Below are positions 1 through 43,448 of a stretch of DNA of 43,448 bases, in pieces (the first letter of the stretch is position 1; every line of letters starts with the position of its first letter). The stretch comes from a virus. Lineage: Duplodnaviria; Caudoviricetes. The notes below the pieces were generated by a model that worked only from the letters and a program-made list of their open reading frames with translations, was not told where the DNA came from and searched no databases. The position numbers and the translations under genes were made by a program. Where the stretch lies: IMG/VR virus record IMGVR_UViG_3300029171_000016, positions 1-43,448 of that record. One strand, written 5' to 3'.

Positions 1-17
1 GTTTCCCAGTCACGATC
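1..17 (+). other. Random-amplification (SISPA round A/B) primer tag; library artefact
   Basis: GTTTCCCAGTCACGATC at the contig end is the widely used primer-B tag (M13-forward derived) of random-primed virome amplification. Confidence 0.9.
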
Positions 18-646
18 GTGCGTTTGAGGAATCGATTGCCGCCTTTAACAGAGAAAAGGTAAGTGCGATATATCATGCAGGAGACGTAATAGAGGGGATG
101 TCAAATCGTGATGGGCATGTCTATGAGTTAGAAGCAGTCGGTACAACTGCACAGATAGAATTGGCTTGCAAGTTACTTAGCCAGTATAAACAACCGCTTT
201 ATTTTACAACTGGGAATCATGATGAGTGGAGCAAGGTGAAAGGAAATCAAGGAGTGTTAATTGGACCAGAGCTTGAAAGAAGACTTAAAAATGCTACCTT
301 TCTCGGAGAGTACACTGCCAATATTAAATTACACCCAAACGTCACAATGAGATTAACGCACGAAGGTTCTATGGCTTACGCAATTAGCTACTCAATGCAG
401 AAGAGAGTTAACGCCTTAGAAGGTGGAACAAAGCCAAATATAATTTTCAACGGACACATTCACAAAGCAATGTATCTTTTTTACAGAAACATTCATTGTT
501 TCGAGGCAGGTACATTCCAAAATCAAACACCCTTTATGGCGATGAAAGGAAGCCCTGCGCATGTTGGCTTCTGGATTCTTGATATTGCAATGGACAGAGG
601 AGGCATCAGAGAATTAACCCAAAAGTTCTTTCCGTTTTACAAATGA
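2..646 (+). CDS. Calcineurin-like metallophosphoesterase, 5'-truncated
   Basis: Frame is open upstream of ATG 98 and encodes HAGDVIEG; downstream GNHD, THEG and GHIH motifs; first DxH motif is off the contig. Confidence 0.85.
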   Translation, partial: FPSHDRAFEESIAAFNREKVSAIYHAGDVIEGMSNRDGHVYELEAVGTTAQIELACKLLSQYKQPLYFTTGNHDEWSKVKGNQGVLIGPELERRLKNATFLGEYTANIKLHPNVTMRLTHEGSMAYAISYSMQKRVNALEGGTKPNIIFNGHIHKAMYLFYRNIHCFEAGTFQNQTPFMAMKGSPAHVGFWILDIAMDRGGIRELTQKFFPFYK

Positions 647-912
647 TTCTAACTTATCAGAAAATGCTCGAAGTATTGGCGAACTATTCTCTCAATCACA
701 CAGACATTGGAATGTTTGACTTGTGTGGCTTGTGCAGGACAGGAGAGAAGGAAATCTACATTGCTAAGGACATGTCAGAAACCCAAAAGATTCAAACTAT
801 AATTCATGAGTGCATTCACGGCTACAAATATCTTCACGGACTTCGCGACAAAGAGAAAACAACGGAGGAGGAAGCCCAGAAAACCTACGCGCGGCTCTAC
901 AAACAAAGATGA
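643..912 (+). CDS. Small HExxH zinc-metallopeptidase-like protein (ImmA/IrrE-like)
   Basis: TIIHECIH motif followed by EEEA; ATGA overlap with upstream gene. Confidence 0.6.
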   Translation: MILTYQKMLEVLANYSLNHTDIGMFDLCGLCRTGEKEIYIAKDMSETQKIQTIIHECIHGYKYLHGLRDKEKTTEEEAQKTYARLYKQR

Positions 913-1301
913 TCCTCCCGAAGAATATAATCGGCGTCGGAAAAGCGTTGAATCAGAACGGAAAATTAATATACAATGGAACGCTCCCTGACGAATCCAA
1001 GCAGAATGAACCTCTGGTATGCTTAAAGAAAAGCGATTTAGAAATGCTGCTTTCTGAAGCACAATTCCAGATGTTCCAGACCAAGTTAATAATGAATAAA
1101 GAATTCTTTGAGCAGCGCGCAGAACTAGGATCGATATTTCCTGATGAACTGCACTGGAGGACAGGTAAGAAAGAAAAAGATAATTATTCGGGTGTGACCA
1201 AACTATACTTAGACAGGCACTGGTATACATTCGATCCTTCCAAGTCGGTGTGGATCCGCTATGAATCCATAGACGAGGCGGAACAGGAAGGAGAAATATG
1301 A
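909..1301 (+). CDS. Hypothetical protein
   Basis: Start moved to ATG 909 (ATGA coupling with upstream stop). Confidence 0.7.
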   Translation: MILPKNIIGVGKALNQNGKLIYNGTLPDESKQNEPLVCLKKSDLEMLLSEAQFQMFQTKLIMNKEFFEQRAELGSIFPDELHWRTGKKEKDNYSGVTKLYLDRHWYTFDPSKSVWIRYESIDEAEQEGEI

Positions 1302-1492
1302 CTCTTGACGACGTCTGCAGAATTATTGATGAACTCTCGGTCATGGAGGGCGCTTATCCAGCCTACTCTCGTCCAATAGAAAAACTCAAATTAGACTATC
1401 ACACTGAGTTACTGAAGATCACCAAAGAGTATGATTTAAAAATAAATGCCTTGTATGCACTAATCCAAGCGCAGAAGAAGGTAAAGATTTAA
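1298..1492 (+). CDS. Hypothetical protein
   Basis: ATGA overlap, AGGAG upstream. Confidence 0.65.
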   Translation: MTLDDVCRIIDELSVMEGAYPAYSRPIEKLKLDYHTELLKITKEYDLKINALYALIQAQKKVKI

Positions 1493-1516
1493 ATAATCTT
1501 AGGTATATACCTGCTG
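1483..1516 (+). promoter_or_regulatory. Archaeal-type promoter with downstream GTATATAC operator
   Basis: AAAGA-TTTAAATA (1488-1495) 29 nt before ATG 1517; palindrome AGGTATATACCT 1501-1512. Confidence 0.75.
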
Positions 1517-1792
1517 ATGACACAAAGTTTTCAGGATTACTTTGAGCACATAAAAGAGGTGTTGTCTAAGTACAACGGAAAAAACGTCGGCTTAGCAGAT
1601 TTATATCGCGTTGTCGACTTGGTAATGTATTCTAACTTAAAAAACATCCCGCCTAAAAACAAGAGTTATTACGAGAAGCACTCTCCAATAATCAGAAAAC
1701 TTGAAGCTCAAGGATTTATAATACCAGTCGGATACGGACAAACTTGGAAAGTGAATTCTCAAACTCAAGAAGTCAACAGACTTCAAGAGTGA
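1517..1792 (+). CDS. Putative winged-helix DNA-binding protein
   Basis: Helical N-terminus, IIRKLEAQGFI followed by a beta-hairpin-like wing. Confidence 0.5.
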   Translation: MTQSFQDYFEHIKEVLSKYNGKNVGLADLYRVVDLVMYSNLKNIPPKNKSYYEKHSPIIRKLEAQGFIIPVGYGQTWKVNSQTQEVNRLQE

Positions 1793-1799
1793 AATAGAC

Positions 1800-2095
1800 G
1801 CTAGGATGGATGCCGTAACCTTAAAGAATTACTCTTTAAGCCGAAACCTGCCATCATAGAAAAGGCGAAGGCGTCACGCAATGAAGCTAATTCAACGCCA
1901 TACAATCCGTGAACAGGGTAAGGCAAATGCTGTATCAACTAAGTAGGGGAGGAAAGACGTTCGGGGCTTCATTAACTGGAAAGTTTTAATTAGATGCGTG
2001 GTCACATGTTTTTTGGAAAAACCTGTTAGCTGGCCTCAAAAATTTGTCTTGGGGACCCCAGTTAGCTGCCAAAAGAAGGTATGACTACCTAGAAA
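1800..2095 (+). ncRNA. Candidate structured non-coding RNA or DNA element
   Basis: No long ORF; several nested stems visible (see findings). Confidence 0.35.
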
Positions 2096-2226
2096 GAAGA
2101 ATGCTGCTAACTAATAGAAAGCGCAACTATAGAAAGAAGAATAATGGAGATTTCAAAAAAACTCAGGATAAGAAGTAACTTACTAAAGTAGTATGTTATA
2201 TACTTTAATATATACATTAGACTATA

Positions 2227-2262
2227 GAAACATTTAAATACATTAATAATCTATATATAATA
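2227..2262 (+). promoter_or_regulatory. Archaeal-type promoter of the early small-gene array, in an AT-rich tract
   Basis: GAAACA-TTTAAATA (2233-2240); degenerate operator copies TTATATAC 2196-2203 and ATATATAC 2208-2215 upstream. Confidence 0.6.
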
Positions 2263-2301
2263 CAATAAAAGGAGAGTGGGTAATACCACCTCATACTCAA
2301 A

Positions 2302-2460
2302 ATGACACAAAAAATAAAAAAGATTCAAAAGATATTCAATGAAAAGGCAACACTCAAAAAAGTGATAGACGAGTTATCAAAAGACGGAATCGTAGAGATT
2401 ACCAGAATCATTAGAATGCAAAACGGGGAGGTAGTCGTAGACTATAATATAGATGGGTGA
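2302..2460 (+). CDS. Small hypothetical protein (52 aa; not in ORF track)
   Basis: MTQKIKKIQKIFNEK...DYNIDG*, first ORF after the promoter, overlaps next start. Confidence 0.6.
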   Translation: MTQKIKKIQKIFNEKATLKKVIDELSKDGIVEITRIIRMQNGEVVVDYNIDG

Positions 2461-2878
2461 AATCATTGCTATAAAGAGAACCACGCCCTATGGCGTTCAG
2501 CTGATGGACGGGTCTTATGAAAAGGTAACTCCTCAAGTCAAGACCTTCATCAGCAAGATGCTGCCAGCGGAGTTTACGATTGAAGATCGTGATGACAAGG
2601 GCGTTATCTCGCGCTTGACAATAAGCAAGATGCTTGCACCTCCAAATCCAATCCCTGCAGCAGCTATGGTCGGAAAACCTGCACAGGAAACAAGGGGGAG
2701 AGAGGCCGATAAAGTCCCTTTAATGCTTACCTCTTACATCAAAGACATAGTTGTTGCTATCTTGAATAACGAGATGAGAAATAAGACAATGCGGGATTTA
2801 GAAGACATCTGGACCGAAGCCGCAAAGGTTGTTTTTGAGGGTTATAAGAAACTGGAGATTGCACATGGAGTTAGTTAA
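2453..2878 (+). CDS. Hypothetical protein (beta-rich N-terminus, possibly OB-fold/ssDNA-binding)
   Basis: GGGGAGGT upstream; beta-rich N-terminus, Pro/Ala linker, helical C-terminus. Confidence 0.55.
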   Translation: MGEIIAIKRTTPYGVQLMDGSYEKVTPQVKTFISKMLPAEFTIEDRDDKGVISRLTISKMLAPPNPIPAAAMVGKPAQETRGREADKVPLMLTSYIKDIVVAILNNEMRNKTMRDLEDIWTEAAKVVFEGYKKLEIAHGVS

Positions 2879-3044
2879 GCACTTTGAATTAGGAGGATAC
2901 ACACAGGAAATACGAGTAGATATAGATGTTATCAAGGATGTTTCATGCTCATGCCGCTGGGGAACGATCCACCGCGAGGCATGGAAGAAAGGTGAAAAGA
3001 TATGCAAGCATGCGAAGGAGGCGCTGAAAGCCAATGGGATGTAG
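2865..3044 (+). CDS. SWIM zinc-finger protein
   Basis: CSC...CKH (CxC-xn-CxH); start moved to ATG 2865. Confidence 0.7.
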   Translation: MELVKHFELGGYTQEIRVDIDVIKDVSCSCRWGTIHREAWKKGEKICKHAKEALKANGM

Positions 3045-3237
3045 ATTACTAAGCGGATCTGAAGGCGTTTGTTTTTTTGACAGTGTAACGATGACTGCCT
3101 TTGGTCCGGTGATGGAAAGCGAGGAGGAAGCGGAACTGTTAAGCCAAAGCTTAAGCGATGATCCTCGCAGGTATTCAGTTGAAGAACTACACGCAGCACT
3201 TGATAATCTAAGGATGGAGCAGGATAAATTACTATGA
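3034..3237 (+). CDS. Hypothetical protein
   Basis: ORF coupled on both sides; GGAGG upstream. Confidence 0.65.
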   Translation: MGCRLLSGSEGVCFFDSVTMTAFGPVMESEEEAELLSQSLSDDPRRYSVEELHAALDNLRMEQDKLL

Positions 3238-3471
3238 GATTCGAAGGAAACATTGCAGGCACGGAAATTGAGAGAATTGTTATAAAGATCTTAAACGCAG
3301 AATTCAAGAGACTAGAAAGCAAATTAGGATCTTATGAAAAGTTTTTAAATAAGTTCTACGAAGAACTGAAGGTGTTAATATGAAAAGTTTTTAAATAAGT
3401 TCTACGAAGAACTGAAGGTGTTAAATTTAAAAATTGAAAACCTAGAGCGCGAAATTAAAACATCATATTAA
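3234..3471 (+). pseudogene. Small coiled-coil ORF disrupted by a 46-bp tandem duplication
   Basis: Stops at 3383 as assembled; removing one repeat copy restores a 63-aa ORF ending at TAA 3469-3471. Confidence 0.6.
3333..3424. repeat. Exact 46-bp tandem duplication
   Basis: TATGAAAAGTTTTTAAATAAGTTCTACGAAGAACTGAAGGTGTTAA at 3333-3378 and 3379-3424. Confidence 0.95.
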
Positions 3472-3476
3472 CTAAA

Positions 3477-3908
3477 ATGACAGACGGTGCATTATCCAAG
3501 CTGAAGGATTGGAACAAAAATAACAAGATTGCTATTAGAAACTTTCATGAAAGCTGTGACTTCCACGATATTGTAAAACTCACGCTCATGCGAATGCTGC
3601 GCCGCAGTTATCCAAACAGTCATTCTTGTCAAATCTACTCGGAGTACAATCCGGAGGATCCTCACGCAAACTATCCGGATATTTGGATGAGAGTTTCCGC
3701 CTACAAGAAAAAACGCCTTACACACACAGTGTACGTCTGGGAAATTCAGGAGAAAGTAAGTGAGGAATGGAAGAAGCAAATCGTGGAGAAACATCAGGAA
3801 GTTAACTTGATTATAGTCCCCGTGAAGAAAATCAAAGACGCCTGCGGTTATCCTCTGGAATTCAACTTTAGAAAATTCTACGAAGAATTGGAGAGATACG
3901 TAATATGA
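3477..3908 (+). CDS. Putative PD-(D/E)XK-fold nuclease-like protein
   Basis: YPDIW...VYVWEIQ pattern preceded by helix with H and YSE. Confidence 0.5.
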   Translation: MTDGALSKLKDWNKNNKIAIRNFHESCDFHDIVKLTLMRMLRRSYPNSHSCQIYSEYNPEDPHANYPDIWMRVSAYKKKRLTHTVYVWEIQEKVSEEWKKQIVEKHQEVNLIIVPVKKIKDACGYPLEFNFRKFYEELERYVI

Positions 3909-4183
3909 GAAAACACATACCCCCTCTTAGATGTACAGAATGCGACAAGCTAATCAGTAAACCGAAGGCAAACAATTCCGGTCTTTGTTCGTCGTGTAAT
4001 CTGGATTTCTGCAAGAAGAGAAACAGACAAAGTAAAAAGAAAACCAAAGCCCGCAACATACCCTTCAAGTTTAAAACCGATCGTAATTTATGCCCGCATT
4101 GTCCTTTAAAGTTCAGAAACATCACCTCGTTCAGAAATCACCTGAGAGAAGCGCATGATTTGAATTATCGGAGGGCAAAATGA
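3905..4183 (+). CDS. Zinc-finger protein with C-terminal C2H2 finger
   Basis: CTEC...CSSC and CPHC-x12-HLREAH. Confidence 0.75.
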   Translation: MRKHIPPLRCTECDKLISKPKANNSGLCSSCNLDFCKKRNRQSKKKTKARNIPFKFKTDRNLCPHCPLKFRNITSFRNHLREAHDLNYRRAK

Positions 4184-4362
4184 GTCTGAGTGATAAAATT
4201 GCGTCTGTTCGGGGAAGATTTGATATGTCAAGCACAGATGTCCGAGAAGCTGTAGAGAAATTGATGCAAAGACTAGAAGAGAATATTACTCAAGGCAATA
4301 AACTAAAATTCACACATACTATTGTTGCAATTAAAGAAATTTTTGGGGAGAAATTAACATGA
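4180..4362 (+). CDS. Hypothetical protein
   Basis: ATGA coupling, GGAGGG upstream. Confidence 0.65.
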   Translation: MSLSDKIASVRGRFDMSSTDVREAVEKLMQRLEENITQGNKLKFTHTIVAIKEIFGEKLT

Positions 4363-4511
4363 CCACGGATACTTTCATAATGATTTTAGGGGGTTTAACA
4401 GTGGTTGCTATTATCGTTAGAGTTTTCTTCGATGTAAAATATTTAAAGTGGGCTAAAAAATATAAAAAAGAAAACCCCGATGCAATAATATATGGAGACT
4501 ATGAAATATGA
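4359..4511 (+). CDS. Small membrane protein (50 aa; not in track)
   Basis: MTTDTFIMILGGLTVVAIIVRVFF...; ATGA overlaps at both ends. Confidence 0.6.
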   Translation: MTTDTFIMILGGLTVVAIIVRVFFDVKYLKWAKKYKKENPDAIIYGDYEI

Positions 4512-5107
4512 AAGACTACTTTGACAAACGAATTGAGGAACTTGAGAAAGGATGCGGAAAATATAATTTACGGAGTGAAGTTTGCGGTGTTGAATATGAT
4601 GGAGGATTGTTTTTGTGTAGTGAATGTTTTATAAGATTTGATGAACTCAAAAAAGCCCAAGAAAATTCAAATAAAGATTTTCTTGATTGGTTAGTGTGGT
4701 TACTATGGACAAGATGTCCAAATGGAGAATGGACACAGGAAGCTATCAAAGAGAAAATAGAAGAATTAAGAGAGAAAGCCCAAGAAAAATTAATGTACCG
4801 CAATATACCGCAATGTACCAAGCCCCAAGAAAATTTAAGTCCTCGTTTGACATCGGAGCGTAAGCCGAAGGGTGACGAGGAAAATTTATTAAAAGCATAC
4901 GAAGATGGAATTAAGCATGGAAAAGAAGTTTCATTTAGAGACCACATTACAAGCTACAATCAAGGTTATGCTGAAGGTTCGAGAGATATGGAAAAGATTT
5001 TAGATAAGTTTATTGCGGAGTTAAGAGATTATTTTCTCAACGCAGAACTGCCTTTAAACATGAGAAAGATTGATGAATTAGCAGAGAAATTCCGGGGGAA
5101 GAAATGA
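4508..5107 (+). CDS. Hypothetical protein with Cys cluster
   Basis: GCG...CG...CSEC; coupled ORF. Confidence 0.65.
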   Translation: MKDYFDKRIEELEKGCGKYNLRSEVCGVEYDGGLFLCSECFIRFDELKKAQENSNKDFLDWLVWLLWTRCPNGEWTQEAIKEKIEELREKAQEKLMYRNIPQCTKPQENLSPRLTSERKPKGDEENLLKAYEDGIKHGKEVSFRDHITSYNQGYAEGSRDMEKILDKFIAELRDYFLNAELPLNMRKIDELAEKFRGKK

Positions 5108-5457
5108 CAGCACTGCGAATAGAAATTTGTAAGAATTTCAGGGGAAAATTTGATATACGAATCGGAGACATTGAAGGAAGCAGTGAAACCTCAAATATTA
5201 CGAAAGAAGAATTGATGCAGGAAATAAGCGACGAGATAGATGAAGTTTTTAAATTTGATTTCGGAAAAGAAAACAAAAGCGTAATTGATAGTCCAAAGAA
5301 GGAGTTTAACCTTGATGAAAGTCAAGCCCCGAAGCGTAGCTCTACATTGGCTGAAAGTATACCAGAGAAGCTCGGTGATGTATCGGGCTCTTCTTCGGAG
5401 GACGCTAATTCTCAAATAGAAAAGGAGTTAAATAAAGACTATGATAATCGGAGATAA
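5104..5457 (+). CDS. Hypothetical protein
   Basis: Coupled ORF. Confidence 0.6.
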   Translation: MTALRIEICKNFRGKFDIRIGDIEGSSETSNITKEELMQEISDEIDEVFKFDFGKENKSVIDSPKKEFNLDESQAPKRSSTLAESIPEKLGDVSGSSSEDANSQIEKELNKDYDNRR

Positions 5458-5593
5458 TTACGGAGAGACCAATACAGAGACTGGAGAATTTAGGGCTTGT
5501 TGCCAGACTTGTGGAGAGTGGGAAGAAGATTGTAAATGTAATCTTAGAGATAAGTTCGTGAAAGACAAACAAAACGAAGGAGGAAGGGAATGA
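5441..5593 (+). CDS. Small Cys-rich protein (not in track)
   Basis: MIIGDNYGE...CCQTCGEWEEDCKC; AGGAG upstream. Confidence 0.55.
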   Translation: MIIGDNYGETNTETGEFRACCQTCGEWEEDCKCNLRDKFVKDKQNEGGRE

Positions 5594-5751
5594 ATATTGA
5601 ATTTAAAATTATCCAATGGAGTGAGGATTATCAGCTTGAGGTAGATGGAAAAACTCACTTTAAATGTAAAATCGGTGAGTTAAGAAAAGTTTTCAACGAA
5701 ATGGAGAAAATTGCGAGACTGAGATTTAAAGGAGAATTAAAACATGATTGA
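5590..5751 (+). CDS. Small hypothetical protein (not in track)
   Basis: MNIEFKIIQWSEDYQLEVDGK...; ATGA overlap. Confidence 0.55.
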   Translation: MNIEFKIIQWSEDYQLEVDGKTHFKCKIGELRKVFNEMEKIARLRFKGELKHD

Positions 5752-5781
5752 GTGCGTAAAAACTACACAAGAGGTAAAAGA

Positions 5782-6141
5782 ATGAGCATAATACCGATAC
5801 CTATCTTTTTTCCAAGAGAAAGTAATGAGGACAAAAAAGAAAGATTAAGATTAAAGAGAATTGGAGAGATTAGTAGAAAGAAGATTCCGACAATGGATGA
5901 AGAAAACGAAAAAAGAGTTTTAATGAAGTCCCCTCATCTTTTAGAAATAGTCAAAGAGAGATGTCCTAAATGTAAAGGAAAGATGTGGCACGATAATTTC
6001 CAGAAGTGTTGGAATAAAAAGAAACATTTACTTGCATGTTACCAATGTATTGATTGTAAGTATAGGGTATTGTTTGATTTATTTACACAAAAATTTGAGA
6101 AAAGACCATTTAGCTCAGAAACTACAGGAGACGCAAAATGA
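5782..6141 (+). CDS. Zinc-ribbon protein
   Basis: CPKC...CIDC; GAGGT before ATG 5782. Confidence 0.6.
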   Translation: MSIIPIPIFFPRESNEDKKERLRLKRIGEISRKKIPTMDEENEKRVLMKSPHLLEIVKERCPKCKGKMWHDNFQKCWNKKKHLLACYQCIDCKYRVLFDLFTQKFEKRPFSSETTGDAK

Positions 6142-6288
6142 ACGCCAAGACTTTTTTTATTAGATATTTTGTTGTATTGCCTTGTTTACTTAGTCCTTTT
6201 CACGGACATAGGAGACATGAAAAGTTATTAGAATTATATAGGTGGGAAATAATATGAATTACTCTTTTGCAATGGGAGATGAACCAAA

Positions 6289-6558
6289 ATGAATGAAGCC
6301 AAAGGAGTGAGCGCTACGAGTCTGCGCGCTTACAAAGAAATTTACGATAAGCTTGGAGACAAACAAAAAGAGGTCTACCAAATGCTGAAGAATTTAGACA
6401 GCGCCAACAATGCGATCTTATCCAGAAAGCTAAACTGGGCAATTAACAGAGTAACTCCGCGCGTGCTAGAGCTCAGAGAAGCCGGACTCGTCATTCAGGA
6501 CTCTATTCGACCATGCCCAATCACAGGAAAATTAACCTGCTTCTGGAGGATAAAATGA
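6289..6558 (+). CDS. Winged helix-turn-helix transcription regulator
   Basis: LGDKQKEVYQML...LSRKLNWAINRVTPRVLELREAGLV, a typical viral wHTH. Confidence 0.75.
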   Translation: MNEAKGVSATSLRAYKEIYDKLGDKQKEVYQMLKNLDSANNAILSRKLNWAINRVTPRVLELREAGLVIQDSIRPCPITGKLTCFWRIK

Positions 6559-6734
6559 GAAAATCTAAAATAATAGGAATTGCGAAAAGAGATTTAAAAG
6601 CCGGAGAAATATTTGAAGTTCCTATAGACTTAACAACTTTAGAAATAAAAATTAACGATTCAATTAATTTTATCGAAGGAACAACAATAAACGATTTGAT
6701 GGGGGAAAATGAAAAAGATAACTGCGGCTCGTGA
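6555..6734 (+). CDS. Hypothetical protein
   Basis: Start moved to ATG 6555 (GGAGG, ATGA overlap). Confidence 0.55.
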   Translation: MRKSKIIGIAKRDLKAGEIFEVPIDLTTLEIKINDSINFIEGTTINDLMGENEKDNCGS

Positions 6735-6831
6735 ACACAAGTGTGACAAATGCGGAAAGAAAACAAAGGAATATTTTTATACTGACGGAAACTATATTTA
6801 CTGTACAGAGTGCGGAGGTAAGTCAAAATGA
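6709..6831 (+). CDS. Small zinc-ribbon protein (40 aa; not in track)
   Basis: HKCDKCGK...YCTECGG. Confidence 0.6.
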   Translation: MKKITAAREHKCDKCGKKTKEYFYTDGNYIYCTECGGKSK

Positions 6832-7103
6832 AAATCTTGTTAGATGTGGCAATATTCCATTCTAAAGACAATATCGAATTCTTTAAGATAGCGCCGACTA
6901 AAAGTAAAAAAGATTTGCTGATTGAAAGATTGAAAATAGAAGAGAAGAAAATAAAGACGTATCTTCTTAAACTAAGAGCCGAAGGCAAGATAAAATCAAT
7001 AAAGCGCCCAAAGAATACAAAGCTAAAATTACAGCTAAGGAATATTGTCCGAGCCAGAAGAAATATAAAAAAATCAATTAGAATTCTTAAGAAGATGTTT
7101 TGA
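6828..7103 (+). CDS. Basic hypothetical protein
   Basis: GGAGGT upstream; K/R-rich. Confidence 0.6.
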   Translation: MKILLDVAIFHSKDNIEFFKIAPTKSKKDLLIERLKIEEKKIKTYLLKLRAEGKIKSIKRPKNTKLKLQLRNIVRARRNIKKSIRILKKMF

Positions 7104-7138
7104 GCAAGATTTATAAACTCAGCAGTATATACTCTTCG
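7104..7138 (+). promoter_or_regulatory. Archaeal-type promoter with downstream GTATATAC operator; heads the glycan locus
   Basis: CAAGA-TTTATAAA (7110-7117) 29 nt before ATG 7139; GTATATAC 7125-7132. Confidence 0.75.
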
Positions 7139-7342
7139 ATGAGGGCAAAGGTGAGAGTGATACGTTCTGGTGAGTATCCTGTGTATGGCATTGCGATTCC
7201 AAAGGAGATTGCACTTCTAGTAAAAAATGTCGCATACGATATAGAATTAAGAGGAACTACTCTCGTATTAACATCAGGTTGTGACCTTGAGACCATAAAG
7301 AAAACTGCAAAGGAGTACATGTTTGAAGATGTCAGAGTCTAA
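7139..7342 (+). CDS. AbrB/MazE/SpoVT-like DNA-binding protein
   Basis: KVRVIRSG...YGIAIPKEIA...YDIELRGTTLVL swapped-hairpin pattern; start moved from TTG 7100 to ATG 7139. Confidence 0.65.
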   Translation: MRAKVRVIRSGEYPVYGIAIPKEIALLVKNVAYDIELRGTTLVLTSGCDLETIKKTAKEYMFEDVRV

Positions 7343-8621
7343 GATCCGAGTCGCCATTCTTTCCGATTCTGTTAATTTTCAGACAGGATTTAGGAACCAA
7401 TCCCTGCAGCTAGCGCAATACCTATCCGGAAGGGGATTTGAAGTCCATTACTTTTGTTCAGGATTAAGCGGCCTAGGGTTTAAGGAAGGAGTATTAGAGG
7501 ACGGAACAGTAATTAATTTTCATCTTCACGGACAACACAAAATGCCTTACTTTCAGGATAACATGTCCCATCTACTTAAGAAGTATCAAATTGACTTCTT
7601 CATCATTCTACTCGATACGTTTATGCTTTACGGAAATGATGGATGGTTCGGAAGAATAGACTTAAGTCCTGCTCAATCTGCGTTTTGGTATCCTTCAGAC
7701 GGCGGAGCTGGGCTGCCAAACCACTGTGAAGTAATATTAAAGAAAGTTGACTACCCTGTAGCGATGTCTAAATTTGCTCAGAAACAAGTAAAAGATTATT
7801 ATGGTCTCAACACCGGATATATTCCACACGGAGTAAACCCTGAGAAAATTTTTAAATTACCCGAAGAGGAAAGACAAAAATTCAGATCTCAATGGGGTTT
7901 GAAAGATAAGTTTGTAATCGGAACAGTTATGAGAAATCAGGGAAGGAAGATGCCTGATAAGTTCATTAAAACAATCTTTTCTCTCGCCAACAAATTAAAA
8001 GATAATTCTTTGATGCAGAATTGGGTTATCTTAATGCACACAGACTTTCAGGATCAGGCAGCTCCAGTTGATTTATACAGGTTGATAAGACGCTACAATT
8101 TAGAAAATCGAATAATCAGCACGGGTATGAATGCCTTAAACGGATTCCCCGAAAGCAGAATGAATGAAGTTTACAATCTATTTGATGCCTTCTTCCTTTC
8201 AACGAGTGGGGAAGGATTCGGCATTCCAATAATCGAAGCAATGTCTGCCGAGGTTCCTTGTGTGGTGACAGACTATACAACTACGGAGGAGCTAATAGTT
8301 CATAATCAAGCAGGATTCGGTGCAAAACTAGTAGGCACGCAGCAATTAAGTTTCTTCGATAAACCTGCACAGGAGTATGATAATTTAGTTGCTAACGGAA
8401 CTACTACGGGGGGGTGGCATGTTGAAAGAGGTCTGGTAGACATAGATGATGCTGCGGACAAGTTAATTCAGCTGTACCGCTACCCTGAGCTGAGAAAACA
8501 GATGGGTCTAAACGGAAGAAAGGCCGTCCGTGAGCAATACGATTTTAATAATATTGTAGGATTGGCTTGGGAGAATTTAATCTTATCAGCTCTTGGAAAA
8601 CGTATTGCTAGTCAGTCTTAG
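7329..8621 (+). CDS. Glycosyltransferase, GT4 family (GT-B)
   Basis: TGF N-terminal loop, IPHGVN, RNQGRK, EGFGIPIIEAM signature. Confidence 0.92.
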   Translation: MSESKIRVAILSDSVNFQTGFRNQSLQLAQYLSGRGFEVHYFCSGLSGLGFKEGVLEDGTVINFHLHGQHKMPYFQDNMSHLLKKYQIDFFIILLDTFMLYGNDGWFGRIDLSPAQSAFWYPSDGGAGLPNHCEVILKKVDYPVAMSKFAQKQVKDYYGLNTGYIPHGVNPEKIFKLPEEERQKFRSQWGLKDKFVIGTVMRNQGRKMPDKFIKTIFSLANKLKDNSLMQNWVILMHTDFQDQAAPVDLYRLIRRYNLENRIISTGMNALNGFPESRMNEVYNLFDAFFLSTSGEGFGIPIIEAMSAEVPCVVTDYTTTEELIVHNQAGFGAKLVGTQQLSFFDKPAQEYDNLVANGTTTGGWHVERGLVDIDDAADKLIQLYRYPELRKQMGLNGRKAVREQYDFNNIVGLAWENLILSALGKRIASQS

Positions 8622-9873
8622 AAGTCCATTTTTGGATAACGATAAAATTTACCCAGCCTTAGCTAACTTATATTTAAAGGGAAACCTTAACAAAGAAGGC
8701 ATAAGATCCAAAGTTACGGATGAGTGGTCAAATGAATCTCTGGAGACATATTCTCATATAGGCGTTTCTATCATGACACCTCAAAGAACTTTAGCTAGCG
8801 ATTTTATCGGAGCAGTTAAGAAAAGGTATCCAGATAAAATAGTTATCGCCGGAGGCCCACATGCTAAGTACTATACTTCTGACCTGATTGCGGAGCCATG
8901 GGATTATATAGTGACTGATGATGGTGAAAAAGTCCTACCAAGAATAATTCGTGGAGAAATCCCTCTTTCTCAAAGAATAATTACCGAACATTTAACGGCC
9001 AAAGAGATCGCAGAGCTGCCACGACCAGACAGATTAGGATGTAAAGAATATCTGTCAGGGTTCGGTTATCAATTAAAGGGTCGGAAATCAAGTACGCTAT
9101 TAACAGCAAGAGGCTGCCCAGAGAGGTGCCATTTCTGTGAGGATGCAATGACAACCGTGAAGAAGACACCCTTAGAAAAGATTTGCATGGAGCTAGACGA
9201 TATTAAAGAATTGGGCTACGAAGGAGTATACATCTTTGATGATATTTTTGCTTTAGCTCCGAAGATAACTGAGCCCATCTGTAGGGAATTGCAGAAGAGA
9301 GACTTAATTTACAGATGCAACGGACAAGCAAGAATGATGAGTGAACCATTCATGAAAATGCTTTCTGAAACTGGTTGCGCCGAGATCGCGTTTGGTGCCG
9401 AATCAGGAAGTCAGAAGATCTTAGATAACATTGAAAAGAGAACGAAAATCAGCCAGAACTATGACTTCGTAACTTGGGCGCATAAATACGGCATCCCAGT
9501 TAAGTTATTTATTTTACTGGGGCTTCCCGGCGAGAATTGGGAGACACTCAAAGAGACCGAGAAGTTTATTCAACATTCTCTCCCTTGCGATGTTCAAGCA
9601 GCAATCTATTACCCCTATAAAGGTACACAGATTAGAGACGCGATTGATAGAAAACAAAACTTCGTAGATATTACTTTCAACGGAGAGGGCCTTGGTGCTT
9701 ATGGCCAAAAGGGCGGAAACACAGAAGTCACTATCCGAACAAAAGAGCTATCAAGTGAAGATTTATTAAGCTTTAGGAATTACTTAGTTGAGACGTACAG
9801 ACCTAAAAGTCACTCAGCTTATCAAATGAAACAAAGAAACGAGGAGGACAAATTCTTCAATGAAAGACAATAA
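8593..9873 (+). CDS. Cobalamin-binding radical SAM enzyme (class B methyltransferase-like)
   Basis: YPALANLYL and IAGGPHA B12 domain; RGCPERCHFC CxxxCxxC; FGAESGSQKIL; ILLGLPGE. Confidence 0.9.
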   Translation: MENVLLVSLRSPFLDNDKIYPALANLYLKGNLNKEGIRSKVTDEWSNESLETYSHIGVSIMTPQRTLASDFIGAVKKRYPDKIVIAGGPHAKYYTSDLIAEPWDYIVTDDGEKVLPRIIRGEIPLSQRIITEHLTAKEIAELPRPDRLGCKEYLSGFGYQLKGRKSSTLLTARGCPERCHFCEDAMTTVKKTPLEKICMELDDIKELGYEGVYIFDDIFALAPKITEPICRELQKRDLIYRCNGQARMMSEPFMKMLSETGCAEIAFGAESGSQKILDNIEKRTKISQNYDFVTWAHKYGIPVKLFILLGLPGENWETLKETEKFIQHSLPCDVQAAIYYPYKGTQIRDAIDRKQNFVDITFNGEGLGAYGQKGGNTEVTIRTKELSSEDLLSFRNYLVETYRPKSHSAYQMKQRNEEDKFFNERQ

Positions 9874-11128
9874 ACTTGTAGTGGTTGTAATGGGCCAGAA
9901 TTGCGAGAGATTTATAGACATGTGTCTGGATTCAGTTGAAGATGCAGATGAACTAATATTTTGCGAAGGGCTTGAGCCTTCACCAGAAATTAATTATTCA
10001 GAATCGTATCAGATTTTTAGAAGGAAATTTCCTGCAGGGCATTGGATAGCTCAAGTTTATGACCAAGAAGATAAGACAATGAATGGAAAGCAAAGGAACT
10101 TTTATCTTAATTATTTAAAGAAAGAGTTTCCAGAGCATTGGGCTTTATGCTTGGATGTCGATGAGATAGTTGAAGATCTAAGTAAAGTAAGAGAGTTTAT
10201 CCAAACCGCAGATAAAGGTGTTTATTCTGTTAAGATGAGACATCTGATCGGCGACTTCGGGCATGAAGACGCTACTGTGAAAACACACTGGGTTCCAAAT
10301 AGATTGTTTAAAATTGAATGTGCAGATCACTATCCAGAAGTGGAGCACCCCGTTCTTATAGGAAAAAATGAATCTGTTAAGGCGCAATCAATGGGCGGCA
10401 CGGACTGCACGACAATCTGGCATCTTGCTTATACTCCTAACATGTGGGAAATTAAAAAAAGATATGACAACCATCTTAAAAAATCAAACATGCACACTCC
10501 TGAATATTTGAAGAGCTGGTATTACGCGCATTTATTTGGAACATATCCTAAGAGTCAATTCGATCCAGTTGAGTTACCGAAACAATTATTAGATAAATTT
10601 GGAGTTAATCGTGATGAACTTTACTTCGGCAATAGAGGACTTGAGGTTAAACATTTTGTAGATGCACATCACTGGAAGGAATACTTCAAGCCGGAAAGTG
10701 TTTTAGAAGTCGGATGCGGAAGAGGTCCACGAGTAGCGGCGATGCGGATCGTGGGATTAAAGTGTGAAGGAATCGAATTAAGCCAATGGGCAGTAGATAA
10801 CGCCATTACACCAATCAAGCAAGGAGACATAACAAAAGACTTAGAAGTTTCACCAGCCGATTTAGTAATTGCTTACGATGTTCTTGAGCACTTAGAAGAA
10901 TCTCAACTTGATAGCGTAGTTAATAGACTGATTAACTTATCTAATAAGTATTTGCTAATTTCCGTTCCAGTAATCGGCGATCCCAATTTAATGAACGATA
11001 AAACTCATAAAGTGTTCCGAACTAAAGACTGGTGGAACTCACAATTCACACAGAAAGGCCTCACTAGATTGGAGACGCCAACACACTTTTTATTTCCTCA
11101 TCAGCTATTTCTCTATAGCAAAGTTTAA
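9860..11128 (+). CDS. GT2 glycosyltransferase fused to class I SAM methyltransferase
   Basis: N-terminal QRN...LDVDE (DxD), EHP; C-terminal VLEVGCGRG, GIELS, DVLEHL. Confidence 0.85.
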   Translation: MKDNKLVVVVMGQNCERFIDMCLDSVEDADELIFCEGLEPSPEINYSESYQIFRRKFPAGHWIAQVYDQEDKTMNGKQRNFYLNYLKKEFPEHWALCLDVDEIVEDLSKVREFIQTADKGVYSVKMRHLIGDFGHEDATVKTHWVPNRLFKIECADHYPEVEHPVLIGKNESVKAQSMGGTDCTTIWHLAYTPNMWEIKKRYDNHLKKSNMHTPEYLKSWYYAHLFGTYPKSQFDPVELPKQLLDKFGVNRDELYFGNRGLEVKHFVDAHHWKEYFKPESVLEVGCGRGPRVAAMRIVGLKCEGIELSQWAVDNAITPIKQGDITKDLEVSPADLVIAYDVLEHLEESQLDSVVNRLINLSNKYLLISVPVIGDPNLMNDKTHKVFRTKDWWNSQFTQKGLTRLETPTHFLFPHQLFLYSKV

Positions 11129-11152
11129 ATATCCCAGTATATACTACTAGGG
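11119..11152 (+). promoter_or_regulatory. Archaeal-type promoter with downstream GTATATAC operator
   Basis: CAAAG-TTTAAATA (11124-11131) 29 nt before ATG 11153; AGTATATACT 11136-11145. Confidence 0.75.
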
Positions 11153-11578
11153 ATGCAAAAAAAAAGAGTTCAAAAGAGAAAATATTTACCAACGATAGCG
11201 CAACTGTGTGACCGTCTTTCTATTGTAACATTAAAATCAATTAAAATTCCCGAGAACAAAGCTGAATACGAGAAGGAAGCTAAAGAAATTATGCACGACA
11301 TCAGCCAGTTTTTAGGCAAAAATTCCGGGGAGTTGTTCCGAGCAATCCAAGTTAATATTCTTGCCAACGAACTAATTTGGGCGAACGAAGCTAAAGCACG
11401 GCGCGGAGAAGCACAAGACCTTGAGTTATTGAAACTTACACATTCTATCAACCGCGTTAGGAATCAAGCGATGAATGTCATTAGCAACATTGTCGGCGAG
11501 CGGAAAGACTTGAAATTAGACTACATGGACGCAGAGCATACTAAAAAGTTTGGATACGACTTTGGAGGAATCCTTTAA
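11153..11578 (+). CDS. Helical protein, DUF4254/DUF6165-like (glycan-cluster associated)
   Basis: TIAQLCDRLSIVTLK...NELIWANE...INRVRN pattern. Confidence 0.5.
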   Translation: MQKKRVQKRKYLPTIAQLCDRLSIVTLKSIKIPENKAEYEKEAKEIMHDISQFLGKNSGELFRAIQVNILANELIWANEAKARRGEAQDLELLKLTHSINRVRNQAMNVISNIVGERKDLKLDYMDAEHTKKFGYDFGGIL

Positions 11579-11679
11579 TGCGCATTGAAGATTACTTAAT
11601 GTGGTTTATAGGATTTTCTTTTGGTTGTTTACTATTAGCAGTCGCTTATCTCTTAATAAAAGTGGGAGGATTATTTTGA
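11578..11679 (+). CDS. Small membrane peptide (33 aa; not in track)
   Basis: MRIEDYLMWFIGFSFGCLLLAVAYLLIKVGGLF; TAATG coupling. Confidence 0.55.
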   Translation: MRIEDYLMWFIGFSFGCLLLAVAYLLIKVGGLF

Positions 11680-11825
11680 GAGAAACAACCAAAGTAGTTA
11701 GAGTATCATGCCACAATATTCGATCGTTTAAAGGAGAAGGTTGCCAAGAAGCAGCAAGGAAATACGCAATGAAATTGTTAAGAACGGGTACACTATTTAT
11801 AAAAATCGAGGAAGCAACAGAATGA
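11676..11825 (+). CDS. Small hypothetical protein
   Basis: TTG start after GGGAGG; overlaps both neighbours by 4 nt. Confidence 0.45.
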   Translation: MRETTKVVRVSCHNIRSFKGEGCQEAARKYAMKLLRTGTLFIKIEEATE

Positions 11826-12121
11826 GATATGTAATTGAAACAACCGAACATGGAAATGAAGAAGCCGTTTGGAACACAATTAATTCTCTTAAGGATAAGA
11901 ATTTAATTAACGTCGTTGAAAAAGGCGATCCTATTGAGAATATGAAGGAAGATCTGAGAAAGGTTGCCCGCTCAGTGGAAGTGTTAGAAAAAGTAGGTAT
12001 TGATAAAGAGTTATTGATAGCGTGGATTAAACGGAAGACATCGCTATCAATTAGCGTGATTGAGACATGTTTGGAAACCGAAAGAGATTTCTACAAGAAG
12101 CTTGGAGTCGAACTCAAATGA
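11822..12121 (+). CDS. Hypothetical protein
   Basis: Start moved to ATG 11822 (ATGA overlap). Confidence 0.6.
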   Translation: MRYVIETTEHGNEEAVWNTINSLKDKNLINVVEKGDPIENMKEDLRKVARSVEVLEKVGIDKELLIAWIKRKTSLSISVIETCLETERDFYKKLGVELK

Positions 12122-12870
12122 AAACAAAGGAAGAACTAATAAAATTTGAAGAAGACGTAGTAGAAATGTACAAGCAAGGAAAGTTGCGCTCACCAATTCA
12201 TCTGAGTGGAAGTGTCGACGGAAAGCTTGAGGATTTTCTAATCGAATTATTTAAAGAGATAAAACCTAGTGACTGGGTATTCTCAACTTACAGAAGTCAT
12301 TATCACGCGCTGCTTAAGGGAATTCCAGAGGACTGGCTGAAGCAATGGATTTTAGATAACAAATCAATCCATGTTATGAACTCTCAACACAAATTTATTA
12401 CAAGCGCTATTGTCGGCGGAACTATTCCTGTTGCCCTCGGCGTTGCATTAGGAATTAAACTAAAGCAGGCTGCTATCGCAGATGAAATCAAGAGTCAAGT
12501 GAAAGCCGCAGTAGAAGAATCTGGTTATGAACTGGAAAAAGAAATACAAGTAGAACCTCAAAACTTACCACATGTATGGTGTTTTATCGGCGATATGACA
12601 GCAAGTCTAGGGATATTTAAAGACGCACTTTTATACGCTTCCGCTAACGATTTACCAATTACTTTTGTTATTGAAGATAATGGACTAAGCACAGACACGC
12701 ACACTTCAGAGGCTTGGGGATACGATGTTAGAGACGTATTGAAAACATATAGTCAACTTTATCCGGAGATGATTAAATACATTCAATACGTCAGAACTTA
12801 CCCCCATTACGGATGTGGGGTGTTCGTAGATTTCAAAGAAGATATTAAACAAGATGGGAGTAATTTCTAA
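12118..12870 (+). CDS. ThDP-dependent E1-alpha-like subunit (pyruvate/acetoin dehydrogenase family)
   Basis: PIHLSG, STYRSHYHALLKG, SAIVGG, GDM-x26-DN ThDP motif, YPHYG. Confidence 0.88.
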   Translation: MKTKEELIKFEEDVVEMYKQGKLRSPIHLSGSVDGKLEDFLIELFKEIKPSDWVFSTYRSHYHALLKGIPEDWLKQWILDNKSIHVMNSQHKFITSAIVGGTIPVALGVALGIKLKQAAIADEIKSQVKAAVEESGYELEKEIQVEPQNLPHVWCFIGDMTASLGIFKDALLYASANDLPITFVIEDNGLSTDTHTSEAWGYDVRDVLKTYSQLYPEMIKYIQYVRTYPHYGCGVFVDFKEDIKQDGSNF

Positions 12871-13439
12871 TGCCAAAAGGATACAAACATAAAGAAAATT
12901 GTCAATGTAAGTTATGCTTAGGAATTGTTGGATTTACAAAAGGAAACGACTATGGAAAATTAGCGAAACATAATAATAAAGGAACAAGCAACCCGATGTA
13001 CGGAAAAACACAAACGCATCAAACAAGAGAAAAAATAAGAAATAAGGCAATTGGAAAGAGAAAGTCCCCAGAAACAGAATTTAAAAAAGGAGAGGTTCCA
13101 TGGAACAAAGGGAAAAGAGATTACCAACGAGGAATAAAGAAGAAATTTCCTGAAGAAGTTAGAAGAAAGTTAATCAATAATTTAAAAAGTTTTACAGGTA
13201 AGCCAGCAGATAAAGCTTATGAAAGAATATTAAAGGAATGCGAAGAGTTAAAAAAACAAGGATTCAGAACAATCCCTATAGGTAAGGTAATTCCAGATAT
13301 AATCGCAATCAAAGATAATAAGGTCTTTGCTGTAGAAGTTGAATATAACAACCCAAATTATAATAAATACAATCAAGTAGAGGGAATATTTGATGATGTT
13401 ATTTGGATTATCAGGAGGAGAGATGGTAAGTTATCTTGA
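12870..13439 (+). mobile_element. Free-standing homing-endonuclease-like gene (NUMOD3-like repeats plus PD-(D/E)XK domain)
   Basis: NPMYGKTQTHQTREKI, ETEFKKGEVPWNKG NUMOD-type motifs; IPDIIAIK...AVEVE; sits between alpha and beta genes. Confidence 0.7.
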
Positions 13440-14001
13440 AGAATTAAAGAGAGCAATGAAACTTTTAGAAAAAAAGGGCCATATATTTTTAGGACAGAAT
13501 GTTAGATTTGGTGGCACGAGTATGTTCCACACATTTAAAGAATTTTCTGATGATATAAAAATTGAAACGCCAGTTTTTGAAGAAATGCAAATGGGAATGT
13601 CTACAGGGATGGCTTTAGAAGGTTTGAAAATATGTTCAGTCTACCCGCGAATGGATTTTCTTATTCTGGCCGTTAATCAGCTCGTCAATCACATGGATAA
13701 ACTAAGTGAAATGTCGGACAACCAATTCAAATTGAAGGGATTAATTATTAGGACGTGCGTTGGATCTACAAAACCTCTAATGCCCGGTCCGCAACATTGT
13801 CAGAACTATACAAAGGCTTTAAGAGAAATGTGCAAACATATTAAAGTAGTAGAGTTAACGAGAGCTGACCAAATAGTCGGTGCTTACGAGGACGCGACGA
13901 TCTCAGAAACCCCAACAGTAATCGTCGAGCACAGCGATTTATACAATGAGGAATTAAAGGATGAGTTAATTGCTTCCCGGCAAAAAGAGGTAATTCGATG
14001 A
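13423..14001 (+). CDS. ThDP-dependent E1-beta-like subunit (pyrimidine-binding domain only)
   Basis: FLGQNV, ETPVFEEMQMGMSTGMAL, YPRMDFL, GPQH; AGGAGGAG before ATG 13423; C-terminal domain absent. Confidence 0.88.
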   Translation: MVSYLEELKRAMKLLEKKGHIFLGQNVRFGGTSMFHTFKEFSDDIKIETPVFEEMQMGMSTGMALEGLKICSVYPRMDFLILAVNQLVNHMDKLSEMSDNQFKLKGLIIRTCVGSTKPLMPGPQHCQNYTKALREMCKHIKVVELTRADQIVGAYEDATISETPTVIVEHSDLYNEELKDELIASRQKEVIR

Positions 14002-14387
14002 GAGGAGTGGTAATTAGAAAAATTAAGCAAGTCCACGAAGACGAAAGAAGAAGAATAATGGAAATTATGAATGGTGAGCTTGGAATCCGAAATCTTAAAA
14101 TCTTAGAAGTCAAGGAAGATTGTTACTTAGGAGGAAAAGAAGGGCACTCGCATTTGTACGCCGAGATAATGTACATCATGAAAGGCAAGGTAAGGGATTA
14201 CGTAATGACAAACCTAGATACGGGAGAGTCTCAGAGTTATGATTTCGAAGAGGGAGATATAGTTTTTAGAACCGGAAGGATAGTTCATGGCGGAATATTT
14301 CTTGGAGGAACGATTGTTGTTGACGCTAGCTGTGAAACATACATCAGTGCGGACTTTAATGACATTCCGCGTGGAGAGACAAAATGA
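13998..14387 (+). CDS. Cupin, NDP-sugar isomerase/epimerase-like (FdtA/WxcM/RmlC-like)
   Basis: HEDERR, GHSH-x3-E...KG, IVHG. Confidence 0.7.
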   Translation: MRGVVIRKIKQVHEDERRRIMEIMNGELGIRNLKILEVKEDCYLGGKEGHSHLYAEIMYIMKGKVRDYVMTNLDTGESQSYDFEEGDIVFRTGRIVHGGIFLGGTIVVDASCETYISADFNDIPRGETK

Positions 14388-14626
14388 AGGTGCTTATAAT
14401 TTTAGCTTTAGTATTGGCCTTACTTGTATCTTGCGTTCTGGCCGGTTTATTAATTCAACATTCCCTCCCTTCATGTGTCGAATATGAAGAGTTCTGTACA
14501 ACCGACAGAGGATATTGGATGTATAATCCAGCTTTAAAAATGATGACTTATCAACCCCTATATGTTGAAGTTGAATGTAGCGAGGAAGGAAGCACACTTG
14601 AAAAGAGGTGTGTTGCCAGAAGATGA
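14384..14626 (+). CDS. Small membrane-anchored Cys-containing protein
   Basis: N-terminal hydrophobic helix, 4 Cys downstream. Confidence 0.6.
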   Translation: MKVLIILALVLALLVSCVLAGLLIQHSLPSCVEYEEFCTTDRGYWMYNPALKMMTYQPLYVEVECSEEGSTLEKRCVARR

Positions 14627-14883
14627 TATTATTTTTCCTGCTTATGTTATTTCTTGTTTTAATAGTGTTCATATTCATAAACGCAGGTAACCCCAGTTGG
14701 TTCACACCGCCAGCCCCTTTCTTCCTAAGATTCTTAGCAGCGTATCCTTCTCATCATAGATGTAATGAATGCGGGAAGGTCTGTTGGATTTGGCAGGATT
14801 GTACAAGACCTTCAGAAGCTTACCATGAAAAATGCTTTGACAAGAAATACAATTTTAAGAGGAACAAATGGCTAGGATTTTAA
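14623..14883 (+). CDS. Small membrane protein with Zn-finger-like C-terminus
   Basis: N-terminal TM; CNECGK...HEKC. Confidence 0.6.
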   Translation: MILFFLLMLFLVLIVFIFINAGNPSWFTPPAPFFLRFLAAYPSHHRCNECGKVCWIWQDCTRPSEAYHEKCFDKKYNFKRNKWLGF

Positions 14884-15884
14884 TAACAGGAATCAACGGA
14901 ATGGTAGCAAGTCACTTAGCAGAGCTTTGCTTAGAGAAAGGAGATGAAGTTTATGGTACTTACCGCTGGACGGAGGATGATTCAAACATAAGGCACATCA
15001 AAGACAAAATAAATTTAATTCCGATGAATTTAAATGACTTCGGAAATGTCTTAAAAGTAATTGGACAAGTTAAGCCAGACGCTATTTCTCATCTTGCAGC
15101 CGAGTCGTACGTTGGAGACAGCTTCGACCATCCAGAAGAATCAATTAGAACGAATACGCTAGGAACACTTAATATCTTAGAAGCAGTTAGAATGGTGCAG
15201 AAATCTGTTGCAGAGCATAGTTATTTTTCAGATAAAGAAGGAGCGACCTTCATTTATGACCCGGTAATTCACGTTTGCTCATCAAGTGAAGTTTATGGTT
15301 TAGTCACTCAAGACTTAGTTCCGATTAAAGAAGATTGTAGATTCAACCCCTGCAATCCGTATGCCGTTGGAAAAGTAGGTGCCGATATGCTGGCTTTGAT
15401 GTACTACACGAATTATAAGCTAAAGACGATAAGAACAAGAATGTTCACCCATTTTTCGTATAGAAGAAAAATGTTAAGTGCAGAGGTAAACTTCGCAACA
15501 CAGATCGCTAAGATAGAGGCCGGCAAACAATCGCCAGTCTTATGGCACGGTAATCTAGAATCAGTTAGGACTTGGGCGGATGCAAGAGATGCAGTAAAAG
15601 CGTATTATCTTATCTTAACGAAGCCGGCAAGATACGGAGAGGTTTACAATATTGGAGGAAATACAACTAAAACCATTAGAGAGATGTTAGACTATCTTCT
15701 TGGCTTAAGTACAAGAAAGGACATAGAAATCCGGCAAGATCCTAAGCTCCTAAGGCCTTACGATGTAACACTTCAAATTCCAGACTGCACGAAGTTTAAT
15801 CGGCATTATCCAGAATGGTTCCCCTCAATATCTTTTGAGCAGAGTCTCCAAGATTTGTTGAATCAAAAGAGGAAAGAAGTATGA
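14868..15884 (+). CDS. gmd: GDP-mannose 4,6-dehydratase-like extended SDR
   Basis: ITGINGMVASHL, HLAAESYV, SSSEVYG, NPYAVGK (YxxxK), GNLESVRTW, LLRP.DV. Confidence 0.82.
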   Translation: MARILITGINGMVASHLAELCLEKGDEVYGTYRWTEDDSNIRHIKDKINLIPMNLNDFGNVLKVIGQVKPDAISHLAAESYVGDSFDHPEESIRTNTLGTLNILEAVRMVQKSVAEHSYFSDKEGATFIYDPVIHVCSSSEVYGLVTQDLVPIKEDCRFNPCNPYAVGKVGADMLALMYYTNYKLKTIRTRMFTHFSYRRKMLSAEVNFATQIAKIEAGKQSPVLWHGNLESVRTWADARDAVKAYYLILTKPARYGEVYNIGGNTTKTIREMLDYLLGLSTRKDIEIRQDPKLLRPYDVTLQIPDCTKFNRHYPEWFPSISFEQSLQDLLNQKRKEV

Positions 15885-16729
15885 AGAGGATAATCATAAC
15901 TGGAAGTCGTGGAATGATTGCAAGAGAATTAATTGAGCAATTAAATAAAGGAGATGTAACTATTATTTGTGCGGACATAAAAAACGATGTTCCAGTTGAC
16001 TTGAGGAATTTTAATTACTGCCTTCAGTTGTGCGAAGGAGCTGATGAGGTGTATCATTTAATGGGCGTAAAAGGCAATCCAAAAATGACTAGTGAAAGGC
16101 CAGTCGACTTCATGGGACCAATGCTTCAATGCGATACTAATATGATATTGGCGGCTCAAATTCACGGCGTTAAGAAGTTTCTTTACACAAGTTCGATTGC
16201 TGTTGAGAACCCAGATAGCGATAAGTATCCGGCGTGGGCAAAACAAACCGCGGAAACACTAATCGAAGCTATGAGAATTCAGTACCCAAAAGGAACAAAA
16301 TACTGCGTGGTGAGGCCGGCCAATGTCTACGGGAGATATGATAATTTTAGCAATCCAGACGCAATGGTGATAACTTCACTGATTAGAAAAGCATTAGACA
16401 ACGAAGAACTCGAAGTCTGGGGAGATGGACGAGAGGTAAGAAGTTTCATTAATGCGAAAGATGTTGCTGGCGGGATGATTAAGACTATGAAAAAGATGCC
16501 AAACTTCCCGATAAACCTCACAGGACCTCAAGCATCAATTAAAAACGTAGCAGAAATCATTAGAGATTCTATAGGAAAAGAGATTAAAATCAAGTACAAC
16601 CTTTCTAAGGCCTCGGGCAAAAAGAGTCGTGTGATGGCCTCTAACGGATTGTTAGTTGGGTTCAAGCCAAAGATTAGTTTAGAAGATGGAATCAAGGAGG
16701 TAATTGAATGGGTCAAACAAAAATCCTGA
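15881..16729 (+). CDS. NAD(P)-dependent epimerase/reductase (GDP-fucose synthase / GDP-mannose epimerase-like)
   Basis: TGSRGMIA, VRPANVYGRYDNF, VWGDGREVRSFINAKDVA. Confidence 0.82.
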   Translation: MKRIIITGSRGMIARELIEQLNKGDVTIICADIKNDVPVDLRNFNYCLQLCEGADEVYHLMGVKGNPKMTSERPVDFMGPMLQCDTNMILAAQIHGVKKFLYTSSIAVENPDSDKYPAWAKQTAETLIEAMRIQYPKGTKYCVVRPANVYGRYDNFSNPDAMVITSLIRKALDNEELEVWGDGREVRSFINAKDVAGGMIKTMKKMPNFPINLTGPQASIKNVAEIIRDSIGKEIKIKYNLSKASGKKSRVMASNGLLVGFKPKISLEDGIKEVIEWVKQKS

Positions 16730-17400
16730 TAGCGATGCCCGTTCACAACGATTTTGAAGCTTTCAAGTACGCCATAAACGGAATAATTAACAGCACCGCT
16801 TATCCGCACTATACGATATTGATAATTGAATCAGAGTCTACCGACGGGAGTAAGGAATACGCCGATCTCTTACCCAAATTGTTTCCTAGAGTAGATTTCA
16901 TTATTAAACACACTAAGAAGGAAGGTCCACTGAAAGCGTATAATTTTGCGTTTGATTTGGCAAAGGAGATGAAGTGCGATCTGTACTTGACGCAAACGGA
17001 TGTAGTTCACTTTAGACTTTACAAAAGAGATTGGATGTGGGAGCTACATGAGATGTCAAAGAATCCTTCAATAGGGTTGGTTGCGCCGCTTGGAGCTTGG
17101 GGAGTGGCGTATGAACTGGGAAACCCATTTAATTGGATAGGAGGATGGGCTTGCTTTGTTCCTTATAAGACTATTGAGCTGATCGGCGGATATGATGAGG
17201 GATACGAAATAGGAGACTTGGTCGACGTAGATTACTGTTACAATGTAATGCAGAAAGGACTAAAATTAGTTCAAGCAGACTATTGGGTTCAGCACCACTG
17301 GATGACAGCCCACGTTAACGAGCAGCGCGCAGACTTAGAACAAATTAAGCAAAGAAACCGAAAGAGGTTCAAGGAGAAGTGGAAAATTGGTGTGGATTGA
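16708..17400 (+). CDS. Glycosyltransferase, GT2 family
   Basis: IAMPVHN, ESESTDGS, QTDV, IGGYDE, DVDYC. Confidence 0.85.
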   Translation: MGQTKILIAMPVHNDFEAFKYAINGIINSTAYPHYTILIIESESTDGSKEYADLLPKLFPRVDFIIKHTKKEGPLKAYNFAFDLAKEMKCDLYLTQTDVVHFRLYKRDWMWELHEMSKNPSIGLVAPLGAWGVAYELGNPFNWIGGWACFVPYKTIELIGGYDEGYEIGDLVDVDYCYNVMQKGLKLVQADYWVQHHWMTAHVNEQRADLEQIKQRNRKRFKEKWKIGVD

Positions 17401-18082
17401 TAAGAAAGCCGAAGAACAAGTCTTAATGTTAAGAGACGAATTTGATATTCGACAATACGTAGAAACCGGAACGTTTAAAGGAATCAACGCCAGATTTCAA
17501 AGTCGGTATTTTGAGTCGGTGATAACGGTTGAGAAAGATATTGACAATTTCATGGAGGCCCACAGAAATTTTAAAGGGCTGCCGAACGTGTCTCTATTCT
17601 TAGATGACAGCGCTTCCTTTTTAAGTAGCTTTAAAACTAAAACAAGAAGTGTTCCCCCAGTTCTTTTCTTTCTAGATGCTCACTTCTACGATCCCAAACT
17701 TACTTCGGACAAACGATGGGTTGTCAAGAATGAATTAAAAGCTTTAGAAGGATTCAGTAATTGTTTAATTATGATTCACGACTTTGACGTCGGTGGATTA
17801 GGACACCTAGTATACGACGGAGAACACTTGAATTTTGATTTAATTAAAGAGGATATTCTGAAGGTTAATCCAAAGTTCAGGTTTTATCACAACGAGAGGC
17901 AAACTTGTGACATAATGACGCCCGAAGATCTGACAACACATGGTATCGCTCCCTATGCAGTTGCTCTAGATAACTTAAAGTACGCCTATACAAATGATAC
18001 AAAAAAGTATCGAGGCATCCTCTATGCAACTCCAAAAGAGTTAGACTTAACTAAATACGATTTAAGAGAATATGGAACTTAA
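17387..18082 (+). CDS. Class I SAM-methyltransferase-like protein
   Basis: YVETGTFKG, TVE, DS, FFLDAH, IHDF. Confidence 0.65.
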   Translation: MVWIDKKAEEQVLMLRDEFDIRQYVETGTFKGINARFQSRYFESVITVEKDIDNFMEAHRNFKGLPNVSLFLDDSASFLSSFKTKTRSVPPVLFFLDAHFYDPKLTSDKRWVVKNELKALEGFSNCLIMIHDFDVGGLGHLVYDGEHLNFDLIKEDILKVNPKFRFYHNERQTCDIMTPEDLTTHGIAPYAVALDNLKYAYTNDTKKYRGILYATPKELDLTKYDLREYGT

Positions 18083-18674
18083 CTTACGAGGAAAAAAAGC
18101 ACTTGTCACAGGAGGTTCGAGCGGCATAGGTTTAGCAATAAAAGAGGCTTTAGAAGCGGAAGGGGTTGATGTTACTAGTTGGAGTAGGAGAGAAGGAGCT
18201 GATCTTAAGAAAGGCTTGTGGAAAATACCTGAGTTCGATTTTGATATAGTAATTCATTGCGCCGGAGGATTCGGGACGGCTGGATTTGAGGAAGATTACT
18301 CGTGCATGAAATTGAATTATCACGTGTTAAGAGAGCTCACCCAAAAGTTCTTAGAGAGGCAGACCAATTGGGGAAGGATTATCGCAATAAGTTCTATTTA
18401 TGGTAAAGAGAAGGGGCCAAATCCTTTGTTTACTGCGGCGAAAACTGCTCAAATTGCTTTCATGAAATCTTTAGCGGGAAGATATGAGGGTGTGACATTC
18501 AATGTTATTTGTCCGGGCCATATCGATGTGGGCAAGCCTTTTCCAGATAACCCGAAAGTTATTGGAAAACCTGAAGATGTTGCTGGGATAGTTACCTTTC
18601 TTTGCTCAGATATAGCAAAACATATAAATGGTGCAGTGATAACAGTGGACGGAGGAGAATCATATAGCTTTTAA
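18072..18674 (+). CDS. Short-chain dehydrogenase/reductase (classical SDR)
   Basis: ALVTGGSSGIG, ISSIYG, FTAAK, NVICPG, NGAVITVDGG. Confidence 0.88.
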   Translation: MELNLRGKKALVTGGSSGIGLAIKEALEAEGVDVTSWSRREGADLKKGLWKIPEFDFDIVIHCAGGFGTAGFEEDYSCMKLNYHVLRELTQKFLERQTNWGRIIAISSIYGKEKGPNPLFTAAKTAQIAFMKSLAGRYEGVTFNVICPGHIDVGKPFPDNPKVIGKPEDVAGIVTFLCSDIAKHINGAVITVDGGESYSF

Positions 18675-18675
18675 A

Positions 18676-19563
18676 ATGGCACAAAATAAAATAGCGGTGT
18701 TAATTAACTACAAAGATCGCCCGAGCGAGCTTTCACATTTGTTGTTAAGTCTCAGGAATCAAACAATTAAAGATTTTGATGTTTACATCTTGGACGACTT
18801 CTCTGGAACACCAATTCAGACTTATCATTTTATGAACTGCATACTAACAAGAATGAGAATAGAGTCATTTAAAGTTTTTTACAAGCGAACAGATTTTCCG
18901 CACGGAGTTAGCAAAGCGCGGCAAGCTATTGTAGAATGGGCAAACCCAGAAAACTACGAGTATTTTCTCCGAGTGGATGACGACGTTATTTTGGAACCAA
19001 ATTACATCGAAGAGTTATTTGAAGTAATCCAAAAAGGATACCACTTGGCCTCCGGAGTAACGATTGCTATGAACTTTCCATCTTTCAAGAGAGAAAGTAA
19101 ATTCTTGAATGGAGTTGGAAACCGCGTGGTCTTAGATGAAGAAGGAAACTATATTTGGAATGGTGATGACTGCGGAATGGAGTACGTAGACAAAGCAATT
19201 TTACCAATTCATCACTTCAGGAGCTGCGCGCTATATCAAACTGAAATCCACAAGGCCGGCGTTAACTATACACCGAACAGGCTGACTAAGCACGGGTTCC
19301 GAGAAGAACAATTATTTAGTTATAAAATTCAGATGGCTGGATTTAAGATGGGATTCAACACCAAGGCAGTCAATTGGCATCAGATGACTCCAAGCGGAGG
19401 AGAAAGATTCGCAGAAAGCAATGAACTAATTAAAATTAATGAAGCGGTGCTCAAAGAGTTCACGAAGGAAAACAAAGAAAAACTACGAGAGATATTTAAA
19501 TCAGATTGGTTTCCAAGCGAAACTGAAAGACTAAAGGAGACAAATTTAGCAAACAAAATATGA
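18676..19563 (+). CDS. Glycosyltransferase, GT2 family
   Basis: LRNQT, ILDDFS, GVSKAR, RVDDD, FREE. Confidence 0.85.
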   Translation: MAQNKIAVLINYKDRPSELSHLLLSLRNQTIKDFDVYILDDFSGTPIQTYHFMNCILTRMRIESFKVFYKRTDFPHGVSKARQAIVEWANPENYEYFLRVDDDVILEPNYIEELFEVIQKGYHLASGVTIAMNFPSFKRESKFLNGVGNRVVLDEEGNYIWNGDDCGMEYVDKAILPIHHFRSCALYQTEIHKAGVNYTPNRLTKHGFREEQLFSYKIQMAGFKMGFNTKAVNWHQMTPSGGERFAESNELIKINEAVLKEFTKENKEKLREIFKSDWFPSETERLKETNLANKI

Positions 19564-20651
19564 AAGGCATAAACGTAATCGGAACAATTTTAGGCGGCAC
19601 AGGGTATGACAGCCACACAAGGGGACTAGTGAACGCACTAATGAAGTTTACAGAAGTAAAGTTAATTACAAATATTCCTGCGGGAATGGAAATCCACTTA
19701 AATGATCGTGAATTAAACGCTGTCAAGAACACAAAAGAGTATGACACTAACTTGATAATAACAAACCCATCCGGCTGGAGAATGCACTCTACCAATAAGG
19801 TAAATATCGTTTACTTCGTGTGGGAAGGCGATAAGATTCCATTAAGTTTTATCGACGAAATATTAAACCCCGAGATTAAATATGTAATAGTTCCAAGTAA
19901 GCATACTTATGACGCCATTATTAACACCGCGAATACTGTCGAAGCAAAAAATCATAAAGTCATAGAATATTTCAGTAATAAATTAAAGATAATTCCCCAC
20001 GGAGTTAATCTAGAGAAATTTTATCCTATGGAAAAACCAAAAGACAAGTTCAGATTCTTTGCGAACAAAGGGTTCAGGAACTTAGAAGACAGAGGAGGCA
20101 TCCAATATTTAATTAAAGCGTTTAGCGAAGAATTCAAAGCAAATGAAAACATTGAATTAGTTATCAAGATCAATCCTTCTTACGGCATCCCAAACATTCA
20201 TGAGATAATGAGCAAACTTGGAAACAAAGAAGGAGCGCAAATAAGATTTATTACAGACTTCATCAAGTACGAAGACTTAGTCAAAATTTACAACCAGTGT
20301 CACGCATTTGTCAGTCCAACACGTGCAGAGGCCTTTAACATTCCGTGCTTGGAAGCATGTGCCTGCGGGCTCCCAGTGATTACAACCAACTTCGGCGGAC
20401 AAACAGATTTCATAGATAATTCTAACGGATGGGTAATTGGAGGAGAGCTTACTGAAGTAAAACATGAGCTGCAATATGAAGGGATAAAATGGTTAACCCC
20501 GGACATCGGTGCTTTAAAAGTTGCGATGAGACAAGCGTTCGAGGATACTCGGTTAACCGAAGAGAAATCTAGTAAGGCTTTAGAAACAGCTAAATTGCTT
20601 ACTTGGGATAATTCCGCGCAAAACTTAATCTTCGCGATTGAGAACAGATAG
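19560..20651 (+). CDS. Glycosyltransferase, GT4 family
   Basis: GTGY, VPS, IIPHGVN, EAFNIPCLEACACGLPVI. Confidence 0.9.
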   Translation: MKGINVIGTILGGTGYDSHTRGLVNALMKFTEVKLITNIPAGMEIHLNDRELNAVKNTKEYDTNLIITNPSGWRMHSTNKVNIVYFVWEGDKIPLSFIDEILNPEIKYVIVPSKHTYDAIINTANTVEAKNHKVIEYFSNKLKIIPHGVNLEKFYPMEKPKDKFRFFANKGFRNLEDRGGIQYLIKAFSEEFKANENIELVIKINPSYGIPNIHEIMSKLGNKEGAQIRFITDFIKYEDLVKIYNQCHAFVSPTRAEAFNIPCLEACACGLPVITTNFGGQTDFIDNSNGWVIGGELTEVKHELQYEGIKWLTPDIGALKVAMRQAFEDTRLTEEKSSKALETAKLLTWDNSAQNLIFAIENR

Positions 20652-20681
20652 ATTTATATACTTATATAACGTATGTAGAAT
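20647..20681 (+). promoter_or_regulatory. Archaeal-type TATA promoter
   Basis: TTTATATA 20653-20660, 29 nt before ATG 20682. Confidence 0.65.
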
Positions 20682-20993
20682 ATGGTTCAACCACATATAA
20701 AACTCAGAGAAGCTTTCGGATTAGGACTCCTCTTGGGCGTTGTCGTAACAGCAATCGTTTGTTATTCTATACTAAAAGCGCCGGAGGATCCTATTACCAT
20801 AAGAGTTTGCGCTCAGAATATATTGCTAGATGCACAGGACGGGCTGCTTGAAGCGCAATATGATATAATCGAATTACAAAATCCCGGAGTCACAAGAAAC
20901 TGGCTGCCTTCAGCCAACCAACAACTTCTCGCAGATTGTGCAGAAAAGTACGACGATGACGATTACATTGATTCCTTGAAGTATCCTAAATAA
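20682..20993 (+). CDS. Membrane-anchored hypothetical protein
   Basis: Single N-terminal TM helix. Confidence 0.65.
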   Translation: MVQPHIKLREAFGLGLLLGVVVTAIVCYSILKAPEDPITIRVCAQNILLDAQDGLLEAQYDIIELQNPGVTRNWLPSANQQLLADCAEKYDDDDYIDSLKYPK

Positions 20994-20995
20994 TA

Positions 20996-21031
20996 GATAT
21001 ATTTATAAACTAGTTGTTACATTAATAAGTT
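20996..21031 (+). promoter_or_regulatory. Archaeal-type TATA promoter (packaging operon)
   Basis: TTTATAAA 21002-21009, 30 nt before ATG 21032. Confidence 0.65.
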
Positions 21032-21226
21032 ATGAGAGGAAGAATACACCCGAAGTTAAGGGTAGTTCAAAAAGCGGTAGGATTCAGAGCATATCAAATT
21101 GATTTTATAAATGAGAATCCTCTGTTTGACTTTAACAAATTAATTCGCGATAAACTCGACGAGCAAATTAAATTACAAAGCCCGGAGTGGTGGGAGAAAG
21201 TTAAAAGTGAAACGGCCATTGAATAA
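21032..21226 (+). CDS. Putative ribbon-helix-helix-like protein
   Basis: Basic strand, then YQIDFINEN and FNKLIRDKLDEQI helices. Confidence 0.45.
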   Translation: MRGRIHPKLRVVQKAVGFRAYQIDFINENPLFDFNKLIRDKLDEQIKLQSPEWWEKVKSETAIE

Positions 21227-21509
21227 AGAGGAGAAATCAATCTGCGAAAAGTCTATCAACAGGTTAACCAAAGAATTACTCGATCTGAGGGAAAACGAAA
21301 AGATGCAGCTCTTGGCAAAAGAATTCTATCTGAAGAAGTGCGAGTATGAAGATGAGATCCGTCCATACAATAGAAAGATCGAGCTCGCAAATCTTAATGG
21401 TAACATCTCACTAATCTCGGAAAAGATAAAAGAAAACGAAGCACGGATAAAAGACTTAAAAATTCAGATTCAAAGTGGAATAGAGGCAAAGGAGGTGAAG
21501 CACGCATGA
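21207..21509 (+). CDS. Coiled-coil hypothetical protein
   Basis: Heptad pattern. Confidence 0.6.
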   Translation: MKRPLNKEEKSICEKSINRLTKELLDLRENEKMQLLAKEFYLKKCEYEDEIRPYNRKIELANLNGNISLISEKIKENEARIKDLKIQIQSGIEAKEVKHA

Positions 21510-21991
21510 ATGAAATAGTGAGAAATCCTACGCCGGGTGAAGTCACAGGGGCAGATCCAATCACTCCAATTGAAACTCCTCAGGGAAGAGTTTTAACAGC
21601 AGAGGATAAATTTAGAAAACTTCTCGCAGAAAAAAGACTTGAAGCTCAGCAAAAAGGACTTCCATTCGCAGCACAAGTCGCTTACGATGAATGGAAAACA
21701 TATTACGAAGAAGAAGTCACAAAGCAGCGGAAGAAGTATGGTTACGTAAAAGAGGAAATCGCCCCATTGAAGATAGACTGGAATAAATATTCAGACTTAA
21801 AGAACTTTGATCTCTTGGAAGAAGGAGAAATCTTAGATGATTACCTTTCGAAGCGTTATACTCAGTTAATCTACGTAAAGAAGAAAGTCTACCAGTTCAA
21901 AGGGTATTACTATAAGTACATAGTAATGGAGGACGGAATCGAAGCGGTGAAGAGACAACTAGGCAATAAGCAGGAGGTAAAGTCCAAGTGA
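21506..21991 (+). CDS. Hypothetical protein
   Basis: GGAGGTG SD, coupled. Confidence 0.7.
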   Translation: MNEIVRNPTPGEVTGADPITPIETPQGRVLTAEDKFRKLLAEKRLEAQQKGLPFAAQVAYDEWKTYYEEEVTKQRKKYGYVKEEIAPLKIDWNKYSDLKNFDLLEEGEILDDYLSKRYTQLIYVKKKVYQFKGYYYKYIVMEDGIEAVKRQLGNKQEVKSK

Positions 21992-22383
21992 AGATAACGG
22001 AAGAAAAATTCAAGAGCGCAGTCAAGGATAGCGGAGGGATTATTACCCTAATCGCACAAAGACTAGGAGTTACAAGAAAAGCGCTGTATGAATATATCGA
22101 AAAGAAAGAATTTCAGTCACTAATAAATGATGAAAAAGAGAGTATTCTAGACTTGGCTGAGAGTAAGTTACTAAACAAACTAAACAAGGACGTAGATTGG
22201 GCAATAAAGTTCATCTTGACAACACGCGGCAAACACAGAGGATATATTGAGAATATCACAAACGAGATTAACTTCCTGAAACAAGAGGTTAACAATGCTC
22301 CTCAGTACAAAATAGAAATAATTAAACCTAATGACAATACACTTGAAGTGGTCCCCGAGCAAGAAGCAGCTGACAGCGTTTAA
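21988..22383 (+). CDS. terS: Terminase small subunit
   Basis: N-terminal HTH (IAQRLGVTRKALY), LDLAESKL...AIKFIL..RG..RGY; directly upstream of TerL. Confidence 0.8.
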   Translation: MKITEEKFKSAVKDSGGIITLIAQRLGVTRKALYEYIEKKEFQSLINDEKESILDLAESKLLNKLNKDVDWAIKFILTTRGKHRGYIENITNEINFLKQEVNNAPQYKIEIIKPNDNTLEVVPEQEAADSV

Positions 22384-23695
22384 TTATTTAGACGACAAAG
22401 AAACAACTGAAATTCTATACGGCGGAGGGGCCGGCGGCGGTAAGTCTCACTTAGGCTGTGTCTGGCTAATATTCTCATGTCTAAGGTATCAAGGCAGCCG
22501 TTGGTTAATGGGCCGAGCGCATCTTAAGACATTGAAGGAATCTACATTATTAACTTTCTTTAGAGCGTGCAAGGACTTCGGCTTAAAGAAAGACCAAGAT
22601 TACAAATACAATTCCATTCTAGGAGTTATTACGTTCGCAAATGAGAGTGAAATCTACCTCAAAGATTTGTTTGCTTACCCTTCAGACCCAGAGTTCGACG
22701 AGTTAGGTTCTACAGAGTACACTGGAGCATTCATAGATGAAGCAAGCCAAGTAACTCAAAAGGCTTACGAAATAGTAATGTCCAGACTGAGGTATAAGTT
22801 AGACGAGTTCGATCTCATTCCTAAACTCTTAACGGCCACAAACCCAACAAAGAACTTTCTCTATCAGGAATTCTACAAGAACTGGAAGGATAATAGACTA
22901 CCTAAGTACCGTAAGTTTGTTCAGGCGCTAGTAGGAGATAACCCCTACATGCCGCATCACTACGCAGAAAACCTATCTAAACTTGACAGAATCAGCAAGG
23001 AGAGACTTCTGTATGGTAACTGGGAGTACGACGATGATCCTACGAGATTATTTGAGTATGAGAAGATTCTTGAGATGTTTGACAAGGAATATTCACCCGG
23101 ACATAAAGACGAAAAGTACATTACGGCAGACATTGCAAGGTATGGAGACGACAAAACCGTTATCTGCGTATGGTATAATATGTACATTGTTAGATTACTT
23201 GTTCTCCAGAAGAAGAGTCTAAAGGAAGTCCGTCAACTAATTGAAGCGATTTGCAAGCAAGAAGGAATAGAACTAGATAACGTAATCGTGGATGAGGACG
23301 GCATAGGTGGAGGAATAGTAGACGAAATGGGTGTGAAGGGCTTTGTTAACAACTCCAGACCATTAGAGAAGCTTAACTCTAACGAGAACACATCTAACTT
23401 TCAAAACCTTAAGTCCCAGTGTTACTTTTACTTAGCGGACGCAATCAATCAAGGAAAGATAGGATGCGGCGAGAAGAATATTGAGATTAAGAAAAGAATC
23501 ATCGAAGATCTTGAGCAAATCAAGCGCCATGATGCGGATAAGGATGGAAAGCTAAAAGTCACCCCAAAGGAGATTATTAAGGAGATGATGGGACGTTCGC
23601 CAGACTTTGCTGACGCGATTATGATGAGAATGTTCTTCTTGTTAAAAGAACCTTATAGGCCAATTATTATGGGTGGCCCAGCCAGAAGATGGTAA
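22331..23695 (+). CDS. terL: Terminase large subunit
   Basis: Walker A GGGAGGGKS, Walker B FIDEA, ATNP, nuclease DIARYGDD and SPDFADA. Confidence 0.96.
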   Translation: MTIHLKWSPSKKQLTAFNYLDDKETTEILYGGGAGGGKSHLGCVWLIFSCLRYQGSRWLMGRAHLKTLKESTLLTFFRACKDFGLKKDQDYKYNSILGVITFANESEIYLKDLFAYPSDPEFDELGSTEYTGAFIDEASQVTQKAYEIVMSRLRYKLDEFDLIPKLLTATNPTKNFLYQEFYKNWKDNRLPKYRKFVQALVGDNPYMPHHYAENLSKLDRISKERLLYGNWEYDDDPTRLFEYEKILEMFDKEYSPGHKDEKYITADIARYGDDKTVICVWYNMYIVRLLVLQKKSLKEVRQLIEAICKQEGIELDNVIVDEDGIGGGIVDEMGVKGFVNNSRPLEKLNSNENTSNFQNLKSQCYFYLADAINQGKIGCGEKNIEIKKRIIEDLEQIKRHDADKDGKLKVTPKEIIKEMMGRSPDFADAIMMRMFFLLKEPYRPIIMGGPARRW

Positions 23696-23704
23696 TAATA
23701 TAAT

Positions 23705-23756
23705 TAGTATATACTATCTAGTTTAACATTTAAAAGCTTTAAAGATATAGATCTAT
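23705..23756 (+). promoter_or_regulatory. Late promoter: GTATATAC 22 bp upstream of TATA
   Basis: TAGTATATACTA 23705-23716; TAACA-TTTAAAAG (23729-23736); GTG start 28 nt on. Confidence 0.7.
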
Positions 23757-25622
23757 GTGAAAGAAAAAGGAGAGGTTGGCGTTAAGGGAATAATTATCGT
23801 AGATAAACGAAACGACCCTAAACAGATAACTGAAAAGCTAAAGGCACAGGTAAATGACGAGTTTGTTAAGTTTCCCAAAGAGCTCGGAGTAGAGCATCCA
23901 TTTAATTTTGAAGACATGGAGAAAGTCTACAAGAAGGTTGGCTTTGCATGGGGTATGGTTAACAAGTACGTCAATGCTATTGTCGGCGAGGCGCAAGTGA
24001 CCACGAACAATGAGAATGCAACAACACTACTCCGTAGTTTCATAAAAGAATCTAATCTAAAGATTCATCTGCGGGAATGGATAATCGAGGCCTTAGCAAA
24101 AGGTAATGGATTTATGGAGATTGATTTCGAAACAAATCAATTAAGAGTTATTAACGCAAACAATATGTATGTTGTGCGGGATGAAGAGGGCGAAGTCATA
24201 GGATACAATCAGTACTTAGGTGCCAAGAAGAATTTTTCAAAGGATAAAATAATCCCATTTACACCAGACCAAATAGCTCACTTGCCAGTAAACAAGATAG
24301 CGGATTCGGCTTACGGATACGGATTACTATACCCTAATGAAAGAGTTATTGAGAATATCGTGAGTATCGAGCAAGACTGGCACAAATTAATCAGCAGGAA
24401 AGCAGGAATGCCAATCCATATTGCAGTAGGCCAACCCGGCGAAGTCGTCAAACCAGCTCTGATAAGTTCTTTATCTTCAGATCTACAATACTTGACTAAC
24501 CGAACAGAGTGGGTTACTGACGGAAATGTAAAGATAAGTGCAATCGACTTCAAAGGTATCGGTGATAACTTACTCAAGATAAAAGATGATGATCTGTTGA
24601 TGTGGTCCTACGGAACATTAATCCCACAGGCGTTACTTGGTAATGGCAATCTTCCAGAAGGTTTGGCTAAAACAAATGAGAATGACTGGAATCGTGTAAT
24701 CGCTTCGCTGCAAGAAGAAATAGAGGAGATAATCGAAGACAAAATATTCAGACCTTATCTGCTTGCGCAGAACCCGAAATGGAACGTTGAGATTGACTTC
24801 TCATGGAATTTGCCAACTGAAGATGAGATAAACGCACGACTCACACAGCTGTTAATGATTGTAAACAGCATGACAGCATCACCAAATCTTAAAAGGTATG
24901 CTGAATTAGAAATCGCCAAGCTACTAGAGTTTGAAAACGCAGATAAAATTCTAAGACAGCCAGAAATGGGTTTGGATGAGGAAAAAGAAAGAGAAGAAAA
25001 ACTGCAGCAACCGGAAGTTCCCGGCGCAAAACCATCCGCAGCCGAGAAGCAAGTAATTGAAAGCTTAGAAGACGAGTCCAATTTGTCAGTAAAAGAATTT
25101 GTAGACTTAAAGGAAATTCAAGGATTTAATTATCAAGACTACTTACTTAAGATTCTGCAAACCTTACAGAAGGATAAGTTCACAGATTTAAGAGCAATAG
25201 ACGAGCAGCAATTAAGGATGGGCTTGCTGAGCGATAGTGAGATAGACAAGTTGAGAGTTATCCTTAAACAAGGATTCCAAGAGAATAAAACAATAAGAGA
25301 AATTGAAGCCCAAATCAGAAAAGAGATTCCGTTGAAAGACCGACTTGACAAAGAGAATAATTTACTTTTAAGCGCTGAAGCCAGACCAAACATGATAGCA
25401 AGATCTGAGACTGTAAGGCTGGCAAATCAAGGTTTAGTAAACTTATACCAGGACAACGGAATTGAGCAAGTCCGCTGGCTAGCAGCAGTTAGCCCAAGAA
25501 CCTGTCCTTTGTGCCTAGATCTAAACGGGCAAGTGTTTAAGATAAAGGAACTCCAAGTCGGTGTCAATCAACCTCCGCTTCATCCGTCTTGTAGGTGTTC
25601 TCTGTTATCGGTGGTAGAATAA
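23757..25622 (+). CDS. Portal protein fused to C-terminal MuF/SPP1-gp7-like head morphogenesis domain
   Basis: Follows TerL; KGNGFME, QIAHL, YGYG portal-like motifs; C-terminal IARSETVR..NQG, RTCPLC..LNG, PPLHPSCRC. Confidence 0.88.
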   Translation: MKEKGEVGVKGIIIVDKRNDPKQITEKLKAQVNDEFVKFPKELGVEHPFNFEDMEKVYKKVGFAWGMVNKYVNAIVGEAQVTTNNENATTLLRSFIKESNLKIHLREWIIEALAKGNGFMEIDFETNQLRVINANNMYVVRDEEGEVIGYNQYLGAKKNFSKDKIIPFTPDQIAHLPVNKIADSAYGYGLLYPNERVIENIVSIEQDWHKLISRKAGMPIHIAVGQPGEVVKPALISSLSSDLQYLTNRTEWVTDGNVKISAIDFKGIGDNLLKIKDDDLLMWSYGTLIPQALLGNGNLPEGLAKTNENDWNRVIASLQEEIEEIIEDKIFRPYLLAQNPKWNVEIDFSWNLPTEDEINARLTQLLMIVNSMTASPNLKRYAELEIAKLLEFENADKILRQPEMGLDEEKEREEKLQQPEVPGAKPSAAEKQVIESLEDESNLSVKEFVDLKEIQGFNYQDYLLKILQTLQKDKFTDLRAIDEQQLRMGLLSDSEIDKLRVILKQGFQENKTIREIEAQIRKEIPLKDRLDKENNLLLSAEARPNMIARSETVRLANQGLVNLYQDNGIEQVRWLAAVSPRTCPLCLDLNGQVFKIKELQVGVNQPPLHPSCRCSLLSVVE

Positions 25623-25783
25623 TGCAAATACTAAACAGACCTTTGTGTCAGGCGCCAGATTGTGAAGAATTCGCGATTGTTGTATTCGGAAAGAGGTGGC
25701 TGTGTGGAAAATGTGCTCTAAAGGCAAAGCAGAAGCTCGCAGAAAAAATGGATGAGTTAATATTTGAAGAAGATGGAAGTTGA
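25622..25783 (+). CDS. Small Zn-finger protein
   Basis: CQAPDC...LCGKC; TAATG coupling. Confidence 0.6.
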   Translation: MQILNRPLCQAPDCEEFAIVVFGKRWLCGKCALKAKQKLAEKMDELIFEEDGS

Positions 25784-26174
25784 AGAGAAAGTTAAAGTTG
25801 AAATAGAAGTTGATGACGAGGGCAGTAAGACTCAGATGAGCTATCCGGGTGATATTGTTATCGAACTGAATACGATGGCTAACGGCATTGTGCAGTTTGA
25901 GACTGAAAAGTTAACTGGCTGCTTCGAAGCGTTGATTTTAACTTCAGATAAACCTGTTAAGGTGACGATAGAAAGTGAGCTTGGTTATCCTATTTATGAT
26001 GTTCAAGAGTACATCGGCACAACGTACATCTGCATCAGAACACAGGATTGGAATGAGGAAGGTCACCAGATTGGCTTTTCAGTCAGTCCGTTTAAATTAA
26101 ATGAAAAGTTGTTATTGACAGTAAGCGGACAAAATAATACAAACGTTAAATTCATTTTCAGAATGGAGGATTAA
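25773..26174 (+). CDS. Hypothetical beta-rich protein (possible virion component)
   Basis: Position in head module. Confidence 0.6.
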   Translation: MEVEEKVKVEIEVDDEGSKTQMSYPGDIVIELNTMANGIVQFETEKLTGCFEALILTSDKPVKVTIESELGYPIYDVQEYIGTTYICIRTQDWNEEGHQIGFSVSPFKLNEKLLLTVSGQNNTNVKFIFRMED

Positions 26175-28202
26175 ATGCCAATTGCTATTGATCCAGAGAC
26201 AAGGCAAAGAGTTGTATTCAGTAAACACGTTGGTGATGTAGTCTACGATGCTGATAAGAACACAACTGGCCCTGCAGTCTACAACGAGAGCGTTCCGCTA
26301 ATTGGACCATGGCAAGATTACACAGGGCAAAACCCAAGTTACAACACAGTTATCTATAATGAGACCTTTGATACTACGACTTATGACGACACCTCGAATA
26401 CTACGGCTAATGGTTGGGGAACAGGATCACTAGTTTTTTCTGGAAATCAAGTAGCCACATCACTAGTTTTACCATTACCCTCAACTAATATAGAAACAGT
26501 GACTCTCTCGCCAATAGTATCTAATGGGAGTTTCTCTTATTTCATCAACACGAGTGGCACTAATTTTAACACGGGATCTATGACGACAACACTAAGCGGA
26601 GTACCAACACATGTTGTTTGGAATATGAATGGTAATGGGAGCGGAGTTAATGGCGTTTCTGAAAATGTGTTCAATCTGAGCGGGTTTAATATTTCTTTTG
26701 TCACTGGTAAATTAAATCAAGGGGTAGAGTTTAATGGAAGTGGAAATTCATATATGGTACACGGAGGATTCGTTTCTAACTCCTCTGCACAACAAAGCTT
26801 TACTGCGTGGGTATATCCCTATGATTTCGGAACACGCAACGTTTTGTTTTCTTACAGCGGTACAATGTATCTCAATCTAGAAACCACCGGCCAAGTTAGA
26901 TTATTTATGAACTCTGTGGCTGGCCGAGAATTTATAACTCCCGGATCAATTCCATTGAATCAATGGTCTCACATCACCGCAGTTATAGGGAACCGAACCT
27001 TTAATGCCTCGAAACAGCCAACTGATGCAGCTCTATATATCAACGGATCTCTGCAGGCAGTTACTACGGCAGTCACAGGCTCGACTAGCACTACAAGTTC
27101 AAACCTCTACTTAGGAGCACTCCAATCCGGAGTATTGCCTTTCTCAGGAATAATGGACGACGTGAGATTCTATAATTTTAATCTTACCCAACCAGAGATA
27201 GACTTCATTTATAATTCAGGTTCAGGAACTGAGACGTTATTAAGCACGCCATTCTCTCAGCCCGGAATAGTTGGAGAAAAGGCTAGGAGGTTATACGGGA
27301 TGGTAGGAAATGTGCAAATAGGAACTGGAACAGATCCTGACTATTTGTTATTTGATTACACACAAAGCTTTACATTCTCTTGCTGGGTTAAGCCACTAAC
27401 TAATGTATTCTCAGGATCGATGCCCATTATGGGAAGAAACTTTCAGCAGGCAATGCACATAACTCGCAAGGGTGACAATGCCGTTAACTTTCTGTTTGGT
27501 GTGAGAGTAGGAGGGACAGCTCTTTTTGCACCACTAAAATGGGGTTATCTCAATCAATGGCACCACGTTGTTGGAGTATACGATGCAGCCAGTAGGAGAG
27601 TTTACTTGCACTTAGATGGTATCATTGACACAGTTGGAACAGACGTTTCTTCTCTTGACTTTGTACCCTCAGCAGTTTTCAGAATCGGCGATAGTGCAAT
27701 ATTAAACGGAGACATTGTCTCTCCCAATATAATCGTCGATGAAACTAGAATTTATAAGAAGGCTCTTTCCAGTGATGAGGTATCAACTCTTTGGAATAAA
27801 GGGGATGTTGTTGATGGGTTAGTTGCAAAATATTCTTATGAAGAAGAGGAATCAAATGTGATATTCGACACTAGTTCATGGAGCTTAGTTACTCCTGAGT
27901 CACCCCTTAATCTAACTCCCACGCAATCGAACATAGCATGGAAGTCTGTTGAAAGAATGGGAAATCTCGGACAGATTGATGGGATAATTACGAGCGGCAC
28001 TGGATTTGATTCTACTGCAGTATCTTCAACAGATCAGCAAATGTTTGCTTCAGTAGAAAACAGACTTCAAGGTACTGTAGCAGACATAGAAGGACACGCA
28101 AAGGTTCCAAATCTCAATGAGGTAGGTGAAAGAGCTGGAACAACTCGTCGAAGATTAAGAAGAATTTATCGTCAGATTGATTCTAATAATCAATTTTCTT
28201 AG
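26175..28202 (+). CDS. Head-module protein with two LamG/concanavalin-A-like domains
   Basis: SFTAWV..QWSHIT..LYING..FSGIMDDVRFYN and SFTFSCWVKP..QWHHVVGVYD..DETRIYKKAL. Confidence 0.85.
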   Translation: MPIAIDPETRQRVVFSKHVGDVVYDADKNTTGPAVYNESVPLIGPWQDYTGQNPSYNTVIYNETFDTTTYDDTSNTTANGWGTGSLVFSGNQVATSLVLPLPSTNIETVTLSPIVSNGSFSYFINTSGTNFNTGSMTTTLSGVPTHVVWNMNGNGSGVNGVSENVFNLSGFNISFVTGKLNQGVEFNGSGNSYMVHGGFVSNSSAQQSFTAWVYPYDFGTRNVLFSYSGTMYLNLETTGQVRLFMNSVAGREFITPGSIPLNQWSHITAVIGNRTFNASKQPTDAALYINGSLQAVTTAVTGSTSTTSSNLYLGALQSGVLPFSGIMDDVRFYNFNLTQPEIDFIYNSGSGTETLLSTPFSQPGIVGEKARRLYGMVGNVQIGTGTDPDYLLFDYTQSFTFSCWVKPLTNVFSGSMPIMGRNFQQAMHITRKGDNAVNFLFGVRVGGTALFAPLKWGYLNQWHHVVGVYDAASRRVYLHLDGIIDTVGTDVSSLDFVPSAVFRIGDSAILNGDIVSPNIIVDETRIYKKALSSDEVSTLWNKGDVVDGLVAKYSYEEEESNVIFDTSSWSLVTPESPLNLTPTQSNIAWKSVERMGNLGQIDGIITSGTGFDSTAVSSTDQQMFASVENRLQGTVADIEGHAKVPNLNEVGERAGTTRRRLRRIYRQIDSNNQFS

Positions 28203-28264
28203 GTATATACTTATGTACTTAATGTATATAAAGCGAAAACTCGTTAACTTTCTGAGGTAACTGA
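28201..28264 (+). promoter_or_regulatory. Late promoter: GTATATAC 22 bp upstream of TATA (capsid operon)
   Basis: GTATATAC 28203-28210; TAATG-TATATAAA (28225-28232); short leader with GAGGT SD. Confidence 0.75.
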
Positions 28265-29236
28265 ATGCCTAAGCAATCAAAAAAAGAGGAGAGAACGAAA
28301 TTGAATCCACAATTCTTTGAACTACAGTACAATGTACCTATTGCAGAAAGCACTGCGTTTGCTGATAAGTTCATAATCAAGGGTGTTGCAATTAATGAGA
28401 CAACCACAGGTAATAATCACAAGTTTGTCAGGGAGGAATTAAAGGCCTCTGCCGGAACACTAAAAGGTGTACCGCTTCTTGTTGACCACGATAACAGAGT
28501 AGAGTCGATTAAAGGCAGAGTTACAGAATCTGCCTACGATACAACAAATAGCAGAATAGTTTTCGAGGCAAACGTTGTCGATAAATCAATTAGAGAAATG
28601 ATCCGTGATGGTAGAATAAACTCAGTAAGTGTTGGAGCGACAGTAAAAAGTATCGAAGAGGAAGGAGACGTTCTAATCCCAAGAGGAATTACATTCAAAG
28701 AATTAAGTTTAGTTGCCGTGCCTGCAGACTCGGGTGCAACGTTTGGCTTTGCTTTGTCCGAGGCGTATAAATCTAATGTTTCACATTCATCTAAATTCGG
28801 AGAGGATGACGAAGATATTGACGATCTTCCCGTTCAAGACGAAGAGGATGAAATTGAAGAATCAAAAAATGTAAGGAGGTCTAAAATGGAAGAAAAAGAA
28901 ATTGAGAGCTTGAAAGAACAGCTAGCAATTTCTCAAAAGAAAGTAGACGAACTATCGTCCAAAGTTTCTTATTACGAAGAGAAAGAGAGAAAGGATTTAG
29001 AAAATGTTTATCTGCAGATGTGTTCTGAGAAGAAAACAAAAGCAATGGACGTTTCAAAAACTGACACTCGAACTCTTGCGCTTTTGATTGAACAATTGAA
29101 AAACATTGAAACACCAAAAGCAGTAGAAAAGAAACGCGAGGAGAAGTTCGGAGCTACTGAGTCTTTTAATGACAAGTTCAGAATTAAAGTTGAACAAGGC
29201 CCAATGGGTACAGCTTCCTTTACACATGAATGGTAG
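28265..29236 (+). CDS. Prohead protease with C-terminal scaffold-like region
   Basis: PLLVDH, SVSVG, ELSLVAVPAD (HK97-type protease); acidic linker and coiled coil. Confidence 0.9.
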   Translation: MPKQSKKEERTKLNPQFFELQYNVPIAESTAFADKFIIKGVAINETTTGNNHKFVREELKASAGTLKGVPLLVDHDNRVESIKGRVTESAYDTTNSRIVFEANVVDKSIREMIRDGRINSVSVGATVKSIEEEGDVLIPRGITFKELSLVAVPADSGATFGFALSEAYKSNVSHSSKFGEDDEDIDDLPVQDEEDEIEESKNVRRSKMEEKEIESLKEQLAISQKKVDELSSKVSYYEEKERKDLENVYLQMCSEKKTKAMDVSKTDTRTLALLIEQLKNIETPKAVEKKREEKFGATESFNDKFRIKVEQGPMGTASFTHEW

Positions 29237-29709
29237 CACTTAATCCAAACGGACTAGTTATCGTAGGTGATGGTGAAGCGCCAAGAATATTCACAGCAGC
29301 TGTAAGAAGCGATGTTCTCCCGGGAGATTTTGTTTTCGTGTCTGGGGCACTTAACACAGTATCATCTGGAGCAGACTCGTACACATCAAACGATGTTACA
29401 GTAATGCCATGCATTAATCAGCATCAGTTTAACGGAGTTGCATTGGGGTCAGTTACTTCTGGTACTAATCAGTACGTAGGAGTTTTGACAAGAGGTTACG
29501 TTATAAGCAGGGTCATAGGCTCGCTTATCGGTGGAACCTTAGTAGAATTTGTCTCTGGAACCATTCCGGGAGTAAGAAGCCTTACATCTGGAGTAGTCGC
29601 AGATATTGCAGTAGGATCTATTGCTCCTCCGGGTAAAATAATCGGAAGAGCTTGGAGTGACGCAACATCTGGGACGAACAACTATGGTCTCGTCCATGTA
29701 AGTATCTAA
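29230..29709 (+). CDS. Capsid decoration/cement-like protein
   Basis: Between protease and MCP; GVAL, IIGRA beta-tulip-like pattern. Confidence 0.7.
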   Translation: MVALNPNGLVIVGDGEAPRIFTAAVRSDVLPGDFVFVSGALNTVSSGADSYTSNDVTVMPCINQHQFNGVALGSVTSGTNQYVGVLTRGYVISRVIGSLIGGTLVEFVSGTIPGVRSLTSGVVADIAVGSIAPPGKIIGRAWSDATSGTNNYGLVHVSI

Positions 29710-30566
29710 TGGCATTCGAAAAAATCAAAGAATACATTTCTACAGGTGATGGAGTACCGGGCACATTGTTAATACCTAAATTAATAATGCCTGAGTTGAT
29801 CGCAGAGCAAGTAAAAGCTTTAATTCCAAGAGAGGTAGCCGCTAAAGTTTGGGCTCCGGCTCAAATTCAAGGCAGTACATTCACTGTCAATCTGGTAACC
29901 CAGAATACGGGGTTAGTTAGACCTGTTGGTGAAGGAGCAGAAGTTCCATTGAGCAATCTTGACTTCTCAACTGTTACGTTCAATCCGGTTAAATATGGAA
30001 TCGCCGTCAGACTTACAAGAGAAATGATGGAAGACGCCCAGTTTGATCTAATGAGAGAGAACATACAGATGGCAGGAAGGAGATTTGCTGAGAATGAGAA
30101 CAAGCTCATCTTAACAGCACTTGACGGTGGAGCGAATACTGTCGCGGGTGGTACAGCAATAACAATTGCTAACATCACACAGGCAATCTTGAACTTGCAT
30201 AATTCAGACTTTATGCCAACAGATTTACTGATTGGATATGAAGTTTTGAGTGACTTGCAAAATATTGATACCTTCGTTGAATTCCAGAAAGTAGGTAATA
30301 CTGAAATGTTGCAGAGAGGTTTCATTGGAACTATCTACGGCATGAATGTTACAGCTTTCTCTACAAACGCAGCTCCAAGCACGACTTACGCTAAATATGC
30401 GTATGTTCTTGACAGGAGTAAAGCGTACGGAATTGCAATCAAGAGAGACATCAGTATGGAACAGGTTACACTGCCAACCTACGATATGGAGGGAGCAGTT
30501 TTAACGCAAAGACTTGACGTTAAGCTTTTGAGAAGTGCAGCAGTTAGTGTGATCACTACATCATAA
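29709..30566 (+). CDS. Major capsid protein (HK97 fold)
   Basis: GTLLIP, VGEGAEVP, KYGIAVRLTREMMED, GTIYGMNV. Confidence 0.92.
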   Translation: MAFEKIKEYISTGDGVPGTLLIPKLIMPELIAEQVKALIPREVAAKVWAPAQIQGSTFTVNLVTQNTGLVRPVGEGAEVPLSNLDFSTVTFNPVKYGIAVRLTREMMEDAQFDLMRENIQMAGRRFAENENKLILTALDGGANTVAGGTAITIANITQAILNLHNSDFMPTDLLIGYEVLSDLQNIDTFVEFQKVGNTEMLQRGFIGTIYGMNVTAFSTNAAPSTTYAKYAYVLDRSKAYGIAIKRDISMEQVTLPTYDMEGAVLTQRLDVKLLRSAAVSVITTS

Positions 30567-30571
30567 AAACA

Positions 30572-30600
30572 TATTTTATTTTTTATTTTTTAATTTATTA
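30572..30600 (+). terminator. Oligo-T tract after MCP (archaeal-type terminator)
   Basis: TATTTTATTTTTTTATTTTTTAATTTATT with no preceding GC stem. Confidence 0.6.
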
Positions 30601-30631
30601 TAATCAAAAAACAAGGATAAGGAGGTAAAGA

Positions 30632-30850
30632 ATGACAACAGGAAGTACAGTAAAAGGAACAAAAACAGGAATGGTAGACGGGTTAGCCTCGCAAGGGCAG
30701 ACAGTCACGCTTGTAAATGGAAATCCCGATGGAATTATTACGGTAAATGCCGGCAGTCAATTTGCCGCAGACTATACTATTGGAAGTATTTACATGGGGT
30801 TGGCCGTCGGAGGAAGTTCATGGATTTGCTTAGGGAGTGTAGCTGCTTAA
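30632..30850 (+). CDS. Small virion protein
   Basis: AGGAGGT SD; G/S/T-rich. Confidence 0.7.
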   Translation: MTTGSTVKGTKTGMVDGLASQGQTVTLVNGNPDGIITVNAGSQFAADYTIGSIYMGLAVGGSSWICLGSVAA

Positions 30851-30851
30851 A

Positions 30852-31244
30852 ATGGTACGTGATATAAGAGTTAAGGAGTCGATTTTCAGAGTGGGAAGTC
30901 TTACAGCAGATGCTGCAGGACTGTTTGATGTTTACAGCCCAGAGGTAGTTAACGGAACTATCCAGTCAGTAACCATTGGAAGCAACACCTTTACAAACAC
31001 AGGATCACTTATTTTAATGGAATCTGGAACGGTGCCGGCAGTAGGAAATACAATAATTCAGACTAGGGCTGGAAGTATGATGCAAACAGTTTACCCAATA
31101 GTTTACGGAAACGCGAATACTGGTGGAGGAATTGGAAGCCCGCAGGCATTTGTAAGGCCGGTTATTAACGGTCAATTAAGACTAGTTGGTTCTGGTCTCG
31201 GTAATGGTACATCTGGCCTAATATATATGGTTAGATACGTATAG
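30852..31244 (+). CDS. Putative virion protein
   Basis: Beta-rich, head/neck position. Confidence 0.7.
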   Translation: MVRDIRVKESIFRVGSLTADAAGLFDVYSPEVVNGTIQSVTIGSNTFTNTGSLILMESGTVPAVGNTIIQTRAGSMMQTVYPIVYGNANTGGGIGSPQAFVRPVINGQLRLVGSGLGNGTSGLIYMVRYV

Positions 31245-31251
31245 GAGTTAC

Positions 31252-31626
31252 TTGGCAGAAAGTTTAAGCACCATTGGGAGTATTGCAACTTATTTGTACA
31301 ATTCGTTTACAAACATTCCCGGAGGACTATCAGGTACTTTCGTTCAAGTTGTAGACTTGGCTCGACAGCACGTTGCAAATTACACGGGAGATAATATTGG
31401 ATCGAACTCTATCGCTGATAAGTATCAACCGGCAATCGTAGATTTTGCCAAGGCAGACATTTTGGACTTAATCGCAGCAGACCCATCAAACGCAGGGTTA
31501 TCTCTAGCCGAGTTATCTATTACGGCTGCAGATGAAGAACTGAGTGCGGAACAGTATCGTTTACTCGGAGAAATGAAGTTAAAAATGCTAGGACAGAACA
31601 TACAATATCTTAAGTCCTTAAGCTAA
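31252..31626 (+). CDS. Head-tail adaptor-like protein
   Basis: Helical, ARQHVANYTG; synteny. Confidence 0.6.
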   Translation: MAESLSTIGSIATYLYNSFTNIPGGLSGTFVQVVDLARQHVANYTGDNIGSNSIADKYQPAIVDFAKADILDLIAADPSNAGLSLAELSITAADEELSAEQYRLLGEMKLKMLGQNIQYLKSLS

Positions 31627-31627
31627 A

Positions 31628-32056
31628 ATGGGTATCAATGATCAGTTATTTTATGGCCTTCAAACACTAATCGGAAGAGCAGGTAAGCAGATCCGTATTC
31701 GTTACTATAATGAAACAATAGGGAGTGTTTACGATGATGAACTAGTTTTAACGCCTTCAGGAAATGACGTATGGACTTCTGGGATAGTTTTGCCGATAAA
31801 CAACAGCAAAGGTACGTATGAAAATCTGTTAATTGAACAAGGTAAGATGAACCCTTGGGCACAAAGAATGTACGTTCACGGAAGCTTACTATTTGAATCA
31901 GGCGCGTTAAGAGTCAAGGTCGGCGTTGGAAGTCCAAATGAAGAGCAGTTTTCTATTGTGAGTATTGGGGGAATTACTGCCGAGACTAACAACTCAAAGA
32001 TTTACAAAAAGATGTACATTGAGCGGCTTCCGAACGGATCCTTGCTGGGAGAGTAA
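31628..32056 (+). CDS. Head closure/stopper-like protein
   Basis: Beta-rich; synteny. Confidence 0.55.
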   Translation: MGINDQLFYGLQTLIGRAGKQIRIRYYNETIGSVYDDELVLTPSGNDVWTSGIVLPINNSKGTYENLLIEQGKMNPWAQRMYVHGSLLFESGALRVKVGVGSPNEEQFSIVSIGGITAETNNSKIYKKMYIERLPNGSLLGE

Positions 32057-32419
32057 ATGGAAATTAAAGTTTTAAATCAGAAGGAAGTTGAAAAGTTCTT
32101 GGAGAATCTAAAGAAAGCAAAGCTCGAGAAGAGTAAGAAGGCGCTTTTTAATGCGGGGTTCTTCATTCAAAACGAGGTCAAGGCATCTATCGCGGGACAG
32201 AGAAGTGAACCAACAAGCGTCGACACAGGAAGGTTTCTTAACAGCGTTGACGTTAAGCAGGGGAAAACAGACGACGAAGTAATTGTCTTTACAAATATAG
32301 AGTACGCGAAGTATCTGGAATATGGAACGAGCAAGATCCAACCGCGAGCTCATTTCGGCAATACGGCAAAGAGAGTAAACAAGGAAGTAAAGAAGATAGT
32401 GGCTCAAGAAATCAAGTAG
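32057..32419 (+). CDS. HK97 gp10-like tail completion protein
   Basis: VDTGRFLNS, NIEYAKYLEYGTS, PRAHF. Confidence 0.85.
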   Translation: MEIKVLNQKEVEKFLENLKKAKLEKSKKALFNAGFFIQNEVKASIAGQRSEPTSVDTGRFLNSVDVKQGKTDDEVIVFTNIEYAKYLEYGTSKIQPRAHFGNTAKRVNKEVKKIVAQEIK

Positions 32420-32506
32420 TATATACACCTTAATTTAACATATATAAAGAGCAAATGTCTAACCCTACTAACTAACAAGCGAGTTAGTTGGAGTCCAAGC
32501 GAGGAA
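32417..32506 (+). promoter_or_regulatory. Late promoter (GTATATAC 22 bp upstream of TATA) and structured 5' leader of the tail operon
   Basis: GTATATAC 32419-32426; TAACA-TATATAAA (32441-32448); twin AAGCGA-loop hairpins. Confidence 0.75.
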
Positions 32507-32959
32507 ATGGTTGAAAGCGATACATTCATAAGTGATATTTTCTACTTTATAAAGTCAGACCTAGCTTCCAACATAACTGATCCGCTGAGCGGTTCTAGGC
32601 AAAACAATGAGAAATTTGTTATGACCTCTTATCCTCAAAGATTAGTTAATTACCCTGTAATTACGCTTAGAATAACTCAGTTAACCGCGAACAGAGCAGG
32701 AATGCAAACCAGCGCGATTGACACTGAGGTGACAATGGAGATACGCATTTGGGGTAAAAATATTTCGCAGAGAGACAAGCTGTTTCAGCAGGTAGTGAAT
32801 AGACTAAAAAACATTCAGTACCTATCGACAACAGGAAGTCAGGACAATGGACTTCATAACTTTAAGATCTTAAACTCAGTTGAGATAAATGAAGATGGCG
32901 ATGAAACGCCCAAGAGTAAATTAATTAATGTTGGTTATACCTATTATAACCCATCATGA
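32507..32959 (+). CDS. Tail terminator-like protein
   Basis: YPVITL, EIRIW; immediately before the tail tube. Confidence 0.65.
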   Translation: MVESDTFISDIFYFIKSDLASNITDPLSGSRQNNEKFVMTSYPQRLVNYPVITLRITQLTANRAGMQTSAIDTEVTMEIRIWGKNISQRDKLFQQVVNRLKNIQYLSTTGSQDNGLHNFKILNSVEINEDGDETPKSKLINVGYTYYNPS

Positions 32960-32978
32960 TGAAAGGAGGTAAAAAACA

Positions 32979-33983
32979 ATGACAAGATTTATTTCAGATC
33001 AGAACAAGGTTGCTCTCTTAATGGAATCCGGAACGTACTCGAATACTTCTGGAAACGGATATTGGCCCGGTCAGGTAATGAGTCACGATGTTGACGAGAA
33101 CGAAAACTTCTTGGAGACACGTTACTTGGGAACTGCAAATAGAAACTGGAGCGTAATGGAGCAAGGACCTAGAGATTACACTGGAACTCTTAACTACAGA
33201 GTTCAAGATTTTAGACTTTTGGCCTTCGCATTAGGTTCGGTTGGAGTAGTTTCTGGCACCAATACAACTTACTTTATCACGGAGATAAACAACGATGCAA
33301 GACAAAGCCCATGGGTTTCTGGACTGCTGAATGCGCCAGTTAGCTTCACACTTGAAGACTCAAAGGTTGCTTCAGGTACTGGAAAGAATTTCATAAGAAC
33401 TCTAAGAGGTTGTGTTCCGACAACAGTAACACTTACTGCAACTCAAAATGAGCCGGTAACATGCGAATTAGGATACGTTGCACAGCTGTGCGATTACTCC
33501 TCAGGAAATCCAACTTCAATAACTGCAACAACCAACAGACCTTATCTTTGGGCAGATACAACGATCACAATCGGAGGATCCGTTGTCCAAACAGCTAAGG
33601 AAGTTGTTTTAGAAGTCGATCAAGGAACTCAGGGACCACATTACTTGAATGGTTCAAAAGTTATCGCTGCGCCGTTTAAGGAGAATAGAAACTACACGTT
33701 AACAGTCACGTTGGATGCCGAGTCTGAGTCTATAAAGCCATTCTATGATCAGTTCTTCTTAGGAGGAAGTTCATTGAATATCACATTAGACTTTAACGCA
33801 GACAATAAGGCAGGAGTCGTTGGAAGCCAGCACGCTATCTTGATATTTAGCGGATGCAGGTTTTTCGATGTAACAACTCCAAGTCCAAACGAAGGAGTTA
33901 ACGAGCAAACACTTGTAATCAGACCACAGAGCTTTGCAGCAACTATTTACGACCGTATAGGAAGTCCTATCGGTCCGTTTTAG
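32979..33983 (+). CDS. Major tail tube protein
   Basis: AGGAGGT SD; SFTLE, two-domain beta pattern; followed by chaperone and TMP; no sheath gene. Confidence 0.8.
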   Translation: MTRFISDQNKVALLMESGTYSNTSGNGYWPGQVMSHDVDENENFLETRYLGTANRNWSVMEQGPRDYTGTLNYRVQDFRLLAFALGSVGVVSGTNTTYFITEINNDARQSPWVSGLLNAPVSFTLEDSKVASGTGKNFIRTLRGCVPTTVTLTATQNEPVTCELGYVAQLCDYSSGNPTSITATTNRPYLWADTTITIGGSVVQTAKEVVLEVDQGTQGPHYLNGSKVIAAPFKENRNYTLTVTLDAESESIKPFYDQFFLGGSSLNITLDFNADNKAGVVGSQHAILIFSGCRFFDVTTPSPNEGVNEQTLVIRPQSFAATIYDRIGSPIGPF

Positions 33984-33999
33984 TGGCAAGGAGGTGTGA

Positions 34000-34239
34000 A
34001 TGGAAAGCAAAATAATCGTGAGCGGAAAGACTTTTACAGTCAGAGAACTCTTAGCGCGAGAACTTGATGAAGCTCTTGAAACTGAGGACAAAAAAGACTC
34101 TTTGCGAAAACAAGTTAAGTTTTCAACCGGAATCAGCGATGACGAGTATGATAAATTAACTGTGAAGGAGAGGATAGCTATTGTTCGGGAGATCAACAAG
34201 TTAAACGGTGTGGAGGATTTTCAGAGCGGCTCCAATTAA
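34000..34239 (+). CDS. Tail assembly chaperone (gpG-like)
   Basis: Small acidic protein between tube and TMP. Confidence 0.75.
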   Translation: MESKIIVSGKTFTVRELLARELDEALETEDKKDSLRKQVKFSTGISDDEYDKLTVKERIAIVREINKLNGVEDFQSGSN

Positions 34240-34397
34240 AGGAAAAGAACTTAGAGAGGATGTTTATTCTCTGTGAATTCTACCATTGGAGCCCTTCCGA
34301 TTACAAGAGTATGACTGTGCGTGAGCGGGAAGCCGCTGTGAAGTACAGAAACAAAAGAATTAGAGAGATGAATCGGCAAAACAGGAGAAAAAGATAA
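34218..34397 (+). CDS. Tail assembly chaperone -1 frameshift extension (gpGT-like; not in track)
   Basis: -1 frame open from slippery G-GAT-TTT (34215-34221) to TAA 34395-34397; encodes FYHWSPSDYKSMTVRER. Confidence 0.75.
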   Translation, partial: FSERLQLKEKNLERMFILCEFYHWSPSDYKSMTVREREAAVKYRNKRIREMNRQNRRKR

Positions 34398-35662
34398 TGG
34401 CGGACGAAGAAATACAGATATTAATTAGTGCACAAGACGAGATGAGTGCTACCTTAAAAAGGATAGAAGGAAATCTCGATGACTTTGGCAAGGCTACAAA
34501 AAAACAAACTCAACTGACGACCGACGCCTTTAAGTCACAAATAACAACTTTAGTCTCTCTTGGAAATATTGCGTCATCAGTTGATAATATATTTAGCTCG
34601 TACACAAACTTACAACTTAGACTAGAAAACGCTACGGAGAGAGTTACCGGAGCACAGGAAAGATTAAGGGTTGCGCAAGAGAGGTTAACGGATGCACAAA
34701 AAGAAAGCCAGAGAACAGCTTTGTCATTGGAAAAATTATCAGTTCAGGAAGAGAGAAGCAAGAAACGCCTCCAAGAACTTAACAATCACTTAGCTTTCTT
34801 AATTAGAAACAAAGTTAATCCGGCGTCGGAGAAGTATAAAAATACGCTAGCCGAGATCCAAGATGAAGAGTTCAACCTTCGAGATATTCAGTTAACGAGA
34901 ACTGAATTGGTAGAAAAACAGAGCAAGAAAGTAGTCGACGCTCAGAGAGAAGTAGAGTCAGCTACGAGAGGAGTTACAATTGCAGAGAATAATCTCGCGC
35001 GCGCGAATAACCAAGTTATTGGGACTTACATCAACATGGCGACGCAGTCATTAAGTGTTGTCGCCTCGTCAGCAACACTCATCTCAACATTAAGCGGACC
35101 TGCAGGTCTAACAGCCGCATTTGGAGGATTGGGAGGGGCAGTAGGTCTTGGAGGTTTAGCTGCAACGGCTGGAGTCACCGGCGGGTTGGTGGGTTTATTA
35201 TTTGTCATGAGTAAATTAACAACAGAAGATCACCCTGCTTTTATTGACGCACTTGATGAGCAAATTGCTAAACTTAAGGAACTAAAGCAAAACGCTATCG
35301 ATCCAGTCACACAGAAATTTGCTGAGCTAATCGAACAGGAAAAACAGATAGCAAGAATTCACGCAAAATACGGAGTTAAAGGAACAATAAGCACGCCACC
35401 GCCAGCCGCCCCATCATCGAGCTTCCCGATAATTCCGCCGAATATTCCAATAACGACTCCCGGTGTTAATGACGCGGTGATAAAACCAGACGGACAGATT
35501 ATCAGAACGCATCCAGATGATTGGTTATTTGCAACTAAAAATCCTCAATCAATGATGGGTGGAGGGATGACAATTATAATCTCAGGAGATAATTACGGAA
35601 CAGATCCAAACCAGATTGCAGAAGCATTATTTAAGAAACTAAGGAGGAAGATAGCAGTATGA
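34397..35662 (+). CDS. Tail tape measure protein (short, 421 aa)
   Basis: ILISAQDEMSATL N-terminus, long coiled coil, Gly/Ala-rich hydrophobic segment. Confidence 0.82.
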   Translation: MADEEIQILISAQDEMSATLKRIEGNLDDFGKATKKQTQLTTDAFKSQITTLVSLGNIASSVDNIFSSYTNLQLRLENATERVTGAQERLRVAQERLTDAQKESQRTALSLEKLSVQEERSKKRLQELNNHLAFLIRNKVNPASEKYKNTLAEIQDEEFNLRDIQLTRTELVEKQSKKVVDAQREVESATRGVTIAENNLARANNQVIGTYINMATQSLSVVASSATLISTLSGPAGLTAAFGGLGGAVGLGGLAATAGVTGGLVGLLFVMSKLTTEDHPAFIDALDEQIAKLKELKQNAIDPVTQKFAELIEQEKQIARIHAKYGVKGTISTPPPAAPSSSFPIIPPNIPITTPGVNDAVIKPDGQIIRTHPDDWLFATKNPQSMMGGGMTIIISGDNYGTDPNQIAEALFKKLRRKIAV

Positions 35663-37914
35663 CGGTATATTCTCAGTTCTACTATAGCGGGCAGTTAATC
35701 GAGGACGCTTACAGTTATGATGTAAATAAGTCCATCAGTGAGAATAACTCATCAAGCGACTTCTCTGCCTATGTAGAAAACATTGCAGGAAGAAACGCTA
35801 CGACATTTCAAGTAGGGCCAGAAGTCTGTATCTACGCAGATACAAATTGGATTCAACCAAGCGGAGAACCCTTCGGGCAGTTCAGATTTAATGAGGGAAC
35901 GGGCTCTGATTTCTTTGATTCTATACAGAACAATCAAGGTAGTTTGATTGGCGATTTTACTTCTTGGACTCAGGGAAAAATAGGGAGCGCTTTAAACTTT
36001 ATTGGATCCCAAGGATTTGCAGTTCTATCAACTGGATCACCAAACGTGTTCACAAGGGGTTCCGGAGACAGCTTCACTTATACTTTCTGGGTAAAACCTA
36101 CTGGAAGTGCAGGAGCAAACTTTGGAAGAATAATGGAGGACACATACGTTGGATGGTATCCGGGCCAAGTCAGGATTCAATCAGAGGGCGGCTCGATGTT
36201 TAATGTGTCTCTTGCAAGATTTGACGGAACGAACAATCCGACGGCTGTTACAGGGTACATTAGCAGGATAAACGAATGGTCTCACATCGCGTGTGTTTAT
36301 AATAATGATCTAGGCAGCCTCTACATCTACCAGAATGGTTATCTTAGGAACGCCACAAAGGACACTACTGTTAAAGCTGATCAGACGGGTTCTCAAGGGT
36401 TTACTTATTTTGGGAACACTACAGTAGGAACACGCGGGTTCACAGGACAGCTAGATGATTTCAGAATCTACAGAAGACCTTTAACCGATTATGAAATATT
36501 GGCCATATGCAATGCGCTTTCCGGAACTGAGATGATAAATAACGGATCGCAGCTACTCTTTAAAGGAATCGTCGAGAATATCTCATACGAAGGTGTAGAA
36601 CTCGATGAGAAAATAACTCTGACAGGGAGAGACTTTTCTGCGCGATTAGTTGACAGAACTGTTGAACCGGAAGTCTACACAAACATGGAAATAGGGAGTA
36701 TCGTTAGAGATATAATTCGCAAGTACACTAGCAACATTACTACCTCTGGAGTTATGACAGTGCCGGGAAGTCCGCTCGCGAGAATAGTGTTTAATCATAC
36801 TCCTGTTTACGACGCCGTAAATCAGCTAGCACAATTGGCAGATTATAACTTCTACGTTGATGTAAATAAAGACCTATCTTTCGCGCCAGCAGGATCGGTA
36901 AGTTCAGGTTATACGTTTGACTCTGGGAACTCATTGGAAGATGTATTCCAAGTCGACAGAGAAAGCTTGTTCAATCAAGTGTGGGTTTATGGAGATAGGT
37001 ACTTAGATGGATTTCAGGAAACACTTACTGCAGGAAGCCCTCTAGGAGGAAGTATATTTACTCTGCTTTACAATCCGCATAATACTCAAGTTAGAGTAAG
37101 CGGAGCGATTATTCAACCCGGTGGAATTGATGAATTGACTAACACGCCAGTTTCAGGAGCAAAGTATCTAGTTAACTTTTTAGATAAGCAAATCATCTTT
37201 ACCTCAGGAACAGATATTGGAGCTAACATTCCAACTTCAGGGAATCAAGTAATTATAGACTATCAGAGAACCCTTCCCGTCGTAAAAGTTGGAAACAATG
37301 ATCCGAGTATCTCGCAGTTTTCACAACGAAATAAAATTATAGTTGATAAGAACATCAAAGATCCTCTAACCGCGGCAGCCATATTGAAAGAACAGCTAGC
37401 AACTCTTGCAAATCCTAAGATCGAGGGTAACTTAGATGTTTATGGTATTGTTGATGTAGTTCCCGGCCAGACAGCAATCGTTAACTTTCCAAACCAGAAC
37501 ATCAACAGTCAGACCTACGAGATCATTGAGGCAAAGTATGCTTTCAACACCGAAAATAACCTAAGTAATCGTGTTCTTTCATTGAAACTAAATAAAAGAA
37601 TTGGAGACGTTACCGACACATTAAAAGATACTATTCTGGAGTTAAGAAGAATAAACGCACAGGACATAACAACAAGCGATGTAATTACAAGGTTTCAGTT
37701 TGCGACTGGCAGTTACGGCTATCAAACAAGCGGTGTTCTGGTTTACACACGAACCGGATTAGGGAGCAGTTTTATTCTTGGGATCCCAAACACAAATCCC
37801 GGAGGAGTTGGATGGGGAGGAGTTCTTGGAAGCTCAACAGCAAGCGGTGTTAATTATTTGGGAGATTCAAGAAACGCATTAGTCTTAGTCTGGAGCGGAG
37901 GGTATCCGACTTGA
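35659..37914 (+). CDS. Tail-tip/baseplate hub protein with inserted LamG domain
   Basis: LFKGIVE..LTGRD, FYVD hub motifs flank a LamG (SFTYTFWVKP..EWSHIA..GQLDDFRIY). Confidence 0.78.
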   Translation: MTVYSQFYYSGQLIEDAYSYDVNKSISENNSSSDFSAYVENIAGRNATTFQVGPEVCIYADTNWIQPSGEPFGQFRFNEGTGSDFFDSIQNNQGSLIGDFTSWTQGKIGSALNFIGSQGFAVLSTGSPNVFTRGSGDSFTYTFWVKPTGSAGANFGRIMEDTYVGWYPGQVRIQSEGGSMFNVSLARFDGTNNPTAVTGYISRINEWSHIACVYNNDLGSLYIYQNGYLRNATKDTTVKADQTGSQGFTYFGNTTVGTRGFTGQLDDFRIYRRPLTDYEILAICNALSGTEMINNGSQLLFKGIVENISYEGVELDEKITLTGRDFSARLVDRTVEPEVYTNMEIGSIVRDIIRKYTSNITTSGVMTVPGSPLARIVFNHTPVYDAVNQLAQLADYNFYVDVNKDLSFAPAGSVSSGYTFDSGNSLEDVFQVDRESLFNQVWVYGDRYLDGFQETLTAGSPLGGSIFTLLYNPHNTQVRVSGAIIQPGGIDELTNTPVSGAKYLVNFLDKQIIFTSGTDIGANIPTSGNQVIIDYQRTLPVVKVGNNDPSISQFSQRNKIIVDKNIKDPLTAAAILKEQLATLANPKIEGNLDVYGIVDVVPGQTAIVNFPNQNINSQTYEIIEAKYAFNTENNLSNRVLSLKLNKRIGDVTDTLKDTILELRRINAQDITTSDVITRFQFATGSYGYQTSGVLVYTRTGLGSSFILGIPNTNPGGVGWGGVLGSSTASGVNYLGDSRNALVLVWSGGYPT

Positions 37915-37925
37915 CAGGAGGTTAA

Positions 37926-38285
37926 ATGATAAACAATTTTGCTAAACAACAGGCAGCACTTTTAATTGGCGGGAGCAGTGTGCCAACACCAACTTACTTT
38001 GTAATAGGTTCGGGTTCTGGGACGATAATGGCTACCCAAACTACGCTATTTAACGAATATGATCGTCAGTTAATGACATCACGTGATCTTTCAGTCGGCC
38101 AACAAGTCACTTTTACTGGTGATTGGAACTCTGTTGAAATCAGTGGACTGACTCTAACGGAATTTGGTGTAATCGGATCTGCAGCTCCGCTGGTTGGGAG
38201 CATCTGGAGCGTAATCAGTTTACCCGGAATAACGTTCAATGGAACTCAGGAACTAAGAATAGAGGAGGTACATCAGATTTATTAG
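37926..38285 (+). CDS. Tail-tip-associated protein
   Basis: FVIGSG...LFNEYDR...LTEFGV pattern of fibre-collar/baseplate domains. Confidence 0.6.
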   Translation: MINNFAKQQAALLIGGSSVPTPTYFVIGSGSGTIMATQTTLFNEYDRQLMTSRDLSVGQQVTFTGDWNSVEISGLTLTEFGVIGSAAPLVGSIWSVISLPGITFNGTQELRIEEVHQIY

Positions 38286-38335
38286 TATATACTTATGTTA
38301 ATAACGTATAAATAATAAGTTTGAGTTAGATAAAA
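38283..38335 (+). promoter_or_regulatory. Late promoter: GTATATAC 22 bp upstream of TATA (fibre operon)
   Basis: GTATATAC 38285-38292; TAACG-TATAAATA (38307-38314); ATG 29 nt on. Confidence 0.75.
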
Positions 38336-38926
38336 ATGACAGCAGAGGGCTCCTTTCCCAAGGTAGATGGGGATATTTTATATGCAAGTGAGGTAAATAG
38401 ATTTGCAAGGGCTGGTGGTCTCATAGCCGCAGGTTCAACAGCGTCCGCAGGAAGCTCAACCAATTTTCAAACAATAGGAAGCGTGTTTGTTAGCGGTATC
38501 AATTTAGCAGCAGTTTCCGCTAGTACTTGGGCAGGATTTACCATAGATTCAACTCACACAGGGACTGCCTCACAGGCTGGTGCTTCGTTCGCTGGTTCAA
38601 TTAATTACAGATTTAGCGGCACAGCACTACAGAATATTACTCTTAATGGTCCTTACGGTGCCGCAACAGATGTCTCTGCGAAATTATACGGACACACAAA
38701 TGTTTTCGTGAATGCAACAGACACTATGTCTCATGTGATTGGCGGAATGTGGCCTGCAACACCAACAACCTCTTTAGGAAGACAAGCAGCATTCATAACG
38801 AGCGTGGGAAGCCCGTTTGTGATATTTATTGAGTCCGTGCATAACGGAAATACTGCGGGGCAAACCAACGGGACTGGCAGTGTTGGCGTTCACTATATCG
38901 TTCAAAGCCAAAGAGGTGCAGTCTAA
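38336..38926 (+). CDS. Short tail fibre / receptor-binding-like protein
   Basis: FPKVDGDILYASEVN anchor-type N-terminus; S/T/G/A-rich. Confidence 0.6.
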   Translation: MTAEGSFPKVDGDILYASEVNRFARAGGLIAAGSTASAGSSTNFQTIGSVFVSGINLAAVSASTWAGFTIDSTHTGTASQAGASFAGSINYRFSGTALQNITLNGPYGAATDVSAKLYGHTNVFVNATDTMSHVIGGMWPATPTTSLGRQAAFITSVGSPFVIFIESVHNGNTAGQTNGTGSVGVHYIVQSQRGAV

Positions 38927-39186
38927 TGATCGAATTTTTAATTCACTGGATCTTATTTTATGTGAGCATAATGATCGCGATGTGCGTAGATAACATCTTC
39001 TGGATTCCTACTAGCCCTGAGTACCCGAACTTTAAGGAGAACAAGATGCCTATCTTTGTCGAAGGAAAGCTTTATCATTCCAGATTAAGCTATATTTTCA
39101 AGTACAGAATTTTATCAGTTTTAACTCACTGGAGGGACATCGTACCGGCAATAATTTCCAGCACGATATTAACATTGCTATGGTAA
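38926..39186 (+). CDS. Small protein with two hydrophobic segments
   Basis: N- and C-terminal hydrophobic stretches; TAATG coupling. Confidence 0.55.
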   Translation: MIEFLIHWILFYVSIMIAMCVDNIFWIPTSPEYPNFKENKMPIFVEGKLYHSRLSYIFKYRILSVLTHWRDIVPAIISSTILTLLW

Positions 39187-39213
39187 ACCTAAGTTGTCTT
39201 GAAGAGGTGTAAA

Positions 39214-39501
39214 ATGGGAGAGGACATTCGAGGCTACGTAATCAATGAAATTATTAGAAACGTTACAGGCAGCCCAGCATCTTACGTTACTTTTGCACAG
39301 TCGGCGCATAGTGTAATGATTGATAACTTAGGCAGTTCGTTGATCTACTTTAATTTTAACGGTGTCGCACATCCGACTTCTAGCGGCACCGGCATAGTCC
39401 CTGCGCAGAGTTTCCGTGTTTTCGATGTGCAGATCGGTTCAGTGAGTATTCAAAGCAGCGGGCTCACATCATCACAGGTGCAAGTGATAAAACTTAATTA
39501 A
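39214..39501 (+). CDS. Small beta-rich virion protein
   Basis: GAGGTG before ATG 39214. Confidence 0.65.
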   Translation: MGEDIRGYVINEIIRNVTGSPASYVTFAQSAHSVMIDNLGSSLIYFNFNGVAHPTSSGTGIVPAQSFRVFDVQIGSVSIQSSGLTSSQVQVIKLN

Positions 39502-39502
39502 C

Positions 39503-42500
39503 ATGGGCAGAATGGACGGCCAAAATGAGGCCTTAAACACCGCAACAGGAAACGGAACATATCTCAGACTAGACGGAACCTCTACGACAACAGCAGAAAT
39601 TCCATTCGCACAAGGAATATCCTTACCAAATGATAGATTCGTTACATTCGGAACTGGAAACACAATCGGATTTGATACAGGAAATGATGCGTTTACTATT
39701 GACACTGGTTCAAATGTTATTTCAATTAATGGGCAAGAACTGAGCGTGGTTACTGTAGGAACAACTATTTTCAGTGCTAACCTATTTTATATTCAAAGCG
39801 CAAGTTTTTTCTCACGCAGTCATTTTCCTGAATCTAATAACGCTTATGATTTAGGAAGTGCGAGTCTTTATTGGAGGAATGTTTATATTGGAACTCAGTT
39901 ATTCAGTAATGTTTCAGGCGTAGCTCCATTCGTTATTTCTTCAACTACATTAGTAACTAATCTAAACGCAGATATGCTTGATGGATTACATCTTGGAACT
40001 TCTGGAAACACAATTCCCGCTTTAACTGGAAACAACACATGGACAAACGACCAAGTAATGAGTGGAACATTTAGATGGTATTTTAATTCCTCAACGGCTG
40101 GTCCAAGTATTTACTCTACTGGCGTAGGTGGATACCTCGAGTTGTTAACTCCTAACCCGGCGATGGAGACGGCTGTTTGGGGTATTAACCTAAAGACAGG
40201 AAGTGTATCCTCTACAACCCTCACAAGAAACACAGGAAGCATTATCTTAACTACTGGGAACATCTCAAGTTTCGATGGAGCTACTGGAAGCATCCAGTTC
40301 ACAATAGGAGATATTCTGTCCTCTGCAACGGGTGCAGTCGGAAATTTTGAATTCATCGCAGGAAGCACAATTGGAAGTTTAAGTTCTTTTGATGCAAGTT
40401 ATTTCGCATTCTACGGAGGTTCACCAGCTAGCGGAGGAGCCGGCTCTTATGTTTGGTTTTTAACAACAGACGGAAACGGCGGAGATACTTACGGAGTTGT
40501 TGTTGCTTCAACTCCGGGTTTAAACTCACACTCATTCACAGGAAATCCTTACTCAGTTTACCTTGAGAATATTTTGGAAGTTGATGGTGCGACCTTTTTA
40601 GATGCGGCTTTAACTGTAGCAAGTATTTCAACATTCAACGGAAATGTTTTAATTGGAGAAGATATTTCTGTTGATTGGGGATTGGGAGCTTTTTCAATAA
40701 CGTACGTTTCTGCAAGCAATCAGATAATTATTGAAAATCCAGACTTCCCGGCAGATGTTATTTTCAATCTTACGACAAATCATTCAGGAAGTATTTTGCC
40801 AACCTCGGATAGCTCCTATGACTTTGGAGGGTCAAGTTTAAAGTGGAGAGATGGATGGTTCGGAAGAAGTCTAACAGTTAATTCTAACTCTACAACAGCA
40901 CTCTTCGTGGAAAGAGACGGAGTTAATGACAATGTTTTTGTTGTAGATACAACTAACGCCTCAATTGGAATGAACAGAGCAATCGATACTGCGAACACAT
41001 TAAGCATTACAGAACTGACAAAGGCGAATGTAATTAACATACAGCATACCCTTACTTCAGCCGTCAGACCAATTTCCATCTCAGTTACTGAAGACTGGAA
41101 CTTCAATGGCAGTTTTGTATCTCCCGGAGCAACTGTGCTTCAGTTTTTCATGTACGATAATCGTGCCGTATCAACTGCGGGAAGCACAGACATAGTAACT
41201 CCAATTTATGTTACATTGCAAAGACCTCAGAGCGGAACCGCCTCATCCACAAAGGCAGGACCCGGAATCAATATGGCTGTGTTTAATATTAACGAAAGTG
41301 CCTCAATGACATATTCTGCTAATATCTCCACATATACTACTGCAACTATTGCTTCAAGCGTTGCCGCTGGGACTCAGACTTTCGCGTTTACTTGGACTGG
41401 AACAAACTCATTTACTCACGTAAACAGATGGGCTGACTCAAACATAACATTTAATCCCACAGTAACTGGCGGAGGAACATATAGACTAAATCATTACGCC
41501 TTCGTTGCAAGAGGAACCGGAACGACGACAGGAAATACCTATTCTGTTGGATTTTATCACGCATTGACTGGATTTGATGTTGGCTGGGGATATGTTAACG
41601 AAACCACGGTTGCGAACAACTATATGGGTGGAGATAACACAAAAACATACTGGGGAACTGGAACAGGAAGCGTATCGGCAAGGACTCTAGCTTCAGACGC
41701 CTCAGTAACGTACGACGGAACGAATTTAGTTTGGAACACAAGAGAGATTGGTTCAGGTGCATTTCAGATTACTTATAACCTGCAAGTCTCACCTGTTCAG
41801 GATGTCCTCTCTCAATTCGGAGGGGCATGGACTTCAAGTATTGTTTCAACTTCTGATTCAAACGATAGACTTGTAGTAACTAAAGTATCTACAGCAACAG
41901 GTAACAAAAGAGCAGGACTTTTCATAACTGAACACAATGCTCAATCCTCGCATGCGGGAGGAGTGATGTCTCTAAACGCATACACTGTTATCTTAGGTTC
42001 AAACAATTATACCTCAACTACTTTCGGAGGAGGATTAAGAGGGGGAAGGTATGTAAGCTCTCACGAGGGAAGCGGAACAGTCAGTCAGGGTTCAGCCTTC
42101 TCAGCCCTGATTCAATCAACCTCAACTGGAAATATCACAGATACAGCCACATTCCACGCTGAATCCCCAGCCGTTGCTTCCGGAACAACTTGGACAACTC
42201 ATGCGGGACTTTGGATAAGGGGCGGCTCAATAGTCGGAACCATTACAACCAGATATGGAATAAGAATAGATGATTTATCAGGGGGCAGTACAATATTTGG
42301 CATCGCACTTCAGTCAGACGCGAATGCGATTGTCTTTGGAGCCGGGAACGATGCGACTATTCTCTACGACGGAACGAATTTGGTAATCAATCCAAAATTA
42401 GTTGGAAGTGGAATTGTTAATATCACCGGAGGGTTGCAGTGTGATTCCATAACAAATGATACGGGGTTGGCCGCCGGAACTTATACGCCTACAAGAAGTG

Positions 42501-42820
42501 CTGAAACGAACTTAGATTCAAATGTTACAATGACGGAGGCGCAATATTTGAGGGTTGGAAATACCATAACCGTTTCCGGCAGATTCACAGCTGACCCGAC
42601 TTTAACAGCAACCGCAACAAGTTTTGAAATTACTTTGCCAGTTGCTTCAAACATAGGAGCTGCTGAAGATGCTGCCGGCGTCGCTTACTGTGGAGCAATA
42701 GCTGGACAGGGAGCAGAGATTATCGGAGTAGCCGGAAACGATACAGCAAAAATTCAATGGATAGCTGGAGACGTAACGAGCCAGACTTGGAGTTACACAT
42801 TTAGTTATCAGGTGATATAA
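39503..42820 (+). CDS. Long modular tail fibre/adhesin
   Basis: 1105 aa T/S/G-rich; YLRLDG, TNLNADMLDGLH, twice P-x4-YD(L/F)G-x4-W, C-terminal YLRVGNTITV..ITLPV. Confidence 0.8.
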   Translation: MGRMDGQNEALNTATGNGTYLRLDGTSTTTAEIPFAQGISLPNDRFVTFGTGNTIGFDTGNDAFTIDTGSNVISINGQELSVVTVGTTIFSANLFYIQSASFFSRSHFPESNNAYDLGSASLYWRNVYIGTQLFSNVSGVAPFVISSTTLVTNLNADMLDGLHLGTSGNTIPALTGNNTWTNDQVMSGTFRWYFNSSTAGPSIYSTGVGGYLELLTPNPAMETAVWGINLKTGSVSSTTLTRNTGSIILTTGNISSFDGATGSIQFTIGDILSSATGAVGNFEFIAGSTIGSLSSFDASYFAFYGGSPASGGAGSYVWFLTTDGNGGDTYGVVVASTPGLNSHSFTGNPYSVYLENILEVDGATFLDAALTVASISTFNGNVLIGEDISVDWGLGAFSITYVSASNQIIIENPDFPADVIFNLTTNHSGSILPTSDSSYDFGGSSLKWRDGWFGRSLTVNSNSTTALFVERDGVNDNVFVVDTTNASIGMNRAIDTANTLSITELTKANVINIQHTLTSAVRPISISVTEDWNFNGSFVSPGATVLQFFMYDNRAVSTAGSTDIVTPIYVTLQRPQSGTASSTKAGPGINMAVFNINESASMTYSANISTYTTATIASSVAAGTQTFAFTWTGTNSFTHVNRWADSNITFNPTVTGGGTYRLNHYAFVARGTGTTTGNTYSVGFYHALTGFDVGWGYVNETTVANNYMGGDNTKTYWGTGTGSVSARTLASDASVTYDGTNLVWNTREIGSGAFQITYNLQVSPVQDVLSQFGGAWTSSIVSTSDSNDRLVVTKVSTATGNKRAGLFITEHNAQSSHAGGVMSLNAYTVILGSNNYTSTTFGGGLRGGRYVSSHEGSGTVSQGSAFSALIQSTSTGNITDTATFHAESPAVASGTTWTTHAGLWIRGGSIVGTITTRYGIRIDDLSGGSTIFGIALQSDANAIVFGAGNDATILYDGTNLVINPKLVGSGIVNITGGLQCDSITNDTGLAAGTYTPTRSAETNLDSNVTMTEAQYLRVGNTITVSGRFTADPTLTATATSFEITLPVASNIGAAEDAAGVAYCGAIAGQGAEIIGVAGNDTAKIQWIAGDVTSQTWSYTFSYQVI

Positions 42821-43056
42821 TGAATCACGAAGATAAAGTGCTTGACAAACTTGGAAAGATTGAAATTAGCGTAGCGGAGATTAAGCAAGAATTAAAGTCA
42901 ATGAACGGTTCAGTCAAACGCCACGAGGTTATGATTGAAAACAATCGTTTGAAAATCGAAAGTCAGGGAGTTACTATTGCAAAATTAATCGGAAGCGGAA
43001 CTCTTGGGGGAGCAATAGTGGGAGTTATAACTTATCTACTGCAAAATGGGGTGTAG
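42820..43056 (+). CDS. Holin/XhlA-like coiled-coil protein with C-terminal TM
   Basis: Coiled coil with NGSV, then hydrophobic C-terminus; follows fibres. Confidence 0.5.
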   Translation: MNHEDKVLDKLGKIEISVAEIKQELKSMNGSVKRHEVMIENNRLKIESQGVTIAKLIGSGTLGGAIVGVITYLLQNGV

Positions 43057-43090
43057 TAAGATTTAAATAAACTCAACGACTAAAAGAAAT
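43056..43090 (+). promoter_or_regulatory. Archaeal-type TATA promoter
   Basis: TAAGA-TTTAAATA (43062-43069), 29 nt before ATG 43091. Confidence 0.65.
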
Positions 43091-43399
43091 ATGCCATTCG
43101 AACTGACGAATCCAATTCAAAGAACAGCTCCAGCAATTAGAATTAATAGAATAACAATCAACTTCGACGACAGAAAGGCAACTGTTTCTTATGTTTTGGT
43201 TTACGAAGACGGGAGAGAAGAAGTTAAACCATTTATTTCCTTTGAAGATTGGACAGAGGATACAGATGAGGGCGTCGTTCAGCACCCAGATTTCACTGAC
43301 TTCTACGCTGATTACAGCACCCACGAATATCTCTATACGAAGATTGCCGAGAAAGAAGGACTAACTGGCACATTTGACCTAGATGGAGAGCCACAATGA
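43091..43399 (+). CDS. Acidic hypothetical protein
   Basis: ORF behind a promoter. Confidence 0.65.
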   Translation: MPFELTNPIQRTAPAIRINRITINFDDRKATVSYVLVYEDGREEVKPFISFEDWTEDTDEGVVQHPDFTDFYADYSTHEYLYTKIAEKEGLTGTFDLDGEPQ

Positions 43400-43448
43400 A
43401 AGAACTGAATATTAACCTTGACTTGAAAGGAATAGAACTAGAGAATGA
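43396..43448 (+). CDS. Hypothetical protein, 3'-truncated
   Basis: ATGA overlap; MKELNINLDLKGIELEN runs off the end. Confidence 0.5.
   Translation, partial: MKELNINLDLKGIELEN

Follow-up and report, generated by a model that had tools for sequence, protein, structure and literature searches.

Gene content and position of the glycan locus

The window, i.e., the whole stretch of 43,448 nucleotides analysed here, encodes an HK97-fold capsid, a terminase, a portal and a tail tube, as in other Caudoviricetes. A glycan block from 7139 to 20651 on the + strand, whose genes are mostly for making or attaching sugars, occupies 31.1% of this 43-kb contig, and the preliminary description had given about 30% of ~43 kb. 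The glycan genes named in it were all found on the + strand, the methyltransferase-like one being without a Pfam or NCBIfam match. AbrB-like, DUF4254 and NUMOD3 genes and small ORFs, two of them strongly hydrophobic, also lie within the block. The features are as follows.

7110..7133, +, TATA-like box followed by GTATATAC, 6–7 nt ahead of an ATG
7139..7342, +, small AbrB-like gene, candidate regulator and first gene of the operon (named by inspection of its sequence)
7329..8621, +, GT4a, core glycosyltransferase (GT), GT-B, E-X7-E motif EGFGIPIIE; PF00534 E 1e-16; phrog_2170
8593..9873, +, B12-binding radical SAM enzyme, CX3CX2C intact
9860..11128, +, GT2 domain fused to a class I methyltransferase, core; DXD conserved in 26/26 aligned rows
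11125..11145, +, second promoter, TATA with GTATATAC downstream
11153..11578, +, DUF4254 protein (match below cut-off)
12118..12870, +, ThDP enzyme, E1-alpha-like subunit; PF00676 E 4e-9
12870..13439, +, NUMOD3 homing-endonuclease-like insertion between the ThDP subunits, outside the pathway
13423..14001, +, ThDP enzyme, E1-beta-like subunit shortened to its pyrimidine-binding domain
13998..14387, +, cupin; ESM Atlas features 0.96, TM 0.74–0.81 to sugar-pathway cupins
14384..14883, +, two small ORFs with a hydrophobic segment
14868..15884, +, NDP-sugar 4,6-dehydratase, GDP-D-glycero-D-manno-heptose type
15881..16729, +, Fcl-like epimerase/reductase
16708..17400, +, GT2b, accessory GT, in 13/25 relatives
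17387..18082, +, methyltransferase-like gene (language-model lead only)
18072..18674, +, FabG-like SDR
18676..19563, +, GT2c, core GT-A enzyme, virus-specific (profile match)
19560..20651, +, GT4b, core, motif EAFNIPCLE

Downstream of the locus lie the genes for the terminase, the portal, the HK97 capsid and the tail tube. It had been placed directly upstream of the packaging genes; the terminase does follow, but six small ORFs (20682–22383), the last of which is the small terminase, separate it from the large terminase. The larger relatives carry the locus behind their tail genes. The contig is not a closed genome, since it lacks a terminal repeat and its first position falls within a gene.

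The locus belongs to a family of viruses

Relatives were found with the capsid as anchor, which gave 341 matches in IMG/VR, while the terminase gave none. No cultured relative was found, the best capsid match being ~25–36% over part of the protein, and no description of the family was found in the literature searched, which excluded subscription journals and bioRxiv supplements. GT4a, the GT2-methyltransferase, GT2c and GT4b co-occurred in 21/25 relatives, and the four misses were truncated by contig ends. Of 18 records in one set, 10 were included; a 20-kb fragment (G015) outside the set of sequences analysed in full had no GT4. When relatives were picked by capsid or tail alone, all four core GTs were present in 12/15, the other three again being cut by contig ends. 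Gene order and neighbours were the same in independently assembled relatives, including 5/5 of those with terminal repeats among the capsid-chosen ones. GC content is even across the locus borders. These results strongly support that the locus is viral and not chimeric, as had been claimed. A host glycan cluster, mis-assembled or recently captured, would fit the cellular kin of the cassette enzymes (41–53% identity), but it is contradicted by the synteny, the even GC and the shared operator described below, and we give it practically no weight.

The virus likely infects archaea. Predicted TATA-type leaderless promoters were found in the window, and relatives were binned with Nanoarchaeota (circular, not integrated) and Promethearchaeota, and also with bacteria. 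A candidate provirus (G016:C19) was instead a free circular molecule of 63 kb, its ends repeated over 127 nt; another relative (G008) is flagged as a provirus and has no recognisable host flank. No integrase was found among the window ORFs scanned (Pfam, PHROG).

The palindrome GTATATAC occurs seven times in the window (0.47 expected). The element at 7110..7133 is likely a leaderless promoter with an operator over the start site, judging from its layout, and the same arrangement of TATA and GTATATAC precedes the AbrB-like gene of a relative (G009). In several relatives an AbrB-like orthologue lies immediately ahead of GT4a. The second promoter was not kept in the four relatives inspected. The locus and the structural genes share the motif, as had been noticed, but its position relative to TATA is reversed, being downstream at the locus promoters and upstream at the structural genes. 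The operon likely precedes the structural genes in transcription, because the operator covers its start site, whereas at the late promoters it lies upstream of TATA.

Core glycosyltransferases and the sugar cassette

The four core GTs flank a swappable sugar cassette, the content of which varies among the relatives. GT4a, with 673 homologues at E ≤ 1e-40, and GT2c are candidates for the initiating enzyme. No full-length cellular orthologue of GT2c was found in the GTDB scan, the exceptions being a complete contig that is viral and another of 4 kb, and its PDB matches were generic. GT4b is weakly related to the GT4s of rudiviruses, actinophages and chloroviruses, including chlorovirus B736L. 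No GT has a hydrophobic segment above 1.3 (19-residue mean); these soluble, virus-encoded enzymes resemble those of the mycobacteriophage type of virion glycosylation.

The dehydratase had been described as Gmd-like, with GDP-mannose as the starting sugar. This was not borne out, as it scored 133 bits against the gmd equivalog cut-off of 415, and its best PDB match was the heptose enzyme 7US5 (E 9e-66, vs ~1e-30 for GDP-mannose dehydratases). Its best cellular match was from Woesearchaeota (53%). Its cellular kin adjoin HddA/HddC/GmhA; an HddA-like kinase lies within 8 kb of 5/9 of the closest cellular matches, two of the other four being on 4-kb contigs, and two viral relatives (G016 and G026) carry HddA-like genes. 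By homology, the predicted substrate closest to this evidence is GDP-manno-heptose, not GDP-mannose. Because the window genome has neither a heptose kinase nor a nucleotidyltransferase, the sugar donor must come from the host.

As their homologies suggest, the ThDP enzyme likely attaches a branch of two carbons taken from pyruvate, and the SDR likely reduces this acetyl branch. Among the relatives, eight are ThDP-positive; these carry the cupin and the dehydratase in 8/8, the methyltransferase-like gene (17387..18082) in 6/8 and the SDR in 5/8, while the latter two occur in 0/17 of the others. The methyltransferase-like gene product is a probable class I O-methyltransferase according to the language model, and the cupin, which has no Pfam or PDB sequence match, is likely a sugar epimerase or isomerase from its modelled fold. 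The B12 radical SAM enzyme, whose slot is held by divergent paralogues in relatives, is likely a C-methylase. A DUF4254 gene accompanies the ThDP pair in 32/80 viral ThDP loci. The relatives carry HNH genes similar to the NUMOD3 insertion at shifting positions. No orthologue of the two small ORFs at 14384..14883 was found in the relatives. The sugar module is less unusual than had been supposed, since the ThDP alpha query gave 207 IMG/VR matches, and 79 of the 80 kept lie outside the GT locus of this family. Large-phage ThDP loci had just three S/T/G-rich ORFs in a small sample, without the Gly-Ser signature described next.

Virion proteins carry a Gly-Ser signature

The structural genes and their promoters are as follows.

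21988..23695, +, terminase small and large subunits (profile and PHROG matches)
23707..23735, +, late-type promoter, GTATATAC upstream of TATA; same at 28203, 32419 and 38285
26175..28202, +, head-region protein with two LamG domains, 20 Gly-adjacent Ser
29230..29709, +, capsid decoration (stabilisation) protein, 159 aa; HFTV1 gp18 matched weakly in sequence (E 4e-5, small search set)
29709..30566, +, HK97-fold major capsid protein, a single conserved Gly-Ser (Ser56, in 57/62)
30632..32959, +, small head and neck proteins; those at 30632, 30852 and 31628 Gly-Ser rich, 32057 not
32979..33983, +, tail tube, P74-26/T5-like fold, 334 aa, 13 Gly-adjacent Ser, aromatic C-terminal residue
35659..42820, +, LamG hub, small baseplate proteins and a fibre-like protein of 1105 aa, rich in Gly-Ser

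In the virion proteins, Gly-Ser was enriched (96 vs 51), as was Ser-Gly-Thr (21 vs 5), and the locus enzymes showed no enrichment. Gly-Ser reached x1.9 in 21 structural proteins (z 7.3) and x0.7 in enzymes, and the turn pairs Asn-Gly and Asp-Gly were flat. The portal, protease and tape measure lacked the signal. In a uniform module test, 13 family modules gave x1.53–2.26, while six cultured control viruses gave x0.82–1.26. A candidate host proteome gave x0.95 overall and x1.22 in its S/T/N/G-rich proteins. Weaker values were obtained for some family members (G019, G023 and G025, x1.21–1.36) and a family fragment (L451, x1.21). Contigs without a GT4 match were still high (L448, 21% complete, x1.52; L450, complete, x1.26 with Ser-Gly-Thr x2.35), and L449, which was not searched for GT4, gave x1.61. 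The terminase (Gly-Ser x1.58) and GT2c (Ser-Gly x3.7) show that single conserved motifs can inflate pooled ratios.

The serines themselves are conserved: in a set of outer proteins that was picked after the dipeptide counts had been seen, conservation was 0.71 for Gly-adjacent Ser, 0.31 for other Ser and 0.30–0.42 for Gly-adjacent Ala, Thr, Asn or Asp. At five sites in two proteins, Gly switches side around a fixed Ser and is never missing on both sides, although only two of ~10 such swaps are forced by well-supported branches of a still unfinished tree. In the decoration protein, Ser30, 38, 46, 77 and 147 are at least 90% conserved and located in loops or strand ends, and one Ser is invariant in 59/59 sequences while its Gly changes sides; we propose this protein as the putative main acceptor. 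Tubes of phages without the GTs keep the sites in 4/35 cells, vs 184/575 for other conserved cells; Ser291 of the tube, within a strand, is retained in 2/5 control tubes. Distant tubes retain 8–13 Gly-adjacent serines at new positions. A search for an independent contrast in distant lineages yielded six contigs, most of them partial. No report of such a motif was found in a literature search outside subscription journals and bioRxiv supplements.

The sequon enrichment expected of AglB-dependent N-glycosylation was not seen in the virion proteins (N-X-S/T x1.19, and x1.07 without the LamG proteins; x1.5 in S/T/N/G-rich host proteins).

Interpretation of the locus and the signature

The four fixed core GTs, the swappable sugar cassette and the Gly-Ser signature are observed features of the family. 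The preliminary description had named virion proteins as the glycan target without offering support; the signature now supplies it, indirectly, and is likely the mark of the positions at which virus-made sugars are attached to form a coat. We think it probable that the locus encodes a cytoplasmic O-glycosylation of Gly-flanked Ser, capped by a strain-variable, probably branched, methylated sugar. The operon would be read early. The dehydratase would convert GDP-manno-heptose of the host to a 4-keto-6-deoxy sugar, which the cupin and the Fcl-like enzyme would epimerise or reduce; the ThDP pair would put on an acetyl branch derived from pyruvate, the SDR would turn it to hydroxyethyl, and methylation would be carried out by the methylases together with the B12 radical SAM enzyme. 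One or two of the core GTs may recognise [T/I/A]-G-S-[P/V/I] and [T/I/A/V]-S-G-[T/C/A] on the decoration, neck, tube and baseplate proteins, and the other GTs would lengthen the chain. As the assembly of tailed virions is cytoplasmic, the pathway would require neither a flippase nor an oligosaccharyltransferase.

The signature may instead be inherited structure. Both the locus and the signature characterise the family as a whole, so their link may reflect one shared origin and not repeated co-evolution. If Gly-Ser is an inherited turn, or the mark of another modification, the GTs might modify a few other virion sites such as a capsid C-terminal Ser/Thr. Gly-Ser fits tight turns, the capsids end in ITTS, ITTA, ITTT or ITSS in 109/120 homologues, and the capsid and tube glycans of mycobacteriophages are reported to be C-terminal, as cited in PMC12619734. 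However, the last capsid residue is Ser or Thr in 86, Ala in 32 and Gly in 2 of these 120, the tube ends with an aromatic residue, Gly-adjacent Thr, Asn and Asp are not similarly conserved, and the Gly-Ser pattern covers several unrelated proteins; this explanation is unlikely. The early timing of the operon suits DNA or host targets as well. Remodelling of the lipid-linked S-layer glycan through the host flippase and AglB, for receptor masking or a changed symbiont attachment, would agree with this timing, with AglB in the Nanoarchaeota bin that holds a relative, with the AglJ-like GTs next to the cellular kin of the dehydratase, with the lectin-like LamG domains on the virion, and with the two small hydrophobic ORFs. 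These ORFs are not conserved, however, varied host glycans are hard to match with a fixed four-GT core, no integrase is present among the window ORFs scanned, and the virion signature would be left unexplained, so that we regard such remodelling as quite unlikely.

It appears very improbable that the locus glycosylates replicated viral DNA to protect it from restriction. GT4b does reach the PF20706 GT4-conflict cut-off (26 vs 26 bits), the timing is early, and three relatives (G002, G007 and G009) have DNA methylases inserted into their locus. On the other hand, among the 60 window ORFs, several small ones of which have no annotation, Pfam gave neither a base hydroxylase nor a hydroxymethylase, a dNMP kinase or a polymerase; PHROG likewise gave none of the first three, the lack of a base hydroxylase being in line with the preliminary description. 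Relatives retain ordinary DNA methylases, and GATC (x0.62) and CATG (x0.72) are still avoided. O-glycosylation of Gly-flanked Ser is our preferred reading.

Comparison with known systems

Mycobacteriophages and GuangzhiV1, a virus of Asgard archaea, are already known to carry GT cassettes. In mycobacteriophages (Freeman et al. 2023, as cited in PMC12619734), which are likewise tailed, soluble virus GTs build virion-protein glycans without a lipid carrier; the glycans there lie at C-termini, whereas many internal Gly-flanked Ser are implied here, and the locus has five GTs, makes its donor sugar by prediction and uses promoters of archaeal type. GuangzhiV1 (PMC13700489), a tailed archaeal virus of ~36 kb, likewise combines GTs, of which it has three, with a GDP-sugar dehydratase and a methyltransferase, proposed to modify viral or host proteins. 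Its annotation gives a sheath, a 169-aa tube, three GT-B enzymes and a true Gmd-type match. In the annotation rows covered, its locus of ~6 kb is without ThDP, cupin and radical SAM genes, and no family-wide core or acceptor motif is reported there. As judged by annotation, the 334-aa sheathless tube sets the present virus apart from the Guangzhivirus structural module. The same source states that many archaeal viruses encode GTs, so the contrast previously drawn with archaeal viruses relying on host AglB was too strong.

Rudiviruses and other archaeal viruses with GTs, chloroviruses and mimiviruses also show virus-encoded virion glycosylation, and differ in virion class. The chloroviruses combine a conserved glycan core with strain-specific sugars and methylation, and their glycans are Asn-linked; giant viruses give a small share of far larger genomes to glycosylation. 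For the sugar, the GDP-6-deoxy-heptose pathway of Campylobacter (PDB 7US5) likewise uses a heptose-type dehydratase, a cupin and an Fcl-like reductase. AviB1/AviB2 and Pau11/Pau12, which carry out C4-acetyl branching, pair a two-subunit ThDP enzyme with a ketoreductase (PMC4753412), and here the genes of an E1 alpha/beta pair are likewise linked to those of a predicted 4-keto-sugar-forming dehydratase and a predicted ketoreductase. Those systems serve capsules or antibiotics, whereas here the beta subunit is shortened and an SDR replaces the AKR. The combination of ThDP branching with a heptose pathway is putative.

Cassettes of GTs are common in phages and archaeal viruses, and their targets are nearly always guessed. 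Here the question can be tested without virus culture, because the predicted acceptor motif is readable from sequence. A strain-variable coat likely shields or stabilises the particle. More tentatively, and with somewhat less than even confidence, we suggest that a 40–95 kb tailed family, likely of DPANN archaea, carries a complete protein O-glycosylation system with the acceptor rule of Ser with Gly on either side, that nearly all outer proteins have been reshaped around this rule, and that the swappable cassette for a branched, methylated, heptose-derived sugar is a viral serotype locus. If true, this would provide a new rule of prokaryotic O-glycosylation, new peptide-specific GTs and a likely undescribed branched sugar, and glycosylated virions would become predictable from genomes in what the capsid matches suggest is a large virus family.

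Structure and conservation of the glycosyltransferase locus

The window is a linear contig of 43,448 nt with nearly every gene on the + strand, and neither a tRNA nor a terminal repeat was found in it. The sugar and glycosyltransferase (GT) locus at 7139-20651 makes up 31.1% of the contig. Each locus gene named in the preliminary description was recovered, together with a DUF4254 gene, several small ORFs and, separating the two ThDP genes, a NUMOD3 endonuclease-like gene. Genes for terminase, portal, protease, HK97 capsid, tail tube and LamG proteins lie downstream, and the tail-tube model (pLDDT 72) matched the P74-26 and T5 tubes. The description had taken the locus as part of the virus; the GC level shows no step across its borders and the locus recurs in relatives, and a chimera is ruled out in practice. 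In positions 1-7100 of the window we recognised no gene for a polymerase, primase, helicase or integrase; the first gene there encodes a metallophosphoesterase weakly similar to the PolD small subunit. G016:C19, a larger relative, carries PolB, Mom, RtcB and tRNA genes. In a gap without a long ORF, 46 nt are exactly repeated in tandem (3333-3424), which may reflect recent duplication or an error of assembly. Another region lacking long ORFs spans about 660 nt (1793-2452); it is AT-rich and palindromic near 2190-2260 and is possibly an origin, a promoter pair or a small RNA.

The capsid protein has 949 homologues and 341 matches in IMG/VR, and no close cultured relative was found. GT4 was present in 14 of 15 long capsid-selected records, the exception being a 20-kb fragment. 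The synteny check proposed earlier was run on 25 viral relatives, selected by capsid (14), tail tube (1) or GT2c (10) and including the near-duplicate pairs G001/G002, G003/G011 and G012/G024. The complete core (GT4a, GT2-methyltransferase, GT2c and GT4b) was found in 21 of them, and in 12 of the 15 selected without use of a GT; in all four relatives missing part of it, the locus is at a contig end. GT2c co-occurs with the family capsid in 14/18 records, and its near-full-length matches among 185,579 prokaryote genomes were only one complete viral contig and one 4-kb contig. Between the core genes sits a variable cassette. The ThDP pair, cupin and dehydratase occur jointly in 8/25 relatives (the beta match of G022 is only partial); SDR accompanies them in 5/8 and the second methyltransferase in 6/8, and neither occurs in other relatives. 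In G005 and G007 these latter genes are relocated behind the tail genes, still with the ThDP set. Cassettes elsewhere in the family variously encode UDP-sugar dehydrogenase, aminotransferase, FkbM methylase, HddA-like kinase or RfaE-like nucleotidyltransferase.

A ParB-DNA methylase fusion stands directly before terminase in most small relatives and is absent from the window. GT4b is interrupted by an inserted ORF in G003, G013 and G014 (DUF559 endonuclease-like in G014); such ORFs are possibly introns or homing elements.

Coordinates in viral contig records
L173:14750-16054, ParB-DNA methylase fusion
L175:3630-5054, ParB-DNA methylase fusion
L178:10632-11843, ParB-DNA methylase fusion
L181:14569-15816, ParB-DNA methylase fusion
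L175:5-1393, split GT4b
L202:8970-11329, split GT4b
L203:8379-10084, split GT4b

Predicted sugar product

The dehydratase matched the Campylobacter GDP-D-glycero-D-manno-heptose 4,6-dehydratase at E 9e-66, versus about 1e-30 for GDP-mannose dehydratases. An HddA-like kinase lies near five of its nine closest cellular matches, with HddC and GmhA at some. Two-subunit ThDP enzymes have been proposed to add a pyruvate-derived C4 acetyl branch that is reduced afterwards (PMC4753412). Because of this proposal and the heptose-type match, the product is likely a branched, methylated 6-deoxy-heptose derivative. The sugar module is not unique among viruses: the ThDP alpha subunit had 207 IMG/VR matches, and among the 80 kept, a beta subunit was nearby in 73 and the family GT locus only in L006. 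These contigs (L001-L080; aquatic-type, up to 335 kb) commonly combine a compact ThDP pair with DUF4254 and Fcl-like enzymes, and most of them lack the family GTs.

Promoters and host

The palindrome GTATATAC occurs in 7 copies in the window against 0.47 by chance.

Positions of GTATATAC in the window
1503, between TATA-like box and ATG
7125, between TATA-like box and ATG
11137, between TATA-like box and ATG
23707, upstream of TATA box
28203, upstream of TATA box
32419, upstream of TATA box
38285, upstream of TATA box

Relatives repeat the late layout with a variant core. The two placements relative to TATA likely reflect an early-to-late switch: a single factor would repress early genes and activate late genes, so that the sugar enzymes would precede the virion proteins. 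Small ORFs at 7139 and 21032, each conserved in relatives, are candidates for the binding protein. In the window (32400-32510) and most relatives, repeats of the word CAAGCGAG stand before the tail-terminator-like gene.

The promoters are of archaeal type, and the top cellular match of the dehydratase is from Woesearchaeota. Relatives were binned with Nanoarchaeota (as a free circle), Promethearchaeota and also bacteria, so that binning is weak evidence for the putative archaeal host.

Gly-Ser signature of the virion proteins

The words G-S and S-G-T, first spotted while reading structural proteins, were then tested against shuffles. All 21 structural proteins contained 96 G-S (51 in shuffles; z 7.3) and 21 S-G-T (5 in shuffles), and 18 non-virion proteins contained 11 G-S (16 in shuffles); Asn-Gly and Asp-Gly were flat. 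Under a uniform module definition, observed/expected ratios in 13 family modules were x1.53-2.26 (GS) and x2.2-8.0 (SGT), against x0.82-1.26 and x1.1-1.7 in six cultured tailed viruses, of which five have a tube homologous to that of the family. Ten additional members gave x1.21-2.19 and x2.5-5.0, and the GS ratio by itself leaves three family members overlapping the control range. Where no GT4 match was found, contigs reached GS x1.52 (L448, partial) and x1.26 (L450, complete). In the Nanoarchaeota bin (317 ORFs) GS was x0.95; its 15 S/T/N/G-rich ORFs gave x1.22 and favour N-X-S/T instead (x1.5). Orthologues of decoration, neck, tube, hub and baseplate proteins showed the GS excess; those of portal, protease and tape measure did not. 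The capsid protein has just one Gly-Ser site.

With an outer protein set fixed only once the G-S counts were known, conservation was 0.71 for Gly-adjacent Ser, 0.31 for other Ser and 0.30-0.42 for Thr, Asn, Asp and Ala next to Gly; Gly-adjacent Ser of inner proteins and enzymes scored 0.41. Ser77 of the decoration protein (29230-29709) is invariant in 59/59 sequences, with Gly after it in 28, before it in 31 and on neither side in none; the pattern recurs at Ser46 and Ser147 and, in the 30632 protein, at two sites. On a quickly built capsid tree (56 rows), the side-swap required about 10 changes, 2 of them forced by strong branches. In the model (pLDDT 82), the decoration sites lie in loops or at strand ends. 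The protein weakly matches HFTV1 gp18, described as an outer capsid surface binder (PMC12494034). Cultured-virus tubes kept 4/35 site cells versus 184/575 other conserved cells; one tube site lies within a strand and is retained in 2/5 control tubes. Full-length tube homologues (n=97) have 8-15 Gly-adjacent Ser in 85 and 1-7 in 12, and some of the 85 share none or one of the family positions. The distant tubes P0239, P0229, P0255, P0259, P0260 and P0265, from outside the family, are rich in such Ser at other positions.

Function of the locus

Virion glycans are known in mycobacteriophages. In other archaeal viruses, GT genes have been described close to structural genes (PMC11706807, PMC10541130). 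GuangzhiV1 has a GT-Gmd-methylase locus, smaller than that of the window, and its tail differs (PMC13700489). The passages of PMC11705971 that were examined list two Woesearchaeales proviruses, and the word stem 'glycosyl' does not occur in them. Our literature search found no published account of this virus family or of a Gly-Ser virion motif.

A GT locus could instead modify viral DNA, but no base-activating enzyme was recognised among the 60 window ORFs scanned in Pfam, and GATC avoidance persists. It could also remodel a host glycan, and the candidate host, the Nanoarchaeota bin containing G016:C19, has AglB; such a role is, however, ill-suited to a fixed four-GT core and to a Gly-Ser signature in the virion. 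Glycosylation at the C-termini of virion proteins would agree only partly with the capsid ending. We lean, with some reserve, towards virus-encoded glycosylation of the virion, with Gly-flanked Ser as a readable candidate acceptor motif. The locus and the Gly-Ser signature may have one shared origin.

Follow-up and report, generated by a model that had tools for sequence, protein, structure and literature searches.

To our knowledge, virus-encoded glycosylation of the virion has been established among tailed viruses for a few mycobacteriophages only, and our literature search found no recognition rule for it. In animal proteoglycans, Ser-Gly with acidic flanks is the acceptor for xylosylation. 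Virion O-glycosylation has been reported by Freeman et al. (2023) for the mycobacteriophages Che8, Corndog, and Myrna (as described in the available parts of PMC11600133, PMC12363180, and PMC12619734), and the glycans of capsid and tube proteins were reported at the C-termini (available part of PMC12619734). In three glycosyltransferase-bearing mycobacteriophages, five of six capsid and tube proteins end in Gly-Ser (Che8, 2/2; Corndog, 1/2; prophiGD43A-1, 2/2); the Corndog tube protein ends in Gly-Asp-Ser. Of 12 further virion proteins in Che8, none has a Gly-Ser ending. Che8, Corndog, and prophiGD43A-1 all carry gp37/gp38-type transferases. AGM1, with a 52% identical capsid protein, has neither the transferase genes nor the Gly-Ser ending. 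The bacterial autotransporter heptosyltransferases TibC/AAH modify multiple serines, not threonines, in the cytoplasm, and Gly-Gly follows one of the two quoted serines that were mapped (available part of PMC4358343). The Douge paper was set aside as a parallel, its subject being glycan binding, not glycosylation.

The window analysed here is a 43,448-nt stretch of viral DNA (IMGVR_UViG_3300029171_000016), whose relevant genes are listed in Table 1. As far as the cited sources cover the mycobacteriophages, the virus resembles them in being tailed, in encoding tandem glycosyltransferases with a methyltransferase, and in having the tube among the proposed targets; Gly-Ser, in excess here, also ends the reported modified termini of Che8 and that of the Corndog capsid protein. 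Unlike the single C-terminal site on mycobacteriophage capsid and tube proteins, the candidate sites here are many, internal, and spread over about ten small proteins. Further differences are that the capsid protein is spared and that donor-synthesis genes are encoded by the virus. Tube proteins of the family mostly end in PW, PF, PY, or AF and capsid proteins in TS, TT, or TA, Gly-Ser not being among the six commonest endings. Searches with profiles A2, A3, and A4 and two single queries for homology to Corndog gp35-38 gave at best 4.9 bits, and no homology to transferases of the Che8 gp110/Corndog gp38 type was detected.

Table 1. Virion and glycosyltransferase-cassette genes in the window. 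Sites are serines adjoining Gly (of all serines, where given); expected GS/SG counts are from shuffled sequences.
Feature	Position	Strand	Sites	GS/SG observed vs expected (p)	Remarks
GT4 (GT-B) glycosyltransferase, first cassette gene	7323..8621	+			PF00534 9.7e-17; PHROG 2170; core, 12/14 related records
B12-binding radical SAM enzyme, variable tailoring gene	8593..9873	+			8/14 related records
GT2-like domain fused to methyltransferase, core gene	9860..11128	+			MTase Pfam; 13/14 related records
TPP-dependent E1 alpha + beta pair, NUMOD3/nuclease-like ORF between	12067..14001	+			3/14 related records
Cupin-like ORF (by inspection), NDP-sugar 4,6-dehydratase, epimerase/reductase	13998..16729	+			Variable donor-synthesis genes; dehydratase 3/14, epimerase 8/14 related records
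GT2 glycosyltransferase, core in close family	16708..17400	+			PF00535 3.6e-9; 13/14 related records
GT2 glycosyltransferase, core gene	18676..19563	+			PF00535 6.8e-14; 13/14 related records
GT4 glycosyltransferase, last cassette gene, upstream of packaging genes	19560..20651	+			PF00534 3.1e-17; core, 13/14
Two-LamG protein, portal-protease interval	26175..28202	+		23 vs 13.4 (0.008)	Lineage-specific
Capsid decoration/cement protein	29230..29709	+	9/17	9 vs 4.8 (0.03)	Fold and profile match
HK97 major capsid protein	29709..30566	+	1/13		Unenriched
72-aa conserved post-capsid protein	30632..30850	+	5/7 (5 GS)	(0.07)	Singly non-significant
130-aa beta-rich viral protein	30852..31244	+	8/11	9 vs 3.2 (0.001)	
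Putative head-tail adaptor	31252..31626	+	3		Named by position; sites all near-invariant; singly non-significant
Putative stopper	31628..32056	+	7/11	7 vs 2.6 (0.006)	Named by position
HK97 gp10-like protein	32057..32419	+	0		Depleted across family
Putative tail terminator	32507..32959	+	3		Named by position; one site near-invariant; singly non-significant
Two-domain tail tube protein	32979..33983	+	13	13 vs 4.6 (0.001)	PF18906
Tape measure protein	34397..35662	+	2		Unenriched
Baseplate hub with inserted LamG domain	35659..37914	+	32	33 vs 13.4 (0.0005)	
Tail-tip protein	37926..38285	+	6	8 vs 2.6 (0.0025)	PHROG 5417
Tail-tip/fibre-base protein	38336..38926	+	9		Singly non-significant
100-aa beta protein	39199..39501	+	5		Singly non-significant
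Long fibre-like protein (1105 aa)	39503..42820	+		33 vs 28.7 (0.21)	No significant enrichment

The decoration protein showed fold matches to the capsid stabilisation protein of Haloferax tailed virus 1 (HFTV1) and the base of phi29 gp8.5, and a profile match to 8qsy (E 0.0098). HFTV1 thus provides the closest solved decoration protein, located as trimers on the outer capsid surface; the available part of PMC12494034 reports no virion glycan. Unlike the present virus, HFTV1 has no annotated glycosyltransferase and no PF00535 match. The tube model (pLDDT 88) matched the P74-26/T5 tube fold. Adaptor, stopper, and terminator had no Pfam, PHROG, or NCBIfam match, their labels resting on gene order only, and the stopper had no match among PDB sequences. 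Neither capsid nor decoration protein found a match among cultured phages, the tube as a single-protein query found none among viral contigs, and a promoter scan stayed at chance level.

The sequence-only reading had counted by hand the serines adjoining Gly in the outer virion proteins, and a program reproduced all of its counts exactly, including the absence of sites from the portal protein. Composition was corrected for with 2000 global and 20-residue local shuffles of each protein, and the excess persisted (Table 1). In a pool of 13 outer proteins, picked after the counts were known, GS was the top-ranked dipeptide (93 vs. 44.0 expected, z 7.4) and SG ranked second (67 vs. 44.0, z 3.5). 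The remaining 45 proteins were at background (GS 24 and SG 30 vs. 28.8 each). The claim that the enrichment is confined to outer proteins is imprecise: despite its exposure, the major capsid protein has no excess, and the long fibre is unenriched, as are long fibres in eight clusters (GS 1.02x).

Local shuffles ruled out low complexity or local composition as the source. In the 12 outer genes without the fibre, the coding frame contained 72 GS and 55 SG against 29.5 expected, whereas the five non-coding frames were at expectation, and 20 different codon pairs were used for GS and 17 for SG; therefore, the signal is not a DNA motif. A longer consensus was not found either, the flanks showing weak preferences alone ([T/I/A/V]-G-S-[V/I/L/P] and [T/V/I/A]-S-G-T). 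Asp and Glu together made up 0.03-0.08 of the three positions preceding either pair, compared with 0.11 in the background. The earlier analogy to proteoglycan xylosylation, which shares Ser beside Gly as the (here candidate) acceptor, is unsupported in view of this depletion of acidic flanks, the mainly Gly-Ser order, the Thr/Ile/Ala/Val flanks, and the absence of a xylosyltransferase family among the Pfam/NCBIfam matches of the virus. N-glycosylation sequons were likewise rejected: N-x-S/T occurred 6 times in the tube (4.3 expected), 12 times in the hub (9.9), and not at all in the decoration protein (1.6), and was at expectation in tube homologues. The N-x-S/T excess that archaeal-type N-glycosylation of viral proteins requires is thus absent from these three proteins.

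The excess recurs in relatives. Counts were above expectation in all homologues of the decoration protein (33/33), the 72-aa (29/29) and 130-aa (14/14) proteins, the stopper (55/55; GS 3.3x), tube (72/72), hub (40/40), and tail-tip protein (38/38), and in most of those of the adaptor (39/45), terminator (65/70), and tail-tip/fibre-base protein (11/12). Among the non-enriched classes, this applied to 10/24 portal, 14/32 protease, 18/40 major capsid, 3/62 gp10-like, 8/47 chaperone, and 20/69 tape measure homologues, with gp10-like proteins depleted (GS 0.24x, SG 0.39x). The tube sites are Ser 17, 24, 87, 92, 114, 132, 175, 201, 226, 264, 283, 291, and 329; across 111 tubes, S17, G18, G86, S87, S283, S291, and G292 account for 7 of 15 invariant columns. 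Decoration serines are kept family-wide at alignment positions 30, 38, 46, and 77/79. Near-invariant Ser columns adjoin Gly in 25/34 cases in outer and 6/18 in inner families, compared with 3/13 for near-invariant Thr columns. At each conserved site both TCN and AGY codons occur and Thr is rare; the two codon boxes are mixed in the same way at invariant serines that do not adjoin Gly. Beside Gly, retention is lower for Thr, Ala, Asn, and Asp than for Ser. These alignments indicate that strong selection acts on Ser itself. Ongoing gain of sites was not observed: new serines are no likelier to lie beside Gly than other residues: 0.099 of lineage-specific serines follow and 0.095 precede Gly, compared with 0.092 and 0.087 of other lineage-specific residues. 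In predicted secondary structure, 9/13 tube sites and 7/14 other tube serines are in coil, as are 7/9 decoration sites; 4/13 tube sites were assigned to strands, S291 lying mid-strand.

The five-glycosyltransferase cassette, comprising two GT4, two GT2, and one GT2-methyltransferase fusion enzyme, is core in the family and travels with the virion genes. Identities of transferases and tube co-vary (Spearman 0.73-0.88; portal 0.80). Orthologues of the fusion protein had GT2 Pfam matches in 8/10 cases at E<=0.01, and relatives of the last GT4 were found in 173 viral stretches. The TPP-dependent pair presumably serves the synthesis of a branched sugar. PDB profile searches for a priming enzyme returned generic glycosyltransferase matches, and chlorovirus B736L was the sole PDB match that extended into the first GT4's N-terminal domain. 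Neither for the GT4 enzymes nor for the second GT2 (18676) did these profile searches single out a known protein-acting enzyme as clear best relative. TibC was absent from the PDB matches of the two GT4 profiles (51 and 34) and from the NCBIfam matches.

We then compared cassette-bearing viruses with controls. In a blind, composition-defined protein class, GS stood at 1.17-2.35x (median 1.83) in 31 cassette-bearing records and at 0.36-1.12x (median 1.06) in nine controls, a group test that overstates independence because the cassette-bearing records form one clade with near-duplicates (G006/G007). G435 (GS 0 of 0.3) and G440 (2.08x) were excluded for expected counts below 2. SG overlapped (controls 0.90-1.72x, cassette-bearing 1.01-2.54x). 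Thus, GS separates cassette-bearing viruses from controls, and SG is partly a generic turn bias. With annotation-defined protein sets, controls were higher (pooled GS 1.33x, SG 1.29x), several HCTV-2 proteins reaching 2-3x, and HFTV1 (GS 1.20x) overlapped the weakest family members. Five cultured viruses with distant tubes and no match to the cassette profiles keep Gly and mostly not Ser, with A, N, K, I, and K at tube position 87. Distant glycosyltransferase-less viruses of the same tube fold, in which persistence of the bias would have counted against the sequence-only reading, show little GS excess. The cultured phages Mae-JY09 (1.22x) and DanielleIgnace (1.19x), with distant homologues of the last GT4, have no GS excess. 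No cassette-less close relative was present among 16 records; GT4 genes occurred in 16/16 long relatives tested, so that the enzyme link is correlational and confounded with descent. G436, G437, and G439 share the head genes and four cassette transferases, including the second GT2 (no match to the 16708 GT2 was detected in them); their tubes are 21-23% identical or undetectable and have sites at other positions, yet GS reaches 1.71, 2.35, and 2.20x. GS was also raised in 56 short non-homologous accessory proteins (1.75x) and in the inserted LamG domain of the hub (residues 60-294; 10 vs. 2.6 expected), the latter exceeding 19 homologous domains of six other proteins (62 vs. 45; Poisson p 0.004).

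Taken on the sequence comparisons, the near-invariant serines beside Gly are probably acceptor sites for virus-encoded O-glycosylation. The earlier proposal that GS and SG both mark acceptors for the viral glycosyltransferases stands in part, with GS and not SG as the discriminating pair. Viral glycosyltransferases would start O-linked glycans at Gly-adjoining serines of small outer proteins, giving a predicted glycan coat over decoration protein, neck, tube, and tail tip. The adjoining Gly may provide room for the enzyme and access to the backbone, with Gly-Ser as the main signal and Ser-Gly(-Thr) as a weaker one overlapping ordinary turns. One core transferase would prime the serine in the cytoplasm, and the remaining core transferases would lengthen an inner chain that is fixed; a strain-variable cap would come from the variable genes for dehydratase, epimerase, TPP, radical-SAM, and methyltransferase enzymes. 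Sites may appear randomly beside glycines dictated by the fold and then be kept. Such modification, predicted here, would resemble that by TibC/AAH in being cytoplasmic and multi-site and in using Ser, not Thr, in beta-rich surface proteins; in TibC/AAH, as the available text describes it, the enzyme is a dodecamer with an iron finger and its targets are beta-helix repeats, whereas the folds here are unrelated and non-repetitive. More tentatively, and with the balance of our judgement against it, Gly-Ser might be a shared viral O-glycosylation signal, used once and C-terminally in mycobacteriophages and at dozens of internal positions over the whole particle in the present, widespread family, with a fixed-core/variable-cap coat readable from genomes and with new domains and unrelated tail modules remodelled to carry it. 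The family offers named candidate residues, a fixed candidate enzyme set, and a matching Gly-Ser ending in a known system, and the question is therefore directly testable. If virus-encoded O-glycosylation is true, systems that coat the virion would be among the many transferase cassettes of uncultured viruses, and the enzymes would provide a compact means of O-glycosylating proteins at directed sites.

The strongest competing explanation, which we regard as unlikely, is that Ser caps the backbone in Gly turns or bulges and was fixed ancestrally, the cassette acting elsewhere. It would account for an excess that stems from retained sites and not from faster gain, for glycines conserved with the fold, for the mid-strand location of S291, for a decoration Ser-Gly common to HFTV1, and for the SG values of cassette-less beta-rich virion proteins (already 0.9-1.7x, some proteins 2-3x). 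It fits poorly with a tube fold that works without Ser at most positions, with an excess in ten different protein families that extends to non-homologous tails, accessory proteins, and the inserted LamG domain, with the lesser retention of Thr, Ala, Asn, and Asp beside Gly, and with blind controls near GS 1.

Considerably less probable is modification of the serines by another enzyme, either of the host or the viral radical-SAM enzyme or methyltransferase, the cassette having DNA or the host surface as its glycosylation target. Phage transferases acting on DNA and on host serotype have been reported (available part of PMC12619734), the last GT4 matches the "GT4-conflict" Pfam family with a score right at its cut-off, and the lack of a clear protein-acting best relative described above would agree. 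However, the radical-SAM gene occurs in 8/14 records and the transferases in 12-13, N-x-S/T is at expectation in the tube, transferases and tube co-vary, and no base-hydroxylating or hydroxymethylase partner is among the Pfam matches of the window; the Tet/JBP genome search was run without a positive control. Least probable are unmodified Gly-Ser patches that form a flat, hydroxyl-rich, low-charge surface for binding of glycans or minerals or reflect an environmental regime: the enriched proteins do contain little Lys+Glu (mostly 4-11%) and much Ser, Thr, and Gly, with hydrophobic or Thr flanks, but the excess is already composition-corrected, Thr does not replace Ser, single invariant positions across many folds suit an enzyme target better than a bulk property, and there is no excess in the long fibres, which would be expected to do the binding.

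A host-wide amino-acid style is opposed by Nanoarchaeota cell proteins of matched composition, which in the largest sample (G009 cell contigs) had GS at 1.12x; three smaller cell samples (1.36, 0.58, and 1.41x) were uninformative at 6-9 expected counts. The host is probably archaeal. One family member sits in a Nanoarchaeota bin, on a contig that is viral throughout, a close match occurs in 1/401 Nanoarchaeota genomes, and one 72% identical capsid protein carries the name of a Promethearchaeota bin.

The window is an entire virus record of 43,448 bases, with nearly all long open reading frames on the plus strand. Small early genes are followed by the glycosyl cassette and by the terminase, portal-MuF, protease, HK97 capsid, neck, tube, tape measure, hub, and fibre genes. 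A structure model of the tube protein (pLDDT 88) matched the fold of the P74-26 and T5 tubes, and the model of decoration protein 29230 (pLDDT 76) matched the capsid stabilisation protein of HFTV1. An archaeal host is probable.

Positions of features in the window and of stretches in other genomes
Feature	Position	Observation
Two small unannotated genes	6828-7342	adjoin first GT4 gene in 9/14 and 11/14 relatives
Glycosyl cassette	7323-20651	
E1 alpha and beta genes	12067-14001	split by a NUMOD3/nuclease-like ORF; ORF likewise between them in record G004
AT-rich stretch ahead of portal gene	23732-23756	looks, by eye, like an archaeal BRE-TATA element
gp10-like gene	32057-32419	
Three transferase-bearing mycobacteriophages	L269:5051-8422, L271:8548-13132, L353:3501-6532	
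Records G438 and G440	L229-L233	
Phage P19250A, gp23 region	L266:21390-26600	
Record G007, left 26 kb	L102:1699-12972, L103:301-9134	

The sequence-only reading had reported, from hand counts, that Ser adjacent to Gly is enriched in outer virion proteins, and every one of these counts was exact on recount. The enrichment persisted after correction for composition: the 13 outer proteins, a set picked after the counts had been seen, contain 93 Gly-Ser (GS) and 67 Ser-Gly (SG) pairs, with 44.0 expected of each. GS and SG are the top two dipeptides in this set, and both were at expectation in the remaining 45 window proteins. The excess was limited to the coding frame. Taken singly, seven of the 13 proteins reached significance and six, including the long fibre, did not.

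Because of the way the outer set was chosen, the relatives provided the real test. Across 92 loci, the enriched and non-enriched protein classes matched those of the window. GS/SG counts exceeded expectation in tube (72/72), stopper (55/55; this name, like adaptor and terminator, was assigned by gene position), hub (40/40), the small outer proteins 37926 (38/38) and 30632 (29/29), and decoration (33/33). The corresponding figures for the non-enriched classes were 10/24 for portal, 18/40 for capsid, 3/62 for gp10-like, and 20/69 for tape measure. Every tube homologue among the 119 listed (239 found) carried 1.4-3.1 times the expected GS/SG. The gp10-like family was depleted in GS (0.24 times expectation) and SG (0.39) and enriched in the dipeptides GT (2.6) and TG (3.3).

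The signal consists of particular serines kept by conservation. Seven of 15 invariant tube columns fall in GS/SG pairs. Retention of Ser beside Gly was 0.53-0.78 in nine outer families and 0.40 in the tenth, compared with 0.10-0.47 for other Ser; portal, protease, gp10-like, and chaperone proteins had no such gap. Among near-invariant Ser columns, 25/34 lay beside Gly in outer families versus 6/18 in inner families. Conserved Gly-adjacent sites use both Ser codon boxes and rarely Thr, a pattern shared by invariant Ser away from Gly. Lineage-specific serines had no bias towards Gly, which counts against an actively spreading tag; the picture is one of sites gained at random and then strongly retained. 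By secondary structure, 9/13 tube and 7/9 decoration sites lie in coil, S291 of the tube being mid-strand, and from the tube topology we take the conserved tube sites to be at loops and outer hairpins, not on lumen-lining strands. Structural inheritance of glycine turns with their serines, the cassette acting elsewhere, would also explain the conservation, an alternative we consider rather unlikely.

We regard it as fairly probable that the Gly-Ser serines are acceptor sites for virus-encoded O-glycosylation. GT4 genes were present in 16/16 long relatives tested, and each of the five transferases in 12-13 of 14 records read, whereas the donor and tailoring genes are variable, occurring in 2 to 8 of these records. 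Of 30 further records located via transferase 19560 (GT4), 21 contained a tube relative, which was close in 19. The sequence-only reading held that these pairs are acceptors for the viral transferases and proposed checking whether homologues from viruses without the latter lose the bias. Excess, conservation, and cassette link bear out the claim in part, and tubes of distant cultured viruses, which keep the glycines mostly without serines, agree with such a loss; a close relative lacking the cassette was not found among the relatives examined. The controls were therefore distant viruses. Five cultured viruses of the same tube family gave zero matches to cassette profiles, Pfam GT4 being absent in three and GT2 in four tested. 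In a protein class defined blindly by composition, GS was 1.17-2.35 times expected in 31 cassette records, which are kin, versus 0.36-1.12 in nine controls (four partial records), whereas SG overlapped (medians 1.68 and 1.36). Annotation-defined controls were higher (pooled GS 1.33, single HCTV-2 proteins 2-3, HFTV1 1.20), so that the separation is a matter of degree.

More independent evidence came from divergent tails, an inserted domain, and accessory proteins. Records G436, G437, and G439 share head genes and four transferases with the window and have remote or unrecognisable tails; GS was still 1.7-2.4 times expected, at other positions. The LamG domain inserted in the hub has 10 GS versus 2.6 expected (homologous domains, 1.4 times), and 56 short non-homologous accessory proteins stood at 1.75 versus 1.02 for eight long ones.

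Most likely, priming would take place in the cytoplasm, a core cassette enzyme acting on Gly-adjacent serines; further core enzymes would lengthen the glycan, and the variable genes would change its cap. Records G438 and G440 have only the two GT4 genes, as remote homologues that sit directly ahead of the packaging genes. Their excess is milder and skewed towards GS, which could mean that a GT4 does the priming.

The capsid and tube proteins of mycobacteriophages Che8, Corndog, and Myrna are glycosylated, according to secondary sources (PMC11600133, PMC12363180), and at their C-termini, according to a third (PMC12619734). The terminal Ser would be the acceptor there. Such proteins end in Gly-Ser in five of six cases over three transferase-bearing phages, namely both proteins of Che8 and of prophiGD43A-1 and the Corndog capsid. 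The Corndog tube ends Gly-Asp-Ser. Presumably, judging from size and position, Corndog gp41 is the capsid and gp49 the tube. The Gly-Ser ending is missing from 12 other virion proteins of Che8, and AGM1, whose capsid is 52% identical, lacks both the ending and the two transferases. The mycobacteriophage enzymes had no detectable relationship to the window transferases, and the termini, from four phages, are a lead that might tie to the window system.

A literature search over titles and abstract openings, with few subscription papers reachable, found no paper on a Gly-Ser/Ser-Gly virion sequon or this virus family. New here are the separation of GS from SG, the tests on divergent tails and on an inserted domain, and the observation of Gly-Ser termini in a known mycobacteriophage system. 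In cultured phage P19250A, gp23 has 225 Ser-Gly pairs versus 66 expected and lies two genes upstream of the sole cultured-phage match to transferase 18676 (GT2); the phage might serve as a tractable model of Ser-Gly modification. The left 26 kb of G007 encodes an integrase and a LamG protein, along with several small membrane proteins with N-termini that look, by eye, like archaeal pilin-type signal peptides; this part may be a second element or flanking host DNA.
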